NCBI GenBank assembly: GCA_963668175.1
Contig: OY764159.1
Location: forward strand, 1,376,001 to 1,440,000
Reading direction: 5' to 3'
DNA length: 64,000 bases
DNA from: Syntrophales bacterium
Lineage (GTDB): Bacteria > Desulfobacterota > Syntrophia > Syntrophales > PHBD01
Part shown: in pieces, positions 1 to 64,000 of the stretch
Numbering within the stretch: position 1 is the first letter of the stretch
How the letters are laid out: every line of letters starts with the position of its first letter
Made by a program: the position numbers and the translations under genes
Notes under the pieces: generated by a model
The model's input: the letters and a program-made list of their open reading frames with translations, nothing else
Told to the model about the DNA's origin: nothing
The model's database searches: none

Positions 1-916
1 CTTTGCAACCCATCTTGTACAGGCACCAACCGCGTTTGGCGCCGTCATCACCCCACTGTTCAACAAATTCAGCACCGTCGTAATGAGGACGTCTTTCACA
101 GAAGTCGTGAATCCTCTTTCCGTAAGCCCAGACCGGCCTTCCCAGGTTGTCCAGGGCGGGCAGACCGCCGAACATGAGGAAATGCAGGACGGTCCCCACA
201 AAGTTGATCGGGTTGGGCGGGCAGCCGGCGATATTGACCGTCTGGACGCCTCCTAGGGCCTCGCTGATGCCGACGGCATCGGTCGGATTCGGTTTGGCCG
301 ACGGTACGTTCCCGAATGCGGCGCAACTGCCCATGGAGATCGTGGCCATCGCTTTGGAGACGACTTCCTTGGCGATCTGGATGCCCGTTTTTCCTTTCGA
401 GCCCAGCCTCAAGTATTGCCCGTTCAGACCGCGCGGCAATGCACCTTCGATGACGCACACAAATTTGCCTGGAAAATCGTGCAGACACTTCTCCAGGCAC
501 AGCTCCGCCTGGTCGCCGGCAGCGGCCATCAGTGTCTCGTGATATTCGAGGGATATCGTGTCCAGGAGTATCGTGTCCACGTTCGGATAGGACGACCGAA
601 GCAACGCCTCGCTGCAACCGGTGCATTCGGCGAACTGCAGCCAGACCACCGGGAGGCGGCTGAATTGCTCGGCGGCCTTGGCCACCATCGGTTTGAATAT
701 CGGCGGCAGCATGAGCGCCCCCGTCATGACCGACGTCCACTTCATGAAACTTCTTCTGCTGATTCCGCGCTCTTTCAGGAGTCCATCAAAATTCTCCACC
801 GGCGGCGGCAGTTCCCGGTCCATCTTTTCCATGTGGACCTTGCACTTGTCCATCAACTGCCGATACTGCGAGGAAATCATCTTGTTGTACTCAGAGCTCT
901 TTACAAAACCACCCAT
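1..916 (-). CDS. Periplasmic group 1 [NiFe]-hydrogenase small subunit, Tat-exported (3' part runs off the window)
   Basis: Not in the ORF track; translated by hand from ATG 916 (SD GAAAGGGGG). Contains Tat motif ISRRSFMKW, VVWLQFAECTGCSEALLR, GSCAAFG, NIAGCPPNP, HDFCERR and WCLYKMGCK at the window edge. Confidence 0.95.
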   Translation of the reverse strand, partial: MGGFVKSSEYNKMISSQYRQLMDKCKVHMEKMDRELPPPVENFDGLLKERGISRRSFMKWTSVMTGALMLPPIFKPMVAKAAEQFSRLPVVWLQFAECTGCSEALLRSSYPNVDTILLDTISLEYHETLMAAAGDQAELCLEKCLHDFPGKFVCVIEGALPRGLNGQYLRLGSKGKTGIQIAKEVVSKAMATISMGSCAAFGNVPSAKPNPTDAVGISEALGGVQTVNIAGCPPNPINFVGTVLHFLMFGGLPALDNLGRPVWAYGKRIHDFCERRPHYDGAEFVEQWGDDGAKRGWCLYKMGCK

Positions 917-1019
917 AAGACCCCCTTTCAAAGTACGTAAAATCTTTCAATCAGGACCTTCTCCGCCTGATTGTAGTCTGTTTTGGGAAAAAAAAGGAAG
1001 CTTTCGATCCACCACTAAA

Positions 1020-1074
1020 ACGCATGCCATTTATGGCATAACGCGGCATTTGTCAAGTTATAAATAACATAACA
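1020..1074. promoter_or_regulatory. Tandem ModE-type palindromic operator candidates upstream of the hydrogenase
   Basis: ATGCCA-TTTA-TGGCAT-AACG (1024-1043) plus a degenerate copy 31 nt away (AAGTTA-TAAA-TAACAT-AACA). Same architecture as the 2237-2260 site. Confidence 0.5.
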
Positions 1075-1146
1075 GACTGTTATTCTTGCGATGATTGGCT
1101 GTACGATACGCCGTCGATCGGCTGACAGCCGCGTCTGGTTTTGTTT

Positions 1147-1162
1147 TGCACCCTTCATGCCA
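1147..1162 (-). promoter_or_regulatory. Putative sigma-54 (-24/-12) promoter for the hydrogenase operon
   Basis: Minus strand reads TGGCATGAAGGGTGCA, with GG and GC at the canonical spacing. Confidence 0.5.
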
Positions 1163-1279
1163 CGATATCCTTATTCCTGCAAGGAATATTATTCATTTTC
1201 ATTACGAATGAATCTCGGCCGCGTCACCCCTTACCCATGAGCGGGTCGTAATGCATTTGTTGCCAGCTCATGTCAGCTG

Positions 1280-1609
1280 TTATGAAAACAACGGCGGGGC
1301 GCGGTTTTCCAGGAAAGCGGAGATGTAGATCTTCTTAAGAAGTGAAGGCGCATGCGTACGGGGAACCAACCCTTTGCCCATAAAGGGGGGCGGTTCAGAG
1401 GGAGTGACTATCCATACGTCGAGCGGTGGATATTTCGAACAATCGTCATCGTAACAGCAATCGGTGAGGCTGGGAGTGATCCCGATGTCGGCCACCTTGA
1501 CAAAGGCATCGCCGATACTGCAGGCAGCGGCGTACAGCAGGAAAAACGAGACAGCGACGGCGAGTACGGCTCGACGGCTTTTTCTTAGTTGCGGTAAAAA
1601 ACGGAACAT
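1280..1609 (-). CDS. Small membrane/secretion-targeted protein with C-terminal RAPP motif (arrest-peptide-like)
   Basis: 109 aa with a basic then hydrophobic N-terminus, DCCYDDDC, and C-terminus ENRAPPLFS*. No obvious SD. Confidence 0.6.
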   Translation of the reverse strand: MFRFLPQLRKSRRAVLAVAVSFFLLYAAACSIGDAFVKVADIGITPSLTDCCYDDDCSKYPPLDVWIVTPSEPPPFMGKGLVPRTHAPSLLKKIYISAFLENRAPPLFS

Positions 1610-1692
1610 AGCTGACCGCGCAAATATTTTTAAAAAGCTCTACGCGATTTGTGATGCAGAGTCAATGGAAATCATAGTCCCCGGAGAAAGAC

Positions 1693-2040
1693 TTACGTGG
1701 CGTCTCCTTCATCTTTGGCGACGGCCATAAGCTCCATGCTGGCCTTGTCCAGCATGGCATCGATAGTCTTGTCGAGCTCGTCGAATTTTCTGATGAGAAG
1801 ACGTGCTGCCTCCGTCAGGTGCATGCCCTTTCCGGAAGGTTCGACCTCGACGAGTTTAATTCCCATGCGGTCTTCCGAGGCTTTCAGGCGGCCCCAGGCA
1901 GCCCGGTAGGACATATTCAGCTTCTTGGCGGCGGCATTGAGGCTGTGACACTCGTCGATGGCCTTGAGGAGTTCATCCCTGCCTTTGCCGAAAATGACTT
2001 TGCCGCCCTTTTCCAGCCAGAGCTTGTGCATCATTCTCAT
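1693..2040 (-). CDS. ModE-family winged-helix transcriptional regulator (DNA-binding domain only)
   Basis: KLWLEKGGKVIFGKGRDELLKAIDECHSLNAAAKKLNMSYRAAWGRLK is the ModE N-terminal signature. No TOBE/Mop domains. Start moved to ATG 2040. Confidence 0.88.
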   Translation of the reverse strand: MRMMHKLWLEKGGKVIFGKGRDELLKAIDECHSLNAAAKKLNMSYRAAWGRLKASEDRMGIKLVEVEPSGKGMHLTEAARLLIRKFDELDKTIDAMLDKASMELMAVAKDEGDAT

Positions 2041-2236
2041 CGGTAAGCCTTCATTGCCATGATAAATTTCTGTGTTTATTAACTTTGTAGCATAAATGAC
2101 GGTTTCCGGCAAATGTTAAACGCACAATAATTCGTCCTTGTCCGTGTACGCTCAAGGCAGAGGCCGCCGAACCATCCCGTATCTCCGGAAGGCTGGAACA
2201 AGTGCATGCCGTGACCGTTCTGACCAGAGAATCCAG

Positions 2237-2260
2237 CCATATGTCAAAAATGACATAAGC
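2237..2260. promoter_or_regulatory. Palindromic operator TATGTCA-AAAA-TGACATA between the modE-like gene and fdnG
   Basis: Perfect 7-bp inverted repeat at 2240-2257, upstream of a TTGACA at 2295. Confidence 0.6.
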
Positions 2261-2294
2261 CTCAGAAATTATTACATTAATTTTCTTAATTTCC

Positions 2295-2323
2295 TTGACA
2301 GCACCCGGCATAAAATGTATATC
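2295..2323 (+). promoter_or_regulatory. Putative sigma-70 promoter of the fdn operon
   Basis: TTGACA-N17-TATATC. Confidence 0.45.
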
Positions 2324-2487
2324 CGCAACGCTGAGGCGGCCTGTCGCTGCCGGTACTTACCTCCAATCCATCGATCCAGACAGTTGTTTTCCCCCCCGGC
2401 GATCCCGGTAAGCTTTTTTATGGCAAAGGCGGTCCGGTACGGGTGGAATAATGATTCATTATCATGAATAAAGATTGAAAGGAGCGC

Positions 2488-5400
2488 ATGAACATGGATG
2501 TAACCAGAAGAGGTTTCTTGAAGCTCTCCGGGTCGGTTCTTGCGGCAAGCGGCGTCGGCGTCAGCCTGAAGCCCGTTTCCGCATACGCCGCCCCGCTGAA
2601 GGTCCAGTATGCTAAAGAAACCACAACGATTTGCCCCTATTGTTCGGTTGGATGCAGCATCATTGTTTCCGTGCGGAACGGTAAGGTGGTCAATACGGAA
2701 GGCGATCCTGACAGCCCGATCAACCAAGGATCGTTATGCACCAAAGGCGGCTCCATCTACCAGATGTCCGTCAACGAAAACCGGCTGGGCAAGCCCCTCT
2801 ACCGCGCCCCGTATGCCACCGAATGGAAAGAGGTGGACTGGGAGTTCGCCCTGGACAAGATTGCCAGGAATATCAAGACCAGCCGGGACAAGAGTTTCAA
2901 GTTCAAAAACGATAAGGGCGAAACCGTCAACCGCACGGAAGGCATCGCGTCCGTGGGAAGCGCCGCGATGGACCTGGAAGAATGCTTCGTCTACCAGAAA
3001 TTCTTAAGGGGGTTGGGTCTGGTCTATATCGAACACCAGGCCCGTATCTGACACAGCCCGACTGTACCGGCTCTGGCAGAGTCGTTCGGACGCGGCGCGA
3101 TGACGAATCACTGGAACGATTTCGCAAACAGTGATGTGATATTAATCATGGGCAGCAACCCTGCCTCCAACCATCCCGTTTCCTTCAAATGGATCACCAA
3201 GGCCGTGGAGAAGGGCGCCAAGATCATCTGCGTTGACCCCCGGTTTACGCAGTCTGCTGCCAAATCGCACGTTTACGCCCCTCTCCGCTCCGGGACGGAT
3301 ATCGCCTTCCTGGGCGGCATGATCAAGTATATCATCGACAATAAGCTCTACCAGGAAGAATACGTTAAACACTATACCAATGCATCTTTCCTGGTCAATC
3401 CGGCCTTCAAGCTTCCCGGAGACAACGACGGTGTCTTCTCGGGGCTCACGGGCGGGAAGTACGACAAGGCGACATGGTCGTACCAGACGGACGGCAAGGG
3501 CGTCATTAAGAAGGACCCGACGCTTACCGATCCGCACTGCGTTTTTCAGCTCCTGAAGAAACACTATTCCCGCTATACCCCGGAGATGGTCCACAAAATC
3601 ACCGGGACGCCGGCGGACAAACTGGTCGAAATTTACAAGCTCTACGGTTCGACGGGCAAGCCGGACAAGGCCGGCGTCGAGCTCTACGCCATGGGCTGGA
3701 CGCAGCATACCGTCGGGACGCAAATCATCCGGACGATGTGCATGACCCAGCTTCTCTTGGGCAACATGGGCGTTGCCGGCGGCGGCGTCGCGGCCATGCG
3801 GGGCGAGTCCAACGTCCAGGGATCGACCGACCACGGCCTACTGTTCCATATCTGGCCCGGTTACCTTGCGGCGCCGACGGCTTCGATGGGCACCCTGAAA
3901 GAGTACAACGAGAAGAAGACGCCGACGACGAAAGAGCCCAACAGCCTGAACTGGTGGAAGAACTATCCCAAATATTCGGCCAGTTATATGCGCGCCGTCT
4001 ACGGGAAGAATGCCACCCTCGAAGAGGCCTATGCCTATATGCCCAAGCTCGACGACGGGGCCAACTACTCGTGGCTTGTGCTCTTCGACCAGATGTACAA
4101 GGAAAAGTTCACCGGGTTCTTCGCCTGGGGCATGAACCCCGCGTGCAGCGGCGCCCATTCCAACAAGGTCCGGCAGGCCCTGGGCAAGCTGGACTGGATG
4201 GTCAACGTCAACCTCTTCGACAACGAGACCGGCTCCTTCTGGAGAGGTCCGGGCATGGACCCCACGAAGATCAAAACCGAAGTCTTCATGCTGCCCTGTG
4301 CCTCGTCCATCGAGAAGGAAGGCAGCCTCGCCAACAGCAGCCGCCTCATGCAATGGCGCTACAAGGCGGTCGAGCCGCCCGGAATCGCCCTTCCCGATGC
4401 GGATATCATGAGCGATCTCTATTTGCGGCTCAAGGAGCTCTACGAGAAGGAAGGCGGCCCCCTGAAAGAGGCCCTCACAAAGATGACCTGGCCCTACGGC
4501 AAAAAGGTCGGCGCCCACTACCATTTCGATCCCCATGCGGCGGCCAAGGAGATCAACGGGTTCTTCCTGGAGGACAAGAAAGTCGAGAATCCCACCAAGA
4601 AGGGCGATTTCAAGGAATTCAAGAAAGGCGATCCCGTTCCCACGTTCGCCTGGCTGCAGGATGACGGGTCAACCTCTTCCGGCTGCTGGGTCTATTGCGG
4701 TTCTTATGGAGCCACCAACATGGCCGCCCGGCGCGGAACGAAAGACGCCTCCGGCATCGGCCTCTATTCCGACTGGGCCTGGTCCTGGCCGGTGAACCGC
4801 CGCATCATCTATAACGGCGCCTCCGTCGATCCCAAGGGCAATCCTTGGGACCCCAAGCGGGCCGTCATCAAGTGGAACGGCGAGAAGTGGGTCGGCGACG
4901 TACCCGACGGAGCGGGAGATCCCGGTTCCGGCCGGCCGCCTTTCATCATGAAGCCGGACGGTGTGGGCAGCCTCTACGGCCCCGGCCTGGTGGACGGGCC
5001 TTTCCCCGAGCATTACGAGCCCCTGGAATGTCCGGTGGAGAAGAATTTCCTGTCTCCCCAGAAGCATAATCCGGTCATCAAGCGTTTCGACAAGCCGGGC
5101 GTGGGCTCCGACCTCGACGTTTACTCCAACGTGGCAAGCTGCGATCCCCGCTTCCCCATCGTCTGCTCGACCTACCGGATCAGCGAGCACTGGCAGACGG
5201 GTGTCCTGACCCGCTGGTGTCCGTGGCTGGCAGAAATGCAGCCGGAAATGTGGTGCGAGATGAGCCTGGAGCTGGCGACGGAGAAGGGCATCAAGAACGG
5301 CGAGAAGGTGGTCGTCAAATCGGCAAGAGGCGAAGTCGAAGCCGTGGCGATCGTCACGTCCCGCTTCAAGCCTTTCAACATCAGCGGCAACACGATCCAT

Positions 5401-5595
5401 GAAGTCGGCATCCCCTGGCATTTCGGCTGGATTACAACCATGGACAGGAAATACTCCCCGGGCGACAAGAAGGCCAAGGTGTTCACCAAGGGCGACGCGG
5501 CGAATCTCCTCGTCCCGACCATCGGCGACGCCAACACCATGATCCCGGAAAGCAAGGCTTTCATGGTCAATGTGATGAAGAAGGGGGTGAATTAA
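2488..5595 (+). CDS. fdnG: Formate dehydrogenase-N alpha subunit, selenocysteine-containing (Mo/W-bis-PGD), Tat-exported; 1035 aa with Sec188
   Basis: Tat motif TRRGFLK and CPYCSVGC...C 4Fe-4S motif. In-frame TGA at 3049-3051 in EHQARI-U-HSPTVPALAESFGRGAMTNHW joins ORFs 2488..3051 and 3100..5595. Confidence 0.97.
3052..3090 (+). promoter_or_regulatory. SECIS element of fdnG
   Basis: Hairpin CGGCTCT-GGC-AGAGTCG (3068-3084) just 3' of the Sec TGA. Confidence 0.8.
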
Positions 5596-5597
5596 TC

Positions 5598-6401
5598 ATG
5601 GCTGATATCGTGAAACTCATCGATGTATCGAAATGCACCGGATGCCGCGGCTGCCAGTTGGCCTGCAAGCAGTGGAACCAGATGCCGGCGCGGCAGACGA
5701 CGAATTATGGGACATACCAGAATCCGCCGGACCTGCAATGGAACACCTGGACGCTGATACGGTTCCAGGAGATTCCCGACAAGGACCGGGTCAAGTGGGT
5801 CTTCCGGAAGGACGGCTGCATGCACTGCACCGACGCCGCCTGCGTCAAGGTCTGTCCCAGCGGTGCCCTTTTTTATTCGGAACTGGGGACGGTCGGTCTC
5901 AACAAGGAACGCTGCATCGGCTGTAAGGAATGCGTCTCCGCCTGTCCCTTCGAGATCCCCAGGTACGACAATTTGACGGACAAGATCTACAAGTGCGATC
6001 TCTGCCTGTCGCGTCTCCAGAGCGATCTGACCCCGGCCTGCGTCAAGGCGTGCCCGACGGGTACCCTGACCTTCGGCGACAAGGAGAAGCTTCTGAAAAA
6101 GGCCTATGCCCGCGTAGAGGAACTGAAGAAGGAGGGCTTTGCCGACGCGAACGTATACGGGGACAAGTTCGTCAAGGGGACGCACGTGATGTACGTCCTG
6201 GACGAGAAGCCGTCCGTGTACGACAAGCTGCCGACGAGCCCGTCGGTGCCGCTGGCGGTCGTTCTCTGGAAGGACTTCCTGAAGCCGCTCAGCTTAATTG
6301 CGGCGGGCGGCGTGATAGCGGGCTCGTTCCTGCATTACATCATCCACGGGCCGAAACTGCCCGACGAAGAGCCCCGAGACAACGGCAAAGGAGGTGAATA
6401 G
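5598..6401 (+). CDS. fdnH: Formate dehydrogenase iron-sulfur beta subunit
   Basis: Four ferredoxin-type Cys motifs (CTGCRGCQLAC, CMHCTDAAC, CIGCKECVSAC, CDLC) and a C-terminal TM anchor. Confidence 0.95.
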   Translation: MADIVKLIDVSKCTGCRGCQLACKQWNQMPARQTTNYGTYQNPPDLQWNTWTLIRFQEIPDKDRVKWVFRKDGCMHCTDAACVKVCPSGALFYSELGTVGLNKERCIGCKECVSACPFEIPRYDNLTDKIYKCDLCLSRLQSDLTPACVKACPTGTLTFGDKEKLLKKAYARVEELKKEGFADANVYGDKFVKGTHVMYVLDEKPSVYDKLPTSPSVPLAVVLWKDFLKPLSLIAAGGVIAGSFLHYIIHGPKLPDEEPRDNGKGGE

Positions 6402-6403
6402 CC

Positions 6404-7069
6404 ATGAGAAAAGGACTTATTCAGGTAACGGACGCCTTTGAAAGGATCGTCCACTGGTCTTTGGCCGCTTCCTGCCTGATCCTGTGCATTACGGGACTGG
6501 GGATGATGTTCCATTCGCTGAACTTCATCGGCGACATCATGGGCGGGTTGAAATCGTTGAAGTACGTTCACAACTTTACGGGGGTCTTTTTCGCCTTTGC
6601 CCTGGCGTTCACGATCGGGATGTGGTGGAAGGAGGCGGGCATTTTTTCGATGCCCGAGGACCTGGACTGGATCATGTGCGGGGGCGGGTACGTCTGGCAT
6701 GTGGACAAGGTTCCGGAAGTGGGGAAGTACAATCCGGGTCAGAAGATGTTCTTCCTGGTGGTGGCGGGCTTCGGCGTGGTCATGGTGCTGACGGGTCTCG
6801 TGATGTGGTTTCCCTTGAGCTTTCCGTCATGGCTGGTGCGCTGGCTGTTTGTCCTGCACGCACTGGGCTTCGTGGCGATCTTTGCCTTTTTCTTCGTCCA
6901 TCTGTACCTGGGGACGGTGGGATCGCCGGGATCGTTGCCGGCGATGCTGACGGGCTGGGTGACGCGTGCGTGGCTTGCCAAGCAGCACCCCAAGTGGTTG
7001 AAGGAGATGGAGCACGAAGGGAAGCTCGTCGTCTACGGCGAAGAGAAGAAATCGGCCCACGGCCACTAG
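6404..7069 (+). CDS. fdnI: Formate dehydrogenase cytochrome b gamma subunit
   Basis: Four TM helices, ERIVHW, GKYNPGQK, conserved His ligands, and HPKW. Confidence 0.95.
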   Translation: MRKGLIQVTDAFERIVHWSLAASCLILCITGLGMMFHSLNFIGDIMGGLKSLKYVHNFTGVFFAFALAFTIGMWWKEAGIFSMPEDLDWIMCGGGYVWHVDKVPEVGKYNPGQKMFFLVVAGFGVVMVLTGLVMWFPLSFPSWLVRWLFVLHALGFVAIFAFFFVHLYLGTVGSPGSLPAMLTGWVTRAWLAKQHPKWLKEMEHEGKLVVYGEEKKSAHGH

Positions 7070-7128
7070 GCGGAAAGGTCTGCCGCCGGAAAGCGGTCTT
7101 TCTGTGAGACGCATTTGATGTTATAAAG

Positions 7129-7160
7129 AAGGCCTGCCTTGAAAGAGGCGGGCCTTTTGT
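7129..7160 (+). terminator. Rho-independent terminator after fdnI
   Basis: AAGGCCTGCCT-TGAAAG-AGGCGGGCCTT followed by a T-rich tract. Confidence 0.7.
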
Positions 7161-7199
7161 TGCCTGTCTGATAGACGGGCGGGTTTCGACAGGAGGTGG

Positions 7200-7784
7200 A
7201 TGATGAAGGCGAAACGGCGGTTGACGGCGGCCGCGGTCTGCTTTTCGGCATTATGTCTCTTTTGGTTCCCGGCGCAGGCGGCAGCACCGCCGGCTGTCGG
7301 CGGCGTCATGCCGGACATTGTGCTGGAGGTGCCCAAGGATTCAGGCGATCGCAGCTATCTGGGGCTCTCCTGGTGGGGCAAGACCTTCACGATACCGGCC
7401 GTCAAGGCCCGGGTCGTCATCATCGAAATATTCAGCATGTATTGCCCCTACTGCCAGGCGGAGGCTCCCAAGGTCAATGCGCTTTATGAGATGATCGAGG
7501 CCGATCCGGCCCTCAAGGGAAAGCTGAAGTTGATCGGGATCGGTGTGGGGAATTCGTCTTACGAGGTCGGCGTCTTCAAAAAAAGATATCAGATTCCGTT
7601 TCCGCTTTTTCCCGATGGGGGATTTGTCATCCATAAACAGGTGGGCGAGGTGCGGACGCCTTACTTCATAGGAATCAGGATAGAGGGCGACGGGTCCCAT
7701 AGGGTTTTCTTTTCCAGACTGGGGGCTTTCGACACGGCGGACGGATTTCTTAAAGACATGGTCAAACTTTCCGGTCTGAAGTAA
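7200..7784 (+). CDS. Exported TlpA/ResA-like thioredoxin-fold protein
   Basis: Signal peptide, [11 protein letters not shown]xxC motif, and RTPYF cis-Pro loop. Confidence 0.85.
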
Positions 7785-7795
7785 GGAGGGCATGC

Positions 7796-8392
7796 ATGAA
7801 ATCGATTTATACCATCCTGTTTGCGGTCACCGCCGCCGCGGTCTTTGCGGCATCTCCCGCATCCGCCCGTTCCGACGCCTTCAAGGACAACATCTACAAT
7901 CCCGGCCGTCTCAAGCCGACCGACAGCGTGCTTAAGGTGAAAGCTGGGGACCCGGCTCCCGATTTTACACTTCCGGCCGTTGCCGGAGGGACGGTTACGC
8001 TCAGCCGCTTCAGGGGCAGTAAGAATGTGGTCCTGTCCTTCGTTCCCGCCGCCTGGACACCCGTCTGTTCCGACCAGTGGCCCGGGTATAATATCGTCAA
8101 GGACCTCTTCGACGCCCACGACGCGGTGCTTCTGGGAATTACGGTGGACAACATACCGACGCTCTTTTCCTGGACGAACCAGATGGGGCGGCTGTGGTTC
8201 CCCGTCCTTTCCGATTTCTATCCCCACGGCAAAGCGGCGGCTGCTTACGGCATCCTGCGGTCCGACGGCACGTCGGAGAGGGCGCTCTTCGTGATCGACA
8301 AGAAGGGCATCATCCGCTACATCGATGTCCACGACATCAACGAAAGGCCGTCCCTGGAAGCCCTGGCAAAAGAACTGGAAAAGCTGAAATAG
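7796..8392 (+). CDS. Exported peroxiredoxin (AhpC/TSA, AhpE-like 1-Cys)
   Basis: Signal peptide, [13 protein letters not shown] (PxxxTxxC), and [15 protein letters not shown]. Confidence 0.88.
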
Positions 8393-8543
8393 GCGGCACT
8401 GCCGGATGAAGGCGGAGTCGATGCGATAAAAGCGGTCTTTCCGTCCGGTGTTTTTAATGCTATAAAGTAATCGTTTCTATTCCGGTTGCTGCACGTTCGT
8501 ATTGAAAAGGCGGCATCAAGGATTGCGAACGGAGAAGACTGTG

Positions 8544-9122
8544 ATGACGAAAAGGCCGATTTTGTATATGGCGGCATGTCTGCTCGCGTCGCTTTTCCTG
8601 GCGGCACCCGCCGGGGCGGCGTCGGTGCCGGCCGTCGGCGACAGTCTTCCGGACATTATCCTGGACGTTCCACAGGATACGGCAGATATGGGCTATCTGG
8701 GGCTGCCGCAAGGGGACACAACGTTCAGGCTGAAGGCGATCAAGGCCCGCGCCATGATCGTCGTCATATTCAACATCTATTGCCGCACATGTCAGGAGGA
8801 GGCACCCAATCTCAAGGTGCTCTACGAAAGGATTGCGGCCGATCCCGCTTCGGCGGGAAAGGTCAAGATCGTCGGGATCGGTATGGGCAATTCGGCTTAC
8901 GAGGTCGATAACTTCCGCAAGAGGTACCATATTCCCTTCCCGCTCTTTCCCGACAGGAAATTTACTGTCCATAAGCAGGTGGGCGAGGTGAGGACCCCGT
9001 ATCTCTTCGGCGTCAAGACGGGCGGCGACAGGTCTTTGCGCATCATATACTCCAGGGAGGGAGGCTTCCCGTCAGCGGACGAATTTCTCCGCCGGATCGT
9101 TCGCCTCTCCGGTCTGGAATAG
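8544..9122 (+). CDS. Second exported TlpA/ResA-like protein, paralog of 7200..7784
   Basis: FNIYCRTCQEE motif. Shares PDIxLx[14 protein letters not shown] and [11 protein letters not shown] with the upstream paralog. Start near 8541/8544 after GGAGA. Confidence 0.85.
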   Translation: MTKRPILYMAACLLASLFLAAPAGAASVPAVGDSLPDIILDVPQDTADMGYLGLPQGDTTFRLKAIKARAMIVVIFNIYCRTCQEEAPNLKVLYERIAADPASAGKVKIVGIGMGNSAYEVDNFRKRYHIPFPLFPDRKFTVHKQVGEVRTPYLFGVKTGGDRSLRIIYSREGGFPSADEFLRRIVRLSGLE

Positions 9123-9327
9123 ACGTTCGTGGACCCTGGTCTTCCCGGCATCCCGGTCCGGCTATTTTCGTCATCGACAAGCGGGCATTTATCCGCTATA
9201 GCGGCTCCCGGAATCAACGCAAGACCCTTCATAGAGGATCTCGCCGGATAAACGGAAAAATCGAAATAACGGGCACTGCCGGACGAGCCGGCGGAGGCTG
9301 TGATAGGAAAGGAAGCGGTCAAAAAGA

Positions 9328-10110
9328 TTGCACAAGTATAAAATCACCCTCGAATACGACGGGACTGGATACAGCGGCTGGCAGACCCAGAAGAATGCCC
9401 GGAGTATCCAGGCGACGGTGCTGGCCGCGGCGCGGGAGGTTTTCGGGACGGTGGCCGATCTCCAGGGGGCCGGGCGGACCGACGCCGGGGTCCATGCTCT
9501 GGGCCAGGTCGCCCATATCGAAACGGAAAAAAGAATTCCTCCGCAGCAGGTCCTCTTCGGCCTCAACGACCGTCTGCCCGCCTCCGTCAACGTCCTGCAC
9601 GTGGAGACGGCGTCGCCGCGTTTTCATGCCCGCCACCATGCCCGGCAGCGGATTTATCTCTACCAGATTTCCCGGCGCCGGACGGCCTTCGGGAAGCGGT
9701 ACGTCTGGTGGATCAAGGACGATCTCGATACGGCCGCGATGAAGGCGGTCTCTTCCCTCTTCGTCGGCATGCACGACTTCGTTTCCTTTGCGGACAAGAG
9801 GTTCGACAAGGACGCATCGACCAAGGTCAAGGTCGACGCCGTCGAACTCATCGACGCGGACGACCTCCTTCTCATCCGGGTGGCCGGATCGCATTTCCTC
9901 TGGAAGATGGTGCGGCGGATGGTGGGCGTTCTGGCCGAAGTGGGCCGGGGCAACCTGGACGGCCGGGCCATTGTGAAGATGCTTCAGCATTATTCGACCG
10001 AACCGGCCAGGCTCACGGCGCCGGCCTCGGGCCTCTTCCTCGAACAGGTCCTTTACGAAGGGGACCGACAGCGGACCGTGAACCTTCCCCGTTCCTACCC
10101 AAGTCTTTAA
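9328..10110 (+). CDS. truA: tRNA pseudouridine(38-40) synthase
   Basis: EYDGTGYSGWQ, GAGRTDAGVHA, HDFVSF, FLWKMVR, TAPASGLFL. Confidence 0.95.
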   Translation: MHKYKITLEYDGTGYSGWQTQKNARSIQATVLAAAREVFGTVADLQGAGRTDAGVHALGQVAHIETEKRIPPQQVLFGLNDRLPASVNVLHVETASPRFHARHHARQRIYLYQISRRRTAFGKRYVWWIKDDLDTAAMKAVSSLFVGMHDFVSFADKRFDKDASTKVKVDAVELIDADDLLLIRVAGSHFLWKMVRRMVGVLAEVGRGNLDGRAIVKMLQHYSTEPARLTAPASGLFLEQVLYEGDRQRTVNLPRSYPSL

Positions 10111-10132
10111 CCCGTTTCCGGTTCGGCGGGAA

Positions 10133-10972
10133 CTAAGCCTGCAGATAGCTGTGAAGGCCCGGGAGGTAGTTTACCCCCAGGTACGTAAAGAGGACGGACG
10201 CGAAGCCGATGACGGCCATGAGCGCCAGGCGTTTGCCGCGCCAGTCGCGGACGTACCGGGCGTGAAGCATGGCGGCGTATATGATCCAGGTAATGAGGGA
10301 CCAGGTCTCTTTCGGGTCCCAGCTCCAGTACGATCCCCAGGCGTAATGAGCCCAGATGGAACCCGTCATGATCCCGATCGTAAGAAATACAAAGCCAAGG
10401 GCGACGCTGCGATAGATCGTCTCGTCCAGGCTCTCCGAAGAGGGGAGGCGTTCGCCGATTCCCTCGTGACGGGCCGTGATCCAATCCCTGAGAAAATAGA
10501 TCAGGCCGCATCCGAAAGCGACGGTGAAGGAGGCATAGCCCAGAAAACAGGTAACGACGTGGCTCGTCAGCCAGTTGCTTTGCAAGGCCGGGATCAGGGG
10601 TTGAATCTGGCTGCTGACGCCGGGAGCGATCGAGGCGTAGGCCATGGCGAGAAAAGCCGCGGGCATCACGAAGGCGCCGATGGCGCGGGAGCCGGTTCGC
10701 CATTCGATGAAGAGGTTGATGGCGACAATCGCCCAGGCGAAGAAGACCATCGATTCGTACAGGTTCGACAGGGGGATATGCCCGATGCCGAGATCGTAGG
10801 AAGCCTTCCAGCGGAGGAGCAGGGCGCATGTTTCGGCGGCGATGCCTATCCATGCGGCGATGGAGCCGACGCGGCCCCATAATTCCTTTCCGAAAATCAT
10901 GCGGACAAGATAGGCGACAAAGGAAAAGAAGTAGATAAATGTCACCCAGCTTAAAATCGTCGTATGCGTCAT
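10133..10972 (-). CDS. ccsA: Cytochrome c biogenesis System II heme-handling membrane protein (CcsA/ResC)
   Basis: WWD domain WAHYAWGSYWSWDPKETW, PALQSNWLTSHV, GLHSY. Confidence 0.95.
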   Translation of the reverse strand: MTHTTILSWVTFIYFFSFVAYLVRMIFGKELWGRVGSIAAWIGIAAETCALLLRWKASYDLGIGHIPLSNLYESMVFFAWAIVAINLFIEWRTGSRAIGAFVMPAAFLAMAYASIAPGVSSQIQPLIPALQSNWLTSHVVTCFLGYASFTVAFGCGLIYFLRDWITARHEGIGERLPSSESLDETIYRSVALGFVFLTIGIMTGSIWAHYAWGSYWSWDPKETWSLITWIIYAAMLHARYVRDWRGKRLALMAVIGFASVLFTYLGVNYLPGLHSYLQA

Positions 10973-12354
10973 GAAGCCAGTTCCTTTACAATTTGGGTAC
11001 GGATGCCGTCCATCAGCCGCTTCATGGATGCGGCGTTCCGGTTGCTGCGGCCGGCCACGGATATCCGCGTCTTTCCCTTAACGGTGTCGACGCGGACCCA
11101 GAAGCGATGGTGGAAGACGAAGTAGATGACGACAAGCCCCGCAATCATCAGGAACCCGCCGCCGGCGACGAGCGGCACGCCGGGGTCACGGGCTACCTGG
11201 AGGCCTGTATAGTATTGTTGTTCGACGCGGAGGAGGGCGAAGACATACGGCCTGAACAGGCCGGGGTTGAAGAGGGGGACTTCGTCCATGAGTCCCGGGT
11301 TCGATTCCTTGATCTCGTCGATATGCTGGAATATCCAGAACTGAACATCCGTTGCCGCCGACCGGACGCGGATTTTCGCCGCCGGTCCCATATTCATCAA
11401 GTTGTCTTCGACGCGGAGCACCTCGACCTTGGCGTCGCTTCCCGGGATGTCGAATACATCCCCGACGCTGATCATGAATCCTTTTTCCTTCAACGCTTTG
11501 CCGGTGACCGTGATGAAGGCGCGGCCGTCCGAAACGGAGCCGTAGCTTGCCTGGTAGAAACGGACGCCGCCAAACTCGAGGGGATGATTGACAAGCACCG
11601 GCCCCTGAAAGACCACCTTGCCGTCCTTAATGAAGCTGAGATCGGAGCGGTAGGTCTTCGGGGCGCCGTTTTCGTAGAAATCCACCATGAAGCGGTCGCA
11701 CCGGACGGAAAAGCCGAGGTCCCGTGTCCCCTTGCCGCCCCTGATCGAGGCAGCGTCGGCGGTTCCGCCCTCGACGATGTTCATGTAGGCGTTCAAGCCC
11801 CATAGGGAGCCGACGAGGGTCCCGGCGATCATAATGAGGATGCTCAAATGGACGGCGTAGACGCCAAAGAGGGAGAACCGCCCTTTGTCTCCGAAGAAGA
11901 CCGTCGTGCCTTCCTGGGAATCGTTCCTTTCGAGTCGGCGGAATTTGCCCCGCAGGAGCGCCTCGACGCGCTTCGCGACGTCTTCGCGCCCGGCGTCGGA
12001 GATCATGACCTGTTCGGGAGGCAGATTCTCGTAAAGCCCGGCCGGACCGGGAAAGGGGCTGGACGTGAATTGACGCAATGATGCGGGAAAACGCCTCCAT
12101 GAGCAGACGATAAGATTGACGGACAAGAGTCCCAGAAGGACGTAGAATACCAGGGAGTGGTAGATGTCGAAAAGCTGGAGATTGTGCAGGATGCCCACCG
12201 TGGTCGGCGACAGCTGCCGGGCGAATTCCGGCGCGTTTTCCTGCTGCGGGATGAAGGTCCCGACAATGGCCAGCAGGGCGATCAGGATCAGGAGGGTCAG
12301 GGTCAGTTTGAGGGAAGACAGGACCTTGAGAAGAGGGTTGTCGTTTTTCGGCAA
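10969..12354 (-). CDS. resB: Cytochrome c biogenesis System II protein (CcsB/ResB)
   Basis: GTFIPQ, FDIYHS, VHLSIL, VNHPL, YQASYG, TGLQVARDPG. Overlaps ccsA. Confidence 0.93.
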   Translation of the reverse strand: MPKNDNPLLKVLSSLKLTLTLLILIALLAIVGTFIPQQENAPEFARQLSPTTVGILHNLQLFDIYHSLVFYVLLGLLSVNLIVCSWRRFPASLRQFTSSPFPGPAGLYENLPPEQVMISDAGREDVAKRVEALLRGKFRRLERNDSQEGTTVFFGDKGRFSLFGVYAVHLSILIMIAGTLVGSLWGLNAYMNIVEGGTADAASIRGGKGTRDLGFSVRCDRFMVDFYENGAPKTYRSDLSFIKDGKVVFQGPVLVNHPLEFGGVRFYQASYGSVSDGRAFITVTGKALKEKGFMISVGDVFDIPGSDAKVEVLRVEDNLMNMGPAAKIRVRSAATDVQFWIFQHIDEIKESNPGLMDEVPLFNPGLFRPYVFALLRVEQQYYTGLQVARDPGVPLVAGGGFLMIAGLVVIYFVFHHRFWVRVDTVKGKTRISVAGRSNRNAASMKRLMDGIRTQIVKELAS

Positions 12355-12505
12355 TGAAGGATTCTCCTTTTATCGTCACGCCCGTCGGGCGTCCGTACCG
12401 CGGCAAGCGATACTATCTATAAATTTTACCATCAATGCCGACCCATAGCAAGCAGAAGGTGGCGGCAACGCCGGACGGATTTCCCGGCCCGCACAGGCCT
12501 CTGTG

Positions 12506-12570
12506 CGACAAATCTGTCGATCCCTCAGCATAACGCTTGACAAGAACGGTCAAGTGGCGCTATTTTATTT
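12506..12570 (+). promoter_or_regulatory. Candidate promoter/operator region of the nrfD-like operon
   Basis: Palindrome CGACA-AATC-TGTCG (12506-12519). TTGACA at 12537 lies within the inverted repeat CTTGAC-N7-GTCAAG. Confidence 0.35.
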
Positions 12571-12612
12571 GCGGGGGCAACGTATTTGTATGATGTGTGG
12601 AGATGTTTATTT

Positions 12613-13869
12613 ATGGCCTCTTTGGGTAAAGCTTGGCAAGCCGTCGATGTGGCGGCCGCATTAAGGCGCGTCCTATCCGGCGGACCCGTCTATCTCTTTT
12701 TTCTTTTCCTGTTTGTCGCCCTTCTGCTGACCGGTGCCGGGGCCGGAGTTCATGCCCTGTTCGTCGCCGGCAGTCGCCACGCCTACGGGACATACCGGCA
12801 GGTTCCCGTGGCGATGCTGATATCCAGTTACGCCTTCTTTGCCATCGCCTCGACAGGGATCTGCATCATATCGTCCATCGGGCACGTCTTCGGGGTCAGG
12901 GACCTCATGCCGCTGGCCAAGCGATGCGTGCTCCTTTCGATCTTCACCATCCTGTCGGGGTTTTTCGTGATCGGCCTGGAGTTGGAGAATCCGATCCGGA
13001 TGGCCATCTACAACGTCATCTCACCGAATTTATCATCGAACATCTGGTGGATGGGCACCCTGTACGGCTTTGAAGTTGTCTTCCTCACGGTGGAGTTTAT
13101 CTTCCTCATGAGCGGCGATCACCGGACGGCGTCGAAAGTCGGCCTGGTGGGAGTTATCTGCGGAGTCGCCGCCATCAGCAACCTGGGCGGCGTTTTTGCC
13201 ATGATGCACGGCCGCGAGTTTTGGTACGGCCCGTTTCTGCCCGTCTTTTTCATCGCCTCCGCCATGATGACCGGCTGCGCCTTCATCATGTTCTTCACGA
13301 TCATCGCCTCTTTCGTCGGACGAAAGAAGATTGAAGGGGCGACGGCCCGGTCCCTGGAAGTCGTTTCGAACCTCGCGATGCTGATGATTGCCGTGGCCCT
13401 GTTTTTCACGATCTGGCGGATGGTGTCGCTCAGCGTCGCGGGCGAACGGCAGCTCCTGGAGCTCGAAGCCATGGTCTCCGGGGCCTTTGCCTTCAATTTC
13501 TGGGGCCTGGAAATCGTCTGCGGCATCGTCATCCCTTTCATCCTTCTTTGGCTCGGAAAGGGCAGAAGCATGTGGCTCATGTTCACGGCGTCGGCCCTCG
13601 TCATATTTTCGGTCTTCTTCGTTCGTCTGGATCTCGTCGTCATCGGGCAGATCGTGCCGTACTATATGGATCTCGGTGTCGTCGAGTATTCCCGCCTCAA
13701 CGCCTATATGCCGACCTTGCACGAAGGCCTGGTGGTGCTGGGCGGGATAGGCTTCTGCATGTCGGCCTTCCTCTTTGCCGAGAGGCTCTTCGACGGCTAC
13801 CCCGACGACGGCCATGACGACGCCGTATCGCACGAGGCTGCCGGGGACCGGGCGGAGGTGGCATCATGA
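12613..13869 (+). CDS. NrfD/PsrC-family quinol-interacting membrane anchor
   Basis: About 10 TM helices, LELENPIR, SPNLSSNIWWMGTLYG, RLDLVVIGQ. ATG 12613 follows GGAGA. Confidence 0.9.
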   Translation: MASLGKAWQAVDVAAALRRVLSGGPVYLFFLFLFVALLLTGAGAGVHALFVAGSRHAYGTYRQVPVAMLISSYAFFAIASTGICIISSIGHVFGVRDLMPLAKRCVLLSIFTILSGFFVIGLELENPIRMAIYNVISPNLSSNIWWMGTLYGFEVVFLTVEFIFLMSGDHRTASKVGLVGVICGVAAISNLGGVFAMMHGREFWYGPFLPVFFIASAMMTGCAFIMFFTIIASFVGRKKIEGATARSLEVVSNLAMLMIAVALFFTIWRMVSLSVAGERQLLELEAMVSGAFAFNFWGLEIVCGIVIPFILLWLGKGRSMWLMFTASALVIFSVFFVRLDLVVIGQIVPYYMDLGVVEYSRLNAYMPTLHEGLVVLGGIGFCMSAFLFAERLFDGYPDDGHDDAVSHEAAGDRAEVAS

Positions 13870-14618
13870 CAACGAACGAAACCGAAAGCAAGAAGACTGC
13901 GCGGGAAGGGAAAGGCGATATCCAGGACAGGGAACGACGCGAGTTCCTGAAGATCGGCCTGGTGATCACGGGCGTTTTTGCCGGCGGCACGGTCCTCTCC
14001 CTCGCTTCCATAGCCGGAAAGGGATCGTCAGCTGCTTTAAGCAAGGAGCCGTATCCGTATAAGCCTCACTACGGCATGGTGATAAGGCAGGACCGCTGCA
14101 TCGACTGCGAGCGCTGCATGGAGGCCTGCGTTGCCACCAATCACGTGCCGTCCTACGGCTGGCGGACCAATATCCTGGCCCGGGAAGTGCCCGCTGCCGT
14201 CGGGCAGAACCGGGAGTTCATCCCCATCCTCTGCAACCAGTGCAACAACCCGCCCTGCGTCCGGACCTGCCCGACCACGGCGACTTATAAAGATAAGAAA
14301 ACCGGGATTGTCGTCATGGACATCAAGAAATGCATCGGCTGCAAGTCCTGCATGATGGCCTGTCCTTACGATATGCGCTACTACAACGAAGAGAGGCAGG
14401 CCATCGACAAGTGCGATTTCTGTTTCGAATCGAGACTCAAGAAGGGTGAGAAGACCACGGCCTGCGCCGAGGCCTGTCCGGCCGACGTGCGGGTGTTCGG
14501 CGATATCTCCGATCCGGGGAACCGCGCCTATCAACTGATTCATCAGGTTCAGAAAGCCGTCTGGGTTTTGCGGCCGGAGGTCGGCGCCCTGCCGAACATC
14601 TTCTACACGAAGGGTTAA
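13866..14618 (+). CDS. NrfC/PsrB-family 4x[4Fe-4S] protein with Tat-like signal
   Basis: RREFLK, CIDCERCMEAC, CNQCNNPPCVRTCP, CIGCKSCMMACP, KCDFC...CAEACP. Confidence 0.92.
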   Translation: MTTNETESKKTAREGKGDIQDRERREFLKIGLVITGVFAGGTVLSLASIAGKGSSAALSKEPYPYKPHYGMVIRQDRCIDCERCMEACVATNHVPSYGWRTNILAREVPAAVGQNREFIPILCNQCNNPPCVRTCPTTATYKDKKTGIVVMDIKKCIGCKSCMMACPYDMRYYNEERQAIDKCDFCFESRLKKGEKTTACAEACPADVRVFGDISDPGNRAYQLIHQVQKAVWVLRPEVGALPNIFYTKG

Positions 14619-14628
14619 CGGAATTACG

Positions 14629-16950
14629 ATGAAAAAGCGTTTCGCCTTGATCACGATGATACTGGCCGTTCCGATGCTTGTGGCCGCCGGCGCCGCCACG
14701 GGAAGCTTTTCCGACGGGGGCGGCATCCTCTACACGGAGCCGGTGAAGGCGGTCCTCTTCAGCCATAAAGCCCACGTGGACGCGAAGGGGATTTCCTGCG
14801 ATCGCTGCCATTCTGGTCTCTTCGACATGGAAGCCCTGAAGGTCCAGCAGAAGAAGGATTTCGTCATGGAATCCCTCTACAAGGGCAAGTACTGCGGGGC
14901 CTGTCACAACGGCAAGGCGGCATTCGCCTCCGACACCCAGTGCGCTCGGTGCCATGTCCGTGCCGAGGGGATCAAGGCCGGATTCGTCAAGGGCAAAGAG
15001 AAAGCGGCTACGGTCTATAATACTTCGGTAACGATGGGCAAAGGGGAGAGCGCCGTCCGTTTCCGTCATGAAACGCACACCGCCAAGGCCGCATGCGCCG
15101 ACTGCCACCCCCGCCTCTTCAAAGCGAAAAAAGGCGCCGACCGCATTGCCATGGCCGATCACGGCAAAAACAAGTACTGCTTCTCGTGCCATGACGGCCG
15201 CAAGGCCTCTACGTGGAACGAATGCAGCACCTGCCATGCCAAGGTGCCGGTCCCTTCCCAGGCCGTTCTCTTCGGGAAGGGCGAGAAGGCGGTGCCCTTC
15301 AACCACAAGAGCCACACGGCGTCCCTGAAGTGCGCAAGCTGTCATACGAAACTATTCCCCTACAAGAAAACCGGGAAGAAGATCGCCTTCGCCGACCATG
15401 CCGCGAACAAGGACTGCTTCGCATGCCACGCCAGCTCGGGAAAAGGTTCGGCCTCTTACGACTGCAACCGCTGCCATGCGAAGACAAAGACATCCGCGGC
15501 TGCCGCGCCTGCTGCGGGGCCTGCCGGGCCCGCCCAGCCCCTTCTTTTCGGCCAGGGGGCGAAGGCTGTAGCCTTCAACCACAAGAGCCATTCGGGGGGC
15601 TCGATGCAGTGCGCAAGCTGCCATACGAAGCTCTTCCCCTACAAGCGGAGCGGCGAAAAGATCGCCTTCGCGGATCATGCCACGAACAAGAACTGCTTCG
15701 CGTGCCATGCCAGCTCGGGAAAAGGCTCGGCAACCTATACCTGCAATCTCTGCCATAAGAGTCAGGCCTCCGCCGCCCCGGCCGGGAACAAGGCCGGGAG
15801 CAAGAACGGCTGCCTCAACTGCCATGCCAATGACGCTGCCATGAAGGCGATGGTCAAACCGCCGGCGATCCCCACCGAAGGAGAGGGCTGAGCGGGGGCG
15901 CCTCCGCCAGTTAAGGCGGAGGAGTATTATAAAGGCTACCTTGTCGATCAGGGGCTGGTCGGAACGGACGTGCACCTCAGGATGGGGTGCAAGGCCTGCC
16001 ACGGCGGCGACGAAAACGGCGGATCGAAGGCCGCCGCCCACAAAGGCCTGATCGTCCGGCCCTCCGACGACCTCAAAGCCTGCGGGAACTGCCACAAGGC
16101 CATTGCCGACACATACGCCAAATCCCTCCATTACACGACCATCGGCCAGCGCGAGGGCGTCAAGGCCCGTTTCTCCAAGGCGGAACTGGCCATGTTCGAC
16201 CGGAAAGTATTCAACCAGTCCTGCCGCAGCTGCCACGCCTCCTGCGGCGACTGCCACGTTAAATCGCCTCCCGTCTCGGGTATTTCCCTGGGACTCATCG
16301 CCGGGCACAAGTTCGTCAAAAAGAACGAGGGGAAGACCTGCGCCTTCTGCCACGGAGGACGCGTCTATCCCGAATTCACCGGCGAATACGGCGGGTCCCC
16401 CGACGTCCACTACCAGAAGGGCATGATGTGCATGGACTGCCATAAGAAGTCGGAGGTCCACGGCGACGGCGCGATGGCGATGAACAAGCAGTCCGTCAAG
16501 GACCGGCCCCGGTGTGTAGCCTGCCATAAGCTCGACGGCAAGCAAATGGCCCATAACGTCCACCAGGACAAGGTGACCTGCCAGGGGTGCCACGTCGGCG
16601 GCGAGTACCGCCAATGCGAGAACTGTCACGTGGGTCCCGGCTCCATGTCGAAGCCGGGTTTCATCCTGGGACGGAATCCCCGGGACAACAAGACGTTGAC
16701 CACGCTCCGGTTGATCCCCACGGTCAGGGACACGTTCAAGCCGGCAGGCATCGCCATGAGCAGCTTCGATGCTGTGCCCAACTACTGGGATTCCCCCGTC
16801 CACAGCATCAAGAAGCGTACGGCACGGACCAGGTCTTGCGACAGCTGCCATGCGCAGCGGGAAGGGTTCCTGAAGGAGGAAACACTCATCAAGGACGGCT
16901 CCAAGGCCAACCGGAACCTGATCTATAACCTGAAACCCCTGGGTAAATAA
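14629..16950 (+). CDS. Multiheme c-type cytochrome, 23 CxxCH motifs, with predicted selenocysteine (U421) read-through; 773 aa
   Basis: Signal peptide. 13 CxxCH before and 10 after the in-frame TGA at 15889-15891 (PTEGEG-U-AGAPPPVKAEEYYKGYLV). The frame stays open into the 15970..16950 ORF, and a SECIS-like hairpin follows the TGA. Confidence 0.82.
15265..15759 (+). repeat. Internal tandem duplication of a c7-like triheme domain
   Basis: About 15265-15480 and 15541-15759 both encode LFGxGxKAVxFNHKSH...CASCHTKLFPYK...KIAFADHAxNKxCFACHASSGKGSAxYxCNxCH. Confidence 0.9.
15892..15925 (+). promoter_or_regulatory. Putative SECIS element of the multiheme cytochrome
   Basis: Perfect 8-bp stem CCTCCGCC/GGCGGAGG (15901-15922). 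The loop AGTTAA begins after a 17-nt spacer from the TGA, with G at loop position 2. Confidence 0.75.
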
Positions 16951-17014
16951 TTGCCGGCCGGGAATTCAAACGGCGCGGCAGAACCTGCAAGAAACCAATC
17001 CAATGCCAGACCCG

Positions 17015-17045
17015 GCCCGGCAGGGCTATCCTGCCGGGCTTTATT
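17015..17045 (+). terminator. Rho-independent terminator after the cytochrome operon
   Basis: GCCCGGCAGG-GCTAT-CCTGCCGGGC followed by TTTATT. Confidence 0.75.
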
Positions 17046-17267
17046 GCTTGCCGTAGAGAGGGGCTATTGAGCCCTTCCTTGAAAATAGCCGGGAGATGGG
17101 TTACACTGCGCCGTCATCTTCGAAAGGCCTGTCTCTTTCATTCGGGCCTTTCCGGGGAAGGCGGCGGAGTTGTCCCGAGGGCCTGAAGAAGGCCGGCGTT
17201 CCGTCCGGAAGGCTGGCTCAACGCGGGCCCGCCGTGCGGAACACATTACAACGGCGGAGGATCGAAG

Positions 17268-18212
17268 ATGAAGAAGATATTGTGGTTTGGCCTGGGTCTG
17301 GTCGTTATTCTCGTTGGCGCCCTGTACTTCCTGTATTCCTCTTCTTTTGTGTACGAGCAGGCGATCAACGCCGAGAGGGCCGCTGCCGGCCTCGTCAGGA
17401 AGAACATCCAGGTGGACGACCACCGTATTGCCTACCTGGAAGGCGGGGCGGGGGAGGTCGTCGTCCTGATCCACGGTTTCGGCGCCGAAAAAGACAATTG
17501 GGACCGCTTTGCCAAGTACCTCCAGCCCGGCTGCCAGGTCTTCATCCCCGATCTGCCGGGATTCGGCGAGAGCAGCAAACTGCCGGAAGCCCGCTATGAC
17601 ATAGCGAGCCAGGTCAAGCGTCTCAACCGGATAGCCGAGGCGCTCAATCTCCGGAAGTTTCACCTGGCGGGCAATTCCATGGGGGGGATGATCGCCTGCG
17701 AATACGCGGCCCAGTATCCCGAGAAGGTCCTGTCCCTCGGTCTCTTCGCCCCCGGGGGAATCTTTCCGCCCCACAAGAACGAGCTGATGAAGCTCCTCGA
17801 AAAGGGAGAGAACCCCCTCGTAGTGAAGACCCCGGAAGACTTCGACCGGATCATGTCGCTGCTTTTTGTTTCGCCTCCGCCTTTTCCGGCGCCCGTCAAA
17901 AAGTTCCTCGCGGATCGCGCCATGGCCAACGCGGCTTTCAACGAAAAAGTCTTCAAGGACATGAGCGCCGATTTCCGCACGCCGGACTCGCCGCTCGCGC
18001 CGTTTCTCCCCAAAGTCGCCGCCCCGACCCTGATCGTCTGGGGCGACAAGGACAAGATCCTCGATGTTTCGAGCGTCTCCGTCCTGGAGAAGGGGCTTAA
18101 GAACCGCCAGACGATTATCATGAAGGACACGGGCCACGTCCCTATGGTGGAAAAACCGCAGGAATCGGCAGCCGCATACCGGTCCTTTATCGAAAAGGCG
18201 GTAAAACGCTAA
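17268..18212 (+). CDS. Membrane-anchored alpha/beta hydrolase (lipase/esterase)
   Basis: HGFG, DLPGFGES, GNSMGG nucleophile elbow, WGDKD, GHVPMVE. Confidence 0.92.
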   Translation: MKKILWFGLGLVVILVGALYFLYSSSFVYEQAINAERAAAGLVRKNIQVDDHRIAYLEGGAGEVVVLIHGFGAEKDNWDRFAKYLQPGCQVFIPDLPGFGESSKLPEARYDIASQVKRLNRIAEALNLRKFHLAGNSMGGMIACEYAAQYPEKVLSLGLFAPGGIFPPHKNELMKLLEKGENPLVVKTPEDFDRIMSLLFVSPPPFPAPVKKFLADRAMANAAFNEKVFKDMSADFRTPDSPLAPFLPKVAAPTLIVWGDKDKILDVSSVSVLEKGLKNRQTIIMKDTGHVPMVEKPQESAAAYRSFIEKAVKR

Positions 18213-18216
18213 GATC

Positions 18217-19347
18217 ATGGTTTCAAGCCGCTTCCATCCCGCACGTCTTTTCCGGCGGCGGTGGTTAAAGATTGCCCTTCCCGTCGCCGCCGTCCTCGCG
18301 GCCGTCACCGTCTGCGCCGTATTCAGGGCCGAGGGCTATATCAAGGAAAAGCTGGAGGCCAGCCTGGGCAAGGGCGTATCCATCGGTTCCGCCTCCCTGG
18401 GATTCCGGTCCATCGCATTCCGGGACGTCCGCATGAAGGACGCCGCCGGGCGGGATGCCCTCCATATCCGCGAGGTTTCCTGCGGTTTTCGGGTTTTCGA
18501 CCTCCTGACGGGGCGACGGGCGATACGCCTGATCGCGTTCCGGGAGCCGGATATCCACCTCGCGATCGACGCACATGGGAAGCTGACCGGCCCGGCCCTG
18601 GGCGTGCCGCCTGCCCGCGGGGGCAAGGAAGAAGATCAGAAGCCCTGGGTCGTGGGGCGGGTCGCGGTCAGCGGCGGGAGCCTCGATTTTTCCGATCACA
18701 GGGACCCGCACCGGCCGGTGCGCATCGAGGTCCGGGATATCCGGTTGAGCCTCGACAATCTCGCCCTGCCCGCGGACGGCCGGTTTTCGGCATACGAACT
18801 TTCGGCAACGATTCCCGGCCGTACGGGAAAAGGCACGCTTCAGAGCCGCGGCCGGATTCAATTCGGCCCCTACAACGCCGACGGTTCCCTGAAGCTCGTC
18901 AACCTCGACATCACGCCCTTTGAACCTTATTTTCAGAAGGATTACAGTATCTCTCTCCACAGGGGCTTTCTGGACCTGGACCTCTCGGCACGCATCGCCG
19001 GCGGGCACATCAAGGGCGATGGCAGGGCCGTCCTGAAAGACCTGAGCGTAAGCGACAAGGCCGGCAGCGGAGGGCAATTCGCAGGAATCCCCGTTTCGCT
19101 GATGGTGGCCTTTCTGGAACGGAATAACCATCAAATCCCCCTGCGCTTCGCCGTGGAAGGCGATCTTAAGAATCCCGCCTTCAGCCTCCGGGAGAACCTT
19201 GTCCAGGGGATCGTCTCCGGGACGGCCGAAGCCGTCGGGCATGTCCTGCATCTGCCGGGCCGGGCCGTCTCCGGCGGGAGCGTTTCGACCCTCAAATCGA
19301 CGCTCGGCCGCCTGGGGGAACGCCTCAAAAAGGGCATAAGCCCATGA
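18217..19347 (+). CDS. DUF748/AsmA-like envelope protein
   Basis: N-terminal TM, beta-rich body, LDITPFEPY, and VEGDLKNPAFS. Confidence 0.7.
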   Translation: MVSSRFHPARLFRRRWLKIALPVAAVLAAVTVCAVFRAEGYIKEKLEASLGKGVSIGSASLGFRSIAFRDVRMKDAAGRDALHIREVSCGFRVFDLLTGRRAIRLIAFREPDIHLAIDAHGKLTGPALGVPPARGGKEEDQKPWVVGRVAVSGGSLDFSDHRDPHRPVRIEVRDIRLSLDNLALPADGRFSAYELSATIPGRTGKGTLQSRGRIQFGPYNADGSLKLVNLDITPFEPYFQKDYSISLHRGFLDLDLSARIAGGHIKGDGRAVLKDLSVSDKAGSGGQFAGIPVSLMVAFLERNNHQIPLRFAVEGDLKNPAFSLRENLVQGIVSGTAEAVGHVLHLPGRAVSGGSVSTLKSTLGRLGERLKKGISP

Positions 19348-19501
19348 TCCGGCACCGCACGGCCGGTAAATACCTGCGGCGAATGAGGATATCGGCGATC
19401 CGCCGTTCGGTCCGTCCCGACGAAAGAGGTTGACAAATTCGCGGGATAGATGGATAAGAGGCCCTTAATTTTTGCCTTATTCCTGATTTTGCGAGGTTAT
19501 T

Positions 19502-21190
19502 TTGCCTGTGGACCGTGCCGGCTGCAAGAAATGGATCCTCTGGATCGTCCCTTTTCTCCTTTATGTGGGGCTGATTTATCATATGCCGCTCATGGAGCCG
19601 GACGAGGGGCGGTACAGCCTTATCCCGAGCACCATGAACCGGACGGGCGACTACGTCACCCCGCACCTGAAAGAGGTCGTCTATATCGAAAAGCCTCCGC
19701 TCGCCTATTGGGCGACTGCCGTAGCCTTCAAGCTGTTCGGGGAAAACGCCTTCTCTTCGCGTCTCTTTTCAGCCCTTTGCGCCTGGGGGTGCATCCTCCT
19801 GTGCTGGCGCATCGGCCGCTATTTCCATGACGAAAAGACGGGCCTATACGCCGCCGCCGTCCTCACGATGTGCCTCTTTCACCTGGCGATCGGCCGGATC
19901 AATATCCTCGATATGCCCCTGGCCCTGTTCGTCTGCCTCGCCGTCTGGTCAGGATTCCGCTATTTTTCCGATGAGGAACGGGACAGGAAGCACATATGGC
20001 TCTTTTATCTCTTCTGCGGTCTCGCGTTTCTCACGAAAGGCCTGATCGGGATCGTCTTCCCCGGGGCCATTCTCGTCATCTGGCTCCTCGTCTCGCGGCG
20101 CTGGCGGGACCCTTTTCGCCTCGTGTCCCCCGCAGGCATTGCGATTTTCCTTGCTGTGACCCTGCCGTGGCTCGTTCTCATCCAGAAGGCGAATCCGGAT
20201 TTCTTCTGGTTCTTCTTCATCCAGGAACACTTCCTCCGGTACACGACGACGATGCATCACCGGAACGAGACGGTCTTCTATTTCATCCCCGTGCTCTTGG
20301 CCGGTGTGATCCCCTGGCTCGGCTATTTTGCCCAGGCGGGGAGGGGCATCCGCGGACAGTGGAGGGTGTTGTTTGACAGTAAGGAAAAGAAGTTCCTTTT
20401 CACCTGGATCGCCTTCATTTTCCTCTTCTTTTCGGTATCCTCCTCGAAACTGATTCCGTATATCGCACCCCTCTTTGTCCCGCTGTCCGTCCTGATCGGT
20501 CACGTCTTCCGGATCTACGAGGAGCGTGTCGCCGCCGCAAAGGGGCCGACCGGCTGGAGGCCTGCGGATTATCTCCCCATCTTCGTTCAGACGGGGCTTT
20601 TCTATGTCGCTCTCGTTGCCCCCGTCTATATCGCCAAGCAGCGGGTCAGTCTGGAGGCCTGGTGGCCGTGGATCGTTGGCCCCGCGTTGGTGCTCGTTTT
20701 CTTCCTGTTCCTGCCGGAGATGATGAGGAGAAAATACCGCCGCGGCTGGTTCCTTGCGATCTATGCCGTGGCCGGGGTTTTCTTCGCGACGCTGACCTTT
20801 CCCGTCGCCCATTACGCGGCACCTTTCAAATCGGCCGCTCCCGTCGTCGCCGCCATGAAAATCCACATCCCGCCGGGAGAGGTCCCGTATCAGTTCAATA
20901 CGGATATTTACGGGATCGATTTTTACACGGGGATACGCACGCCCATCGTCGACGATATCGGCGAACTGGAGTTCGGCGTGGCGCGTATTCCGGCCGAGGA
21001 GAAGAAACGCTACTTCCTCATGTCGCCGGAATTTTTCCGTCTTTACCGGGAAGGACGGCCGATGTATGTCATCACCGAAGGGAAGGGGAATCTCCTGCGC
21101 CTGAAGCAGGAAGCCCCGGACATGAAAATCCTGTGGAACAACGGGAATTATCAGATCCTTCTTCTGCAGAAAGGCCAAAACGGAGGTTAG
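19502..21190 (+). CDS. arnT: Lipid A 4-amino-4-deoxy-L-arabinose transferase (ArnT/GT83)
   Basis: EPDEGRY, EKPPLAYW, LTKG, SSSKLIPYI. Multi-TM protein heading the arn cluster. Confidence 0.88.
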   Translation: MPVDRAGCKKWILWIVPFLLYVGLIYHMPLMEPDEGRYSLIPSTMNRTGDYVTPHLKEVVYIEKPPLAYWATAVAFKLFGENAFSSRLFSALCAWGCILLCWRIGRYFHDEKTGLYAAAVLTMCLFHLAIGRINILDMPLALFVCLAVWSGFRYFSDEERDRKHIWLFYLFCGLAFLTKGLIGIVFPGAILVIWLLVSRRWRDPFRLVSPAGIAIFLAVTLPWLVLIQKANPDFFWFFFIQEHFLRYTTTMHHRNETVFYFIPVLLAGVIPWLGYFAQAGRGIRGQWRVLFDSKEKKFLFTWIAFIFLFFSVSSSKLIPYIAPLFVPLSVLIGHVFRIYEERVAAAKGPTGWRPADYLPIFVQTGLFYVALVAPVYIAKQRVSLEAWWPWIVGPALVLVFFLFLPEMMRRKYRRGWFLAIYAVAGVFFATLTFPVAHYAAPFKSAAPVVAAMKIHIPPGEVPYQFNTDIYGIDFYTGIRTPIVDDIGELEFGVARIPAEEKKRYFLMSPEFFRLYREGRPMYVITEGKGNLLRLKQEAPDMKILWNNGNYQILLLQKGQNGG

Positions 21191-21197
21191 GTGAACC

Positions 21198-22343
21198 ATG
21201 AAGATCAGAGAAGATTTCCTGCCGTTAAATAAACCCTCCATCGGGTCCGCCGAGATCGAGCGGGTCGTCGACTGCCTGAAATCGGGCTGGATTACCACGG
21301 GGCCCCACTGCCTCACCTTTGAGGAACGGTTCCGAAAGCTCACCGGGGCCGCTCACGCCATAACGCTCTCGTCGGCTACGGCGGGAATGCACCTTGCGCT
21401 CGCCGCCCTCGGGATCGGTCCGGGCGACGAAGTGATCACCCCGTCCATGACGTTCGCCTCGACGGTGAACATGATCGTCCTTCTCGGGGCCACGCCCGTC
21501 TTCGTCGACTGCGATTACGATACCTTGCTGATCGACGCCGGCCGGATCGAGGAGAAGATCACCGACAGGACGAAGGCCGTCATTCCGGTCCACTTCGCCG
21601 GGGCGCCCGCCGACATGGACCCGATCGTCGCCCTGGCGGGACGGCGCGGACTCGCTCTGATCGAAGACGCAGCCCATGCCGTCGGTACGTACTACAAGGG
21701 TGTCCATGCCGGCGGATTCGGCGGGATGGCGATATTCTCCTTCCACCCCATCAAAAATATCACGACGGGTGAGGGCGGCCTCGTGACATTGAACGGCGAC
21801 GATCTGAACCAGAAGATCAGGCTGCTTAGGTTCCACGGCATCGAGCGGGACGCCTGGAAGCGCTACGGAAAGGGAGGAAATCCCGAGTACGACATCCAGG
21901 AGGCGGGATACAAATACAATCTGACGGACATCCAGGCGACGCTGGGCATCGGGCAGCTCGATCGTCTGGACGAGTTCAACCGGCGCCGTGCCGAACTGAT
22001 CGGTCTTTACATGGAAGGATTGCAAGGTATCGACGGCATCGACCTGCCCGGCGTTCCTTCATATCCCCATGTCCACCCCTACAATCTGATGATCGTCAAG
22101 ACCCTGGCCATGCCGAGGGAAATCCTGATGGAGAAACTCTCCGAGTACAATATCGGCTACGGCTTCCACTTCCCGGCCTGTCACCTTCTGAGCCATATCA
22201 GGCGGCTTTTCGGCACGAAAGACGGCATGCTCCCCGAGACGGAGCGGGCGGCCGGGCGGATCCTGTCGCTTCCCCTCTTTCCCGATATGAAAGATAGCGA
22301 CGTATATTATGTTTGCGATGCTCTTCGGGATATATTAAGATGA
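21198..22343 (+). CDS. arnB: UDP-4-amino-4-deoxy-L-arabinose aminotransferase (DegT family)
   Basis: SGWITTGP, IEDAAHA, FSFHPIKNITTGEGG, GYKYNLTD. Confidence 0.9.
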   Translation: MKIREDFLPLNKPSIGSAEIERVVDCLKSGWITTGPHCLTFEERFRKLTGAAHAITLSSATAGMHLALAALGIGPGDEVITPSMTFASTVNMIVLLGATPVFVDCDYDTLLIDAGRIEEKITDRTKAVIPVHFAGAPADMDPIVALAGRRGLALIEDAAHAVGTYYKGVHAGGFGGMAIFSFHPIKNITTGEGGLVTLNGDDLNQKIRLLRFHGIERDAWKRYGKGGNPEYDIQEAGYKYNLTDIQATLGIGQLDRLDEFNRRRAELIGLYMEGLQGIDGIDLPGVPSYPHVHPYNLMIVKTLAMPREILMEKLSEYNIGYGFHFPACHLLSHIRRLFGTKDGMLPETERAAGRILSLPLFPDMKDSDVYYVCDALRDILR

Positions 22344-22365
22344 CGCGAAATTTTGGGAGCAAGCC

Positions 22366-23334
22366 ATGGAATCGATGATTTCCGTCGTCATACCGGTTTA
22401 TAACGAGGAGAAAAACCTCGACGCCCTCATAGGGCGCCTGCGGCCCGTCATGGCGGGAATGAAGCGGCCCTATGAAATCATCCTGATCGACGACGGCAGC
22501 CGCGACCGTTCCCTGGAAATGCTCAAGGCGTTTGCCGGGAAACCCGACGTCCGCGTCGTCGAGCTGACCCGGAATTACGGGCAGCACGCGGCGATCCTGG
22601 CCGGTTTTTCCGTCGTCCGGGGGCAGATCGTCGTCACCATGGATGCGGACCTCCAGAACCCGCCGGAGGAGATTCCGCGCCTCGTTTCCGTCATGGAAGA
22701 GGGTGCCTACGACGTCGTCGGGACGATCCGCAAGGGACGTCAGGATTCTCTGTTCCGCATCCTGCCCTCTAAAATCGTCAATATGGTGGCGAGAAAGATC
22801 ACGGGAGTCGGGATGCGCGACTGGGGCTGCATGCTCCGGGCCTACCGCCTGCCGGTGGTCGAGCGGATGATCAACTGCCACGAGCATTCGACTTTCATTC
22901 CCGCCCTGGCGACGTTTTTCGGCAAGAGGGTGACGGAGATAGAGGTTGCCCACGAGGAGCGCTTCGGAGGGAAATCGAACTACCCGCTGCGAAAGCTGAT
23001 CAACCTCCAGTTCGACCTGGTGGCCTCCTTTTCGGAGTTGCCCATGAAGCTCCTCATGTACGGCGGCATCGCCATGGCCCTGGCCGGCGTCTGCTTCGGC
23101 ACCTTCCTGGCCGTGGCCCGTCTGGTCTACGGCGCCCTCTGGGCGGCGCAGGGTGTCTTCACGCTCTTTGCCATCCTCTTTCTCTTCGTGGGGATGCAGT
23201 TTTTCGCCCTGGGCGTCATCGGGGAGTACATCGGCCGGATCTACCGCGAAGTTCGGAAACGGCCCGAATACGTCATCGAGCGCGTTTATGAGTGTATCCA
23301 GGGGGATGCCGCCCCTCCCGGTGACAGTAAATGA
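22366..23334 (+). CDS. arnC: Undecaprenyl-phosphate L-Ara4FN transferase (GT2)
   Basis: VIPVYNE, DDGSRD, RNYGQHAA, DADLQNPPEEIP, and two C-terminal TM helices. Confidence 0.9.
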   Translation: MESMISVVIPVYNEEKNLDALIGRLRPVMAGMKRPYEIILIDDGSRDRSLEMLKAFAGKPDVRVVELTRNYGQHAAILAGFSVVRGQIVVTMDADLQNPPEEIPRLVSVMEEGAYDVVGTIRKGRQDSLFRILPSKIVNMVARKITGVGMRDWGCMLRAYRLPVVERMINCHEHSTFIPALATFFGKRVTEIEVAHEERFGGKSNYPLRKLINLQFDLVASFSELPMKLLMYGGIAMALAGVCFGTFLAVARLVYGALWAAQGVFTLFAILFLFVGMQFFALGVIGEYIGRIYREVRKRPEYVIERVYECIQGDAAPPGDSK

Positions 23335-24254
23335 AAGCCGTCGTCTTCGCCTATCACGATATGGGCATTACGGGCCTCGAAGCGTTGCTTCGGGCCCGCT
23401 TCGATATCGCCGCCGTCTTTTCCCACGAGGATGCCCCCGGGGAAAATTGCTGGTTCGGCTCCGTTGCGGCCTGGGCCGAAGAGATGGATATCCCGGTCTT
23501 CTGCCCGGAGGACGTGAATACGGTCGAGTGGAAAGACAAGATCGCGGCCCTGAAGCCCGACGTCATCTTCTCGTTCTATTACCGCCGGATGATCGGACAG
23601 GACATCCTCGACATCGCGCCGGCGGGGGCGTACAACCTCCACGGTTCGCTCCTTCCCGCCTACCGGGGACGGGCGCCCGTCAACTGGGTCCTGGTCCGCG
23701 GAGAGAAAACAACCGGCGTGACGCTCCATCATATGGTCAAAAAGGCGGATGCGGGGGATATCGTGGGCCAACGGGTTGTGGACATCGCCTTCGAGGACAC
23801 GGCTGTTACACTATACGAAAAGATGTGTGAGGCCTCGCGGCGGCTGCTCGCGGAGCTTCTGCCCCTGATCGAATCGGGCCGGGCACCGCGGATGCCCCAG
23901 GACCATGCCGCCGCCACCTATTTCGGCCGGCGCCGGCCGGAAGACGGACGGATCGACTGGCACTGGCCAGCACTTCAAGTCTATAACCTCGTCCGGGCGG
24001 TGACCGATCCTTACCCCGGGGCCTTCACCGAGTTTCCCGGAGGCGAGCGGCTCTTCGTCTGGCGGGCGCTGCCGGAGGATGATGCCGGGCCGGGCAAACC
24101 GCCGGGGACCGTAACCGTGGAAGGGGACCGGGTTCTCATCGCCGCAGGCAAGGGATGTCTCCATCTTATGGAGGCGGGGCTTGAGTCCGGCCGGATGGAG
24201 GGCGACGGGCTTCTCGCGTATTTCAGGAATAAAGAAGGGATCATATTGATATGA
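23331..24254 (+). CDS. arnA: UDP-L-Ara4N formyltransferase (stand-alone N-terminal domain of ArnA)
   Basis: MKAVVFAYH, FSFYYR, NLHGSLLPAYRGRAPVNW, PYPGAF. Confidence 0.88.
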   Translation: MKAVVFAYHDMGITGLEALLRARFDIAAVFSHEDAPGENCWFGSVAAWAEEMDIPVFCPEDVNTVEWKDKIAALKPDVIFSFYYRRMIGQDILDIAPAGAYNLHGSLLPAYRGRAPVNWVLVRGEKTTGVTLHHMVKKADAGDIVGQRVVDIAFEDTAVTLYEKMCEASRRLLAELLPLIESGRAPRMPQDHAAATYFGRRRPEDGRIDWHWPALQVYNLVRAVTDPYPGAFTEFPGGERLFVWRALPEDDAGPGKPPGTVTVEGDRVLIAAGKGCLHLMEAGLESGRMEGDGLLAYFRNKEGIILI

Positions 24255-25288
24255 AGAAAATTCTCATTCTCGGTGTCAATGGTTTTATCGGCCATCACCT
24301 GACCAACAGCATTCTGGAAAAAACGGACTGGACGATTTACGGGATGGACCTGGCCGACGACCGTCTCGGGAAGGCGCTCAACAATCCCCGTTTCCACTTC
24401 CTGGAGGGGGATATCGCCATCAACAGGGAATGGATCGAATACCATGTCAAGAAATGCGACGTCGTCATGCCGCTCGTGGCTATCGCGACTCCGAAATTAT
24501 ACGTAGAAGATCCCATCGGCGTCTTCGAACTCGATTTCGAGATGAATCTCAACATCGTCAAACAGTGCGTCAAATACAAGAAAAGGGTTGTCTTTCCGTC
24601 CACCTCGGAGGTCTACGGGGCCTGTACCGATCCGGAGTTTACGGAGGACGAGAGCTACCTCACGGTGGGCCCGATCCAGAAGGAACGCTGGATCTATTCA
24701 TGCTGCAAACAGCTCCTCGACCGCGTGATCTACGGTTACGGGACGAGGGGACAGCTCGAATTCACTCTGTTTCGGCCCTTCAACTGGATCGGACCGCGGC
24801 TCGATTCCCTCTATGCGGCCAAGGAAGGAAGCTCCCGGGTCGTTACGCAGTTCATCGCGGAGCTGATGATGAAGAAGCCGATCACCCTCGTCGACGGCGG
24901 CCATCAGAAGCGCTGCTTCACTTACGTGGACGACGGCATCGCGGCTCTCGTCTCCATCCTGGAAAACAGGGACGACGTCTGCAGGAGCCAGATCATCAAT
25001 ATCGGCAATCCCCAAAACGAATGTTCCGTGAAGGAGCTTGCCCATCTCCTGAAGCAATTGTTCCAGGAGCATCCGGGCCATGTGAAAGACGGGGAGTATT
25101 CGGAGATCATCGAGATCCCGGCCGAGACCTTTTACGGCAAGGGATATCAGGATATCTACACGCGGAAGCCTAGCATCGAGAAGGCGCGGAAGCTCCTCGG
25201 CTGGGAGCCCAGAATCGGCCTTGTCGATTCCATGCGTATGACGCTCCATTCCTTTCTGGCGGAAAACGAGGATTCGTCCGGCCGCTGA
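24251..25288 (+). CDS. arnA: UDP-glucuronate dehydrogenase/decarboxylase (stand-alone C-terminal domain of ArnA)
   Basis: LGVNGFIGHHL, WIEYHVKKCD, PSTSEVYG, RPFNWIGPRLD. Confidence 0.9.
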   Translation: MKKILILGVNGFIGHHLTNSILEKTDWTIYGMDLADDRLGKALNNPRFHFLEGDIAINREWIEYHVKKCDVVMPLVAIATPKLYVEDPIGVFELDFEMNLNIVKQCVKYKKRVVFPSTSEVYGACTDPEFTEDESYLTVGPIQKERWIYSCCKQLLDRVIYGYGTRGQLEFTLFRPFNWIGPRLDSLYAAKEGSSRVVTQFIAELMMKKPITLVDGGHQKRCFTYVDDGIAALVSILENRDDVCRSQIINIGNPQNECSVKELAHLLKQLFQEHPGHVKDGEYSEIIEIPAETFYGKGYQDIYTRKPSIEKARKLLGWEPRIGLVDSMRMTLHSFLAENEDSSGR

Positions 25289-26148
25289 TGGAAAAGACAC
25301 TGGGTTTGAAAATCGACGTGGATACCTATGTCGGGATGAAGCAGGGAGTTCCCCGTCTGCTGGACATCCTGGGGGAGGCGGGCGTCAAAGGCACGTTCTT
25401 CCTCAGCATGGGGCCCGACGCTTCCGGCCGGGCCGTCTTCCAGATGCTGAAAAACCCGCGTTTTCTGAAGAAAATGATCCGCTCCAACGCACCGGGCCTT
25501 TACGGTTTCAAAACGGCCCTGTACGGGACGCTGCTTCCTTCGCCCATGATCGCCCTCTCTTTCCCGTCGCTCGTCTCCCGGATTATATCAACAGGGCACG
25601 AGGTCCAGTTCCATGCCTGGGACCACCGGCGCTGGCAGGACGATCTGCCCCGGCATTCGGAGGCCTGGGTCCGCGAGTGGTTCAAGAAAGGGTTTGCTGC
25701 CTTTGAAAAACTGACGGGCCGGCGGCCGGAAGCCTTCGGTGCCCCGGCCTGGCTCATCGACGACCGGGTCCTCGACGTCGTCCGTACTTATCCCCTTCGG
25801 TATTTGAGCTGCACACGGGCGAAAGAACCGTTTATCCATGAACGGGCGAATCTGCCCGAAATACCTTCCGATCTGCCGTGTTTCGAGGAGATCGGCGTGG
25901 AAGCGGGGTTCACGGCCATTCTTTCCCGCCTTACCGATGGCGGCCTCCACGTTCTTCCCGTCCATGCGGAGGTCGAGGGCGGCATCTGGGCGGATAAGTT
26001 CATCGAGCTCCTTGCCGCCGTCAAAAAAATGGGATATACGATGAAGACGTTGAGCGAGATCAAGGAAGAACTGCCTGTAGGTGAACTGACAATCCGGCCG
26101 TTCCGCCTGGAGCTGCTTCCCGGGCGGGCCGTTCCCTGCGCCGTCTGA
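25288..26148 (+). CDS. arnD: Undecaprenyl-phospho-L-Ara4FN deformylase
   Basis: LKIDVDT, LYGTLLP, HAWDHRRWQD, HAEVEG. Confidence 0.87.
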   Translation: MEKTLGLKIDVDTYVGMKQGVPRLLDILGEAGVKGTFFLSMGPDASGRAVFQMLKNPRFLKKMIRSNAPGLYGFKTALYGTLLPSPMIALSFPSLVSRIISTGHEVQFHAWDHRRWQDDLPRHSEAWVREWFKKGFAAFEKLTGRRPEAFGAPAWLIDDRVLDVVRTYPLRYLSCTRAKEPFIHERANLPEIPSDLPCFEEIGVEAGFTAILSRLTDGGLHVLPVHAEVEGGIWADKFIELLAAVKKMGYTMKTLSEIKEELPVGELTIRPFRLELLPGRAVPCAV

Positions 26149-26253
26149 CGGCCGCTTCGACCCCGGACACCAGGGCGGCTTTTTCAATCCGGGTGCTAAG
26201 CAACGGCGATGCGGCGCCGGTACGTCTTCGCTTGAAGTCTGCGGATTAAGACC

Positions 26254-28050
26254 ATGTCCCAAGCGACGAAAGATCCTCATAAAAAGAAACACGTCAAGGT
26301 ACGGGAAAAAAAACCGGACCTGCGCTATGCCCTTCAGGGCATCGTCGATTCCCTCATCGGCAAGGGGCTGATCGACAGGGAGGCCTTCGATGAGGCGTGG
26401 ACGGAAGCCGAGAGGGCCAGGGAGCCCCTGGAGGAGTTCCTCATCGGCCGCTTCAATATCACGAAGAATGATATCGGCGCCTTCCTGTCGGCCTTCTATA
26501 AGTGCCGCTTCGTCGACTTCGACGAAACGGTGCCCATCCCCAAGGATTTGCTTAAGAATTTGAAGTACGAATATCTCTGCCGGGAATTATGGGTCCCCAT
26601 GGGCAGGGAAAACGGAGTCATCATGGTCGTGGTGGACAATCCCGGCAATATCATCAAGCGGGACACGATAGAAAGCCTCTTAAAGACCAAATCCGTCGAA
26701 TATTGTGTGGCCCTGGCGAGCGACGTGAAGAAGATCATCAACCACTTCTTCCAGATCGACGAGTCCCTGCTACCCCAGGCGCCGCCGGAACCCGAAGCCG
26801 ACAGCGAACAGGAAGCCCCCCCCGCCGTCGATCCTTCCGTGTCGGAGTCGGACAGCGTCATCGTCGGTCTCGTGAACCGCATGATCAACGAGGCCTTCGA
26901 CCGCCGGGCCTCCGATATCCACATCGAACCGGATACGATCGACCAGCATGTGGCCGTGCGTTTCCGCATCGACGGGGAATGCATCCCCTACAAGATTTAT
27001 CCCTACGACTTCAAGGCGGCGATCGTTTCGCGCATCAAAATCATGTCCAACCTGGACATCACGGAGCGCAGGCTGCCCCAGGACGGCAAGATCAGGTTCA
27101 GGAGGCCCAACACGGAGGAGATCGAGCTCAGGGTGGCCACTGTGCCCACCCATGGGTACGTCGAGGATGTCGTCCTTCGTATCCTCACCCGGGGGAAGAT
27201 CATGACCCTGGAGGAACTGAACATGTACCCCGGGACCTACGAGGCCGTCCTCAAAGTCCTGAAAAACCCGTACGGGCTCTTCCTGATCGTCGGTCCGACG
27301 GGTTCGGGAAAGACGACGACGGCCCATGCGGCCCTCCATGTACTGAACAAGCCGAATACCAAGATATGGACGGCGGAGGACCCCGTCGAAATTACCCAGC
27401 AGGGTATCCGCCAGGTGCAGGTCCATCACAAGATCGGCTTCGATTTCAGCCACGCCATGCGGGCCTTCCTCCGGTCCGATCCCGATATCATCCTGGTAGG
27501 GGAGATGCGCGACTACGAGACGGCCAAGATGGGGGTCGAGGCGTCCACGACGGGCCATCTCGTTCTCTCCACCCTCCATACGAACAATGCGCCGGAGACG
27601 ATCGTGAGACTGCTCGATATGGGCATCGACCCCTTCGCCTTCGCCGACTCGCTCCTGTGCGTCCTGGCCCAGCGCCTCACCCGGAAGCTCTGTCCCAACT
27701 GCAAGGAGCCGTACCATCCTTCCCGCGCGGAATTCGACGAGATCGTCCGGAGCTACGGCGAGAAGCTTTTCGCCGAAACGAAGATCGTCTACGGCAACGA
27801 TCTCACCCTTTACCGGGCCCGGGGATGCCACGACTGCACTCAGACAGGGTTCCGGGGCATGATGGGCATTTTCGAGCTCCTCGTCGTCACGGAAAACATC
27901 AAGCAGATGATCATCAACAAGAAATCGATCCCCGCCATCAGGAGAACGGCAACCGTCGAAGGGATGAGGACGCTGCTGCAGGACGGCATTTCCAAGGTCC
28001 TGGCGGGCGAGACGGAACTGGTCGAGGTATTGAGCGTCTGCATGCGGTGA
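26254..28050 (+). CDS. GspE/PilB-family secretion/pilus assembly ATPase
   Basis: ASDIHIEP, ERRLPQDG, GPTGSGKTT, EDPVE, DPDIILVGEMRD, STLHTN, and CPNC...CHDC Zn motif. Confidence 0.93.
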   Translation: MSQATKDPHKKKHVKVREKKPDLRYALQGIVDSLIGKGLIDREAFDEAWTEAERAREPLEEFLIGRFNITKNDIGAFLSAFYKCRFVDFDETVPIPKDLLKNLKYEYLCRELWVPMGRENGVIMVVVDNPGNIIKRDTIESLLKTKSVEYCVALASDVKKIINHFFQIDESLLPQAPPEPEADSEQEAPPAVDPSVSESDSVIVGLVNRMINEAFDRRASDIHIEPDTIDQHVAVRFRIDGECIPYKIYPYDFKAAIVSRIKIMSNLDITERRLPQDGKIRFRRPNTEEIELRVATVPTHGYVEDVVLRILTRGKIMTLEELNMYPGTYEAVLKVLKNPYGLFLIVGPTGSGKTTTAHAALHVLNKPNTKIWTAEDPVEITQQGIRQVQVHHKIGFDFSHAMRAFLRSDPDIILVGEMRDYETAKMGVEASTTGHLVLSTLHTNNAPETIVRLLDMGIDPFAFADSLLCVLAQRLTRKLCPNCKEPYHPSRAEFDEIVRSYGEKLFAETKIVYGNDLTLYRARGCHDCTQTGFRGMMGIFELLVVTENIKQMIINKKSIPAIRRTATVEGMRTLLQDGISKVLAGETELVEVLSVCMR

Positions 28051-28090
28051 CGGCGAACGGCCGCCTTGACCGCCGTCGGGGCTTCTGCCC

Positions 28091-28612
28091 TCACCGCGCG
28101 GCCCGGCCGCTCCTGTAGGCGCGGACACGCGCAAGAAACGCTTTCCGTATATCCCGGTTGTGAAGCCGCTTGTCCTCTTCCGTGGGCAGGTCCGGGAAGG
28201 CCCGCATCAGTGTTGCGGCGAAGAAGCCTGCGCTTGCCCCGACGACAATTCCCTCCAGGTCGTAAACCTTGACGCCCGCCATGCCTGAACTGGGAGACCT
28301 GCTCTTGAAGATGAAGCCGCAGAGGTTTTCTTCCTTCATGGCGGCGAGGCGTCCCGCCGCCCATGCAAGCATCCCTTCCGTATGGTCGGCGCCGGTGGCG
28401 ATGACGACGAGACGGGGGGCCGCCGCGTCGCCGGTGAGGTGCATGGCTTCCCGCGGCACAGGAAGCCCGCATTCCACTTCCGGGCAGACAGGGACCCATT
28501 CGCAGCAAGGGTTCAGGGCCTCAATCAACTCCCGGTCGTATCTGTGGCCGCCGTCGTACCGGACGTTTCGTCCCAGAAGACAGGCGCTGATGCCTATTTT
28601 GTAACGCTCCAC
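28091..28612 (-). CDS. DUF523 family protein (2-thiouracil desulfurase-like)
   Basis: GISACLLGRNVRYDGGH, VCPEVECGLPVPRE, KSRSPSSG. GTG 28612 follows GGAGG. Confidence 0.88.
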   Translation of the reverse strand: MERYKIGISACLLGRNVRYDGGHRYDRELIEALNPCCEWVPVCPEVECGLPVPREAMHLTGDAAAPRLVVIATGADHTEGMLAWAAGRLAAMKEENLCGFIFKSRSPSSGMAGVKVYDLEGIVVGASAGFFAATLMRAFPDLPTEEDKRLHNRDIRKAFLARVRAYRSGRAAR

Positions 28613-28938
28613 AAACGGCCTCCTGCGGTTGAAATAACGGTAAATCGATGATCCGATCATCGGCGAGCCGTGAGCGCGTGTCAATAAATATTTGCCGCAC
28701 CCGCCGCCTTCACGCCGGGCTGTTCCAATTCCTGAACCGAACAACAGGTAACGCCGTCCGGAAGATGGCGTCCGTGAGGGGCTTGAGAAAAAGTGTCCGA
28801 ACGGCGGGAATGTCCCTCCGGAAAAGGCGCCTGGGTCAGAAGAGGCCGCCCATATCTGATTGACCATCCCGGAGGAAGTGTGATAAAAGCATAAGCGTTT
28901 GATTGATTTGAAATAAATCGAATTGATGGGGAGGAGCG

Positions 28939-29595
28939 ATGATCGATTTTCACATCCACAGCCTCTTTTCCGACGGCGAACTGATCCCGGCGGAACTGGT
29001 CCGGCGGGCCGCCGTCCGGGGTTATGAAGCCATGGCGATTACCGATCACGGCGATATGTCCAATATCGACTTTATCATACCGCGGGTGGTCCAGGCCTGC
29101 CGCGCCCTCTCCGAGGCAAACGGCATACGTGTCATTCCCGGCATCGAACTGACGCATGTCCCCCCGAAGCAGATTGCCGAATTGGCCCGGGAAGCCCGGC
29201 GGCTCGGGGCCCGGATTGTCGTCGTCCACGGCGAAACCCTGGTGGAGCCGGTCGTACCGGGGACCAATACGGCAGCCCTTAAAGCCGAAGTCGATATCCT
29301 TGCCCATCCGGGGTTGATTTCCGAGGACGATGCGAAGCTTGCGAAAAAAAACGGTATCTTTCTCGAGATAACAGCGAGAAAAGGACACAGCCTGACCAAC
29401 GGCCATGTGGTTAAAATGGCGCGCAAATTCAAGGTCCCTATGGTCCTGAATACGGACAGCCACGCCCCCGGCGATCTTATCGACGACGCCATGGCGGAGG
29501 CGATCATCAGGGGCGCCGGTTTGGATGAAAAGGAAACGGAAACGGTTTTGGAGAACGCCAGGAAGCTGGCGGACAGGATCTGGGCCGGTAAGTGA
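28939..29595 (+). CDS. PHP-domain phosphoesterase (histidinol-phosphatase/YcdX-like)
   Basis: DFHIHSLFSDG, ITDH, GIELTHVPP, LAHPG, TDSH. Confidence 0.9.
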   Translation: MIDFHIHSLFSDGELIPAELVRRAAVRGYEAMAITDHGDMSNIDFIIPRVVQACRALSEANGIRVIPGIELTHVPPKQIAELAREARRLGARIVVVHGETLVEPVVPGTNTAALKAEVDILAHPGLISEDDAKLAKKNGIFLEITARKGHSLTNGHVVKMARKFKVPMVLNTDSHAPGDLIDDAMAEAIIRGAGLDEKETETVLENARKLADRIWAGK

Positions 29596-30875
29596 TGAAA
29601 CGTCAGCTGTACCCTGCCGCACGCACGGGGAATGAACGCAGGGATTCCCTGAAAATCTGCCTCCTGACCTACCGAGGAAACCCGACCTGCGGCGGCCAGG
29701 GCGTCTATATCAACTATCTGAGCCGGGCCCTCAGGGATTTGGGCCATGAGGTGGATGTCGTTTCGGGGCCGCCTTATCCGGAGCTCGCCGCCGATATCGC
29801 GCTCCATAAGCTTCCCGGCCTCGATCTGTACAATCCGGAACATCTGTTCAAACCGGAGCGATTCCGGGATCTGGCCTATCCCATCAACCAGTACGAGTTC
29901 CTCAGCATGTCCCTGGGCGGGTTTCCCGAACCCCTGACTTTCGGGCTCCGGACCTTCCGTCTCTTCCGTACGAACAGGCCGGCATACGACATCGTCCACG
30001 ACAACCAGTGCCTTTCCTACGGCCTTTTGGGGCTGCCCCGCATCGGCTTCCCCACGGTCGCGACGATCCACCACCCGATCTCCGTCGACCGGGCCACGGA
30101 AATGGCCGAGGCGGATACGTGGCGGAAGAAGCTCAAGATCATGCGCTGGTATTCGTTCCTCGGCATGCAGCGGCGCGTGTCCCGCCGCCTCTCCCGGATC
30201 ATCACCGTCTCGGAATGCTCCAAGCGGGACATCGGCGAGGCCTACCGCGTCTCCCCGGACAAGTTCCGGGTCGTGCCGAACGGTATCAATACAGACTATT
30301 TCTATCCCCTGCCGGAGGTGCGCCGGGACGAGGACCATCTCCTCGTGACGAACAGTGCCGATACGCCCCTCAAGGGTCTCAGATACCTGCTGGAGGCGGT
30401 GGCGGCGATCAGGAAGAAGAGGGCGGTCCGGCTCACGGTGATCGGCGAGCCCAAGCCGGACGGCCCGGTTGCCCGTCTGGTCGAACGGCTGGGGCTGAGC
30501 GGGGTCGTACGGTTTGCCGGCCGCATCGCCTACGAAGACTTTGCCCGCTATTATGCCGAAGCGACGCTGGCCGTGATTCCGTCCCTGTACGAAGGCTTCG
30601 GGATGCCCGCCGGCGAAGCAATGGCCTGTGGCATTCCCGTGATCAGCACCACCGGCGGCGCCCTGCCCGAAGTCGTCGGCGACGCGGGCGTTCTTGTGCC
30701 GCCCGGAGATGCGGGGGCCCTGGAGTCGGCGATAGTCGCCCTCCTCGATGATCCGGACCGGAGGCGGCGCCTCGGCGAGGCCGGGCTGGCCCGGGTCCAC
30801 GATTCCCTAACGTGGCGCCATGCGGCGCAAAAAACCGTGGATGTTTACCGGGAGGCGATCAATGCTCACCGTTGA
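29592..30875 (+). CDS. Glycosyltransferase family 4
   Basis: GGQGVY, VHDNQ, VPNG, PSLYEGFGMPAGEAMACG. Confidence 0.92.
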   Translation: MMKRQLYPAARTGNERRDSLKICLLTYRGNPTCGGQGVYINYLSRALRDLGHEVDVVSGPPYPELAADIALHKLPGLDLYNPEHLFKPERFRDLAYPINQYEFLSMSLGGFPEPLTFGLRTFRLFRTNRPAYDIVHDNQCLSYGLLGLPRIGFPTVATIHHPISVDRATEMAEADTWRKKLKIMRWYSFLGMQRRVSRRLSRIITVSECSKRDIGEAYRVSPDKFRVVPNGINTDYFYPLPEVRRDEDHLLVTNSADTPLKGLRYLLEAVAAIRKKRAVRLTVIGEPKPDGPVARLVERLGLSGVVRFAGRIAYEDFARYYAEATLAVIPSLYEGFGMPAGEAMACGIPVISTTGGALPEVVGDAGVLVPPGDAGALESAIVALLDDPDRRRRLGEAGLARVHDSLTWRHAAQKTVDVYREAINAHR

Positions 30876-31563
30876 TTTCGACAGGCTCGCCATCCGTCCG
30901 GGCATGAAGGTTCTCGATGCGGGCTGCGGCTCGGGCCGCCATGTCGGAACGGTTTACCGTCAGGACGGCATCGACGTTGCGGGCGTCGATCTCAACGAAG
31001 AGGATCTGGTGAAGGCGCGCTTCACGCTGAAGCTGACCGAAGGGCCGCGAAGCGGCTCGTGGACGGTCGCCAAAGCGGACGTAACAGGACTTCCCTTCCG
31101 GGACGAGGCCTTCGACCTCGTCATCTGTTCCGAGGTCCTGGAGCATATACACGATAACCGAGCTGCGGTCAGGGAGCTCTTCCGGGTCCTTAGGCCCGGC
31201 GGGAATCTCGTCGTCAGCGTCCCCCGCTTCTTCCCGGAGCGTATCTGCTGGGCCCTCTCCGACGGCTACAGCCGCGAACCCGGCGGCCACATCCGGATAT
31301 ACCGCAAGAAGGAACTTCTGGGCCTCCTGACGGACGGAGGCGGCCGCTGCACGGCCATCGCTTACAAGCACGGGCTCCATGCCCCTTACTGGTGGCTCAA
31401 GTGCCTCGTCGGTTATAAAAGGGAAGACTCCCTGCCGGTCAACCTCTATAAGAAATTTCTCGAGTGGGATATCATCAAACGTCCATACTTCACGCGGATT
31501 CTCGAAAGCCTCCTGAACCCGTTCATCGCCAAGAGCGTCGTCTTCTATCTGAGAAAGGGATAA
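30862..31563 (+). CDS. Class I SAM-dependent methyltransferase
   Basis: MLTVDF, VLDAGCGSGRH, SEVLEHI, GGHIRIY. Start at ATG 30862. Confidence 0.9.
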   Translation: MLTVDFDRLAIRPGMKVLDAGCGSGRHVGTVYRQDGIDVAGVDLNEEDLVKARFTLKLTEGPRSGSWTVAKADVTGLPFRDEAFDLVICSEVLEHIHDNRAAVRELFRVLRPGGNLVVSVPRFFPERICWALSDGYSREPGGHIRIYRKKELLGLLTDGGGRCTAIAYKHGLHAPYWWLKCLVGYKREDSLPVNLYKKFLEWDIIKRPYFTRILESLLNPFIAKSVVFYLRKG

Positions 31564-31569
31564 TACCGC

Positions 31570-32676
31570 ATGGAACTGAATATTTCGCGAAGCTCAAGCG
31601 CCCCGGTCATCGACGTGGAGGCCGTCGCCTCCTTCATCGCCGGCATCCAGAGGGAAGACGGGCAGATTCCGTGGTCCGAAGAGGGCAAGACCGACCCATG
31701 GGACCACGTGGAGTCGGCCATGGGCCTGAGTGTGGCGGGATACCGGGCTGAAGCCGAGCGGGCCTACGGCTGGATGGCGGCAACCCAGTTGGAAGACGGA
31801 AGCTGGTGGGCGGCTCTCAAGGACAATGTCACCGTCGACAAGACCAAGGACGCGAATTTCTCGTCCTATATCGCCGTCGGCGTTTTCCATCACTACCTGA
31901 TCACCGGCGACGGCCCCTTCCTGAAAGCGATGTGGCCGACCGTCCGGAAAGGGATCGACTATGCGCTCCGCCTCCAGGCGCCGGGCGGAGAAGTCTACTG
32001 GGCCAGAAACGGCGAAGGCGTGGCCGATCCCATGGCCCTTCTCACCGGCTGCAGCTCCATCTTCATGAGTATCAAGTGCGCTTTGGCGATTGCCTCCCGC
32101 CTCGGGGAAAAGATGCCCGCCTGGGAGCAGGCCCTTGCGAGACTGGGAGAGGCGATAAGGAATAAGCCGAATCTCTTCAATATGATGAAAGCCCGTTATT
32201 CGATGGATTGGTATTATCCCGTCCTCTGCGGGGCCGTGACGGGCGCCGAGGCGCGGAAGAGAATCGATAAATCATGGGACAAGTTCGTTGTTCCGGACTG
32301 GGGGGTCCGCTGTGTCTCCGACCGGCCCTGGGTGACCGTGGCGGAGACCGCCGAACTGGTGATCGCCCTGACGGCCATCGGCGAGCACGAGCGGGCCAAG
32401 GCCGTCTTCAGTTGGATCTGCGACAAGCGGTTCGACGACGGGGCCTTCTGGATGGGTGTTACTTTCCCGGACCGCGTCGTCTGGCCCGAAGAGAAGACGG
32501 CCTGGACGGCGGCCGCGGTGCTTTTGGCCCATGACGCCCTTCACGGTCTGAGTCCCTCCGGACGGCTTTTTGCCCACGATATGTGGGACGGCCATGGATT
32601 CAGGGAGGAGGAACCGGCCCGGGTGAAGCAGGTTGGTTCCTGTCCGCTTCCGGCGAATGAAACCTTAAGAGGTTAA
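31570..32676 (+). CDS. Prenyltransferase/squalene-cyclase-like alpha-helical barrel protein of unknown function
   Basis: [26 protein letters not shown] (QW-like repeats), [19 protein letters not shown]. Confidence 0.7.
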
Positions 32677-32680
32677 AGCG

Positions 32681-33403
32681 TTGCTGCGAGACCACCGGCC
32701 GTATATCCTCAAACGGATGGATATCCTGTTCCAACTGTGGTATGCCCGGCATTTCCTGCGGCCCGCCTTCGAATCCCTAGGCGAAGGGGCGCTCTTTATG
32801 AAACCCTGGCACGTCGAGGTCTTTGGAGGGCCGATATCCCTGGGACGTTATGCCAACGTCATCGCCACACCCGACAAGAAGGTCCGCCTCACTGTCTGGT
32901 CCGGCATGGACGAAAAAGGATCGATCGCCATCGGCGATTATGCCCTGATCTGTCCCGGCGTGAGGATTCTGGCGGCCCGTGAGATCAGGATAGGCGCCAG
33001 TTGCATGTTCGCCCAGGGGGCCCTGGTGACCGATTCGGACTGGCACGGCATTTACGACCGCGCCGTTTCTGTGGGACAAAGCGAACCGGTGGCCATCGGC
33101 GAGAATGTCTGGATCGGGGACAGCGCCATGGTGGGAAAGGGCGTGACGATAGGCGACAACAGCATCGTCGGAGCGGGGGCGGTTGTCGTCCGCGATGTAC
33201 CCGCGAATGTCGTTGTCGCCGGTAATCCCGCAACAGTGGTTAAGGAACTGGATGCTGCGCGCGAGATGAGAACGCGCGCCGACTGGTTCGCCGATCCCGA
33301 GCACCTGGCCGCCCAGTTCGCCGAAATCGACCGCCACACGATGAAAGGAAACACCTGGCTGGGCTGGCTGCGTTCCGTTTTCTTTCCCCGCCGGGGCGAT
33401 TGA
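32681..33403 (+). CDS. Hexapeptide-repeat (LbH) O-acyltransferase
   Basis: [10 protein letters not shown] and IGENVWIG...[21 protein letters not shown]...GNPA. Confidence 0.9.
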
Positions 33404-33459
33404 GGGCATTCCGGGCGCAGACAGCCGCACGGGAACCATTTTCAAGGTTTTGACATTTT

Positions 33460-35043
33460 ATGAAAGTTGCAATCATCGCCCCGCCGTATCCTCTGACCGA
33501 GGCCCCGGCGCCGCCTCTCGGCGTTACATACGTCGCCGCCGCCTTCGAAGCGGCAGGCGCGGAGGTGCGGGTCTTCGATTATATCGTCGGTTGCTATACG
33601 CCGGAGCGTCTTGCCGCCGCCCTGGACGATTTCAAGCCCGATGTGGCGGGGGCAACCTCCGTGACCCTCAACTTCCCTGCGGCAGCCGCCATTATCAAGG
33701 CCGTCAAGGAGCACGATCCTTCCATCATTACGATGATGGGCGGTCCGCACGTTTCGTTCGACGCCCTGAACAGCCTGGAGACGTACCCGGAGATCGACAT
33801 CGTCGTCATGGGAGAAGGGGAGGCGACGATCGCCGAGCTTACGCCCCTGATCGGCGACCGCCGAGCCTGGCGCCGGGTCCGCGGCATCGCCTTCCGCGAC
33901 GGTGGCCAGATCACCATCAACGAGCCGCGAGACTGGATCGAAAACCTCGATTCGCTGCCCCTGCCCGCCCGCCATCTTCTTCCTCTATCAAAGTACCGGG
34001 CTCTGGGGTTTCCCATCAGCATCACGACCAGCCGCGGCTGCCCCTACGGATGCATCTTCTGCCAGGGACGGCGGATGGTGGGGAGCAAAATCAGGCTCCG
34101 GAGCGCATCCTCCGTTGTCGCCGAGATCGAAGACATCATGTCCTACGGCATCGACCGGATCAACGTAGCCGACGATCTCTTTGCCTCGAACAAGGAGAGA
34201 GTCCGGGAGATCTGCGAGGCGATCCGGGACAGGAAGCTCAAATTCGCCTGGAGCGCCTTCGCGCGCGTAAATACCGTCGACAAGGAGACGCTGCGGATGA
34301 TGCGGCGCGCCGGCTGCGACAGCGTGAGTTTCGGCGTGGAGTCGGGAAACCAGGAGATGCTCGACCGGATCAGGAAGGGCATCACCCTGGAGAAGGTCCG
34401 GAAGGCCGTCGATCTTTGCCGGGAGGTGGGTATGACGGTGCACACGTCTTTCATCGTGGGTCTTCCCGGAGAATCGCCGGCGACCCTCCAGGACACGAAG
34501 CGATTCGCCCGCAGCCTCGGGGCCCTTTACGGGTATCACTTCCTGACGCCGTTTCCGGGGACCACCGTCCGCGAGCGGATCGAGGACTACGACCTGGAAA
34601 TCCTGACCGACGACTGGACCCGCTACGACGCCAACAGCGCCATCGTCCGGACGTCGCAGCTCTCGCCGGGGGACATTGAACGGTTCGTTGCCGAATACGA
34701 CCGTGAGATCGACAAGGCATGGCAGAAGATGATCCAGGGGTACTATCGGAAAACAAATTACCCCCAGGACGACATGAAGGTGGAAGGCCATTTCCGGACC
34801 CAGCTCATTTTCCAGATCCTGTCGGAAGATTTGGTGGAGGCGTTCGGCACCTTTCCCATCGATGCCTTGGGCTACGAAACGGCCAACATGCTTGCCATCA
34901 GGATCGAAGAACACACGGCTGCCGAGCCGGCCCTGGTCCGCAAGGTCATTGCCGATTTTGTGCACAGGGGTTATATCAAGTCGGCCATATCCGGGGGGAA
35001 GGTGGTCTGGTCCTGGACGCGCAACAACCGCTGCGACCGCTAG
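33460..35043 (+). CDS. Cobalamin-binding radical SAM protein (class B-like)
   Basis: PPLGVTY, GGPHVS and GEGE in the B12 domain. SRGCPYGCIFC CxxxCxxC motif, GVESG. Confidence 0.92.
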   Translation: MKVAIIAPPYPLTEAPAPPLGVTYVAAAFEAAGAEVRVFDYIVGCYTPERLAAALDDFKPDVAGATSVTLNFPAAAAIIKAVKEHDPSIITMMGGPHVSFDALNSLETYPEIDIVVMGEGEATIAELTPLIGDRRAWRRVRGIAFRDGGQITINEPRDWIENLDSLPLPARHLLPLSKYRALGFPISITTSRGCPYGCIFCQGRRMVGSKIRLRSASSVVAEIEDIMSYGIDRINVADDLFASNKERVREICEAIRDRKLKFAWSAFARVNTVDKETLRMMRRAGCDSVSFGVESGNQEMLDRIRKGITLEKVRKAVDLCREVGMTVHTSFIVGLPGESPATLQDTKRFARSLGALYGYHFLTPFPGTTVRERIEDYDLEILTDDWTRYDANSAIVRTSQLSPGDIERFVAEYDREIDKAWQKMIQGYYRKTNYPQDDMKVEGHFRTQLIFQILSEDLVEAFGTFPIDALGYETANMLAIRIEEHTAAEPALVRKVIADFVHRGYIKSAISGGKVVWSWTRNNRCDR

Positions 35044-35705
35044 GGTTGGATGTCCCGCCAGCGCTTGCAGGCCGTGGCCGTCGGCTCTCCACCCGCCCTC
35101 TTCAATATCCCCAATGTGTTCACCATCGGCAGTTCCGTAAAGAGGCCCGAAGACAAAGCCATCTCATAGAGGCAGCGGGGGGCCTGTCCTCCCAGGGCGG
35201 GGTCGGGGAAAATATCGTGAATGACGAGGAACCCCCCGGGCATCAGGTGGGACACCCAGCATTGATAGTCCGTACAGGCGGCCTCCCAGGTGTGTCCGCC
35301 GTCGATGAAGAGAAGGCTGATGGGCGTTCGCCACGCCCTGGCTGCGACCTCCGAGGAGGAGACGATGGGCACGACGGTCTCTTCCAGATCAAGTCCGGCA
35401 AGGGTCTTGCGGAAGAAGCGGAATGTATCGACGGCGCCTGTTGCCGGATCGATCAGTTCCGGGTCGAAATAGGCCTGCCCCGGCTGCTGTTCTTCCGATC
35501 CCCGGTGGTGGTCGATCGAGAAGAGGATGCCGCCGTTTTGCTTGCAGCCCATGCCGAGATAGGCGGCGGAACGGCCGCAATAGCTTCCGATTTCGAGGCA
35601 CGGGCCCATGCGGCTCGCTTCCCGGGCCAATTCGAAAAGACGGACCACCTCCTCGTAAGCCATGAAGCCTTTCAGCGGCAGGGCGGCCAGTTCGGAAATG
35701 TCCAT
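35040..35705 (-). CDS. Class I SAM-dependent methyltransferase (Methyltransf_24-like)
   Basis: KGFM, LEIGSYCGRS, IDHHRGSEEQQPG, LFIDGGH, HDIF. ATG 35705 follows GGAGG. Confidence 0.88.
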   Translation of the reverse strand: MDISELAALPLKGFMAYEEVVRLFELAREASRMGPCLEIGSYCGRSAAYLGMGCKQNGGILFSIDHHRGSEEQQPGQAYFDPELIDPATGAVDTFRFFRKTLAGLDLEETVVPIVSSSEVAARAWRTPISLLFIDGGHTWEAACTDYQCWVSHLMPGGFLVIHDIFPDPALGGQAPRCLYEMALSSGLFTELPMVNTLGILKRAGGEPTATACKRWRDIQP

Positions 35706-35978
35706 TCGAGATGCCTCCATGCAGACGGGAAGATGATCTGTCGGTCCGATATCCCTGCTATTGCGGGCGGCAAATCGGTTGTATATCGTCCATGGACTGC
35801 GGCCGGCGCTTTTCGGCAAGATCTTGGGCGGCAGCGGCATTCTACATAGCATGCCGCAGAGATTCAGACCAGCGGTATCGCACCGTCATGTCCGGACCTT
35901 CATCGCGATCTTGTCCAATATCCTATAATCCTTACCAATCTCCCTGCCATGAAAATAATACGGTTTTTCCCTTGCGAA

Positions 35979-36025
35979 TAACCATATGTGGTGGTATTGT
36001 CCATTCCTGCCCCAATATCTTGGGG
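35979..36025 (+). promoter_or_regulatory. Tandem NrdR boxes
   Basis: TAACCATATGTGGTGG (35979) and CCCCAATATCTTGGGG (36010), 31 nt apart, upstream of nrdD. Confidence 0.8.
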
Positions 36026-36074
36026 TTCCGGTTTAATATATTCTTTATACTTCTCTTAAAACTGGGGGCATTTT

Positions 36075-38168
36075 ATGTACGGCAAGGTCAAGAAGAGGGA
36101 TGGTCGTCTGGTTCAGTTCGATGCGGAAAAAATCACCAATGCTATTGAAAAAGCGGGTGCCGCCACCGGAGAATTCGATACCAAGGCGGCCCGCAGGCTG
36201 ACCATCCGCGTTCTCAATCTCGCCGAAAAGCTTTTTGACAGCAAACTCATGACCGTCGAGGAGATTCAGGACATCGTCGAAGAGGTGCTCCTTTCATCCG
36301 TTTACCGAAAGACGGCCAAGGCCTATATCATTTACCGCGATCAGCACGCCCGGCTCCGGGAAATCGCCCAGAAGATGGAAGTCGATCTCGTCGACCAGTA
36401 CCTGAAAAAACTGGACTGGAAGATCAACGAGAACAGCAATATGGATTATTCCCTCCAGGGCCTCAACAACTACATCTCCTCCGAGGTCAGCAAGGTCTAC
36501 TGGCTCAACGAAATCTACGCCCCGGAGGTCCGTAAGGCCCACACTGACGGCGATTTCCATATCCACGATTTGAGTCTGCTCTCCGTTTACTGCGTCGGCT
36601 GGGACCTTTACGACCTCCTCCTGGAAGGCTTTAAAGGGGTGTCGGGCAAGGTGGAGAGCCGGCCGGCCAACCATCTTCGGAGCGCCCTCGGGCAGATCGT
36701 CAATTTTTTCTACACCCTCCAGGGCGAGGCCGCGGGCGCCCAGGCGTTTTCCAACTTCGATACGCTGCTCGCCCCCTTCATCCGTTACGACGGCCTGAAA
36801 TACCAGGAGATCAAGCAGGCCCTCCAGGAATTCATCTTCAATATCAACGTCCCGACGCGGGTCGGCTTTCAGACGCCTTTCACCAACGTGACGCTCGATG
36901 TCACGGTTCCCAGGTACTACGCCGACCAGAACGTGATCATCGGCGGCAAGCCTCAGGGCGAGACGTACCGCGAATTCCAGGCGGAGATGGACCTCTTCAA
37001 CAAGGCCTTCCTGGAAGTGATGGCCGAAGGGGACGCCAAGGGACGGGTCTTCACCTTTCCCATCCCGACCTACAACATCACGAAGGATTTCTGCTGGGAC
37101 GATCCCAAGCTCGAAGGCCTCTGGGAGATGACGGCCAAGTACGGCGTTCCCTACTTTTCCAATTTCGTCAACTCCGACATGCATCCCGAGGACGCCCGCA
37201 GCATGTGCTGCCGGCTCCGGATCGACAACCGGGAGCTGGAAAAGAGGGGAGGGGGGCTCTTCGGGTCCAATCCCCTGACCGGTTCCATCGGCGTTATCAC
37301 GATCAACATGCCCCGGATCGGTTATCTGTCGAAGAGTGAGGACGATTTCGTAAAAAGGCTGGAGAAACTGATGCTCGTCGCCCGTGAAAGCCTGGAGACG
37401 AAGCGGAAGGTGCTGGAAAGTTTCACGGAAGGGAATCTCTACCCCTATACAAAATACTATCTCCGCAATATCCGGGAGCGTTTCGGCGAATACTGGAAGA
37501 ACCATTTCTCCACCATCGGTCTCGTCGGTATGAACGAGGCCTGCCTTAACCTTCTCGACAAGAGCATCGGTTCGCCGGAGGGACAGGCCTTCGCCCGGAG
37601 GATCCTCGATTTCATGCGGGCGAAGCTCATCGAGTTCCAGGAGGATACAGGCAACAATTACAACCTGGAATCGACGCCCGCCGAAGGCGCGTCCTACCGC
37701 CTGGCGAAAATGGACAAGGAGAAATACCCCGACATCGTCTGCGCCAATGAAAGCGGATTCCGCGAGAAGGCCGCCGAGCCGTTTTACACCAATTCCACGC
37801 AGCTGCCCGTCAACTTCACGGACGATATCTTCGCCGCCCTGGACCTTCAGGACGAGATTCAGATCAAGTATACGGGCGGCACGGTCTTCCACGCCTTCGC
37901 CGGGGAGAGGATCAGCGATCCCGCCGCGGTCAAGAAACTGGTCCGGAAAATCTGCATGAATTACCGCCTGCCCTATCTCACCTTCACGCCGACGTTCAGC
38001 GTTTGCCCGTCTCACGGGTATCTGCCCGGAGAAAACGAGACATGCCCGACCTGTCGGGAAGCGTGCGAGGTCTATTCACGCGTGGTGGGTTACCTGCGGC
38101 CCGTAAAGCAATGGAACAAGGGCAAGCAGGTCGAATTCAATATGCGGAAGGTTTATCAGATCGGATAA
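36075..38168 (+). CDS. nrdD: Anaerobic (class III) ribonucleoside-triphosphate reductase with ATP cone
   Basis: VKKRDG ATP cone, HIHDL, SMCCRL, TPAEG, CPSH...CPTC, and YSRVVGYLRP glycyl-radical loop. Confidence 0.97.
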   Translation: MYGKVKKRDGRLVQFDAEKITNAIEKAGAATGEFDTKAARRLTIRVLNLAEKLFDSKLMTVEEIQDIVEEVLLSSVYRKTAKAYIIYRDQHARLREIAQKMEVDLVDQYLKKLDWKINENSNMDYSLQGLNNYISSEVSKVYWLNEIYAPEVRKAHTDGDFHIHDLSLLSVYCVGWDLYDLLLEGFKGVSGKVESRPANHLRSALGQIVNFFYTLQGEAAGAQAFSNFDTLLAPFIRYDGLKYQEIKQALQEFIFNINVPTRVGFQTPFTNVTLDVTVPRYYADQNVIIGGKPQGETYREFQAEMDLFNKAFLEVMAEGDAKGRVFTFPIPTYNITKDFCWDDPKLEGLWEMTAKYGVPYFSNFVNSDMHPEDARSMCCRLRIDNRELEKRGGGLFGSNPLTGSIGVITINMPRIGYLSKSEDDFVKRLEKLMLVARESLETKRKVLESFTEGNLYPYTKYYLRNIRERFGEYWKNHFSTIGLVGMNEACLNLLDKSIGSPEGQAFARRILDFMRAKLIEFQEDTGNNYNLESTPAEGASYRLAKMDKEKYPDIVCANESGFREKAAEPFYTNSTQLPVNFTDDIFAALDLQDEIQIKYTGGTVFHAFAGERISDPAAVKKLVRKICMNYRLPYLTFTPTFSVCPSHGYLPGENETCPTCREACEVYSRVVGYLRPVKQWNKGKQVEFNMRKVYQIG

Positions 38169-38857
38169 TGAGAATCGGAGGCTGGCACAAGGTATCCTTG
38201 ATCGACTACCCAGGGGAGATCTGCGCGACGGTCTTTCTCCAGGGGTGCAACTTCCGTTGTCCCTACTGTCACAACCCGGAGCTTGTCGATCCCGATCGCA
38301 TCGGCGGCAGCCAGCCGGTGGACGATTTCCTGGAATATCTGGAAAGCCGCCGCGGCAAGCTGGATGCCGTCACGGTGAGCGGCGGCGAGCCGACGCTCCA
38401 GCCGGACCTTCCGGCCTTCATCAAAGAAATCCGCGCGCTGGGTTTCAAAATCAAGCTCGACACCAACGGTTCCCGCCCTGCCGTTCTCGACGGCCTGATC
38501 CGTGATCGCATCGTCGATTACATCGCCATGGACATCAAGGGTCCCTTGTCCAGGTACCGGCAGATTACGGGTTCGGATGTGGCGCCGGAGGTGATCGAGC
38601 GCAGCATCGACCTCGTCAAGACCTCCGGTGTCGCCTACGAGTTCCGCACCACGGCGGTCAAATCCCTGCTGGCACCGGCCGAGATGGACGCTATCGGAAA
38701 GTCGCTTGAAAAAGCCGACCGGTATGTGTTAAACAGATTCGTCGCGGCACAGATGCTCGATCATGCCTATTGCCGGGAAGAGTCGTATTCGGAAAGTGAC
38801 TTTCAGGCCGTAGTGCCGGTCCTGAAAAAATACGTTTCGCAGGTGCTCTTCCGTTAG
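38168..38857 (+). CDS. nrdG: Anaerobic RNR activating radical SAM enzyme
   Basis: SLIDYPG, GCNFRCPYCHNP, SGGEPT, KLDTNG. The ATG overlaps the nrdD stop. Confidence 0.93.
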   Translation: MRIGGWHKVSLIDYPGEICATVFLQGCNFRCPYCHNPELVDPDRIGGSQPVDDFLEYLESRRGKLDAVTVSGGEPTLQPDLPAFIKEIRALGFKIKLDTNGSRPAVLDGLIRDRIVDYIAMDIKGPLSRYRQITGSDVAPEVIERSIDLVKTSGVAYEFRTTAVKSLLAPAEMDAIGKSLEKADRYVLNRFVAAQMLDHAYCREESYSESDFQAVVPVLKKYVSQVLFR

Positions 38858-38886
38858 CATGTCTTAAATCCATTGAACGGAGCCTT

Positions 38887-40587
38887 ATGAGCCCTGTCAA
38901 CGACCATGACCAGCCTGGAATCCCGGTCCCGGAAGACGGACTCAAATATCAGTTCACGGAAAACCACCGGGTCAACGCCCTCCTTAACAAGATGGTCGAA
39001 CAGGTCCAGGCCTTCACGGAAGTCCAGCTGGACCATATCCGGCGCCTGACGCAGATCGGGGCCGCCCTGTCGGCGGAACGAAACATCGAGCGCCTCCTTG
39101 AGATCATCATCGACGAAGCCCGTAAATTCTCAAATGCCGACGGCGGCACCCTGTACATCATGTCCGACGACGGGGACTCTCTCCATTTCGCCATTGTACA
39201 GAACGAATCCCTGAATATCCGTATGGGGGGCACCGGGGGCAGGATTACCTGGGAGCCCGTCGAACTCAAGAACCCCGGCGGGACGCCGAATTACGCCCAG
39301 GTATCGGCCTTCGCCGCCCTGAGCGGAGAAGTCGTCAATATCCCCGATGTCTATAATGCCGAGGGATTCAATTTCGAAGGGACCAAGAAGTTCGACAGCC
39401 ATACGGGGTACCGCTCCCGTTCGATGCTCGTCGTGCCGATGCGGAACCACGAGAACGACATCATCGGGGTCCTGCAACTTCTAAATGCCCGGGACGCGCA
39501 GACGGGAGCCGTCGTCAACTTCTCCTTCGAATCGCAGAGGATGACCGAGTCCCTCGCTTCGCAGGCGGCCGTATCCCTGACCAACCAGCGCCTCATCCTT
39601 GACCTCGAAAACCTGCTCGAATCCTTCATCCGCTCCATCGGTTCCGCCGTGGACGAGAAATCGCCCTATACGGGAGGCCATATCCGGCGCGTCGCCGAGC
39701 TGACCGTCGAGATCGCCCGGAAGGTGAATGAATCCAAGGAGGGGCCCCTGGCCGACGCATTTTTCCGGCAGGACGAGCTCAGGGAATTGAGGATGGCCGC
39801 CTGGCTCCACGATGTGGGGAAGATCGTCACCCCCGAATACGTCATCGACAAATCCACCAAGCTGGAGACGATCTTCGACCGGATCGAGATCCTGAAGACC
39901 CGTTTCGAGGTTTTAAAGCGCGACTACATTATCGAGAAGCTGAAGCGGGGCGAAAAAGTGGATACGTCGGCCGCCTCGTTCTCCGAAGGGGCCGACGGCG
40001 ATCGCCTGAAACAGTTGGAAGAAGATTTGGCCTTTCTCGAAGAGGTCAACCTGGGGACCGAGTTCATGGCCGACGGCAAGCTCGAACGCCTGCAGAAGAT
40101 CGCCGGACGGCGCTGGTCGTGCAGCGGCGACGCGAGGCCTCTTTTAACCGAAGATGAAATCAAGAACCTGAGCATCCGCCGGGGAACCCTGACCGACGAG
40201 GAGCGGGAGATCATCAACAACCACGCCCTGGTGACCATGAAGATGCTGTCCCAGCTGCCCTTTCCCCGCAAACTGAAAAACGTTCCCATCTATGCGGCCA
40301 CCCACCACGAGAAACTGGACGGATCGGGCTATCCCTGGGGATGGAAGGCCGATCAACTGGCGCTCCAGTCGCGCATCCTCGCGCTGGCCGATGTCTTTGA
40401 GGCGCTGACGGCCAGGGACCGTCCCTACAAGCAGGGCAAGACCCTCTCGGAAGTCATCAAGATCATGCAATTCATGGTGAAAGACGGCCATATCGACGGC
40501 AATCTTTTCGATCTTTTCATCAGGGAGCGTCTCCACATCGAATATGCAAAAAGGGAGCTCCCCCCCCGGCAGGCGGACATGGAATAG
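38887..40587 (+). CDS. GAF + HD-GYP cyclic-dinucleotide phosphodiesterase
   Basis: GAF domain (ADGGTLY, TGYRSRSMLVVP), YTGGH, WLHDVGK, HHEKLDGSGYP, ADVFEALTARDRPYK. Confidence 0.93.
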   Translation: MSPVNDHDQPGIPVPEDGLKYQFTENHRVNALLNKMVEQVQAFTEVQLDHIRRLTQIGAALSAERNIERLLEIIIDEARKFSNADGGTLYIMSDDGDSLHFAIVQNESLNIRMGGTGGRITWEPVELKNPGGTPNYAQVSAFAALSGEVVNIPDVYNAEGFNFEGTKKFDSHTGYRSRSMLVVPMRNHENDIIGVLQLLNARDAQTGAVVNFSFESQRMTESLASQAAVSLTNQRLILDLENLLESFIRSIGSAVDEKSPYTGGHIRRVAELTVEIARKVNESKEGPLADAFFRQDELRELRMAAWLHDVGKIVTPEYVIDKSTKLETIFDRIEILKTRFEVLKRDYIIEKLKRGEKVDTSAASFSEGADGDRLKQLEEDLAFLEEVNLGTEFMADGKLERLQKIAGRRWSCSGDARPLLTEDEIKNLSIRRGTLTDEEREIINNHALVTMKMLSQLPFPRKLKNVPIYAATHHEKLDGSGYPWGWKADQLALQSRILALADVFEALTARDRPYKQGKTLSEVIKIMQFMVKDGHIDGNLFDLFIRERLHIEYAKRELPPRQADME

Positions 40588-40626
40588 CGGCGTTCGGCCA
40601 GTCATAATTCAAGCAGACAGACAAAG

Positions 40627-40660
40627 AAAAGGGAGGATACGGTAACGCATCCTCCCTTTT
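40627..40660. terminator. Bidirectional rho-independent terminator
   Basis: AAAAGGGAGGAT...ATCCTCCCTTTT between convergent genes. Confidence 0.85.
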
Positions 40661-40686
40661 GTTATTGGTTCGTTCTTAAACGCCTC

Positions 40687-42528
40687 TTACGGTCTGGCAT
40701 CGGGCGGTGCATCGGCCGGAATGACCGGACAGTAGACGACATCGCGTTCGTCGTTCATGCCGATCGGTTTTTCCGTCTTGAGCAGCTGGAACCACACCCG
40801 GATGTTCTCCGCGATGATGATGAAGACCAGGATGATGATACCGATGGACAGCCAGGCGTTCAGCATCTGGTTCCTTGCCAGGTACATCTTGACGTTCAGG
40901 AATCCCGCCGCAAAAGTCGTGACCGTCACGAAGACGCAGGGGATGGCCGTGACCAGGGCGTACGCCTTCTTTGTCGCGATCCTTAAGATGATCGTCGTGC
41001 CGATGGCCAGGGCCAGCGAGGCCAGCGTCTGGTTGGTGGCGCCGAACATGGGCCAGATCGAGGAAATATCGCCGGTATAGAGCAGATAACCCCAGCAGAT
41101 GGAAACGATGGCGCTGGTGACGACGGAGCCGGGGATCCAGTCCTTCCGGGCGAGCGGCTGGTAGATATAGCCCAGGATGTCCTGGAGGATGTAGCGGGCG
41201 ACGCGTGTTCCGGCGTCGATGGTCGTCAGGATAAAGAGGGCCTCGAACATGATGATGAACTGGAACCAGTATTTCATCGTGTGGCGCAGCCCTTCGCCGA
41301 TGTTGGCGAAGACGTGGGCCATGCCGACGGCCAGGGAGATGGCGCCTCCCGGACGGCCGGCGACGTCCAGGCCGACAAGTTGGCTCAACACCGGCAGATC
41401 GATGACCTGCATGCCGAGCTTCTGGAAGACCGCGGGAGCCGTATTGATGGCGAAATAATCGGCCGGTTGCAGCGTGACCGCCGACAGGAGGGCCATGACG
41501 CCGACGAAACCTTCCGTCAGCATGGCGCCGTAGCCGATCATGGGGATTTCCGTTTCATGCTCCACCATTTTCGGCGTCGTTCCCGAGCCGATAAGGGCGT
41601 GGAACCCTGAGATGGCCCCGCAGGCAATGGTGATGAACACATACGGCCACCAGGGACCCGGGATGATGGGGCCGCCGCCGTCCATGAATTTTGTCGTAAA
41701 GCCCATGTTAACCATGGGGTTTACGAAGAAAAGACCTACCGCCAGGGCAGCCACGACGCCGATCTTCATGAAGGTGCTGAGATAGTCGCGCGGAGCCAGG
41801 AGCAGCCAGACGGGAAGAGCCGCCGCGCAGAAACCGTAAAGCGGGAGCAGCACCGACACTTCTTTCTTGTTGAAAGTGAACCAGGAAGCGTAGCTGGATT
41901 CAGCGATAGTAGGCCCGAAAAAGACCGCGGCGCAGACCAGGATCACGCCGACGATGGAGCCGGACATAATCGCTCCGGGTTTGATCCGGAACATGTAGAC
42001 GCCGATGACCATGGCGATGGGAATGGTCATGGCGATGGAAAAGACGCCCCACGGGTTGTTGAACAGGGCGTTCACGACGGCGACGCCCAGACCGGCCAAA
42101 GCGACGATAATAATGAAGAGGATGACGACAGCCGTAACGCCGCCCGTCAGTTTGCTCACGTCTTTCTGGGCGATGACCGAGAGCGACTGGCCCTTGTGCC
42201 GGTAAGACGCGAAGAGGACGATCATGTCATGGACGCAGCCGGCGAAAACGGAACCCAGGAGGATCCAGAAGAAACCGGGTCCCCATCCGTACTGGGCTGC
42301 GAGAACCGGACCGATAAGAGGGCCGGCGCCGGCGATGGCCGCAAAATGATGCCCGAAAACAACCCACTTGTTGGTTGGGACATAGTTCTGGCCGTCGTTG
42401 CAGGTGATGGACGGGGCGATGTTCCGGTCATCCAGCATCAGCACCTTGGCACCGATCCAGGCTGCATAAAAACGGTAGGCCAGCGCAAAAACGCATAAAG
42501 CTGTAACCATTAAAATTAATGCACTCAT
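40687..42528 (-). CDS. cstA: Carbon starvation protein A family transporter (CstA/BtsT; pyruvate or peptide uptake)
   Basis: GHHFAAIAGAGPLIGPVLA, APRDYLS, ITIACGAISGFH, FILTTIDAGTR, WPMFG. Confidence 0.95.
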   Translation of the reverse strand: MSALILMVTALCVFALAYRFYAAWIGAKVLMLDDRNIAPSITCNDGQNYVPTNKWVVFGHHFAAIAGAGPLIGPVLAAQYGWGPGFFWILLGSVFAGCVHDMIVLFASYRHKGQSLSVIAQKDVSKLTGGVTAVVILFIIIVALAGLGVAVVNALFNNPWGVFSIAMTIPIAMVIGVYMFRIKPGAIMSGSIVGVILVCAAVFFGPTIAESSYASWFTFNKKEVSVLLPLYGFCAAALPVWLLLAPRDYLSTFMKIGVVAALAVGLFFVNPMVNMGFTTKFMDGGGPIIPGPWWPYVFITIACGAISGFHALIGSGTTPKMVEHETEIPMIGYGAMLTEGFVGVMALLSAVTLQPADYFAINTAPAVFQKLGMQVIDLPVLSQLVGLDVAGRPGGAISLAVGMAHVFANIGEGLRHTMKYWFQFIIMFEALFILTTIDAGTRVARYILQDILGYIYQPLARKDWIPGSVVTSAIVSICWGYLLYTGDISSIWPMFGATNQTLASLALAIGTTIILRIATKKAYALVTAIPCVFVTVTTFAAGFLNVKMYLARNQMLNAWLSIGIIILVFIIIAENIRVWFQLLKTEKPIGMNDERDVVYCPVIPADAPPDARP

Positions 42529-42719
42529 AAAGCCTCCTCCTGTTTAGGATTTAGGGAAACAATAATGGCATGACGGTCCCCCTCGGACCGCCGGAAACGC
42601 CTTTAGCGGCGGTCGATATGCCTCCGCCGTTTTTTCTTATGCGTCTGCCTTCTCTTAAGGATATTAATAGGCCCTGGAAGGCGTTGTATGCAATCGGTAT
42701 CCGGCAAGTGGCTGTATAA

Positions 42720-42780
42720 AATGCTGAGCGGTCGGCATGGGGAGTAACGGGCTTTAACGGGGGGAAGGCGATACGGGTGA
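42720..42780 (-). promoter_or_regulatory. Possible BtsR/LytTR direct-repeat binding region
   Basis: Minus strand carries ACCGCTCA (matching the BtsR half-site) and related CCCGTTA repeats upstream of cstA. Spacing is not canonical. Confidence 0.35.
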
Positions 42781-42866
42781 TGCGATTCATGAGATCCATA
42801 AGCCCCTGCCGCGCCCCCATTCTTTATCTACTTTGCTGAAATGTCAAGGATTATTGTTTCCCTGTC

Positions 42867-43577
42867 CTAAAAAACGAGCCTCTCTTTGAGCAATTTCAGG
42901 TATCTCCTGCTCACCGGGACGCGTTTTCCCGACTTTGTCTTGATTTCCGCCAGCATGTTCTCCTGGAGGATGATTTCATCGACGAGATCCATGTTGATCA
43001 GGTACTGTTTGTGACAGCGGACCAAGGCGGTCCTCTCTTCCAGGACCTTCAGCGTCAGGTCCGTAAAAAACTCGCCATTGGGGCATGAGACGTAGATGCC
43101 GGTCTGATTGGAGTGGACGTACTCGATGTCGGCAAGGCTGATCAGCTTGATCCGGTTGACGATGATACAGGGGATGCGGTGGATGTCGGGACCCTTATAG
43201 ACGGGCCTGTTGCCTTCCCTGACCAGCCTTTTCAGCTTCTGGACCGTCTTGCCCAGGCGTTCGGACTCCACCGGCTTCAGAAGGTAGTCGATGGCGTTTT
43301 CATCGAATGCCTTGATGGCGTAGCTGTCGAAAGCCGTGACGAAAACGACGTGGGGCATATCGTCCCGGTCGATCATGCCGAGGCACTCGAAGCCGTCGAT
43401 CACGGGCATCTGGATGTCGAGAAAGAGAACGTCGGGTTTCTTTTCCTTGATGGTCTTGATGGCGTCGAGGGCGTTGCCGCATTTGCCGACGACCGTGAAC
43501 TCGCCCGTTTCCGTGAGCAGGGAGTCCAGCTCTTCCCGGGCGTAGATCTCGTCGTCGACGATGACGGTACGCATCAT
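42867..43577 (-). CDS. btsR: LytTR-family response regulator BtsR/YehT
   Basis: IVDDE, FLDIQMP, VFVTAFD, DYLLKP, RCHKQYLIN, PVSRRY. Confidence 0.9.
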   Translation of the reverse strand: MMRTVIVDDEIYAREELDSLLTETGEFTVVGKCGNALDAIKTIKEKKPDVLFLDIQMPVIDGFECLGMIDRDDMPHVVFVTAFDSYAIKAFDENAIDYLLKPVESERLGKTVQKLKRLVREGNRPVYKGPDIHRIPCIIVNRIKLISLADIEYVHSNQTGIYVSCPNGEFFTDLTLKVLEERTALVRCHKQYLINMDLVDEIILQENMLAEIKTKSGKRVPVSRRYLKLLKERLVF

Positions 43578-45265
43578 GGCCTGTCTTCCTCCGCGGGGAC
43601 CTGGATCGTCACACGGGTCCATTCGTTGGGAACGCACTGGACGCTTGTACCGTACCGGTTGCCCATGAGCGTCTTGATCCGCCTGTCGACGATCTTGATA
43701 CCCAGGCCGTCGCCCTCTGTCCGATCGAAGTAGGTTCCCGCATTGTCTTCGATCTCGATGACGGCGGTGCCGTTGTTGCGGAAAGCGTGGATCTTGACGA
43801 CACCGTTTTCCAGCATATTCGAGATGCCGTGTTTGATGGCGTTTTCGATCAGGGGCTGGAGCGTGAAGGCGGGCACGGCGAGCTTCAGAAGGCTCGGTTC
43901 GATGTCCATTTCAATGATCAAACGGTCGTCGAACCTGGCTTTCTCGATCTTCAGATAGGAATTGACCTGGTCAAGCTCTTCTTCCAGTGTCGACAGGTCG
44001 CCGGTGCGCTTCAGATTCTTGCGGAAGAATTTAGACAGGTGGATGAGGAGGTCTCTTGCACGGTCGGCATCCGTACGGATGATGGAAATGATCGTATTGA
44101 GCGTGTTGAAGAGGAAGTGGGGATTCACCTGGGCCTGGAGCAGCTTCAATTCGGCGGCCATGAGCAGATTCTTCTGGGTTTCATAGCGGGAGATGAGGAG
44201 CTGGTTGGAAAGGAGGCTGGTGATGCCTTCGCCGAGCGTCTTGTTCATGTTGAGAAACTTCTTGTTCTCCGGTTCGTAGAGCTTGATCGTGCCGATGACG
44301 CGGCTGTCCAGGTTGAGGGGGGCGATCAGCACGGAATGAAGCGGGCATTTTGGCGAATGGGGACATCTGTAGCTGTCGAATGTGCCGTCGATGAAGATGA
44401 CCCTGTTTTCGTCGATGGCCTTCTGACAGAGATCGGACGCGATGGGAACGCCCGACGGGTGGTGGTCCGCGCCGTCGCCTACGAAGGCGAGTACGTTCTG
44501 TGTGTCCGTAATAGCTACCGCGCCGACGCCTGTTTCTTCGTGGATGATGCGGGCGAGATCTGCCGCCGTCTCGCGGTTGAGGCCGCTGCGCAGGAGATTC
44601 AACGTCCGTTCCGCGATCTTGAAGGCCTTGGCCGACGAAAGGGCCGCGACCCGGTCGTAGATGTTCTTCTGGTCCCGGAGGATGCTCATGAAGAGGGCTG
44701 CTCCCATGGAGCTGGAAATGGTCATGGGCAGAATAATGACGGTGACCAGGGCGAGGGCGTCGGCATAGGGCCGCGACACGGCGAGGATAATGGCCATTTG
44801 GACCAATTCCGCGAAGAAGGCCGTGAAGAAAGCGGTCTTGGGGTCGAAAATCAGTTCCGTTCTGTTCTTCCGGAGGATGTAGACATGGACCATGCCGCCG
44901 ATCAGGCCCTCCACCGTCGTGGACAGCCCGCAGGAAATGGCCGTGAAACCGCCGAAGAAATAGCGGTGGAGTCCTCCCGTGAAACCTACGACCGTTCCGA
45001 GAATGGGCCCTCCGATAATGCCGGCGAGCACCGGTCCGATCGCCCTGGTGTTGGCGATGGCGTCCTGGATAGGCATGCCCAGGTACGTGCCCATCACGGA
45101 TATCAATGAAAAGAAGAAATAGAGATAGATTTTGTCCCTGAGGCTTAAGGATTCGGCGGTCAGAGGCTTGAACCAGGGCGATTTACAATACAAGTAGGCC
45201 ACGACCAGGAAGACGGCCATTGCCTGAATGAGATGAAGAAATACGTTCATATGAAAATCCGTCAC
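43574..45265 (-). CDS. btsS: LytS-family sensor histidine kinase BtsS/YehU
   Basis: ANTRAIG membrane domain, GAF, LQAQVNPHFLFNTLN, LQPLIENAIKHG. Confidence 0.92.
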   Translation of the reverse strand: MTDFHMNVFLHLIQAMAVFLVVAYLYCKSPWFKPLTAESLSLRDKIYLYFFFSLISVMGTYLGMPIQDAIANTRAIGPVLAGIIGGPILGTVVGFTGGLHRYFFGGFTAISCGLSTTVEGLIGGMVHVYILRKNRTELIFDPKTAFFTAFFAELVQMAIILAVSRPYADALALVTVIILPMTISSSMGAALFMSILRDQKNIYDRVAALSSAKAFKIAERTLNLLRSGLNRETAADLARIIHEETGVGAVAITDTQNVLAFVGDGADHHPSGVPIASDLCQKAIDENRVIFIDGTFDSYRCPHSPKCPLHSVLIAPLNLDSRVIGTIKLYEPENKKFLNMNKTLGEGITSLLSNQLLISRYETQKNLLMAAELKLLQAQVNPHFLFNTLNTIISIIRTDADRARDLLIHLSKFFRKNLKRTGDLSTLEEELDQVNSYLKIEKARFDDRLIIEMDIEPSLLKLAVPAFTLQPLIENAIKHGISNMLENGVVKIHAFRNNGTAVIEIEDNAGTYFDRTEGDGLGIKIVDRRIKTLMGNRYGTSVQCVPNEWTRVTIQVPAEEDRP

Positions 45266-46686
45266 CTTTTCGGTGGCCCTCCCTTGACCATGGCGGGCTT
45301 GTCCGTCAGCGACTTGATTGCCGCCTCGATATCGTCGGCCCTCTTCGTCCCTTTAGGGAAGAAGGGTATGGCAGCCCGCAGGTGATAGAGGGCGGTGTCC
45401 GTCTTGTTGTTCTTCTTGGCGTGAAGGCCGAAGAAATAGTGCATATCGCCCGGGCGGTTCATCTTTCCATAGGCGAGGGCAATGCTGTAGTACAGATCGG
45501 GATCCTCGACCGGCCTGTCTTCTATCCGCTGAAACAGGGCGAGGGCCGAACCGTAATCTTCCAGGGCGGCGTAAGACCGTCCCATGTACTGGATCGTGTC
45601 CGTATCCGTCGGGTTAATGTCCATGGCCTTCTGCAGCACGGCAATGGCCTCCTTGGGTTTCCCCAATTTGAAAAAAGCGATCCCCATGTCCCTGAGGATA
45701 TCTTCGTCGCCGGGGGAGAGTTTCACCGCCTGGCGGAAGTAAGCGAGTGAGCGGTCCGCCTGCCCGAGCTTGTAAGCGGTGACGGCGGCCCCATATAAAT
45801 CATCGACGTCGTTGGGATTTGTGGCCAGGTTCTCTGTGAAATGCTTCAGGGTCGACTCCAGGCTGGTGCTGCCGAAAAGGAGAACGGTCTGCACGCGTTT
45901 GAAGCCGCCGATGATGTTGTCCCGGCCCCGCTGCCTGTAGGTCGTCTGCAGGAGGGCGTCCATGTATCTTATTCTTTCGTCAGTCCCGGGATGGGTCAGG
46001 AAGTAAGACGGAACGCTCTTCGAATAATATTCGTAGCGGCGCATGAGCTTCATGAAATCAGGCATCCCCTGGGGGTTATAGCCCGTCGCCACGAGGGTCG
46101 CCATGCCCATCCGGTCCGCCTCTTCTTCGTGCTCGCGGCTGTATTTCAGGGTCAGGGTCGTGGCCGTGGCGAGGGAAAACCCCATCACCGCCGCTCCCAG
46201 GTCGCCCCCGCCGCCGAGAAAGGCCGCCGCCAGCATGGCCGTGATGGTGGCGATATTGATCTTCGTCGCCTTATCGACGATCTGCGCGATATGCCGGCCG
46301 TTGACGTGGGCGATTTCATGGGCGATGACACTGGCCAGCTGCGATTCGTTTTCCGCCAGGTTGATGAGGCCCCGGTTCAAATAAATGTAGCCGCCCGGCG
46401 TCGCGAAGGCGTTGACCGCCGAACTCTTGATGACGTAAAAATGGAATTCGAAGGGCGCCTTGTCGCTTTTGGCGAGGACCATGTTGCCCAGCCTGTTGAT
46501 GTAATCGTTGATCTTCGGGTTGCGCAAAAGGACATTGGCCTTTTCCATTTTTTCATAAAACTCACGGCCGATCTTCTTTTCGTCTTCAATGGTAAAAGAC
46601 GCCCGGGCCGTTCCGGCCGGCTGCACGACGAGAAGGCAGCAGACAACGGCCGCAATGATCATCCGTTTCAATCGTAATAGTTGCAA
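45262..46686 (-). CDS. M48-family metalloprotease with TPR repeats (BepA/YfgC-like)
   Basis: NAFATPGG, HEIAH, YSREHEEEAD, LTHP and C-terminal TPRs. Probable TTG start at 46686 after GGAGG. Confidence 0.9.
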   Translation of the reverse strand: MQLLRLKRMIIAAVVCCLLVVQPAGTARASFTIEDEKKIGREFYEKMEKANVLLRNPKINDYINRLGNMVLAKSDKAPFEFHFYVIKSSAVNAFATPGGYIYLNRGLINLAENESQLASVIAHEIAHVNGRHIAQIVDKATKINIATITAMLAAAFLGGGGDLGAAVMGFSLATATTLTLKYSREHEEEADRMGMATLVATGYNPQGMPDFMKLMRRYEYYSKSVPSYFLTHPGTDERIRYMDALLQTTYRQRGRDNIIGGFKRVQTVLLFGSTSLESTLKHFTENLATNPNDVDDLYGAAVTAYKLGQADRSLAYFRQAVKLSPGDEDILRDMGIAFFKLGKPKEAIAVLQKAMDINPTDTDTIQYMGRSYAALEDYGSALALFQRIEDRPVEDPDLYYSIALAYGKMNRPGDMHYFFGLHAKKNNKTDTALYHLRAAIPFFPKGTKRADDIEAAIKSLTDKPAMVKGGPPKR

Positions 46687-47009
46687 TTTTATTCTACCTC
46701 CGCCCGTCATCTTACCTAATAAACGCTCAATGATAAAGGTTTTTTTTCGGAAGGGGAACATCGGGAAAACCGCGCAGCATTTACGGTTTTATCCTTTGCC
46801 CATAGATTTTTAGGTTTGCACGGTGCCGATTTGCCAACTTGACAAACAGGTGAATTGATCTTAGCATACGCAATGTCGATATGCGGACCGCAGCCTTCCA
46901 ACCGTGCGGGTTGGAAGGACTAACGCCGCTGCAAGTCCTGGCGGCGGAGCATCTAAACCATTGCCAAGCACGATTTACGGGGCTTAGCCGCCTCGACAAA
47001 GGAACCTCT

Positions 47010-47948
47010 ATGCCGTTCAATCTGCCCATCAATACGGAACATTCGCCTAACGCCGTCCTGGAAGTCATCCTGCGGCTGAAGATCAAGGACGCGCTGTTTC
47101 ATGAGATCGTGAAGGCCGACCTGAACTATACGATGAGGGAAATCCAGTGTCTCATGAAAGAGAAGAAGGTATCCGGCGTGCCGATCGTCGAAGACGATCA
47201 TATCGTGGGGATGGTCAGTGTCAACGATATCATGACCGCCCTCGACGAGGGAAGCATAGAGGACAAAGTGGAAGGACACATGGCGAAATCCTTGATCCTT
47301 CTGGAAGAGGATATGCCCCTGGCTTTTGCGATCAACCATTTCAACAAGTTTCCCTACCGTCGTTATCCCGTCATTGACAAGAATAAAAAATTGGTGGGCA
47401 TGATCACGAGCCGGGATATCCTTGTGGCCCTGCTTCATGAATTGGATAAGGAAATCAAAGAGCTGGAGAGTAAAATCGAGGGGGAGCGCATCGAGGTGCC
47501 GGACCATGTGTTCAAGGAGTTCCATCTCAAGCGCTATGACCTGGAAAGCGCCGGGCGTTCTTCCTTCGAGATCAAGAAGGTCCTGAAAGAAAGAAAAGTG
47601 CCCCAGGATATCATCCGCCGGGCGTCGATCGCTTCCTATGAGTTGGAGATCAATGTCGTGATCCATTCTGAAGGAGGCAAACTGGTCTTCTTCGTGGACG
47701 ACAAGTCGGTCACGATCATCACCAAGGATTGCGGGCCGGGTATTGCCGACGTGTCGCTGGTCCTCCAGGAGGGATACTCGACGGCGAACGAATGGATCCG
47801 CTCCCTGGGATTCGGCGCCGGGATGGGAATACCGAATACCCGGCGGGTTTCCGACGAATTCGACATCCATTCCCAGGTGGGACGGGGAACGACCGTCAAA
47901 TCGGTCATCTGGCTGGATAAGGGTCAGGAAGCGATCGGTCAGGCCTGA
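47010..47948 (+). CDS. CBS-pair + RsbT-like anti-sigma/serine kinase (HATPase) fusion
   Basis: CBS motifs SGVPIV and RRYPVID...GMITSRDI. Kinase motifs YELEINVVIH, DCGPGI, GYST, GFGAGMG. Confidence 0.85.
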   Translation: MPFNLPINTEHSPNAVLEVILRLKIKDALFHEIVKADLNYTMREIQCLMKEKKVSGVPIVEDDHIVGMVSVNDIMTALDEGSIEDKVEGHMAKSLILLEEDMPLAFAINHFNKFPYRRYPVIDKNKKLVGMITSRDILVALLHELDKEIKELESKIEGERIEVPDHVFKEFHLKRYDLESAGRSSFEIKKVLKERKVPQDIIRRASIASYELEINVVIHSEGGKLVFFVDDKSVTIITKDCGPGIADVSLVLQEGYSTANEWIRSLGFGAGMGIPNTRRVSDEFDIHSQVGRGTTVKSVIWLDKGQEAIGQA

Positions 47949-48129
47949 AGCCGCCGCAGATTATTTGCGTTACCCGAACCTTGCGTGGACCCTTCATCGT
48001 TCGTGGCGAGAATCCATGATTATCCGCAGCCGACGACATCCCGCGCTCTTGCATTCCGTATTTGGGAATTTTCAACGATCCCCTATCCGGGACAGCGGAC
48101 GACATCCGGCGGACCGATGGGGGGATTGC

Positions 48130-48624
48130 CTATTCCGTCAACCCTTTGTCGTGAATTGCTTCGATACGGTCGGCGGCGTCGCCGATGAGCCGGCTGGTGG
48201 GTCCCGAGAGGGTGTGGTGGAAGTCGAAGTCGTAGCCGCGGATGGAGACGATGTGCCCTTCCGGCTCCCTTCCGTAGATGGCCTGAAGGAGGGCGAGGAA
48301 CATGGACGGCGAGATCTGATGGGTGAAAGCGGACGTGGCGTCTTCGGGCAGAACGCGGGCCGAATAGAGATCGCCGCGGTCCTCTCCGACGTGGGCGTCG
48401 ACGAAGACGATCCGCCCGTAAGGGGCCGTGATGTCCATCAATTCCGGCGCAAGCTGATTCAGGAAAATCGCATCCACCGACTCTCCCAGCTCTTCCAGTC
48501 CCGTTTCGTCTTCGGCCAGCAACCTTTGGCCGCGGCGCTCCCGTAAGGTATTCACTACGTAGTACGCGACGCCGTCGTCGGCGCGGTCGCGGTTGCCGAA
48601 ACCGATCACGAGGGTGCGGTTCAT
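48130..48624 (-). CDS. Hydrogenase maturation endopeptidase (HoxW-like)
   Basis: LVIGFGNRDRADDGV, QLAPEL, IVFVDA, FTH. Confidence 0.9.
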   Translation of the reverse strand: MNRTLVIGFGNRDRADDGVAYYVVNTLRERRGQRLLAEDETGLEELGESVDAIFLNQLAPELMDITAPYGRIVFVDAHVGEDRGDLYSARVLPEDATSAFTHQISPSMFLALLQAIYGREPEGHIVSIRGYDFDFHHTLSGPTSRLIGDAADRIEAIHDKGLTE

Positions 48625-48712
48625 CGCCTCTCCGCTTTGCAAAAAAAGGGCGCAAGCGCCTGAACCCACGGGGATTCAAACGCTTGCGCGCGTTGTCGGT
48701 TAATGTTTGCGC

Positions 48713-50143
48713 CTAGCGGGCTATCCGGTCCAAAACCGTACCGTCGGCCGCAATCAGCGTGATCTCCAGGGGCATCTGGCCCAGCGCATGGGTGGCGCAG
48801 GACAGGCACGGATCGTAGCAGCGGATCGCCGCCTCCACCCGGTTCAGCATCCCTTCCGTCAGTTTGTTGCCGTCGACGAAGGCCTTGGCGACCAGGCCCG
48901 AAGCGGTATGCATGGCCCAGTTGTTGTTTCCCGTCGCGACGATCAGGTTGATCCTCGTCAGGAGGCCGTTCTCGTCCGTCGAGTAGTCGTGGAACAAAGT
49001 CCCACGCGGGGCCTCGATGACACCGACTCCCTGGCCGCCGATCTTGTCGGTTGTGGGATAGGCCCTGATGTCCTCGGAGAGGATGTCCGGATCGTCCAGA
49101 AGCTCGCCGATGCGCTCCAGGGCGTAAACGATTTCGATCAGCCGGGCGTAATGGTAGTAGAGGGACCCCTCGACGGGTTTGCCGCCGCCTATCTGCTTGA
49201 ACACCTTGAACTCTTCCTGGGCGAGGGGTGTGCCGATCTTGTCGATGACGTTGAGCCTTCCCAGCGGTCCCACCCGGTAGGTCCCGTTCGGCCATCCAAG
49301 TTTCCGGTAGTACGGATACTTGAGGAACGACCAGGACTCCACATGCTCCGCCACATGGGCGAGGTAATGTTCGGGCTTGAACTGGGCGACCAGTTTCCCC
49401 TCCGAATCCTTGACCCGGATCTCGCCGTCGTAAAGCTGCAGGCCGCCTTCAAGGTCGACGAGCCCCATGTAATTGGACGGGAAGGAGGCGAAGGCCTTGG
49501 CCAGGTCCGCGTTCTCCGTCAAATAGTTCTTACCGATGGCCACGGCCGTCTTGGCGATATCGATCATCGTGTCCCGTTCCTTGGCGATGGCGTCGCGGTC
49601 CTTCTTGGACAGCGGATTGTTGACGCCTCCGGGGACGGCGAAGTTGGGATGAATGCGTTTCGCACCAAGCCTTTCGATGATCTGCTGGCCGTAGCGGCGC
49701 AGGTTCACCGCCTTCAGGGCCAGGTCCGGATTGGCCTTGATGATGCCGAAGACGTTGCGGTCCTTCGGATCGGCGTCGAAGCCGAAAACCAGGTCGGGCG
49801 CCGCCAGGTGGAAAAAGTGCATGCCGTGGGACTGCACCATCTGGCCCATGTGCATCAGTTCCCGGAGCAATTTTGCCGGCCGCGGCGGTTCCAGGCGGGC
49901 GACACCGTCGCAGGCCTTGGCCGCCGCCAGGTGATGGCTGACGGGACAGATGCCGCAGATGCGTTGTGTCAGCTGTGTCATTTCGAAGTAGGGACGGCCC
50001 TCGCAAAATTTCTCCAGGCCGCGGAATTCATCGACGTGGAAGAAGGTCTGGTCTACTGCACCCTGCTCATTGAGATGGATCGTGACCCGCCCGTGGCCTT
50101 CGATGCGTGTCACCGGTTCAATGGTTATTTTACGTGCATCCAT
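48713..50143 (-). CDS. hoxH: Group 3 [NiFe]-hydrogenase large subunit (HoxH/HydL)
   Basis: PVTRIEGH, L1 RICGICPVSH, EAPRGTLFH, and L2 DPCLSCATH followed by a cleavable C-terminal tail. Confidence 0.95.
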   Translation of the reverse strand: MDARKITIEPVTRIEGHGRVTIHLNEQGAVDQTFFHVDEFRGLEKFCEGRPYFEMTQLTQRICGICPVSHHLAAAKACDGVARLEPPRPAKLLRELMHMGQMVQSHGMHFFHLAAPDLVFGFDADPKDRNVFGIIKANPDLALKAVNLRRYGQQIIERLGAKRIHPNFAVPGGVNNPLSKKDRDAIAKERDTMIDIAKTAVAIGKNYLTENADLAKAFASFPSNYMGLVDLEGGLQLYDGEIRVKDSEGKLVAQFKPEHYLAHVAEHVESWSFLKYPYYRKLGWPNGTYRVGPLGRLNVIDKIGTPLAQEEFKVFKQIGGGKPVEGSLYYHYARLIEIVYALERIGELLDDPDILSEDIRAYPTTDKIGGQGVGVIEAPRGTLFHDYSTDENGLLTRINLIVATGNNNWAMHTASGLVAKAFVDGNKLTEGMLNRVEAAIRCYDPCLSCATHALGQMPLEITLIAADGTVLDRIAR

Positions 50144-50155
50144 AGAAGTTCTCCT

Positions 50156-50701
50156 CTAATCGTATGTGAAAAGTTCGGGCGGAATGACGATGGGTGTGCG
50201 CCCGGCTAGAAGTTCCGTCAAAGCGTAGTAAAACGCGTCGGCCCGGGGGGGACAGCCGGGGATGAAAAGGTCGACCTTCACAACCTTGTCCACACCCGTA
50301 ACCGTTTCCAGGGGCTTACCCAGCTCTTCGGAGTCGGGAATGAGGCCGTCGCATACGCTTTCCGTCTCCAGATAGGCCCGTTTCAGCGCCGCATCCTTTC
50401 CGCACAGGTTTCTCATGGCGGGGAGGCCGCCGAACGTGGCGCAGTCGCCCACGGCGATAAGGATCTGACAACGCTCCCTCATCTGCTTTGCCACTTCGAT
50501 ATTGTGCGTGTTACATATAGCACCTTCCAGTATGCCTACCGTCACGCCTTCCTTGGGGGGATGCTTGAGGTCGGTTACCGGGCTCGATGTAAATTCCACC
50601 GATTCCAGCAACTTGACGACGCGTTCGTCAATGTCGAGCAGCGACATATGACAGCCCGCACATCCAGCCAGCCAATCCGTGGCGATTTTAACCTTTGCCA
50701 T
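50156..50701 (-). CDS. hoxY: [NiFe]-hydrogenase small subunit, single cluster (HoxY/HydS)
   Basis: WLAGCAGCHMS, GDCA, PGCPP. 181 aa, no signal peptide. Confidence 0.93.
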   Translation of the reverse strand: MAKVKIATDWLAGCAGCHMSLLDIDERVVKLLESVEFTSSPVTDLKHPPKEGVTVGILEGAICNTHNIEVAKQMRERCQILIAVGDCATFGGLPAMRNLCGKDAALKRAYLETESVCDGLIPDSEELGKPLETVTGVDKVVKVDLFIPGCPPRADAFYYALTELLAGRTPIVIPPELFTYD

Positions 50702-50719
50702 AATCGTGGGATTCTCCTT

Positions 50720-52504
50720 TCAGTTGAGTTCCTTGACAGCTTGCGCCGTGATTTCTTCGAGAGACTTGCCGACCTTCTTGCCGAGCTTGGCGGCAAGGAG
50801 GGACAGGATGTCCCAGTCGGCCTTGGCCTCTCCCGACGGCTCAATCGCTTTGGAAACATGCTGAACCGTTCCCTCCGTGTTCGTCAGGCTTCCCGCACGC
50901 TCCGACCAGATGGCCATAGGCAGCACGACGTCGGCCTGTTCGGTTGCAGCCGATACGAAACTCGCCTGCACGACGGTGAACGCTTTCTTGTCCAGTTTAT
51001 CGAATACATCTCGGCCGTCCCATTCCTGTTCGCCCAGAAGGACGTAGAGGAATTTAAGGGCGTCCGGCTTGAAGCCGTTATTGAATCCGAAGGCGGTTGC
51101 CCCGTAGGTGTTGGCCCCGGGTTCCAGGGCGACAAACGACGCCTTGCCTTCCAGTTTCTTCAATTCGGCTGCCGCTTTCTTGGTGACGCCTGCCCCGTAC
51201 AGCACTATAGGGGAATCGGCGCGGGCGGCCACGGCCACGGCCTTGTCGATCTCGTCCATCGGCATATTTTTATAGGCAAAGGGTACGAGGCCGTTTTCCG
51301 GCCCGTCGACGACGATCAGACGGGCGCCTTTATCGACGGCCCGTTTGACGAAGAAGGAGGCGACGGGCTGGTCGGCGACAGGATCGGCGCCGACGACCAG
51401 AATAACGTCACCGGACGCGATTCCGGAGATTTTGCCCTTTTGTTTTTTTGCGAGGTCTGGTGCCGCGGCATTCAGCATGCCCCTGTTCTTCACCTTCAGT
51501 TCCTTGTGGAAGACGGCATCGAGAAGATAAAGCGCCTCGTTGGTGGCGTAGCTCGATGTCAACACCCCGGTTTCGCCCGCTTCGATTTTCTCCGCCTGCT
51601 TGGCCACGGTTTGCAGGGCCTCGCTCCAGGTCGCCTCTTCGAGTTTACCCTTCCTGCGTACGAGCGGCGTCGTGATGCGCTGGCGGCTTTCGTAGAGGGG
51701 GTTAAATCGTCCCAGTTTACAGAGCAGGCCGCCGTTGACGGCGCCGTCCCAGTCACCTTCGATGCGCAGGACGTTGCCGCCGCGGGTGACGATGTCCATG
51801 CTGCAGCCGATGCTGCACTGGCCGCAGGTGCTTTTGACATGTTCCACCTGCTTGTCACGGCCCATGAAGGCGCTCCGCTTGTCGAACAGCGCGCCCGTCG
51901 GGCAGACCTGCATGCAGGTGCCGCACTCGACGCAGGACGACTCCCCGAAGGGGATGTTTGCATCGGCGTGGACCATGGACTTGGCGCCCCGCCGCCGCAG
52001 ACCCAGGGTATGGTTCGCCACGAGATCGCTGCACGCGCGAATACACCGCGAACAGAGAACGCAGCGGTTCTGTTCCATAATGAAATCCTTCCGTGAGGCG
52101 TCAAGCCCGAACTGGGTCGTGTAGGTCGAATACGTGAAGTGGTCGAGACCGTAACGGTAGCCCAGGGCCTGCAGCTCGCAGTCTCCGCTGGCTTCGCAGT
52201 ACATGCAGTAATGGTTCCGTTCCGCGAAAATCATGTCCAGAACAAGTTTCCGTGCTTTTGTCACCCGCGGCGATTCCGTCAGCACTTCCATCCCTTCCGA
52301 AATGGGGAATACACAGGCTGCCTGCAGGTTGCGCTGTCCGGCAACCTCTACCACGCATACGCGACAGGCACCGATCGAACTCAGTGCCGGATGGTCGCAC
52401 AGCGTCGGGATGTCTATCCCCGCCTGTTTTGCTGCCTGAAGGATGGTTGTACCGGCAGGTGCGCTGACCGCATCACCGTTGATGGTAAGTTTCACCATCT
52501 TCAT
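50720..52504 (-). CDS. NuoG/HoxU-like Fe-S subunit with C-terminal degenerate molybdopterin-oxidoreductase-like domain (HydA of HydABCSL type)
   Basis: [2Fe-2S] IPTLC...GACRVC, HYCMYC...C, CVLCSRC and CVECGTC, plus CGQCSIGC...LC. Ends ADVVLP...E..GSLTNTEG. No H-cluster motifs. Confidence 0.88.
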   Translation of the reverse strand: MKMVKLTINGDAVSAPAGTTILQAAKQAGIDIPTLCDHPALSSIGACRVCVVEVAGQRNLQAACVFPISEGMEVLTESPRVTKARKLVLDMIFAERNHYCMYCEASGDCELQALGYRYGLDHFTYSTYTTQFGLDASRKDFIMEQNRCVLCSRCIRACSDLVANHTLGLRRRGAKSMVHADANIPFGESSCVECGTCMQVCPTGALFDKRSAFMGRDKQVEHVKSTCGQCSIGCSMDIVTRGGNVLRIEGDWDGAVNGGLLCKLGRFNPLYESRQRITTPLVRRKGKLEEATWSEALQTVAKQAEKIEAGETGVLTSSYATNEALYLLDAVFHKELKVKNRGMLNAAAPDLAKKQKGKISGIASGDVILVVGADPVADQPVASFFVKRAVDKGARLIVVDGPENGLVPFAYKNMPMDEIDKAVAVAARADSPIVLYGAGVTKKAAAELKKLEGKASFVALEPGANTYGATAFGFNNGFKPDALKFLYVLLGEQEWDGRDVFDKLDKKAFTVVQASFVSAATEQADVVLPMAIWSERAGSLTNTEGTVQHVSKAIEPSGEAKADWDILSLLAAKLGKKVGKSLEEITAQAVKELN

Positions 52505-52606
52505 CGTCTGACTTTCCTCCTCTCTTTATCTATTCCCGAGATCAGCGCGGCGGAACCTCGCTTGAGAGGAAGCCGCGAATCACTCCGGATCATTTCGTTT
52601 ATTATT

Positions 52607-55600
52607 CTATATCTCCGCATCGCATCTCAAGCAACGCGAAGCTTCCGCGACGGCCTGCTCTTTCGTGAAGCCCAGTTCCACCTCGACGAACGTCGTCTTC
52701 CTGTCCCCGCCGTGGAGTTCCGGCATTCTGGTCTGGGGACACTCGACCGTATCCTCGTCGATGATCAGGGGAACGTCGATCTTCTCGGAGGGCGGCGCCA
52801 CCCAGGCCGGTTCGCCGTTGCGCTTCCGGATCGTGCCGTCGATGTCGTCGGCGGCCTGATGACCGGCGGCTATGGCGCCGATGACCGTATCCGGGCCGGT
52901 GACCGCATCGCCGCCCGCATAGAACTTCGGATTGGTGGTCCGGGACTTGCTCTCTTTGTCCAGATCGAAGGTATCCCACTTGTTGACCGTGATACCACTG
53001 TCCTTCGGGACGAACGAAAGATCGGGAACCTGACCGATGGCGGCAATGACCGAGTCGACGGCCAGGGTAAACTCGGAACCCTTGATCGGAACGGGTTTCT
53101 TCCTTCCGCTGCGGTCAAAGTCGCCCAAGACCATCCGTTCGCAGGTTATCCCGCTCACCTTGCCGTCCTTCTGCTCGATCTTGAGCGGGGCGACGAGATA
53201 CTCGATCTTGATGCCCTCTTCCTCGGCGGCGACGATCTCTTCCTGGGCGGCCGGCATATCCTGCCGCAGGCGGCGGTAAAGGATGGTCACATCCGCTCCG
53301 AGTCTCAGGGCGCAACGGGCGGCATCGATGGCCGAGTTGCCGCCGCCGATGACGGCGACCTTCGCGCCCAGCGATTTGCTGCCTTTCGTCCAGGCTTCCT
53401 CGTTGGCGTTGAAGTCTCGCAGAAACTCCACGCCGCCGAAAACGCCTTTAATATCCTCTCCGGCCACGCCCATTTTCTGGCTCCGGTGCGCACCGGGGGC
53501 GAGGTAAACGAAGTCGTAATCCTTGTTGACCTGCTCGAACGACATATCCTTGCCGACACGGACGTTGCATTTGATGTCCACGCCCAGGGCCCGGATATCG
53601 TTAATCTCGCCGTCCAGGATGTTTCTCGGGAGCCTGTAGGACGGAATCGCCCAGCGCAGCATCCCGCCGGGGGCGGCGAGTTCTTCGAAGACGGTCACTT
53701 TATAGCCGCGCATCGCCAGGTCCCTGGCGCAGGTCAGACCCGCGGGGCCGGCGCCGACGACGGCGACCTTCTCTTTCCGGCTCACGGGCACCGCCTCGAT
53801 CTTCGGCCTGACGGCGTTATCGGTGATGAAGCGTTTCAGGAACTTGATCGCGATGGCTTCGTCCATCTTGCCCCGGCGGCATTTGGTCTGGCACTTGTGG
53901 TCGCAGACGCGGCCGCAGACCGACGGGAAGGGGTTCGTCTGGAGGAGAATCCTGTACGCGTCGCCGAAGCGCTCCGCCCTGATCAGCGCGATGTACGAGG
54001 GGATGTCCATCTCGATGGGGCAGGTGTGCTGACAGGGGGATTTGAAGAGGGCCGAGCAGACCGTGGCCACGCAGCGGTGGTTCCGGATGTGGTCCTCGTA
54101 TTCTTTCCGGAAATAGCGGATCGTGCTCAGAACGGGGTTTGGGGCCGTCTGGCCGAGACCGCAGAGGGAGGCATCCTTGATGATGGCGGCCATCTCTTCC
54201 AGTTTTTCGATGTCGCCTTCCTTGCCCTTGCCTTGGGTGATGTTGGTCAGGATCTCCAGCATCCGCTTCGTGCCTTCGCGGCAGGGCGTGCACTTGCCGC
54301 AGGATTCGTCCTGGCAGAAGTCCATAAAGAACCGGGCCATGTCGACGGCGCAGTTGTCTTCGTTCATGACGATCATGCCGCCGGAACCCATGATGGCGCC
54401 CAGTTCCGCCACCTTCTCGTAATCGATGGGGGCATTGAGATGCTGCGTGGGAATCATGCCGCCCGACGGACCGCCGAGCTGCGCGGCCTTGAATTTCTTA
54501 CCCTTGGGAATGCCGCCGCCGATGTCGTAGACGATCGTGCCCAGCGAAGTCCCCATGGGGACTTCGACGAGGCCCACGTTGTTCACGTCCCCCGTGAGCG
54601 CGAAGACCTTCGTTCCCTTGCTCTTTTCCGTACCCGCGCCGGCATACCAGGCGGCGCCGCGGTGAATGATCTGGCCGATGTTGGCCAGGGTTTCCACGTT
54701 GTTCAGAACGCTCGGCTTCTGCCACAGGCCGGCGATGGCCGGAAAGGGAGGCCGCGGACGGGGCATGCCGCGTTTGCCTTCGATGGATGTCATCAGGGCC
54801 GTCTCTTCTCCGCAGACGAAGGCGCCGGCGCCCTGGTAGATCTCCAGGTCGAAGTCGAAGCCCGTCCCCAGGATGTCCTTGCCCAGAAGACCCGCCTCCT
54901 GGGCCTGGCCGATGGCGATGTTCAGACGGTGGATGGCCAGGGGATACTCGGCCCGGCAGTAAATGTACCCGTGGTGGGACCCGATGGCCTTGGCGGCGAT
55001 GACCATGCCTTCCAGCACGGCATGGGGGTCCGCTTCCAGAACGCTTCTGTCCATGAATGCGCCCGGGTCGCCTTCGTCGGCGTTGCAGAGGACGTACTTA
55101 ACGTCTCCCGGCGACTGGGCGGCGAATTTCCATTTCATGCCCGTCGGGAACCCCGCCCCGCCTCTTCCGCGGATCCCCGAGTCGAGCACTTCCTTGACGA
55201 TCTCTTCGGGCTTCATCTCCGTGAGGGCCTTGGCCATTCCCGCATAACCGTCGCGGGCGATGTATTCCTCGATCTTTTCCGGATCGATGAGGCCCCGGTT
55301 GCGCAGCACCCGCAGGTCCTGAAGGGCGAAAAACGGGATGTCCTGCATGGTGGGAATGACGGTCTCTGTGGTCGGTTCCCGGTAGAGGAGCCTCTCCAGG
55401 ATGCGGCCCTTGACCAGGTGCTCTTCGACCAGTTCGGGGACGTCGCTGTCCTTGATCGTCATATAGATAACGCCGTCGGGATAGACGACCATGATCGGCC
55501 CCATGGCGCAGAAGCCGTTACATCCCGTTTCGACGACTTTAATTTCTTCATCGAGGCTTCTTTTATTCAGCTCCGCAATCAGGGCCTTCTTGACGGCGAT

Positions 55601-55663
55601 GGCCCCGGAGGCGTGACATCCCGTGCCTCCGCAAATCAATAGATGTGAGCGAAAAACCTTCAT
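52607..55663 (-). CDS. NuoF/HydB-like FMN NADH-binding subunit fused to a GltD/NfnB-like FAD/NADPH domain
   Basis: N-terminal [2Fe-2S], RGRGGAGFP, NADEGDPGAFMDR, CGEETAL, GGPSGG, CGKCTPCREG. Then PCQHTCP, CGRVC...C...C, GAGPAG and GGGNSA...YRR. Confidence 0.93.
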   Translation of the reverse strand: MKVFRSHLLICGGTGCHASGAIAVKKALIAELNKRSLDEEIKVVETGCNGFCAMGPIMVVYPDGVIYMTIKDSDVPELVEEHLVKGRILERLLYREPTTETVIPTMQDIPFFALQDLRVLRNRGLIDPEKIEEYIARDGYAGMAKALTEMKPEEIVKEVLDSGIRGRGGAGFPTGMKWKFAAQSPGDVKYVLCNADEGDPGAFMDRSVLEADPHAVLEGMVIAAKAIGSHHGYIYCRAEYPLAIHRLNIAIGQAQEAGLLGKDILGTGFDFDLEIYQGAGAFVCGEETALMTSIEGKRGMPRPRPPFPAIAGLWQKPSVLNNVETLANIGQIIHRGAAWYAGAGTEKSKGTKVFALTGDVNNVGLVEVPMGTSLGTIVYDIGGGIPKGKKFKAAQLGGPSGGMIPTQHLNAPIDYEKVAELGAIMGSGGMIVMNEDNCAVDMARFFMDFCQDESCGKCTPCREGTKRMLEILTNITQGKGKEGDIEKLEEMAAIIKDASLCGLGQTAPNPVLSTIRYFRKEYEDHIRNHRCVATVCSALFKSPCQHTCPIEMDIPSYIALIRAERFGDAYRILLQTNPFPSVCGRVCDHKCQTKCRRGKMDEAIAIKFLKRFITDNAVRPKIEAVPVSRKEKVAVVGAGPAGLTCARDLAMRGYKVTVFEELAAPGGMLRWAIPSYRLPRNILDGEINDIRALGVDIKCNVRVGKDMSFEQVNKDYDFVYLAPGAHRSQKMGVAGEDIKGVFGGVEFLRDFNANEEAWTKGSKSLGAKVAVIGGGNSAIDAARCALRLGADVTILYRRLRQDMPAAQEEIVAAEEEGIKIEYLVAPLKIEQKDGKVSGITCERMVLGDFDRSGRKKPVPIKGSEFTLAVDSVIAAIGQVPDLSFVPKDSGITVNKWDTFDLDKESKSRTTNPKFYAGGDAVTGPDTVIGAIAAGHQAADDIDGTIRKRNGEPAWVAPPSEKIDVPLIIDEDTVECPQTRMPELHGGDRKTTFVEVELGFTKEQAVAEASRCLRCDAEI

Positions 55664-55739
55664 TTGAATTGTTCCTCCTTCACGCGAAAAACTTTTGCGG
55701 CCGGGTCGCTCAACCGGACCCTGCCTGAGTCCTATTCCG

Positions 55740-56123
55740 TTATTTCAGAACTTCGGCGCCTTTGGCCAGAACGAAGGGGGTCTGCACTTCTCCCTCCAGG
55801 ATATGCTTCTTGAAGACCTGCCTCATCTTGTTGGCGTTCATCAGCTCGTACTTGATGGGTTCCTTGCCGAGGATTTCCACCGTTACGAGCGGTTCGCGAC
55901 TGCAAAGGCCCATGCACCCGGACGTGGTCACGACGACGTCGTTGACCCCCGCCTCGGCGATCTCACCCATAAGGCTGTTCAGGACGTCCCTCGCGCCCGA
56001 GGCGATCCCGCATGTTCCCATGTGCACGGTTACTTTGGCCCTTCTGTCTCCTTCCCGCAAGGCCGTTTCGGCGTGGACCTTGTCTTTGATTTTCTTCAAA
56101 TCCGCTATCGTCAGTTTTGCCAT
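55740..56123 (-). CDS. Thioredoxin-like [2Fe-2S] ferredoxin subunit (HndB/HydD-like)
   Basis: VHMGTCGIASGA and SGCMGLCSREP. Confidence 0.88.
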   Translation of the reverse strand: MAKLTIADLKKIKDKVHAETALREGDRRAKVTVHMGTCGIASGARDVLNSLMGEIAEAGVNDVVVTTSGCMGLCSREPLVTVEILGKEPIKYELMNANKMRQVFKKHILEGEVQTPFVLAKGAEVLK

Positions 56124-56153
56124 AACCAAGCCTCTCATTCGTTATGCTTTGTT

Positions 56154-56648
56154 TCAAGCGTATTGGTTCAGTACGTCCTTGACCTTGGCCGGCTTCATCC
56201 GGCCATGGACATCTTCGTCGACCACGATGACCGGACCCAGGCCGCAGGCGCCGAGGCACCGGACCGACTCGTAGGTGAACCGGCGGTCGGCCGTCGTTTC
56301 GCCTTCCGTGATGCCGTAAAGCTTTTCAATGGTTTCAGCCAGGGCTTTGCCCCCTCTGACATAACAGGCGGTTCCCAGGCACACCCTGATGGTGTGTCTG
56401 CCCCGAGGCGTCATCGTGAAGAACGAATAGAAAGTGACGACGCCATAGACCCTGCTTAAAGGCAGGTTCAACCCCTTGGCAATTCTTTTCTGCACCGGTA
56501 TGGGAAGATATTCCAGAACCATTTGCGCCTCTTCCAGGACCGGAATCAGTCCCCCCGGTTTATCCTTGAATTTCTCCACGATTGCGTCGAGCTTCTGGAT
56601 CTGCTCCGGTGTAAATTCGTTAAGCAGTTCTGTATCTTCTGACATCAT
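56154..56648 (-). CDS. NuoE/HydC/HndA-like [2Fe-2S] subunit
   Basis: YGVVTFYSFF, VCLGTACYVRG, RCLGACGLGP. Confidence 0.93.
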   Translation of the reverse strand: MMSEDTELLNEFTPEQIQKLDAIVEKFKDKPGGLIPVLEEAQMVLEYLPIPVQKRIAKGLNLPLSRVYGVVTFYSFFTMTPRGRHTIRVCLGTACYVRGGKALAETIEKLYGITEGETTADRRFTYESVRCLGACGLGPVIVVDEDVHGRMKPAKVKDVLNQYA

Positions 56649-57230
56649 TCAATCTTCCTCCTTCTGTTCCGAATTCGTGTGTTGAGCTTCCGATCCGATC
56701 TCCCTCAGCCCCTCCTCCATGTATTGCCGGATGAACTGAAGGACATCTAGATGATTAATGGGCAAGCCGTCAATCTCTTTTTTTATCTCTTTCGTGTCCA
56801 ATAAAAACAAACCCTTCGGGCCACGATGACGATAAAAAAAATCGATGCCGGGATTGCCGGTAATCAATGCCGTTACGGTATCCGCCATTTGGCCGAGCGG
56901 CTGCCGGTCGATGTGGCTGAACCGAAATTCGGCCGTGACGACCGTGCCTTCATTCTCCCTGGAGGCGACGGAAAAACGGCCGCCGGCGGTTCGGGCGGCC
57001 TCTTCCAGGAGGGGCAGTCCGAGACCCACCTTGCGCACGCCTTTCGTCGTGAAAAAGGGATCGAGGGCCTTGGCCAGGGTGGATTTGTCCATGCCCTTGC
57101 CGTCGTCCTTGATTTCGATGACGAGCCGGTCTTCCGCCGGGGCCTCGTCGATGGAAATCTCCACCGCCGCCGCGCCGGCCCGGGTAGCGTTCTCTGCAAT
57201 GTCCAGGATGTGGAGCGAGAGTTCGATCAT
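56649..57230 (-). CDS. Stand-alone histidine-kinase-like ATPase (HATPase_c)
   Basis: LSLHILDIAEN, DDGKGM, DPFFTTK, GLGLPLL, HIDRQPLG. No HisKA domain. Confidence 0.87.
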   Translation of the reverse strand: MIELSLHILDIAENATRAGAAAVEISIDEAPAEDRLVIEIKDDGKGMDKSTLAKALDPFFTTKGVRKVGLGLPLLEEAARTAGGRFSVASRENEGTVVTAEFRFSHIDRQPLGQMADTVTALITGNPGIDFFYRHRGPKGLFLLDTKEIKKEIDGLPINHLDVLQFIRQYMEEGLREIGSEAQHTNSEQKEED

Positions 57231-57231
57231 A

Positions 57232-57969
57232 TCACGTCAGGATCGCTCTTCCTTCGCTTCCGGTAAAGGCCAGTTTCAGCTCGGGAACCGTTGCCGACTT
57301 CATGGCGATCGAGGTGAAGGTCCTTCCGATGTCCCTGATGAAATGGGCATCGGAGGATTGAATCATCGCATATTCCGCAAATTCTGGATATTGCTTCCTT
57401 CCGCCCTTGATCCCCGTCGCCGCCGATACCTCAAGGGCGTCGAACGGGGTGTCCGGGTCCAGGAACCCCAACTGGCTTAAGACGCTGAAGCTCTCGCGGT
57501 CGATATGCGCGGCGACGGCCAGCCCTTCCAGCCTGTGGATATGCCCGACAAGAAGGGAGAGCGGCAGCTCCGTGGCCCCGATGAGAAGCCTGGTGTTGAT
57601 CCCCTCCACTTCGTCATTTTCATTGACGATCGCCTGGCAGCCGAAGGCGTCTTCGTCGTTTTCGCCCGGCAGATGCTCGTAAATGAGCGTCTGAAGCCTG
57701 AACAGGGCATCCGTATTGTCAAAGATGGCCAGAACGTGTACCTCCTCGCGGCTGGTTATTTCCATGCCGGGCAGGACCGTCAACGGGGTTCCCTCCGCGC
57801 ATTTCGCGACGTAAGGGACGCTCTCCGACGCGTTATGATCGCAGACGGCGATCACGTCCAGCCCCAGGTCCAGGCAGCGATTGACCACCGCCCTCGGGTA
57901 CATGTCCAGTTCCGCACAGGGAGAGAGGCATGTATGGACATGGAGATCGCAACGGAAAACCTTGCACAT
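57232..57969 (-). CDS. PHP-domain phosphoesterase
   Basis: DLHVHTCLSPC, CDHN, EEVH, AHIDR, SSDAH. Confidence 0.9.
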   Translation of the reverse strand: MCKVFRCDLHVHTCLSPCAELDMYPRAVVNRCLDLGLDVIAVCDHNASESVPYVAKCAEGTPLTVLPGMEITSREEVHVLAIFDNTDALFRLQTLIYEHLPGENDEDAFGCQAIVNENDEVEGINTRLLIGATELPLSLLVGHIHRLEGLAVAAHIDRESFSVLSQLGFLDPDTPFDALEVSAATGIKGGRKQYPEFAEYAMIQSSDAHFIRDIGRTFTSIAMKSATVPELKLAFTGSEGRAILT

Positions 57970-58019
57970 CCTCTGTTCCCTGGTATAACCTCAAAAAAAA
58001 AGACCTCCGGGGGGAGGCC

Positions 58020-58385
58020 TCATGCTCCATGATCGCTATGTGCCTTAATATCGGCGTTCATCAAGTCGTAAATACGACCGGCCGTCTCGAATGCCGAGTG
58101 GTCGGTCACCAGAATGGGGACACCTTTTTCGGCGGCCTTTTCCAGCGTATCCGGGGCCGGTTCGTTTCCCTGTACGAGAATAATTCCCGCGACGTCCCTG
58201 AGACTTGCAACGGCGATAATATTCTGATGAACCTGCCTCGTAATCCAGATGTCGCCTTCCTTGCAGTTGGCGATGACATCGCTGAGCAGATCTCCCGAAT
58301 ATCCGCCCGTCACTTCGTTCTTAAGCTTGTCTCCTCCGCATCTGACTCCGAGACCCAAGGCCTGGACGACTTTTTCTAAATTCAT
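58020..58385 (-). CDS. DRTGG-domain protein
   Basis: GGYSGDLLSDV and WITRQVHQNIIAVASL. Confidence 0.85.
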   Translation of the reverse strand: MNLEKVVQALGLGVRCGGDKLKNEVTGGYSGDLLSDVIANCKEGDIWITRQVHQNIIAVASLRDVAGIILVQGNEPAPDTLEKAAEKGVPILVTDHSAFETAGRIYDLMNADIKAHSDHGA

Positions 58386-58584
58386 ATCCTAGCTTCCTCT
58401 TTCCGCAGCGATAAGCGAACCTAAACCCAATAAAATTCCAGGCGGAAAGGTTTCCGGCCGGTATTTCTCTCCGGGCACACCTATTCTCTAACACAGCGCA
58501 ACCCCGGGGGCCAATCCTCTTTGCTGAGTTGTGTTCTATCGGATGAAGCTGGTACCTAACAAGAGCGGGGAACTGGTTGTAAGA

Positions 58585-58959
58585 TCATTCACGGCTGAAT
58601 TTATTTTCCACTTTTTCGACGCAGCCGACAATGCCTTTTTCATATAATTTGCCGGCCGTTTCAAAGAGGATATACCGGGTCGACAGGACCGGTATCCCGA
58701 GTTCTTCGGCAAGCGTAACTGTTTCCGGGGTGGGTCTTTTTCCCCGGACCATCACGATCGCGGCAATATCCAAGACATCGGACGTCCTGATGACCTGGGG
58801 ATTGGTCAATCCGGTCAAAAGGAGGCTGCCCGCCTTGGCGAAGGCCAGGACGTCGCTCATCAGGTCGGCGCCGAAGGCTGTCTTGATTTCCTTGTCCAGT
58901 TGTTCGGAACCGACGATGACCTCTGCATCGAGTATCTCTTTGATTTCGCGAAGTGTCAC
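58585..58959 (-). CDS. DRTGG-domain protein
   Basis: GADLMSDVLAF, LLTGLTNPQVIRT, VRGKRP. Confidence 0.85.
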   Translation of the reverse strand: MTLREIKEILDAEVIVGSEQLDKEIKTAFGADLMSDVLAFAKAGSLLLTGLTNPQVIRTSDVLDIAAIVMVRGKRPTPETVTLAEELGIPVLSTRYILFETAGKLYEKGIVGCVEKVENKFSRE

Positions 58960-59245
58960 GCTAATTCTCCTGGGCCGCCTTCTGTACGGGGATATAAGCC
59001 GCTGGCTGCGAATAACTCTATCAATTTATAGGCTATATGTCCAACTGAACCTCGCGGAAGCTACCATATAGGCTGGGGGATGTCAACACATTTGAAGGGC
59101 TTGTTTTCAGAGGCCGGGGCGTCATTCCGGCCCTTCCCTGCAACGGTTCATAAAAAATATCCAGGGATGATTTTCCCGGACGGACGACCGGCAGCGACGG
59201 GCCTTTCAGACCTTTCTCCGGACGGATGCGGGGTGATGGAGACAG

Positions 59246-59285
59246 TTTTACGGCGTCGCACACGGCGCCGTAAAAAGTTTTTTTT
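59246..59285 (+). terminator. Terminator-like hairpin upstream of xerD
   Basis: TTTTACGGCGTCG-CACA-CGGCGCCGTAAAA followed closely by T8. Confidence 0.5.
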
Positions 59286-59318
59286 GCGCAACCGGAGAAA
59301 TTGCGTTAGAAAAAAAGA

Positions 59319-60206
59319 ATGAATCTCCTCATAGACGAATATCTCAACTTCCTGGCCGTCGAAAAAGGGGTCTCTCACAACACGACAGAAGCCTACGGCC
59401 GGGACCTGGCCCGCCACCTTGCCTTTATCGAGTCTTGCGGAATCGGAGCCGTCCGTGATATCTCCTCCGACCATATCGTCGACTATATGTCGGGACTGCG
59501 CGAAGACGGCCTTTCGGTAAGATCGGTTAACAGGAACCTTGCGGCCGTCAGGGGGTTTTATAAATTTCTTCTGAAGGAGAACGTGATCGAGAAGAGCCCG
59601 GCGGCCCAGATCGCTATGGCCAAGACCTGGCTCAGGCTTCCGGACTGTCTGTCCCGCGGTGAGATGGACCTCCTGCTTTCACAACCCGGTGAAGATACGG
59701 CCGCGGGCGTCAGGGACAAAGCCATGCTGGATTTGCTTTATGCAACGGGTATCCGGGTGACGGAGCTTGTGTCCCTGTCCATGGGCAGCATCAATTGGCA
59801 GGTGGGATTTCTGATCGTGCTGGGGAAGGGAGGCAAGGAGAGGGTCGTGCCGGTCGGCAGGACGGCGTACCGCTCCGTAAGTCGTTACGTGGAAGCGGCC
59901 CGGCCGTCTTTTCTGAAAGGGAAAACGGTCGATACCCTTTTCCTGAACCGCTCCGGAGAAGCCTTCACGCGTCAGGGATTCTGGAAGATCGTCAAGAAAT
60001 ACGCCGGGAAGGCTGGTCTCAAAAAGAAGGTGTATCCCCACACCTTCCGGCATTCGTTCGCTTCGCACATGCTGGAGGGGGGGGCGGATCTCCGGTCCGT
60101 ACAGACGATGCTGGGCCATGTCGATATCGCGACGACCCAGATCTATACCCATGTAACGAGGGAACGTCTGAAAGACGTCCACCGAAGGTACCATCCCCGG
60201 GGCTGA
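59319..60206 (+). CDS. xerD: Site-specific tyrosine recombinase XerD
   Basis: LYATGIRVTEL, GKGGKER, TRQGFWK, HTFRHSFASH, QTMLGH, TTQIYTHV, HPRG. Confidence 0.93.
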   Translation: MNLLIDEYLNFLAVEKGVSHNTTEAYGRDLARHLAFIESCGIGAVRDISSDHIVDYMSGLREDGLSVRSVNRNLAAVRGFYKFLLKENVIEKSPAAQIAMAKTWLRLPDCLSRGEMDLLLSQPGEDTAAGVRDKAMLDLLYATGIRVTELVSLSMGSINWQVGFLIVLGKGGKERVVPVGRTAYRSVSRYVEAARPSFLKGKTVDTLFLNRSGEAFTRQGFWKIVKKYAGKAGLKKKVYPHTFRHSFASHMLEGGADLRSVQTMLGHVDIATTQIYTHVTRERLKDVHRRYHPRG

Positions 60207-60288
60207 TGGGTACGGGAGAGGGCCATAGGCATAAAAAGGGCCTGCCGGCGTTGAAGGCAGATATGGAAGGGAGGGGAGGAAGCGGCCG

Positions 60289-62340
60289 ATGTTGAACCGT
60301 CTGAAAAAGATTTCGGCCAAGCCGGGTCATCTGATCATAGGTATTTTTCTGGCCGCAAGCGTAGCGATTGTGGCGGGCACGTTCATCGTGGGCAGTTTCA
60401 TGACGGAGAAGCCGGGAGCAGTGCCGACAGCCTTTTTCCGGGTCAGGAATTACATCACCTTCGCCGTCCTCGGCGATAAACCGCATTTCTACTATCTGGA
60501 AGGAGAAAAGAACGGCAAGGAGATCAAGCTCACCGACAAGGACCGTTTCGAGGTAACCTATCGGGACGAGTTCGTGTTCAAAGGGGTTGCGACGGACGAT
60601 CTCTTCGGAGGCAAAACAACGGTCGACGTGGAGGAGACGGGGGCGGGGAACGACCTTGGACGGCTCCTTAAAGGCGTTGAACTCGTCGACAAAACGGCTC
60701 TCGCCCCGGCCGAAAAGCCCGTCCGGATCCTCGTCCGATACAATGAGACGGTGATCGCCGCCATTCCCGTTGTTGTTACCGTCTCGGCCCAGGATTGGCT
60801 GCGTTACGCCCGCGCAACGGAGGACAATGCGGCGAAGATCCGGTATCTGCAGAAGGCCATCGCCCTTAATAAAGAAGACATCCCGGTTCGCAGGATGCTT
60901 GTCGCTTCTTACGAAAAAGCCGGAATGAAGGAAGCGGCCGCCGCCCAGCTTGCGGAGATCCAGGCCATGGAGGGCAAGGCGCCCGTGGCGGATGGAAAAC
61001 CGGCGGTTACGCCCGCTATGCCGGGCGGCGCAGCCGAAGCCCCGCGTCCCGGAGGTGCAGCTTCCGGAAGTTCCCCGTACGTTCAAAGCGGCCTGGCTTG
61101 CAGCAAGAAGGGGGACTGGAATTGCGCGATCGCCAATTACCAGGAGGCGTTGCAACAAGAACCCAACAACGGGCAGGTCCGGTACAAGCTGGGTGAGGCT
61201 TTTGAGAAATCCGGCCGGACCGGTGAAGCGGTGCGGCAGTACGAACTCGTCCTGGCCGGAAGCCCCAAGGCCGATTATGCCATGCTGGCGCTTGCCGACG
61301 TCAGTCTGAAATCAGGCCAGTATGACGGGGCGATCAAGTGGTACGGCGAACTCGTCAAACTGCGTCCCCGGGAGGCGTCCCTGTATGGGAACCTGGGCCT
61401 CGCCTACGGCGGCAAGGGTATGGGCAAGGAGGAGATCGCCCAGTACCGTAAAGCGCTTGCCCTGAACCCCAAAAATACGGTCGTCCTTTTCAATCTCGCC
61501 GCCGCTTACGAAAAGGGCAAGAACGACCGCGAGGCCGCCAAGACCTATGCCCAAGTCCTCAAGATAAAACCCAATGATAACGACGCACAGGCGAGGCTTG
61601 CCGGACTCGCCTTCAAGAACGGCAATTATACGGAGGCCATTGCGCGCTACGAAAAGGCCATCAAGAATATGAACGGCAAGGCCGCGGCCTATGCGAATCT
61701 GGGATTTGCCTACGGCGAGAAGAAGAACTTCAAAAAGGCGGTTGAAAACTACGAAAAAGCCATCAAAAGCGGCAACAAGGATCCCCAGGTAAGGACCAAT
61801 CTGGCGTCCGCCAAAAACGAACTCTCCGGCCGGAAGGCCGTCGTCGAAGAGAGAACTGCGGCCGCGGAGAAAGCCCCCGTCGCGGAAAAGTCCCCTGCCG
61901 CGGAGAAAGTTTCCGCGCCTGCAAAAACGGCCGTCCCCGCCGGCAAGGCCCCAAACCGCCGGATCGAACGCTACATGAAGGCGAAAAAGTATGATCTGGC
62001 TATCGCGGACTATAAGGCCCTCATCCGCAAGAGCCCAAAGAATGCTTCGTATTACGAAGGGTTGGGCGACGTATACGGCCTGAAAGGGGATACGAACCGC
62101 CAGATCGAATCCTACCAGCGGTCGCTTAAGCTGGGCAAGGCCAGCGACGGCGTCTATACCCGACTTGGTCAAGCTTATGAAAAAAAGGGAAGATTGAAAG
62201 AAGCCCTGGCCGCCTACAGCAAGGCTTACGAGCTGAACCCCGATTCCGCCGCGGCTGGCCGCCGCATACCCCAGTTGAAGATCAAAATGCTGCAGGAGAA
62301 GCATCGGGGCGAAGGCGAAAAAGAGGACGACGAATCCTGA
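60289..62340 (+). CDS. Membrane-anchored tetratricopeptide-repeat protein
   Basis: N-terminal TM, many TPR units (e.g. AIANYQEALQQEPNN), and AEK-rich linkers. Confidence 0.85.
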   Translation: MLNRLKKISAKPGHLIIGIFLAASVAIVAGTFIVGSFMTEKPGAVPTAFFRVRNYITFAVLGDKPHFYYLEGEKNGKEIKLTDKDRFEVTYRDEFVFKGVATDDLFGGKTTVDVEETGAGNDLGRLLKGVELVDKTALAPAEKPVRILVRYNETVIAAIPVVVTVSAQDWLRYARATEDNAAKIRYLQKAIALNKEDIPVRRMLVASYEKAGMKEAAAAQLAEIQAMEGKAPVADGKPAVTPAMPGGAAEAPRPGGAASGSSPYVQSGLACSKKGDWNCAIANYQEALQQEPNNGQVRYKLGEAFEKSGRTGEAVRQYELVLAGSPKADYAMLALADVSLKSGQYDGAIKWYGELVKLRPREASLYGNLGLAYGGKGMGKEEIAQYRKALALNPKNTVVLFNLAAAYEKGKNDREAAKTYAQVLKIKPNDNDAQARLAGLAFKNGNYTEAIARYEKAIKNMNGKAAAYANLGFAYGEKKNFKKAVENYEKAIKSGNKDPQVRTNLASAKNELSGRKAVVEERTAAAEKAPVAEKSPAAEKVSAPAKTAVPAGKAPNRRIERYMKAKKYDLAIADYKALIRKSPKNASYYEGLGDVYGLKGDTNRQIESYQRSLKLGKASDGVYTRLGQAYEKKGRLKEALAAYSKAYELNPDSAAAGRRIPQLKIKMLQEKHRGEGEKEDDES

Positions 62341-62380
62341 GCAGGGTCCGGATAAAGGGTCCGGCAGGGAAAGGAGAGAA

Positions 62381-63217
62381 ATGAGAGATATCCGCATCAA
62401 CAACATCGTCATGGGGGGGGCGGCGCCGCTCGTGCTCATTGCCGGCCCGTGCGTCATCGAATCGGAGGAGAAGACGCGGGACATCGCCGTTTACATGAAG
62501 GACCTGGCCGCGAGGCTCGATATGCCCCTGGTGTTCAAGGCCTCGTACGATAAGGCGAACAGGACCTCCCGGGACGGTTACCGCGGCCCCGGCCTCGCGG
62601 AAGGGCTCAGGATACTGAAGGCGATCAGGTCCGATTACGGGATACCCGTTCTTTCCGACGTCCATCGCTTTGCCGAGATCGATGCGGCCGCCGAGGTCCT
62701 CGACGTGGTCCAGGTTCCGGCCTTCCTCTGCCGCCAGACGGACTTTGTGATGGAGGTTGCCCGCCGGGCGCGGGTTGTCAATATCAAGAAAGGGCAGTTT
62801 CTCGCCCCGTGGGACGTGGCCAACGTCGTCGCCAAGGTGGAAGCGGCGGGACAGAAGAATATCATCCTCACGGAGCGGGGCGTCAGTTTCGGCTACAACA
62901 ACCTCGTGGCCGATTTCCGTTCCCTCCCGATCATGAGGGATATGGGGTATCCCGTCGTCTTCGACGCCACCCACAGCGTCCAGCTGCCGGGCGGTGCGGG
63001 AACCGCGTCGGGAGGACAGCGGCTGATGGTTCCCTATCTGTCGCGGGCCGCGGCCGCCGTCGGCGTCGACGGGCTCTTCCTGGAGGTCCATCCCGACCCC
63101 GATTGCGCTCTGTGCGACGGGCCCAACTCGGTACGCCTCGACGAACTGGAGGGACTTCTGGAAATCATTAAAGAAATCGACGTGATAGCAAAGAGACAGC
63201 TGTCCGGGACCGTTTAA
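62381..63217 (+). CDS. kdsA: KDO 8-phosphate synthase
   Basis: IAGPCVIES, KASYDKANRTS, PAFLCRQTD, KKGQF, DATHSVQ. Confidence 0.97.
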   Translation: MRDIRINNIVMGGAAPLVLIAGPCVIESEEKTRDIAVYMKDLAARLDMPLVFKASYDKANRTSRDGYRGPGLAEGLRILKAIRSDYGIPVLSDVHRFAEIDAAAEVLDVVQVPAFLCRQTDFVMEVARRARVVNIKKGQFLAPWDVANVVAKVEAAGQKNIILTERGVSFGYNNLVADFRSLPIMRDMGYPVVFDATHSVQLPGGAGTASGGQRLMVPYLSRAAAAVGVDGLFLEVHPDPDCALCDGPNSVRLDELEGLLEIIKEIDVIAKRQLSGTV

Positions 63218-63230
63218 GGGAAGGAATATT

Positions 63231-63773
63231 ATGGGTCGACCAATGGAAGCCGAAGCAATAGAGCGCTTGAAAGGTATCCGTCTTCTCATTCTCGACGTGG
63301 ACGGCGTTATGACCGACGGACGGATCATCGTGGACGATAACGGCTGCGAGTCGAAGCATTTCAATGTGAGGGACGGGCACGGCCTCAAGGTATTGATGAG
63401 GTACGATATCGATGTCGTTCTGCTCACCGGCCGGACGTCTTCCGTCGTGGTGCACCGGGCGGACGATCTTGGCATCAAGGAGGTCCATCAGGGCATCTGG
63501 AACAAGGTCGAGGCCTTTGAAGGCATCATCGCCCGGCGCGGCCTGCGCCCTGAGCAGGCGGCCTACGTCGGCGACGATATCGTGGATATCCCGCTCCTGA
63601 AGCGGGTGGGGTTTGCGGCTTCCGTGGCCGACGGCTGCGAGGAGGCAAGACGGAGCGTCCATTACGTCGCGGAAAAAGGCGGCGGCCGGGGTGCCGTCCG
63701 GGAGATCTGCGAACTGATCCTGAAGGCCCAGGGGAAATGGCCGGATGTCGCGGCAAGGTACGAGTTCGCCTGA
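63231..63773 (+). CDS. kdsC: KDO 8-phosphate phosphatase (HAD)
   Basis: DVDGVMTDG, FNVRDGHG, GDDIVD, GGRGAVRE. Confidence 0.95.
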   Translation: MGRPMEAEAIERLKGIRLLILDVDGVMTDGRIIVDDNGCESKHFNVRDGHGLKVLMRYDIDVVLLTGRTSSVVVHRADDLGIKEVHQGIWNKVEAFEGIIARRGLRPEQAAYVGDDIVDIPLLKRVGFAASVADGCEEARRSVHYVAEKGGGRGAVREICELILKAQGKWPDVAARYEFA

Positions 63774-63807
63774 GCCGTTGCGCCTTCCCGGGTGGGGCAG
63801 GTTTGAC

Positions 63808-63836
63808 TTTACAGATTGCAAAGCGGATGGTATAAA
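63808..63836 (+). promoter_or_regulatory. Putative sigma-70 promoter
   Basis: TTTACA-N17-TATAAA with an extended -10 TG. Confidence 0.5.
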
Positions 63837-63921
63837 AGGGCCATAAGTTTATTCAGATTCCGCGATTTTGACCGTAAATGCGGTTCGTTGCGGGGGTCGC
63901 ACCTTTTACAGGCCGCAAGCC

Positions 63922-64000
63922 ATGACGTTAGACAGGAAAAAGGGATTCGTGATCGCTGCGGCTGTCTTGGCCGTGCTCTCGACGGCTGTGATCCTTTACA
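63922..64000 (+). CDS. 5' end of a membrane-anchored protein, probably LptC by synteny (partial)
   Basis: MTLDRKKGFVIAAAVLAVLSTAVILY is a TM anchor directly after kdsA-kdsC. Identity is inferred from position only. Confidence 0.45.
   Translation, partial: MTLDRKKGFVIAAAVLAVLSTAVILY

Follow-up and report, generated by a model that had tools for sequence, protein, structure and literature searches.

In the window analysed here (the whole stretch of 64,000 nucleotides), genes for an NrfD-like membrane protein, an NrfC-like ferredoxin and a multiheme cytochrome c form one operon without a molybdoenzyme gene (Table 1). The in-frame TGA of the cytochrome gene is almost certainly a true selenocysteine (Sec) codon, and its product a true selenoprotein. 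The Sec-undecaheme part of this protein appears, from sequence comparison, to represent a selenoprotein family not yet described, and it is in this family that the novelty would lie, not in the combination of NrfCD with a multiheme cytochrome in the absence of a Mo subunit. In our reading, the operon encodes a terminal reductase that is linked to menaquinol and acts on sulfane sulfur or polysulfide, possibly also on other chalcogens; we hold this reading with about as much doubt as confidence.

Table 1. Features of the nrfD-nrfC-cytochrome operon and its flanks
Feature	Coordinates	Strand	Details
ccsA + resB, System II cytochrome c maturation	10133-12354	-	ResB 2.7e-97, Cytochrom_C_asm 7.4e-52 (Pfam)
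Sigma-70-like promoter TTGACA-18-TATTTT	12537-12566	+	10/12 consensus matches; consensus match only
nrfD-like gene	12613-13869	+	418 aa from ATG 12613; alternative TTG start 12586
nrfC/psrB-like gene	13866-14618	+	4-nt overlap with nrfD
Cytochrome c selenoprotein gene (predicted)	14629-16950	+	773 aa, 23 hemes, TGA 15889-15891 read through
Four c7-type triheme domains, 12 hemes	14734-15777	+	TIGR04257, PDB 3ov0_A
Heme motif 13 (CLNCH), first heme of Sec-undecaheme module	15811-15825	+	
UGA Sec codon (predicted)	15889-15891	+	residue 421, motif GEG-U-AGAPPPV; conserved in relatives
Decaheme part of Sec-undecaheme module	15892-16947	+	10 CXXCH
SECIS-like hairpin	15901-15922	+	8-bp stem CCUCCGCC/GGCGGAGG, loop AGUUAA; from folding; starts 10 nt past UGA
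Intrinsic terminator hairpin	17014-17040	+	12 bp (9 GC), then T-rich tail; 3' end of operon

The coupled operon, its terminator and the lack of a Mo subunit had been predicted originally and were borne out by the ORFs, the family assignments and the hairpin. The ATG was taken as the nrfD start because a 418-aa database protein is 100% identical to the product, and the cytochrome gene, with its single in-frame TGA, starts 10 nt past nrfC. The promoter-like site sits within the 230 bp that separate nrfD from the divergently transcribed resB, ccsA and resB being context genes outside the operon. Among the window ORFs scanned, FdnG (2488-5595) is the sole molybdopterin protein; dedicated FeS and cytochrome b subunits accompany it. 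The nearby hydrogenase that had been proposed was not found in any window ORF scanned; the one match with hydrogenase in its name, PF01292 (Ni_hydr_CYTB), falls on the gamma subunit of FDH (6404-7069). The NrfD product, with about 10 hydrophobic segments, matched Pfam NrfD at 73 bits (cutoff 25.8; 4.4e-20) and had neither an NCBIfam equivalog nor a PDB sequence match, profile search included. The NrfC product matched Fer4_11 (Pfam, 84 bits) and carries a Tat signal of the RRxFLK type (RERREFLK) and four cluster motifs with 16 Cys in all. It scored about 1e-48 to 1e-49 with the NCBIfam models for DsrO, TtrB and NrfC, each below cutoff, and its best PDB match was Thermus thermophilus PsrB (2vpw_B, 1.6e-37), consistent with an nrfC/psrB-like periplasmic four-cluster ferredoxin.

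An in-frame TGA within GEG-U-AGAPPPV was present in 80/80 related genomic loci fetched, with the coding frame conserved both before and after it. Cys occupies the Sec column in 14 of the 51 distant homologs that span it, and these homologs read straight through. Pro was found there in two closer homologs (P0004 and P0006) and different residues (among them W, Y and H) in many distant ones, so not every member of the wider family has a chalcogen residue at this site. Of 157 database homologs, 54 start just past the Sec position. In the hairpin, 83.8% of cells were paired across 34 sequences, two pairs showed compensatory changes, and covariation was 0.070 compared with 0.020 in shuffles, none of 500 reaching 0.070. 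Sec is also used by FdnG of the same genome (U188 in ...HQARIUHSP...). The claim of Sec in the multiheme protein is thus upheld by the TGA in all 80 loci, the Cys homologs and the hairpin. A genuine stop or a lesion, leaving a 420-aa 13-heme cytochrome and a 326-aa protein from GTG 15970, or a pseudogene, would fit ORF calling with Table 11, which yields exactly these two ORFs, and the split form in which many database entries are annotated, but is hardly credible and seems close to refuted, given that the 26 codons from the TGA to GTG 15970 are conserved in frame (AGAPPPVKAEEYY...) and that the invariant TGA, the read-through of Cys homologs and the conserved hairpin 3' of it all speak against a stop.

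The cytochrome begins with a signal-peptide-like sequence, and its 23 CXXCH motifs are arranged as four c7-type triheme domains (12 hemes), one heme, the TGA and 10 hemes. The c7 region matched TIGR04257 in four stretches (210 bits, cutoff 40) and PDB 3ov0_A (3.2e-49), with domains 3 and 4 a diverged tandem duplicate; a match to Pfam MtrC/MtrF domain II/IV was also found in the cytochrome. The decaheme part has 505 representative relatives at E<=0.001. The close family of the Sec module (81 sequences) has 11 heme motifs, nine conserved non-motif His and one Met, and no conserved Cys outside the heme motifs. With nine such His for 11 hemes, the all-bis-His arrangement that the original prediction had set against catalysis is unlikely, and at least one heme of the module probably has unusual distal ligation. 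An AF2 model of the decaheme part reached a pLDDT of 83.5 and a pTM of 0.79; the Sec loop had a pLDDT <50, and its placement relative to any heme is therefore not fixed by the model.

A survey of gene neighbourhoods of homologs, as had been proposed earlier, revealed nrfD-nrfC followed by a c7-type cytochrome gene in 20 related loci, that is, in all 20 where the gene after nrfC is visible. The operon order is not due to chance, because it recurs in these 20 loci and the in-frame TGA in all 80. The possibility that homologous NrfCD pairs partner a Mo-enzyme found no support: none was encoded near any of the 80 loci, nor within about 7-10 kb in the 22 loci with NrfD or NrfC. In 16 of the 20 loci, the c7 cytochrome and the Sec module form one fused protein. 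In L030, L034, L039 and L069, the nrfD-nrfC-c7 cytochrome operon lies within a few kb of a separate stand-alone Sec-undecaheme gene, and raw ORF calling gives these c7 cytochromes 10-12 CXXCH, with 12 in L039 and L069. Stand-alone homologs start with a signal peptide followed by the CLNCH heme motif, and the 12+11 heme protein of the window looks like a fusion of the two. The order in stand-alone operons is SecMHC, rhodanese, large MHC, rhodanese and CbcL-like c+b cytochrome (23 loci), and the quinol module is interchangeable, being either NrfCD-c7 or the CbcL-like cytochrome.

Counting only loci with room downstream, a tandem rhodanese directly follows the module in 16/16 fused, 3/6 nearby-type and 31/54 stand-alone loci, an adjoining rhodanese being missing in 23 of the latter. 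It has a signal peptide and a CDTGK/CDSGR active-site loop, and its similarity to ExtH from the ext cluster of Geobacter is below cutoff (1.8e-21); in homolog P0005, rhodanese domains are found at the C-terminus. This context points to sulfur chemistry, a link that rests on relatives 60-70% identical, the window itself having no rhodanese gene (tblastn, best E 2.1).

The Sec-undecaheme domain has no NCBIfam model, and its AF2 model had no PDB fold match at E<=0.001, catalytic MHCs (OTR, HAO, NrfA and MccA) occurring only among the insignificant matches. Similarity of the decaheme part to ExtN/ExtO is weak (34 bits against a cutoff of 200). Assignment of the module to MccSep/ExtKL was rejected, since NF040886 (NCBIfam) gave no match even at E<=10, as was assignment to octaheme tetrathionate reductase, with no TIGR04315 match at E<=10 and 11 hemes, not 8. 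Contrary to what had been supposed, the NrfCD-multiheme architecture is not undescribed: NrfABCD, MccACD and NhcABCD are presented in PMC8076601 as established NrfCD-type modules serving multiheme cytochromes without a molybdoenzyme. A multiheme selenoenzyme that reduces polysulfide, MccSep, has also been reported (2026; PMC13510729). MccSep, described there as a five-heme protein encoded beside a rhodanese gene and essential for S0 respiration, is unrelated to the Sec-undecaheme protein and serves as a precedent for sulfur reduction by a Sec-cytochrome.

Like MccSep/ExtKL (GSU2937-2936, Geobacter sulfurreducens), the window cytochrome is a periplasmic multiheme cytochrome c whose single Sec is carried by a Gly/Pro loop (DGUP in MccSep, GEGUAGAPP here). 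In both, Sec and Cys vary among homologs, the cluster includes a rhodanese gene (ExtH; the tandem rhodanese of the window cytochrome's relatives) and the distribution is mainly in Desulfobacterota. However, in MccSep the Sec comes late, in a C-terminal Ig-like domain, and a heme-ligating Cys is needed, whereas the window Sec is placed between the first two heme motifs of the 11-heme module, with no conserved Cys outside CXXCH; and the electron donor of MccSep is not known, whereas the window cytochrome family is fused to or located beside a quinol module. With MccACD, NrfABCD and NhcABCD the operon shares an NrfD-like membrane subunit, a four-cluster NrfC-like ferredoxin, a periplasmic multiheme cytochrome and the absence of a molybdopterin subunit. 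In MccACD and NrfABCD, catalysis resides in the cytochrome. The window cytochrome belongs to a different family from MccA, NrfA and NhcA, contains Sec and is joined to a c7 heme wire. The dodecaheme GSU1996 'nanowire' (PDB 3ov0) likewise resembles its array of four c7-type triheme domains; in the window protein, however, this array accounts for just the N-terminal half, with the Sec-undecaheme module attached to it and the gene following nrfDC. The proposed transfer from quinol to polysulfide through NrfD/PsrC and NrfC/PsrB would resemble that of PsrABC (Wolinella; Thermus, PDB 2vpw), but the operon lacks a PsrA molybdopterin subunit and catalysis would use Sec and heme, not Mo. We take the Sud sulfurtransferase to be a periplasmic rhodanese-type sulfur carrier with a partner role like that of the relatives' rhodanese.

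The three subunits quite probably belong to a quinone-pool-linked NrfCD-cytochrome complex; both its formation and the direction of electron flow toward reduction are what we infer. NrfD (10 TM helices, no cofactor) would exchange electrons and protons with menaquinol, and the Tat-exported NrfC would relay electrons to the cytochrome, where they would pass along the 12-heme c7-type wire to the 11-heme module. The Sec-multiheme protein, originally proposed as the catalytic partner, is likely the terminal partner of NrfCD; as to catalysis itself, the Sec module would probably be the catalytic end. There, the selenolate on its Gly/Pro-rich loop could attack a chalcogen-chalcogen bond, and electrons from the heme chain would release sulfide. 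Sulfur/polysulfide, listed first among the earlier candidate substrates, gains support from the rhodanese neighbours and fusion in relatives; we infer, tentatively, that the substrate is sulfane sulfur, either polysulfide or, in the relatives, persulfide from the periplasmic rhodanese, with selenite or related chalcogen compounds as alternatives. If true, the complex would be a molybdenum-free terminal reductase of the menaquinol:polysulfide type.

The cytochrome might instead be a non-catalytic conduit, taking quinol electrons from NrfCD through a heme wire to extracellular or interspecies transfer, with Sec structural, redox-buffering or regulatory. The GSU1996-like c7 domains and MtrC-like matches suit a pure conduit equally well, further large multiheme cytochromes occur in the stand-alone operons, an MtrB/PioB porin lies near L016, and Smithellaceae multiheme cytochromes are now taken as markers of direct interspecies electron transfer, as stated in PMC13685792. 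We nevertheless consider a conduit unlikely, as simple electron hopping would not be expected to maintain a strictly conserved, costly Sec (80/80 loci), a wire would have no use for the recurrent periplasmic rhodanese or the rhodanese fusion, and no porin-like family was among the conserved neighbour clusters scanned (part of the 30 most frequent).

A terminal reductase for selenite/tellurite, tetrathionate/thiosulfate, an organic disulfide or a nitrogen oxyanion seems rather improbable. Within NCBIfam, the Sec module resembles only ExtN, ExtO and ExtM (1.4e-8) of the Geobacter selenite/tellurite reduction operon, selenite is also reduced by MccSep, and octaheme tetrathionate reductase (OTR; TIGR04315, PDB 1sp3), a multiheme cytochrome acting on S-S bonds with some members annotated as selenoproteins according to PMC13188914, gave the best full-length structural alignment to the AF2 model (TM 0.42/0.38, probability 0.89, not significant at E 0.058). 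However, the Ext and OTR similarities either fall well short of family cutoffs or lack significance, the rhodanese partners favour sulfane sulfur over oxyanions, and no nitrogen-cycle genes were among the conserved neighbour clusters scanned.

Operation in the oxidative direction, with the Sec module oxidising sulfide, persulfide or thiosulfate and passing electrons through NrfC and NrfD to menaquinone, like Qrc/Nhc, is quite improbable. Rhodaneses serve in sulfur oxidation too. NrfD-family complexes run either way, Qrc and Nhc being quinone reductases in the account of PMC8076601, and the chemistry of MccSep is likened by its authors to the reverse of TsdA and SoxAX (PMC13510729). Against this, the hosts of the related loci are mostly Syntrophales MAGs, anaerobes reported in PMC13685792 to have few terminal acceptors, no obvious sink for the resulting quinol was found in the loci, and the only characterised Sec-MHC is a reductase.

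Genes for ResB and CcsA border the module in 34 and 17 of the related loci, respectively. A CsoR-family regulator, which we count toward the sulfur link, lies close upstream in seven loci, at a median of about 2.9 kb from the module, and in the three maps checked (L002, L006 and L039) a CsoR-family gene directly precedes nrfD or the Sec gene.

The predicted operon of nrfD-like, nrfC-like and cytochrome genes, closed by a terminator and devoid of a molybdoenzyme subunit, was confirmed, and the genes, their tight coupling and the terminator hairpin were all located at the expected positions. The coupled order nrfD-nrfC-cytochrome recurs in 20 of the related genomic loci. For nrfD, an alternative TTG start is possible upstream at 12586. 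The longest open reading frame downstream of the operon, on the minus strand at 17064-18308 (414 aa), was rejected as the next gene; it has no family match and is overlapped by the hydrolase ORF on the plus strand.

Features of the operon under study and its surroundings (positions counted from the start of the window)
Feature	Position	Strand	Remarks
FDH-N-type formate dehydrogenase operon fdnGHI	2488-7069	+	fdnG with Tat signal, fdnH, fdnI cytochrome b
resB and ccsA (System II cytochrome c maturation)	10133-12354	-	upstream, divergent from the operon
Promoter-like site TTGACA-18-TATTTT	12537-12566		
nrfD	12613-13869	+	ATG start, backed by a 100% identical database protein of 418 aa
nrfC	13866-14618	+	4-nt overlap with nrfD
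Cytochrome gene	14629-16950	+	begins 10 nt past nrfC; open given read-through of its one in-frame TGA (15889-15891)
Terminator hairpin	17014-17040		12 bp, GC-rich, T-rich tail; ends the operon
Alpha/beta hydrolase gene	17268-18212	+	match at 1e-37; likely the real downstream gene

The membrane subunit NrfD has about 10 hydrophobic segments, as in a polytopic membrane protein, and matched the Pfam family NrfD (PF03916) with 73 bits (cutoff 25.8) over profile positions 5-311 of 313. None of the NCBIfam equivalogs (NrfD, PsrC, TtrC, DsrP, QrcD, HmcC and others) matched at E≤0.01, PDB searches with the sequence alone and with a profile of 20 sequences gave no match at E≤1 and E≤10, and a search of the ESM Atlas returned generic NrfD clusters only. 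Since neither an equivalog nor a solved relative was found, even with the profile, we regard NrfD as a divergent member of its family. NrfC has the features of the NrfC/PsrB four-cluster ferredoxins, namely 16 cysteines in four cluster motifs, a Tat signal (RERREFLK) and a Fer4_11 match of 84 bits. Its closest solved relative is Thermus PsrB (2vpw_B, 1.6e-37), and it scored below the NCBIfam cutoffs for DsrO (167 vs 200), TtrB (167 vs 416) and NrfC (162 vs 378), with E-values of about 1e-48 to 1e-49. Judging from the genes, NrfD, NrfC and the cytochrome probably form a physical complex that exchanges electrons with the quinone pool. The operon has the architecture of the known NrfCD-cytochrome complexes, which include NrfABCD, MccACD and NhcABCD (PMC8076601).

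The cytochrome is a protein of 773 aa whose N-terminus resembles a signal peptide. Of its 23 CXXCH motifs, 12 lie in four c7 domains, one (CLNCH) comes between these and the in-frame TGA, and 10 follow the TGA. The first 12 hemes matched the c7-type triheme model TIGR04257 in four stretches (210 bits, cutoff 40) and resemble the GSU1996 dodecaheme 'nanowire' (PDB 3ov0_A at 3.2e-49). The third and fourth c7 domains (window 15244-15777, residues 206-383) are a diverged tandem duplicate with about 70% nucleotide identity; four c7 domains precede the TGA in the window (13 CXXCH), compared with only two in the fused relatives (7 CXXCH), where c7 cytochrome and selenocysteine (Sec) module are likewise encoded by one gene. 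The remainder, which we call the Sec module, is an eleven-heme unit. In its stand-alone homologs, a signal peptide is followed by one CXXCH motif, the Sec loop and then ten hemes. Long antisense ORFs lie within the cytochrome gene (15352-16851, 499 aa, and 14437-15345, 302 aa, both on the minus strand). An antisense ORF of this gene was found again in 22 related loci, and we take these ORFs to be a by-product of GC-rich coding and not genes.

To examine the TGA, we searched 1.84 billion representative proteins with residues 385-773 (E≤0.001) and obtained 505 representative relatives, of which 157 were examined at the Sec column. Only 51 span it; 14 of these have Cys and the other 37 have various residues or gaps, such as the Pro (GVGPAG) in P0004 and P0006, two homologs with 48-53% identity. 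Among the distant homologs, P0029, P0037, P0040 and P0053 have Trp at this position (e.g. GEGWAGE), which could be a TGA translated by the gene caller under another genetic code. Another 54 homologs start no more than 38 residues past the column, with 40 of the starts at +3 to +12; such a cluster is what gene callers leave behind when they resume after a stop codon. Many database entries of the family are split at the UGA, and the family shows that unrecognised Sec codons distort the cytochrome gene counts of Syntrophales MAGs. When species-representative genomes were scanned with a 10-sequence alignment as query, 542 relatives were obtained, so that the family is widespread, and the best 80 of these 542 were examined for Sec. 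An in-frame TGA within GEG-TGA-AGAPPPV was present in all 80, with conserved protein on both sides; these loci are 60-70% identical, and nearly all of them come from Syntrophales, Smithella or Syntrophus MAGs.

A SECIS-like hairpin of 8 bp, CCUCCGCC/AGUUAA/GGCGGAGG, lies 10 nt past the UGA. In an alignment of 34 sequences, 83.8% of the cells were paired, two pairs had compensatory changes, and the covariation was above that of all 500 shuffles and all slid controls. Because these bases also code for APPPV, coding constraint contributes to the conservation as well. At the Rfam gathering thresholds, nothing in the window matched a curated SECIS or any other RNA family. The formate dehydrogenase gene fdnG is itself split by a Sec codon (3049-3051; U188, ...HQARIUHSP...), indicating that this genome decodes UGA as Sec. 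The gene thus combines a conserved UGA followed by coding sequence, a SECIS-like stem-loop and Cys homologs. Based on four lines of evidence, namely the TGA/Cys pattern of the column, the 80 of 80 loci, the hairpin and the use of Sec in FdnG, we are close to certain that the cytochrome, as judged by sequence, is a true selenoprotein.

Two multiheme families were considered as possible homes of the Sec module and rejected on sequence grounds. MccSep/ExtKL, the polysulfide-reducing multiheme selenoenzyme of Geobacter, has five hemes, and its Sec residue sits in an Ig-like domain at the C-terminus (PMC13510729). In the Sec module, by contrast, there are 11 hemes and Sec falls between heme motifs 1 and 2, and the MccSep/ExtKL model NF040886 did not match it at E≤10. 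Moreover, MccSep/ExtKL has a heme-ligating Cys, whereas in the Sec module nine His and one Met, but no Cys, are conserved outside the heme motifs. The eight-heme octaheme tetrathionate reductase (OTR) family fared no better: TIGR04315 gave no match at E≤10, and the Foldseek comparison with 1sp3 gave E 0.058 and TM 0.42. The AlphaFold2 model used for this comparison is confident overall (pLDDT 83.5, pTM 0.79), with the Sec loop below 50. In the PDB copy to 2026-04-08, which may predate the MccSep structure, Foldseek found nothing at E≤0.001, and neither sequence nor fold searches returned an MccSep-like chain. The highest-ranking Foldseek matches were an undecaheme cytochrome from Carboxydothermus (E 0.03) and OTR. 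Likeness to NCBIfam models was limited to weak matches to ExtN/ExtO/ExtM of the Geobacter selenite/tellurite operon (34 bits, cutoff 200), and the family has no NCBIfam model of its own. It was not found in the literature searched on multiheme cytochrome selenoproteins. As far as term searches of a 2026 review of prokaryotic selenoproteins show, its cytochrome-type entries are limited to ExtKL, the GSU2204 family and proteins of the OTR family, and the Sec-undecaheme family is absent from its selenoprotein table.

The Sec-undecaheme family therefore appears to be undescribed. The original prediction, that of an undescribed reductase or oxidase with no molybdoenzyme, is partly supported and has to be narrowed: quinol-linked NrfCD-cytochrome reductases lacking a molybdoenzyme are already known, as is, since 2026, a multiheme selenoenzyme, and the features that appear to be new are the selenoprotein family itself and the way it is coupled directly to quinol modules.

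The arrangement seen in the window, nrfD-nrfC followed by a c7-Sec fusion, was found in 16 of the 80 loci, with 7 hemes before Sec and not 13. In four others (L030, L034, L039 and L069) a separate nrfD-nrfC-c7 operon lies a few kb from a stand-alone Sec-undecaheme gene; its c7 cytochrome has 10-12 CXXCH motifs by raw ORF call, and 12 in L039 and L069. Two further loci (L062 and L079) have a partial nrfD at the locus edge. As the two proteins are neighbours in other loci, the 12+11-heme protein of the window looks like their fusion. The commonest order around the stand-alone genes is Sec-multiheme cytochrome, tandem rhodanese, a multiheme cytochrome of 600-900 aa, a second rhodanese, a CbcL-like c+b cytochrome, resB and ccsA. 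Here the place of NrfCD-c7 is taken by another quinol-oxidising module, the CbcL-like cytochrome.

The tandem rhodanese, with a signal peptide and the active-site loop CDTGK/CDSGR, resembles ExtH (1.8e-21, below cutoff). Its gene immediately follows the Sec gene in all 16 fused loci, in 3 of 6 nearby-type loci (NrfCD genes close to a stand-alone Sec gene) and in 31 of the 54 stand-alone loci that leave space for it. In one homolog of the Sec module (P0005), rhodanese domains are part of the same protein. No rhodanese gene is present in the window. A regulator of the CsoR family (CsoR/RcnR) is encoded close upstream of the Sec module in seven loci, at a median of about 2.9 kb; in the three maps checked, it directly precedes nrfD (L002 and L006) or the Sec gene (L039). 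Some members of this family (CstR) sense persulfides, and by analogy the regulator could be a switch that responds to sulfane sulfur.

No FdnG-like sequence was found in the 80 loci. The 22 NrfCD-bearing loci contain 41 large unassigned ORFs; the 34 that were scanned had no molybdopterin domain, and the other seven (PriA and MetK types) belong to clusters scanned through other members. Near the Sec-cytochrome genes we also noted a Tat-signal FAD_binding_2 flavoprotein (about 520 aa, flavocytochrome/fumarate-reductase-like) together with a c3-type cytochrome of 177 aa, a pair present in 19 loci in all, including L039, L042, L048 and L069. In one locus (L061), a protein that resembles CoA-disulfide reductase and ends in a rhodanese domain is encoded a few kb from the operon (15012-16712, minus strand). 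In another (L016), genes for an outer-membrane porin (MtrB/PioB) and for a second NrfD lie nearby (15247-17406 and 12671-13861, both on the minus strand).

The original prediction regarded the Sec-multiheme protein as the catalytic partner of the complex, supplied with electrons by a nearby formate dehydrogenase and hydrogenase. The formate dehydrogenase is present, and no hydrogenase was found among the large ORFs of the window that were scanned. As to catalysis, the main rival explanation is that the cytochrome only conducts electrons, in the service of extracellular or interspecies transfer. This would fit its c7 and MtrC-like domains but accounts for neither the Sec residue nor the rhodaneses. 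Catalysis on a chalcogen substrate is the best-supported reading because Sec is strictly kept, rhodaneses are partners, and 11 hemes stand against nine conserved His and one Met; by analogy with MccSep, the Sec module may act on such a substrate. In a catalytic complex, NrfD would exchange electrons with the quinone pool, NrfC would relay them from NrfD, and the periplasmic cytochrome would be the business end, with electrons presumably flowing from quinol to the Sec module. The selenolate would attack a sulfur of polysulfide or persulfide, the putative substrates suggested by MccSep, and the hemes would then reduce the adduct to sulfide. In a bolder version, the one heme without a conserved His or Met might have the selenolate as its distal ligand; to our knowledge, heme ligation by Sec has not been described in nature.

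In its full form our proposal is tentative, and we would not favour it over all others combined: the Sec-undecaheme proteins (GEG-U-AGAPPPV) may be a second family of multiheme selenoenzymes, unrelated to MccSep, wired to menaquinone via interchangeable NrfCD-c7 and CbcL-like modules, served by periplasmic rhodaneses, and acting as a Mo-free respiratory sulfur/polysulfide reductase of Syntrophales (Smithella, Syntrophus and relatives). If they do reduce sulfane sulfur, they would represent a second, independent invention of S-S bond cleavage by Sec plus hemes, and would name the quinol-to-enzyme route left open by the work on MccSep, for which the electron donor is stated as unknown (PMC13510729). 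They would also provide syntrophic Syntrophales with an overlooked electron sink. Passages of PMC13685792 describe the Smithellaceae as nearly devoid of terminal reductases and count their multiheme cytochromes as markers of direct interspecies electron transfer. The Sec-undecaheme module could be such an overlooked sink in Smithellaceae, which, if true, would change the reading of Syntrophales cytochromes in methanogenic and hydrocarbon-degrading communities.

Several other features of the window were noted. Between the formate dehydrogenase operon and ccsA-resB lies a pair of thioredoxin-fold genes (7796-9122, plus strand), encoding an AhpC/TSA peroxiredoxin (1e-33) and a TlpA/ResA-like redoxin, which may be thiol-reducing partners for cytochrome c maturation. 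Four successive ORFs on the plus strand at 48707-56459 (500, 530, 1167 and 254 aa) had no Pfam match at 1e-5. Downstream of the operon, the plus strand carries an Arn-like cluster for the aminoarabinose modification of lipid A (19502-26148), comprising PMT_2 (ArnT-like), DegT aminotransferase, GT2, formyltransferase, epimerase and deacetylase genes.

Follow-up and report, generated by a model that had tools for sequence, protein, structure and literature searches.

A selenocysteine very probably joins two annotated reading frames into one 23-heme periplasmic cytochrome in a Syntrophales bacterium

The locus described here lies within a 64-kb stretch of the genome of a Syntrophales bacterium (the window), and its features are collected in Table 1. 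An operon on the forward strand encodes an NrfD-type membrane subunit, an NrfC-type iron-sulfur subunit and a multiheme c-type cytochrome. The first was recognised by Pfam NrfD (PF03916; 73 bits against a cut-off of 25.8), and the stop codon of its gene overlaps the start of the NrfC gene, which is in turn followed by the cytochrome gene after 10 nt. The best NCBIfam matches of the NrfC protein were DsrO, TtrB and NrfC, each below its cut-off. Going by these family matches, the operon is an NrfCD-type, putatively quinol-oxidising module with a periplasmic redox subunit. The divergently oriented genes encode CcsA (Pfam Cytochrom_C_asm, E 7.3e-52) and ResB (Pfam ResB, E 2.7e-97).

Table 1. Features of the cytochrome locus, in positions of the window
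Feature	Position	Strand	Basis and remarks
Divergent CcsA (10133-10972) and ResB (10969-12354), System II cytochrome c maturation	10133..12354	-	Pfam
Promoter-like site TTGACA-18-TATTTT	12537..12566	+	Upstream of operon; consensus scan 10/12; pattern match only
NrfD-type integral membrane subunit (PsrC/DsrP-like), putative quinol-interacting anchor	12586..13869	+	Pfam NrfD
NrfC-type periplasmic 4x[4Fe-4S] subunit, twin-arginine leader RREFLK	13866..14618	+	Pfam Fer4_11, E 8.6e-24
Predicted whole selenoprotein gene (773 aa, 23 CxxCH, U421)	14629..16950	+	Translation with TGA as U; heme motif count
Sec-type signal peptide (MKKRFALITMILAVPMLVAAGAA...)	14629..14697	+	Read from sequence; cleavage site estimated
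Four c7-type triheme domains (12 hemes), GSU1996-like "nanowire" array	14734..15762	+	TIGR04257, Pfam Cytochrome_C7, PDB 3ov0
CLNCH, heme 13 (heme 1 of the 11-heme core)	15811..15825	+	Invariant C7/C10/H11 in core alignment
UGA predicted to be read as selenocysteine (U421)	15889..15891	+	Motif GEGEG-U-AGAPPP; TGA conservation in homologues
SECIS-like hairpin	15901..15922	+	8-bp stem; loop AGUUAA starting +21 from U of UGA
Hemes 14-23 (core hemes 2-11)	15988..16851	+	Ten invariant CxxCH in core alignment
Arg578 (core R190) in CHGGRVY, candidate anion-binding residue	16360..16362	+	Invariant in core alignment
Terminator-like hairpin with T-rich tail	17014..17040	+	12 pairs, 9 G-C; consensus scan; closes operon without a rhodanese gene

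Gene calling splits the cytochrome gene in two. The first ORF (14629..15891) encodes 420 aa with the C-terminus PTEGEG and ends at the TGA at 15889-15891, beyond which the same frame stays open, reading AGAPPPVKAEEYYKGYLVDQGLVGTDVH..., up to a TAA at 16948-16950. Under translation table 11 the second ORF begins at a GTG at position 15970 (MHLRMGCKACH...), and its product has no hydrophobic leader, although c-type heme attachment needs export. Translation of the TGA as selenocysteine (Sec, U) gives a product in which the 13 CxxCH motifs of the first part are joined by 10 from the second, making 23. The earlier note had described the open frame behind GEG-TGA, the second ORF lacking a signal peptide and a perfect hairpin 10 nt past the TGA, and all of these sequence statements hold. 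A contig from a second study was identical to the window over 15835-15931, that is, across the TGA.

The hairpin arms, CCTCCGCC (15901-15908) and GGCGGAGG (15915-15922), pair perfectly around the loop AGTTAA, and the first base is the tenth after the TGA, leaving 9 nt between them. In bacteria a SECIS element is expected to be a stem-loop close behind the UGA with a G(U) in its apical loop. The hairpin was present in both the minimum-energy and the centroid structures from RNAfold, with a z of -1.94 for an 81-nt fold (equalled by 5 of 200 shuffles) and of -2.16 for a 52-nt fold (equalled by 9 of 200). As the single-sequence fold only modestly beats the shuffles, the weight of the hairpin comes from comparison with relatives. 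A scan of the whole window with Rfam at gathering thresholds gave no matches, which is uninformative because no SECIS family was found even for the Sec-containing formate dehydrogenase (Sec-FDH) encoded in the window.

Among the relatives, the hairpin of clade 1 has the form UCCGCC-NGUNNN-GGCGGA, in which 82.6% of cells pair compared with 29.5-51.9% when the partner is slid. Clade 2 carries a different sequence, UGGCUCC-GUU-GGAGCCA, at an unchanged distance from the TGA; here 100% of cells pair, and two pairs, in five cells, are altered on both sides, including swapped arms. The covariation that the earlier note had named as a supporting sign is seen in clade 2, where none of 500 shuffles reached the compensatory signal, but not in clade 1 taken alone, where it is weak, with a single double-sided change that 91 of 500 shuffles matched (not significant). 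Synonymous sites within the stem are nearly frozen: in 99 unique sequences, the third-position entropies of the conserved four-fold codons were 0.23 (CCT in 91/94), 0.89 and 0.11 bits (GCG in 68/69) inside the stem, against 1.48-1.97 bits directly outside it. Of 109 unique sequences, 100 have a loop beginning at +21 or +22 and 105 have a G within the first two loop bases; three of the 109 are spurious pattern hits at other places in the loci. The peptide AGAPPPV(K/R)AEE is also retained in non-Sec homologues, so the conservation of the hairpin may be partly protein-driven.

The TGA itself was found in frame in 22/23 homologous matches (E<=1e-54) from 41 related genomes including the bacterium's own, in 45/47 matches from a 401-genome sample of the phylum (identities 33-67%), where the two without it are partial and stop short of the Sec column, and in 79 of the best 80 loci, the remaining locus having CGA. 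The protein is conserved on both sides of the TGA in all three samples. Among 41 distant full-length representatives, 14 carry Cys at the Sec column, and Y, L, R, I and other residues also occur. None of eight close full-length homologues has Cys there; they show S, A (three), R, Y and W (two), of which the W could be a TGA read under another code. Non-redox residues in some homologues indicate that the residue is dispensable or has been lost in some lineages. The conserved TGA, its flanks and the Cys forms are what the earlier note had proposed to look for at GEG-x.

If the TGA were a true stop, the locus would encode two proteins, a c7-type cytochrome of 420 aa with 13 hemes and a 10-heme protein with its own start, as table-11 calling yields two ORFs and public annotations enter the halves separately; we consider this extremely improbable given the second half without its signal peptide, the TGA and conserved flanks in nearly all matches and the Cys forms just described. 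Moreover, the called starts of the second half vary: most of the 120 protein clusters among the matches listed are C-terminal pieces of 322-351 aa, and the database proteins break at the Sec site, with N-terminal pieces terminating in ...GE(G/A)EG. In relatives without the c7 domains, a true stop would reduce the mature product to about 40 residues with a single heme.

The genome encodes the machinery that the earlier note had suggested checking for, with selA (605.8 bits), selB (386.7 bits), selD (391.4 bits) and tRNA-Sec (77.4 bits) all above their curated cut-offs; the selD gene has one in-frame TGA of its own. No tRNA genes were found in the 64-kb window. The Sec-FDH from which the machinery had been deduced proved real: one TGA (3049-3051) is read through in the gene at 2488-5595, giving U188 in the motif HQARIUHSPTV of a Tat-exported FdnG-type subunit, with FdnH- and FdnI-like genes following. 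The single-sequence fold of its own SECIS was no better than shuffles (z 0.16). Across the phylum, selA was above cut-off in 39/42 TGA carriers and in 369/401 genomes, and as selA is near-universal, its co-occurrence with the TGA says nothing for or against. It was not found in two TGA-carrying genomes (G153, 98% complete; G311, 93% complete), and the match in a third (G339) was only partial.

Read-through of the UGA as a residue other than Sec (near-cognate Trp, Cys or Arg, or another recoding), with the hairpin merely stimulating read-through, could be suggested by the single-base neighbours of TGA in a few homologues, namely CGA for Arg (L038/L147) and W (P0006, P0086). We find it hardly credible, as the genome encodes all of the Sec machinery and further selenoproteins, the position of the hairpin and its G(U) loop fit the bacterial SECIS as outlined above, Cys-for-Sec replacement among homologues is the classic signature of a selenoprotein, and the W forms may be TGA translated under code 4 by the gene caller. 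Taken together, the TGA, hairpin, flanks, Cys homologues and Sec machinery argue for the proposal that one exported Sec protein has been miscalled as two. It is almost certain, judging from sequence comparison, that 14629-16950 is one gene whose UGA is translated as Sec through the hairpin and SelA, SelB, SelD and tRNA-Sec, giving an exported product of 773 aa with 23 hemes.

The four c7-like domains and multiheme core that had been predicted for this protein were both recovered. TIGR04257 matched in four stretches (210.2 bits, cut-off 40), Pfam Cytochrome_C7 (PF14522) at E 5.1e-56 (186.8 bits, cut-off 24.8) and PDB 3ov0 at E 3.2e-49, and the 11-heme unit stands alone in relatives. Most relatives have only the 11-heme module behind a signal peptide, followed by a periplasmic rhodanese gene, and the c7 domains of relatives number two or none. 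The 11-heme module is the ancestral unit of a large family and the c7 array is an add-on. This family comprises 703 protein clusters at 90% identity, and at least 594 species-representative genomes encode it, the majority recorded as Syntrophales. No NCBIfam family matches the core. The family is not named in the selenoprotein lists consulted (PMC13188914), nor did we find a description of it in the literature searched on Sec and multiheme proteins.

The Sec sits in a Gly-rich loop, 22 residues past core heme 1. The core alignment contains nine invariant His residues outside CxxCH for the 11 hemes, and no invariant Cys outside CxxCH. Core R190 is kept in 10/14 Cys-type distant homologues compared with 6/22 non-Cys ones, and this apparent preference is a lead only. 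An AF2 model of the core had a pLDDT of 73.5, falling to about 50-55 in the Sec loop. The replacement by Cys and the shortfall of distal His ligands make it plausible that U421 is a heme ligand or redox-active residue, as had been proposed.

The neighbourhood differs between forms of the cytochrome. In the best 80 loci, NrfC is encoded directly upstream of the cytochrome in 14/14 c7-fused and in 0/66 unfused forms. In 13 of these 14 fused relatives, the NrfC homologue (64-71% identical) is 8-15 nt upstream, while in the other (L105) the two ORFs as called overlap by 54 nt. An NrfD homologue precedes NrfC in 12/14, the other two contigs being too short to tell, and ResB has the same divergent position in 9/14. 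In the loci of the first 46 relatives with 1.5-kb flanks, tblastn gave no match to the NrfC, NrfD or hydrolase of the window and found ResB once, therefore the NrfCD linkage is not general in the family.

A rhodanese gene adjoins the Sec cytochrome in 40/47 loci, and a Pfam scan of 14 loci showed it in 12. In the best 80 loci it lies no more than 100 nt downstream, in the same orientation, in 14/14 fused and 45/66 unfused forms. The Syntrophales bacterium has no rhodanese gene adjacent to its cytochrome; an exported tandem rhodanese, 50% identical, is encoded 2.3 Mb away. The functional inference therefore rests on the association seen in relatives. The earlier note had made no mention of the rhodanese partner, of the NrfCD linkage of c7-fused forms or of the add-on nature of the c7 array.

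The cytochrome is likely to reduce sulfur or selenium compounds with electrons from quinol, and we infer its substrate and the role of Sec as follows. Menaquinol would be oxidised at the NrfD membrane subunit, and electrons would pass through the NrfC iron-sulfur subunit and the c7 array to the 11-heme core. There the Sec, with Arg578 and a heme without a His distal ligand, could attack and reductively cleave a chalcogen-chalcogen bond. Candidate substrates would be polysulfide or sulfane sulfur, tetrathionate or thiosulfate-derived sulfur, and selenite, and in the relatives the rhodanese would deliver the substrate. The NrfCD-Sec cytochrome could thus be a molybdenum-free counterpart of PsrABC with Sud, and a functional analogue, rather than a homologue, of MccSep with ExtH. 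We lean slightly towards this mechanism, and we regard the explanation taken whole, covering Sec gene product, architecture and mechanism, as probable.

A further proposal, which we think unlikely, is that U421 is the distal axial ligand of one of the two core hemes without an invariant His, forming a His/selenolate heme c at the centre of a molybdenum-free, NrfCD-anchored quinol:polysulfide/tetrathionate reductase. U421 would then come off the iron and attack S-S or Se substrates, comparable to the Cys ligand of TsdA. If this were true, syntrophic Desulfobacterota would dump quinol electrons on sulfur compounds; to our knowledge, Syntrophales are not known as sulfur respirers. It is also possible that under selenium scarcity, termination at the UGA would yield the 13-heme c7 array on its own, as a carrier in the periplasm, and the selenium supply would then determine which product is made.

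The protein could instead serve purely in electron transfer, as a wire or capacitor that might move electrons from the quinone pool out of the cell or between species, with Sec tuning the potential as an axial heme ligand and taking no part in substrate chemistry. The 23 hemes, the GSU1996-like array and weak matches to MtrC/UndA-type domains would suit such a role, as would the syntrophic relatives of the organism and the rhodanese that is not adjacent in this genome, and nine invariant distal His for 11 hemes leave room for a Sec ligand. Sec is a costly residue and typically catalytic, however, and the family-wide coupling with an exported rhodanese points to sulfur or selenium chemistry. 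The Arg is co-conserved with Sec or Cys, and the sole structural match (Z 6.6) is an enzyme, octaheme tetrathionate reductase. We therefore consider a pure wire quite unlikely.

Operation in the oxidative direction, in which periplasmic sulfide, thiosulfate or sulfane sulfur is oxidised and electrons pass to the quinone pool in a TsdA/SoxAX-like manner, is in our estimate very unlikely. Rhodaneses participate in sulfur oxidation too, and NrfCD modules are reversible in principle. The His/Cys-ligated hemes of TsdA and SoxAX catalyse thiosulfate oxidation (cited in PMC13510729). However, the hosts appear to be strict anaerobes with no obvious high-potential acceptor, and the closest analogues, MccSep and tetrathionate reductase, work as reductases.

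Experimentally defined multiheme cytochrome selenoproteins date as a class only from 2026, with MccSep, and the window locus would be a member of a second, unrelated family that gene callers split in two; reading the TGA correctly would alter annotation in hundreds of genomes. The cytochrome suggests that syntrophic anaerobes and those of the sulfur cycle can reduce sulfur or selenium compounds without molybdenum, and it could be used to test whether Sec cooperates with a heme or binds to it. The copy in the window indicates how such an enzyme may be wired to the quinone pool, via NrfD, NrfC, the c7 array and the Sec core.

Compared with known systems, the N-terminal 12 hemes, arranged as four c7-type domains, resemble the GSU1996 nanowire (PDB 3ov0), but in the window protein the array is fused to a Sec-bearing 11-heme module and does not stand alone. 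Psr is a molybdopterin-containing polysulfide reductase and Sud a sulfur transferase. The window operon shares with PsrABC and Sud of Wolinella, and with DsrMKJOP, TtrABC and NrfABCD, an NrfD protein and a Tat-exported NrfC iron-sulfur subunit beside a periplasmic catalytic subunit, and the c7-fused relatives also carry a periplasmic rhodanese, comparable to Sud. It differs in that the predicted catalytic subunit is a Sec multiheme cytochrome rather than a molybdopterin protein, and that its equivalog scores are all below cut-offs.

Octaheme tetrathionate reductase of Shewanella oneidensis (1sp3_A) was the only solved chain that stood out structurally, aligning over 234 residues (model residues 58-385) with an rmsd of 4.4 A and a Z of 6.6, which is below 8, in VIA-align; the next chain had a Z of 2.0. 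Foldseek scored this enzyme at E 0.29 and found nothing in the PDB at E<=0.001, and sequence and profile searches of the PDB with the core gave generic heme-motif matches only (5ze8, 2.6e-7; UndA, 1.1e-5). Both proteins would be periplasmic multiheme reductases acting on a sulfur compound, and the tetrathionate reductase family TIGR04315 has Sec-containing members according to a 2026 review (PMC13188914). However, TIGR04315 was matched neither by the window protein (E<=0.01) nor by the genome (E<=1), the enzyme has 8 hemes against 11 in the core of the window family, and the alignment does not reach the segment with heme 1 and Sec (model residues 1-57).

MccSep of Geobacter sulfurreducens (ExtKL, GSU2937-2936; NF040886; PDB 9wt8), named in the earlier note as the precedent, is a fair one, but represents a separate family. 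MccSep reduces polysulfide and selenite by means of a Sec next to a heme that has Cys as a ligand; the protein has five hemes, this heme-ligating Cys is conserved, and an Ig-like domain near the C-terminus carries the Sec (DG-U-P) (PMC13510729). In the window family, by contrast, the core has 11 hemes, Sec follows the first of them (GEG-U-[AG]G) and no Cys beyond those of CxxCH is invariant. NF040886 was not among the NCBIfam matches of the window protein at E<=0.01 and had no match in the genome, and the core profile gave an E of 0.15 against 9wt8, with no detectable homology. The 11-heme family thus appears to be unrelated to MccSep, and it looks much larger. The two are alike as periplasmic multiheme c-type cytochromes whose genes are annotated in two pieces at an in-frame UGA that is accompanied by a SECIS-like hairpin, and both are linked to a rhodanese, ExtH for MccSep and the rhodanese of the relatives for the window protein. 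MccSep is the best model for how the window cytochrome may work.

Translation bore out the earlier note's claim that the first ORF ends in GEG-TGA with the same frame open to 16950: past the TGA the frame continues as AGAPPPVKAEEYYKGYLVDQGLVGTDVH... until a TAA at 16948-16950. With TGA read as U, the product is a 773-aa Sec-cytochrome with U421 and 13 + 10 = 23 CxxCH motifs, and its N terminus (MKKRFALITMILAVPMLVAAGAA...) resembles a Sec-type signal peptide. The second half, as a table-11 ORF from the GTG at 15970 (MHLRMGCKACH...), has no signal peptide at its start, as had also been stated. The cytochrome is the third and final gene of a three-gene operon, and divergent upstream of this operon are ResB, CcsA, two thioredoxin-fold genes and the Sec-FDH operon. 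The stretch between the FDH and NrfD-NrfC-cytochrome operons (7200-12354) holds the thioredoxin-fold genes (AhpC/TSA, Redoxin), truA and the divergent CcsA/ResB, and a cytochrome c maturation set is therefore located directly beside its 23-heme client. The TGA is no assembly error confined to a single data set, since 15835-15931 is identical in contigs from another study's run.

Features of the Sec-cytochrome operon in the window
Feature	Position	Strand	Remark
Promoter-like site of the NrfD-NrfC-cytochrome operon	12537-12566		
NrfD-type membrane protein	12586-13869		stop overlaps start of NrfC-type gene
NrfC-type protein, Tat-exported, four-cluster	13866-14618		10-nt gap, then Sec-cytochrome
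Sec-cytochrome, first ORF	14629-15891	+	terminates ...PPAIPTEGEG, then TGA 15889-15891
Hairpin CCTCCGCC-AGTTAA-GGCGGAGG	15901-15922		starts 9 nt past TGA
Terminator-like hairpin, strong, 3' of Sec-cytochrome	17014-17040		

It is very nearly certain, in our judgement, that the UGA is a real selenocysteine codon. Residues 380-773, covering the junction and the C-terminal half, were searched in six frames. The 41 related genomes gave 23 matches at E<=1e-54 (own genome counted), 22 with exactly one in-frame TGA and the remaining one with CGA (Arg). From an evenly drawn phylum sample of 401 genomes, 45 matched at E<=1e-20, and of their 47 matches, which span identities of 33-67%, 45 had exactly one TGA; the two TGA-less matches are partial (query 150-385 and 116-289) and fall short of the Sec column. 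Named species-representative genomes gave at least 594 loci, and in the 80 best of these the codon was TGA 79 times and CGA once. The homologues of the read-through protein that the earlier note had suggested looking for exist, with an in-frame TGA at GEG-x and the protein kept on either side of it. The junctions form two clades differing in hairpin sequence, clade 1 reading GEGEG-U-AGAPPPV(K/R)AEEYYKGYLVD and clade 2 KGEG-U-GGEVAPLEPYEKVLVD, where the flanking residues are likewise conserved. The sole close homologue without a TGA (locus L038/L147 of genome G040; protein P0032) has CGA (Arg) instead and, with E changed to Q, a mismatch in the stem of its hairpin; no rhodanese adjoins it, the closest match being a weak one 2.7 kb off, and it looks like a lineage in which the Sec function was lost.

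Most database entries begin past the TGA, cover a C-terminal piece of 322-351 aa and are named hypothetical or cytochrome c3 family, and the N-terminal pieces stop precisely at ...GE(G/A)EG. Among the 120 close clusters listed, 8 run through the site to full length, which holds W in two, A in three and S, R or Y in the others, and Cys in none of them; the two W forms are possibly TGA translated under another code. Searching 1.84 billion representatives with a profile gave 1575 relatives at E<=0.001, and 14 of the 41 distant full-length relatives spanning the Sec column have Cys there (e.g. GEG-C-GG, GEC-C-GG), and the remainder have other residues, including Y, L, R, I, W, G and A. The classic Sec/Cys pattern therefore exists, together with residue-loss lineages, and the proposed Cys homologues were found among the distant but not the close full-length forms.

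The perfect hairpin described just past the TGA is present in both the minimum-energy and the centroid folds. Taken alone, it is only modestly unusual against shuffles of the single sequence (z -1.94, 5/200 as good; z -2.16, 9/200 as good). The 33 distinct junctions of clade 1 have a near-invariant stem in which 82.6% of cells pair, compared with 29.5-51.9% with a slid partner; only a single change is double-sided, which 91/500 shuffles also attain, so covariation in this clade proves little. The clade 2 stem (11 junctions), UGGCUCC-GUU-GGAGCCA, is unlike that of clade 1 and lies at an equal distance from the UGA. All of its cells pair and two pairs (5 cells) are altered on both sides, which 0/500 shuffles attain; the changes include the arm swap GGAGCC...GGCUCC (two sequences) and GGCGCC (one). 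The covariation looked for is therefore evident in clade 2 and weak in clade 1.

Stem conservation could also be a mere shadow of the PPP/AEE peptide, which is ruled out by the low synonymous entropy in the stem. For conserved four-fold codons in 99 unique clade-1 junctions, third-position entropy was 0.23 bits at Pro+4 (CCT 91/94), 0.89 at Pro+5 and 0.11 at Ala+9 (GCG 68/69) in the stem, compared with 1.48-1.97 bits in flanking codons (Ala+1, Gly+2, Ala+3, Gly-3, Gly+15, Val+18) and 1.30-1.35 bits in the loop, which shows selection on the stem at the RNA level. The loop starts at +21 or +22 in 100/109 unique junctions, with a G within its first two bases in 105/109 (3 of the 109 rows being false pattern matches); loop position and G agree with the bacterial SECIS consensus. 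Rfam models gave no match of any kind in the whole window.

Checking the window's own genome, a single contig of 4.57 Mb, for sel genes, as had been proposed, revealed selA, selB, tRNA-Sec and a Sec-containing selD. As selA is present in 39/42 TGA-carrying genomes and 369/401 phylum genomes, its co-occurrence has no discriminating value; it was not found in two TGA carriers, G153 (98% complete) and G311 (93% complete). The selD gene (locus L018, G000:C1:4129230-4130159 on the genome's contig) itself contains a single in-frame TGA, which makes selenophosphate synthetase another selenoprotein of this genome. A second tRNA-Sec model match (L011, G000:C1:1026000-1026093; 47.9 bits, gathering score 47) may be a long-arm tRNA (Ser/Leu), not a second selC. 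The Sec-FDH reported in the window is genuine. Its FdnGHI-type operon (2488-7066) encodes an FdnG-type alpha subunit with a Tat leader (2488-5595), spanning one TGA at 3049-3051 (U188, HQARIUHSPTV), followed by FdnH-like (5598-6398) and cytochrome b FdnI-like (6404-7066) subunits; a hairpin 3' of this UGA has a GGC loop at about +27. Elsewhere in the window, a 593-aa NuoG/FdhA-like protein (50156-52501, -) with 2Fe-2S, 4Fe-4S, Molybdop_Fe4S4 and Molybdopterin domains, Molydop_binding being absent from the called ORF, adjoins an Oxidored_q6 gene (NuoB/hydrogenase small-subunit-like).

The architecture of four c7-like triheme domains and a multiheme core had been read correctly. Residues 36-378 match TIGR04257 in four stretches (210 bits) and PDB 3ov0 (E 3.2e-49), a Geobacter dodecaheme (GSU1996). 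Residues 389-773 are the conserved unit, which in most relatives directly follows the signal peptide (~420 aa, 11 hemes), with Sec 22 residues past heme 1. In a 46-sequence core alignment, the 11 CxxCH motifs and Sec are invariant, Met211 is ~90% conserved, and no invariant Cys was found outside the motifs; only 9 His outside them are invariant, and two hemes are therefore without a His distal ligand. No specific NCBIfam model matched the core, NF040886 (MccSep/ExtKL, the Geobacter Sec multiheme cytochrome) and TIGR04315 (tetrathionate reductase) had no match in the Sec-cytochrome or its genome, and MccSep structures reached only E 0.15 against the alignment profile. Foldseek with the AlphaFold2 core model (pLDDT 73.5, pTM 0.70; Sec loop about 50-55) found nothing at E<=0.001, and only two chains reached Z 2 in a structural search against representatives: hydroxylamine oxidoreductase (Z 2.0) and octaheme tetrathionate reductase 1sp3_A (Z 6.6, rmsd 4.4 A, 234 residues, model 58-385), the latter a suggestive likeness of predicted fold at a score below the safe level for a fold match.

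The constant neighbour in relatives is an exported rhodanese, either a tandem form of about 300 aa or a single-domain-length form of about 150 aa, found in 40/47 loci (1.5-kb flanks) and adjoining per Pfam in 12/14 wider loci. The 80 best named loci, out of at least 594, comprise 14 fused ones, with two c7 domains and 7 hemes ahead of Sec, and 66 unfused ones. NrfC lies directly upstream in 14/14 fused loci (8-15 nt gap; one apparent overlap) but in 0/66 unfused loci, and the c7 array is therefore an adaptor plugging the Sec core into the NrfCD module. Fused loci also have NrfD ahead of NrfC in 12/14 (the remaining two contigs being too short), divergent ResB in 9/14 and a rhodanese 15-80 nt downstream in 14/14. 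In unfused loci, the rhodanese is <=100 nt downstream in 45/66 and anywhere within about 6 kb in 57/66, and NrfD/NrfC is 2.5-5.6 kb downstream in 4/66. Four-domain c7 fusions as in the window also occur in three metagenomic clusters (proteins P0122-P0124).

Unusually among relatives, the window's own genome has no rhodanese adjoining the Sec-cytochrome. A lone gene at C1:3708539-3709426 (L082 1483-2457, -), 2.3 Mb from the window, encodes an exported tandem rhodanese with 50% identity to the relatives' cytochrome partners; upstream of it lie a non-coding stretch of about 500 nt and the gene of a CsoR/RcnR-like repressor. In loci L090, L122, L153 and L156, reading through the TGA continues the cytochrome frame into a rhodanese match; these are either cytochrome genes ending in TGA or cytochrome-rhodanese fusions. 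Near the Sec-cytochrome of some relatives (L076 1698-3431 of genome G321; L068 8318-9883; L069 2363-3937) are FAD_binding_2 flavoproteins, further multiheme cytochromes, ArsR regulators and a Pyr_redox_2 + Pyr_redox_dim + rhodanese fusion resembling CoA-disulfide/persulfide reductases.

This analysis demonstrated how the protein and its operon are built, the signals for recoding and the associations of the family, and we infer, with good motivation, that the family is probably a quinol-fed sulfur or selenium reductase. In the proposed mechanism, which draws on Psr/Sud and TsdA as well, menaquinol would be oxidised at NrfD, NrfC and the c7 array would carry the electrons into the 11-heme core, and a chalcogen-chalcogen bond would be reductively cleaved at Sec and a heme without a His distal ligand, possibly with Arg578; Sec may either ligate the heme iron or lie next to it. 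This arginine (CHGGR) is kept in 10/14 Cys-type and 6/22 non-Cys distant homologues, a small sample of non-independent sequences. Candidate substrates, unranked, would be polysulfide or sulfane sulfur, tetrathionate or thiosulfate-derived sulfur, and selenite. The model also borrows from MccSep, whose Sec lies next to a Cys-ligated heme and acts in the reduction of polysulfide and selenite, with an Arg as the anion-binding residue (PMC13510729).

ExtKL was predicted earlier as a selenoprotein (PMC1914089). The available portion of the 2026 prokaryotic selenoprotein catalogue lists, as cytochromes, ExtKL, the GSU2204 family and the tetrathionate reductase family; none of these is the Sec 11-heme family by family-model and profile tests, and no Pfam accession of the Sec-cytochrome occurs in that portion of the text (PMC13188914). 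The Sec 11-heme family joins this recently established class of multiheme cytochrome selenoproteins as a new form, of which the window copy, having lost its adjacent rhodanese, shows the four-domain c7 fusion and the NrfCD operon common to all c7-fused forms.
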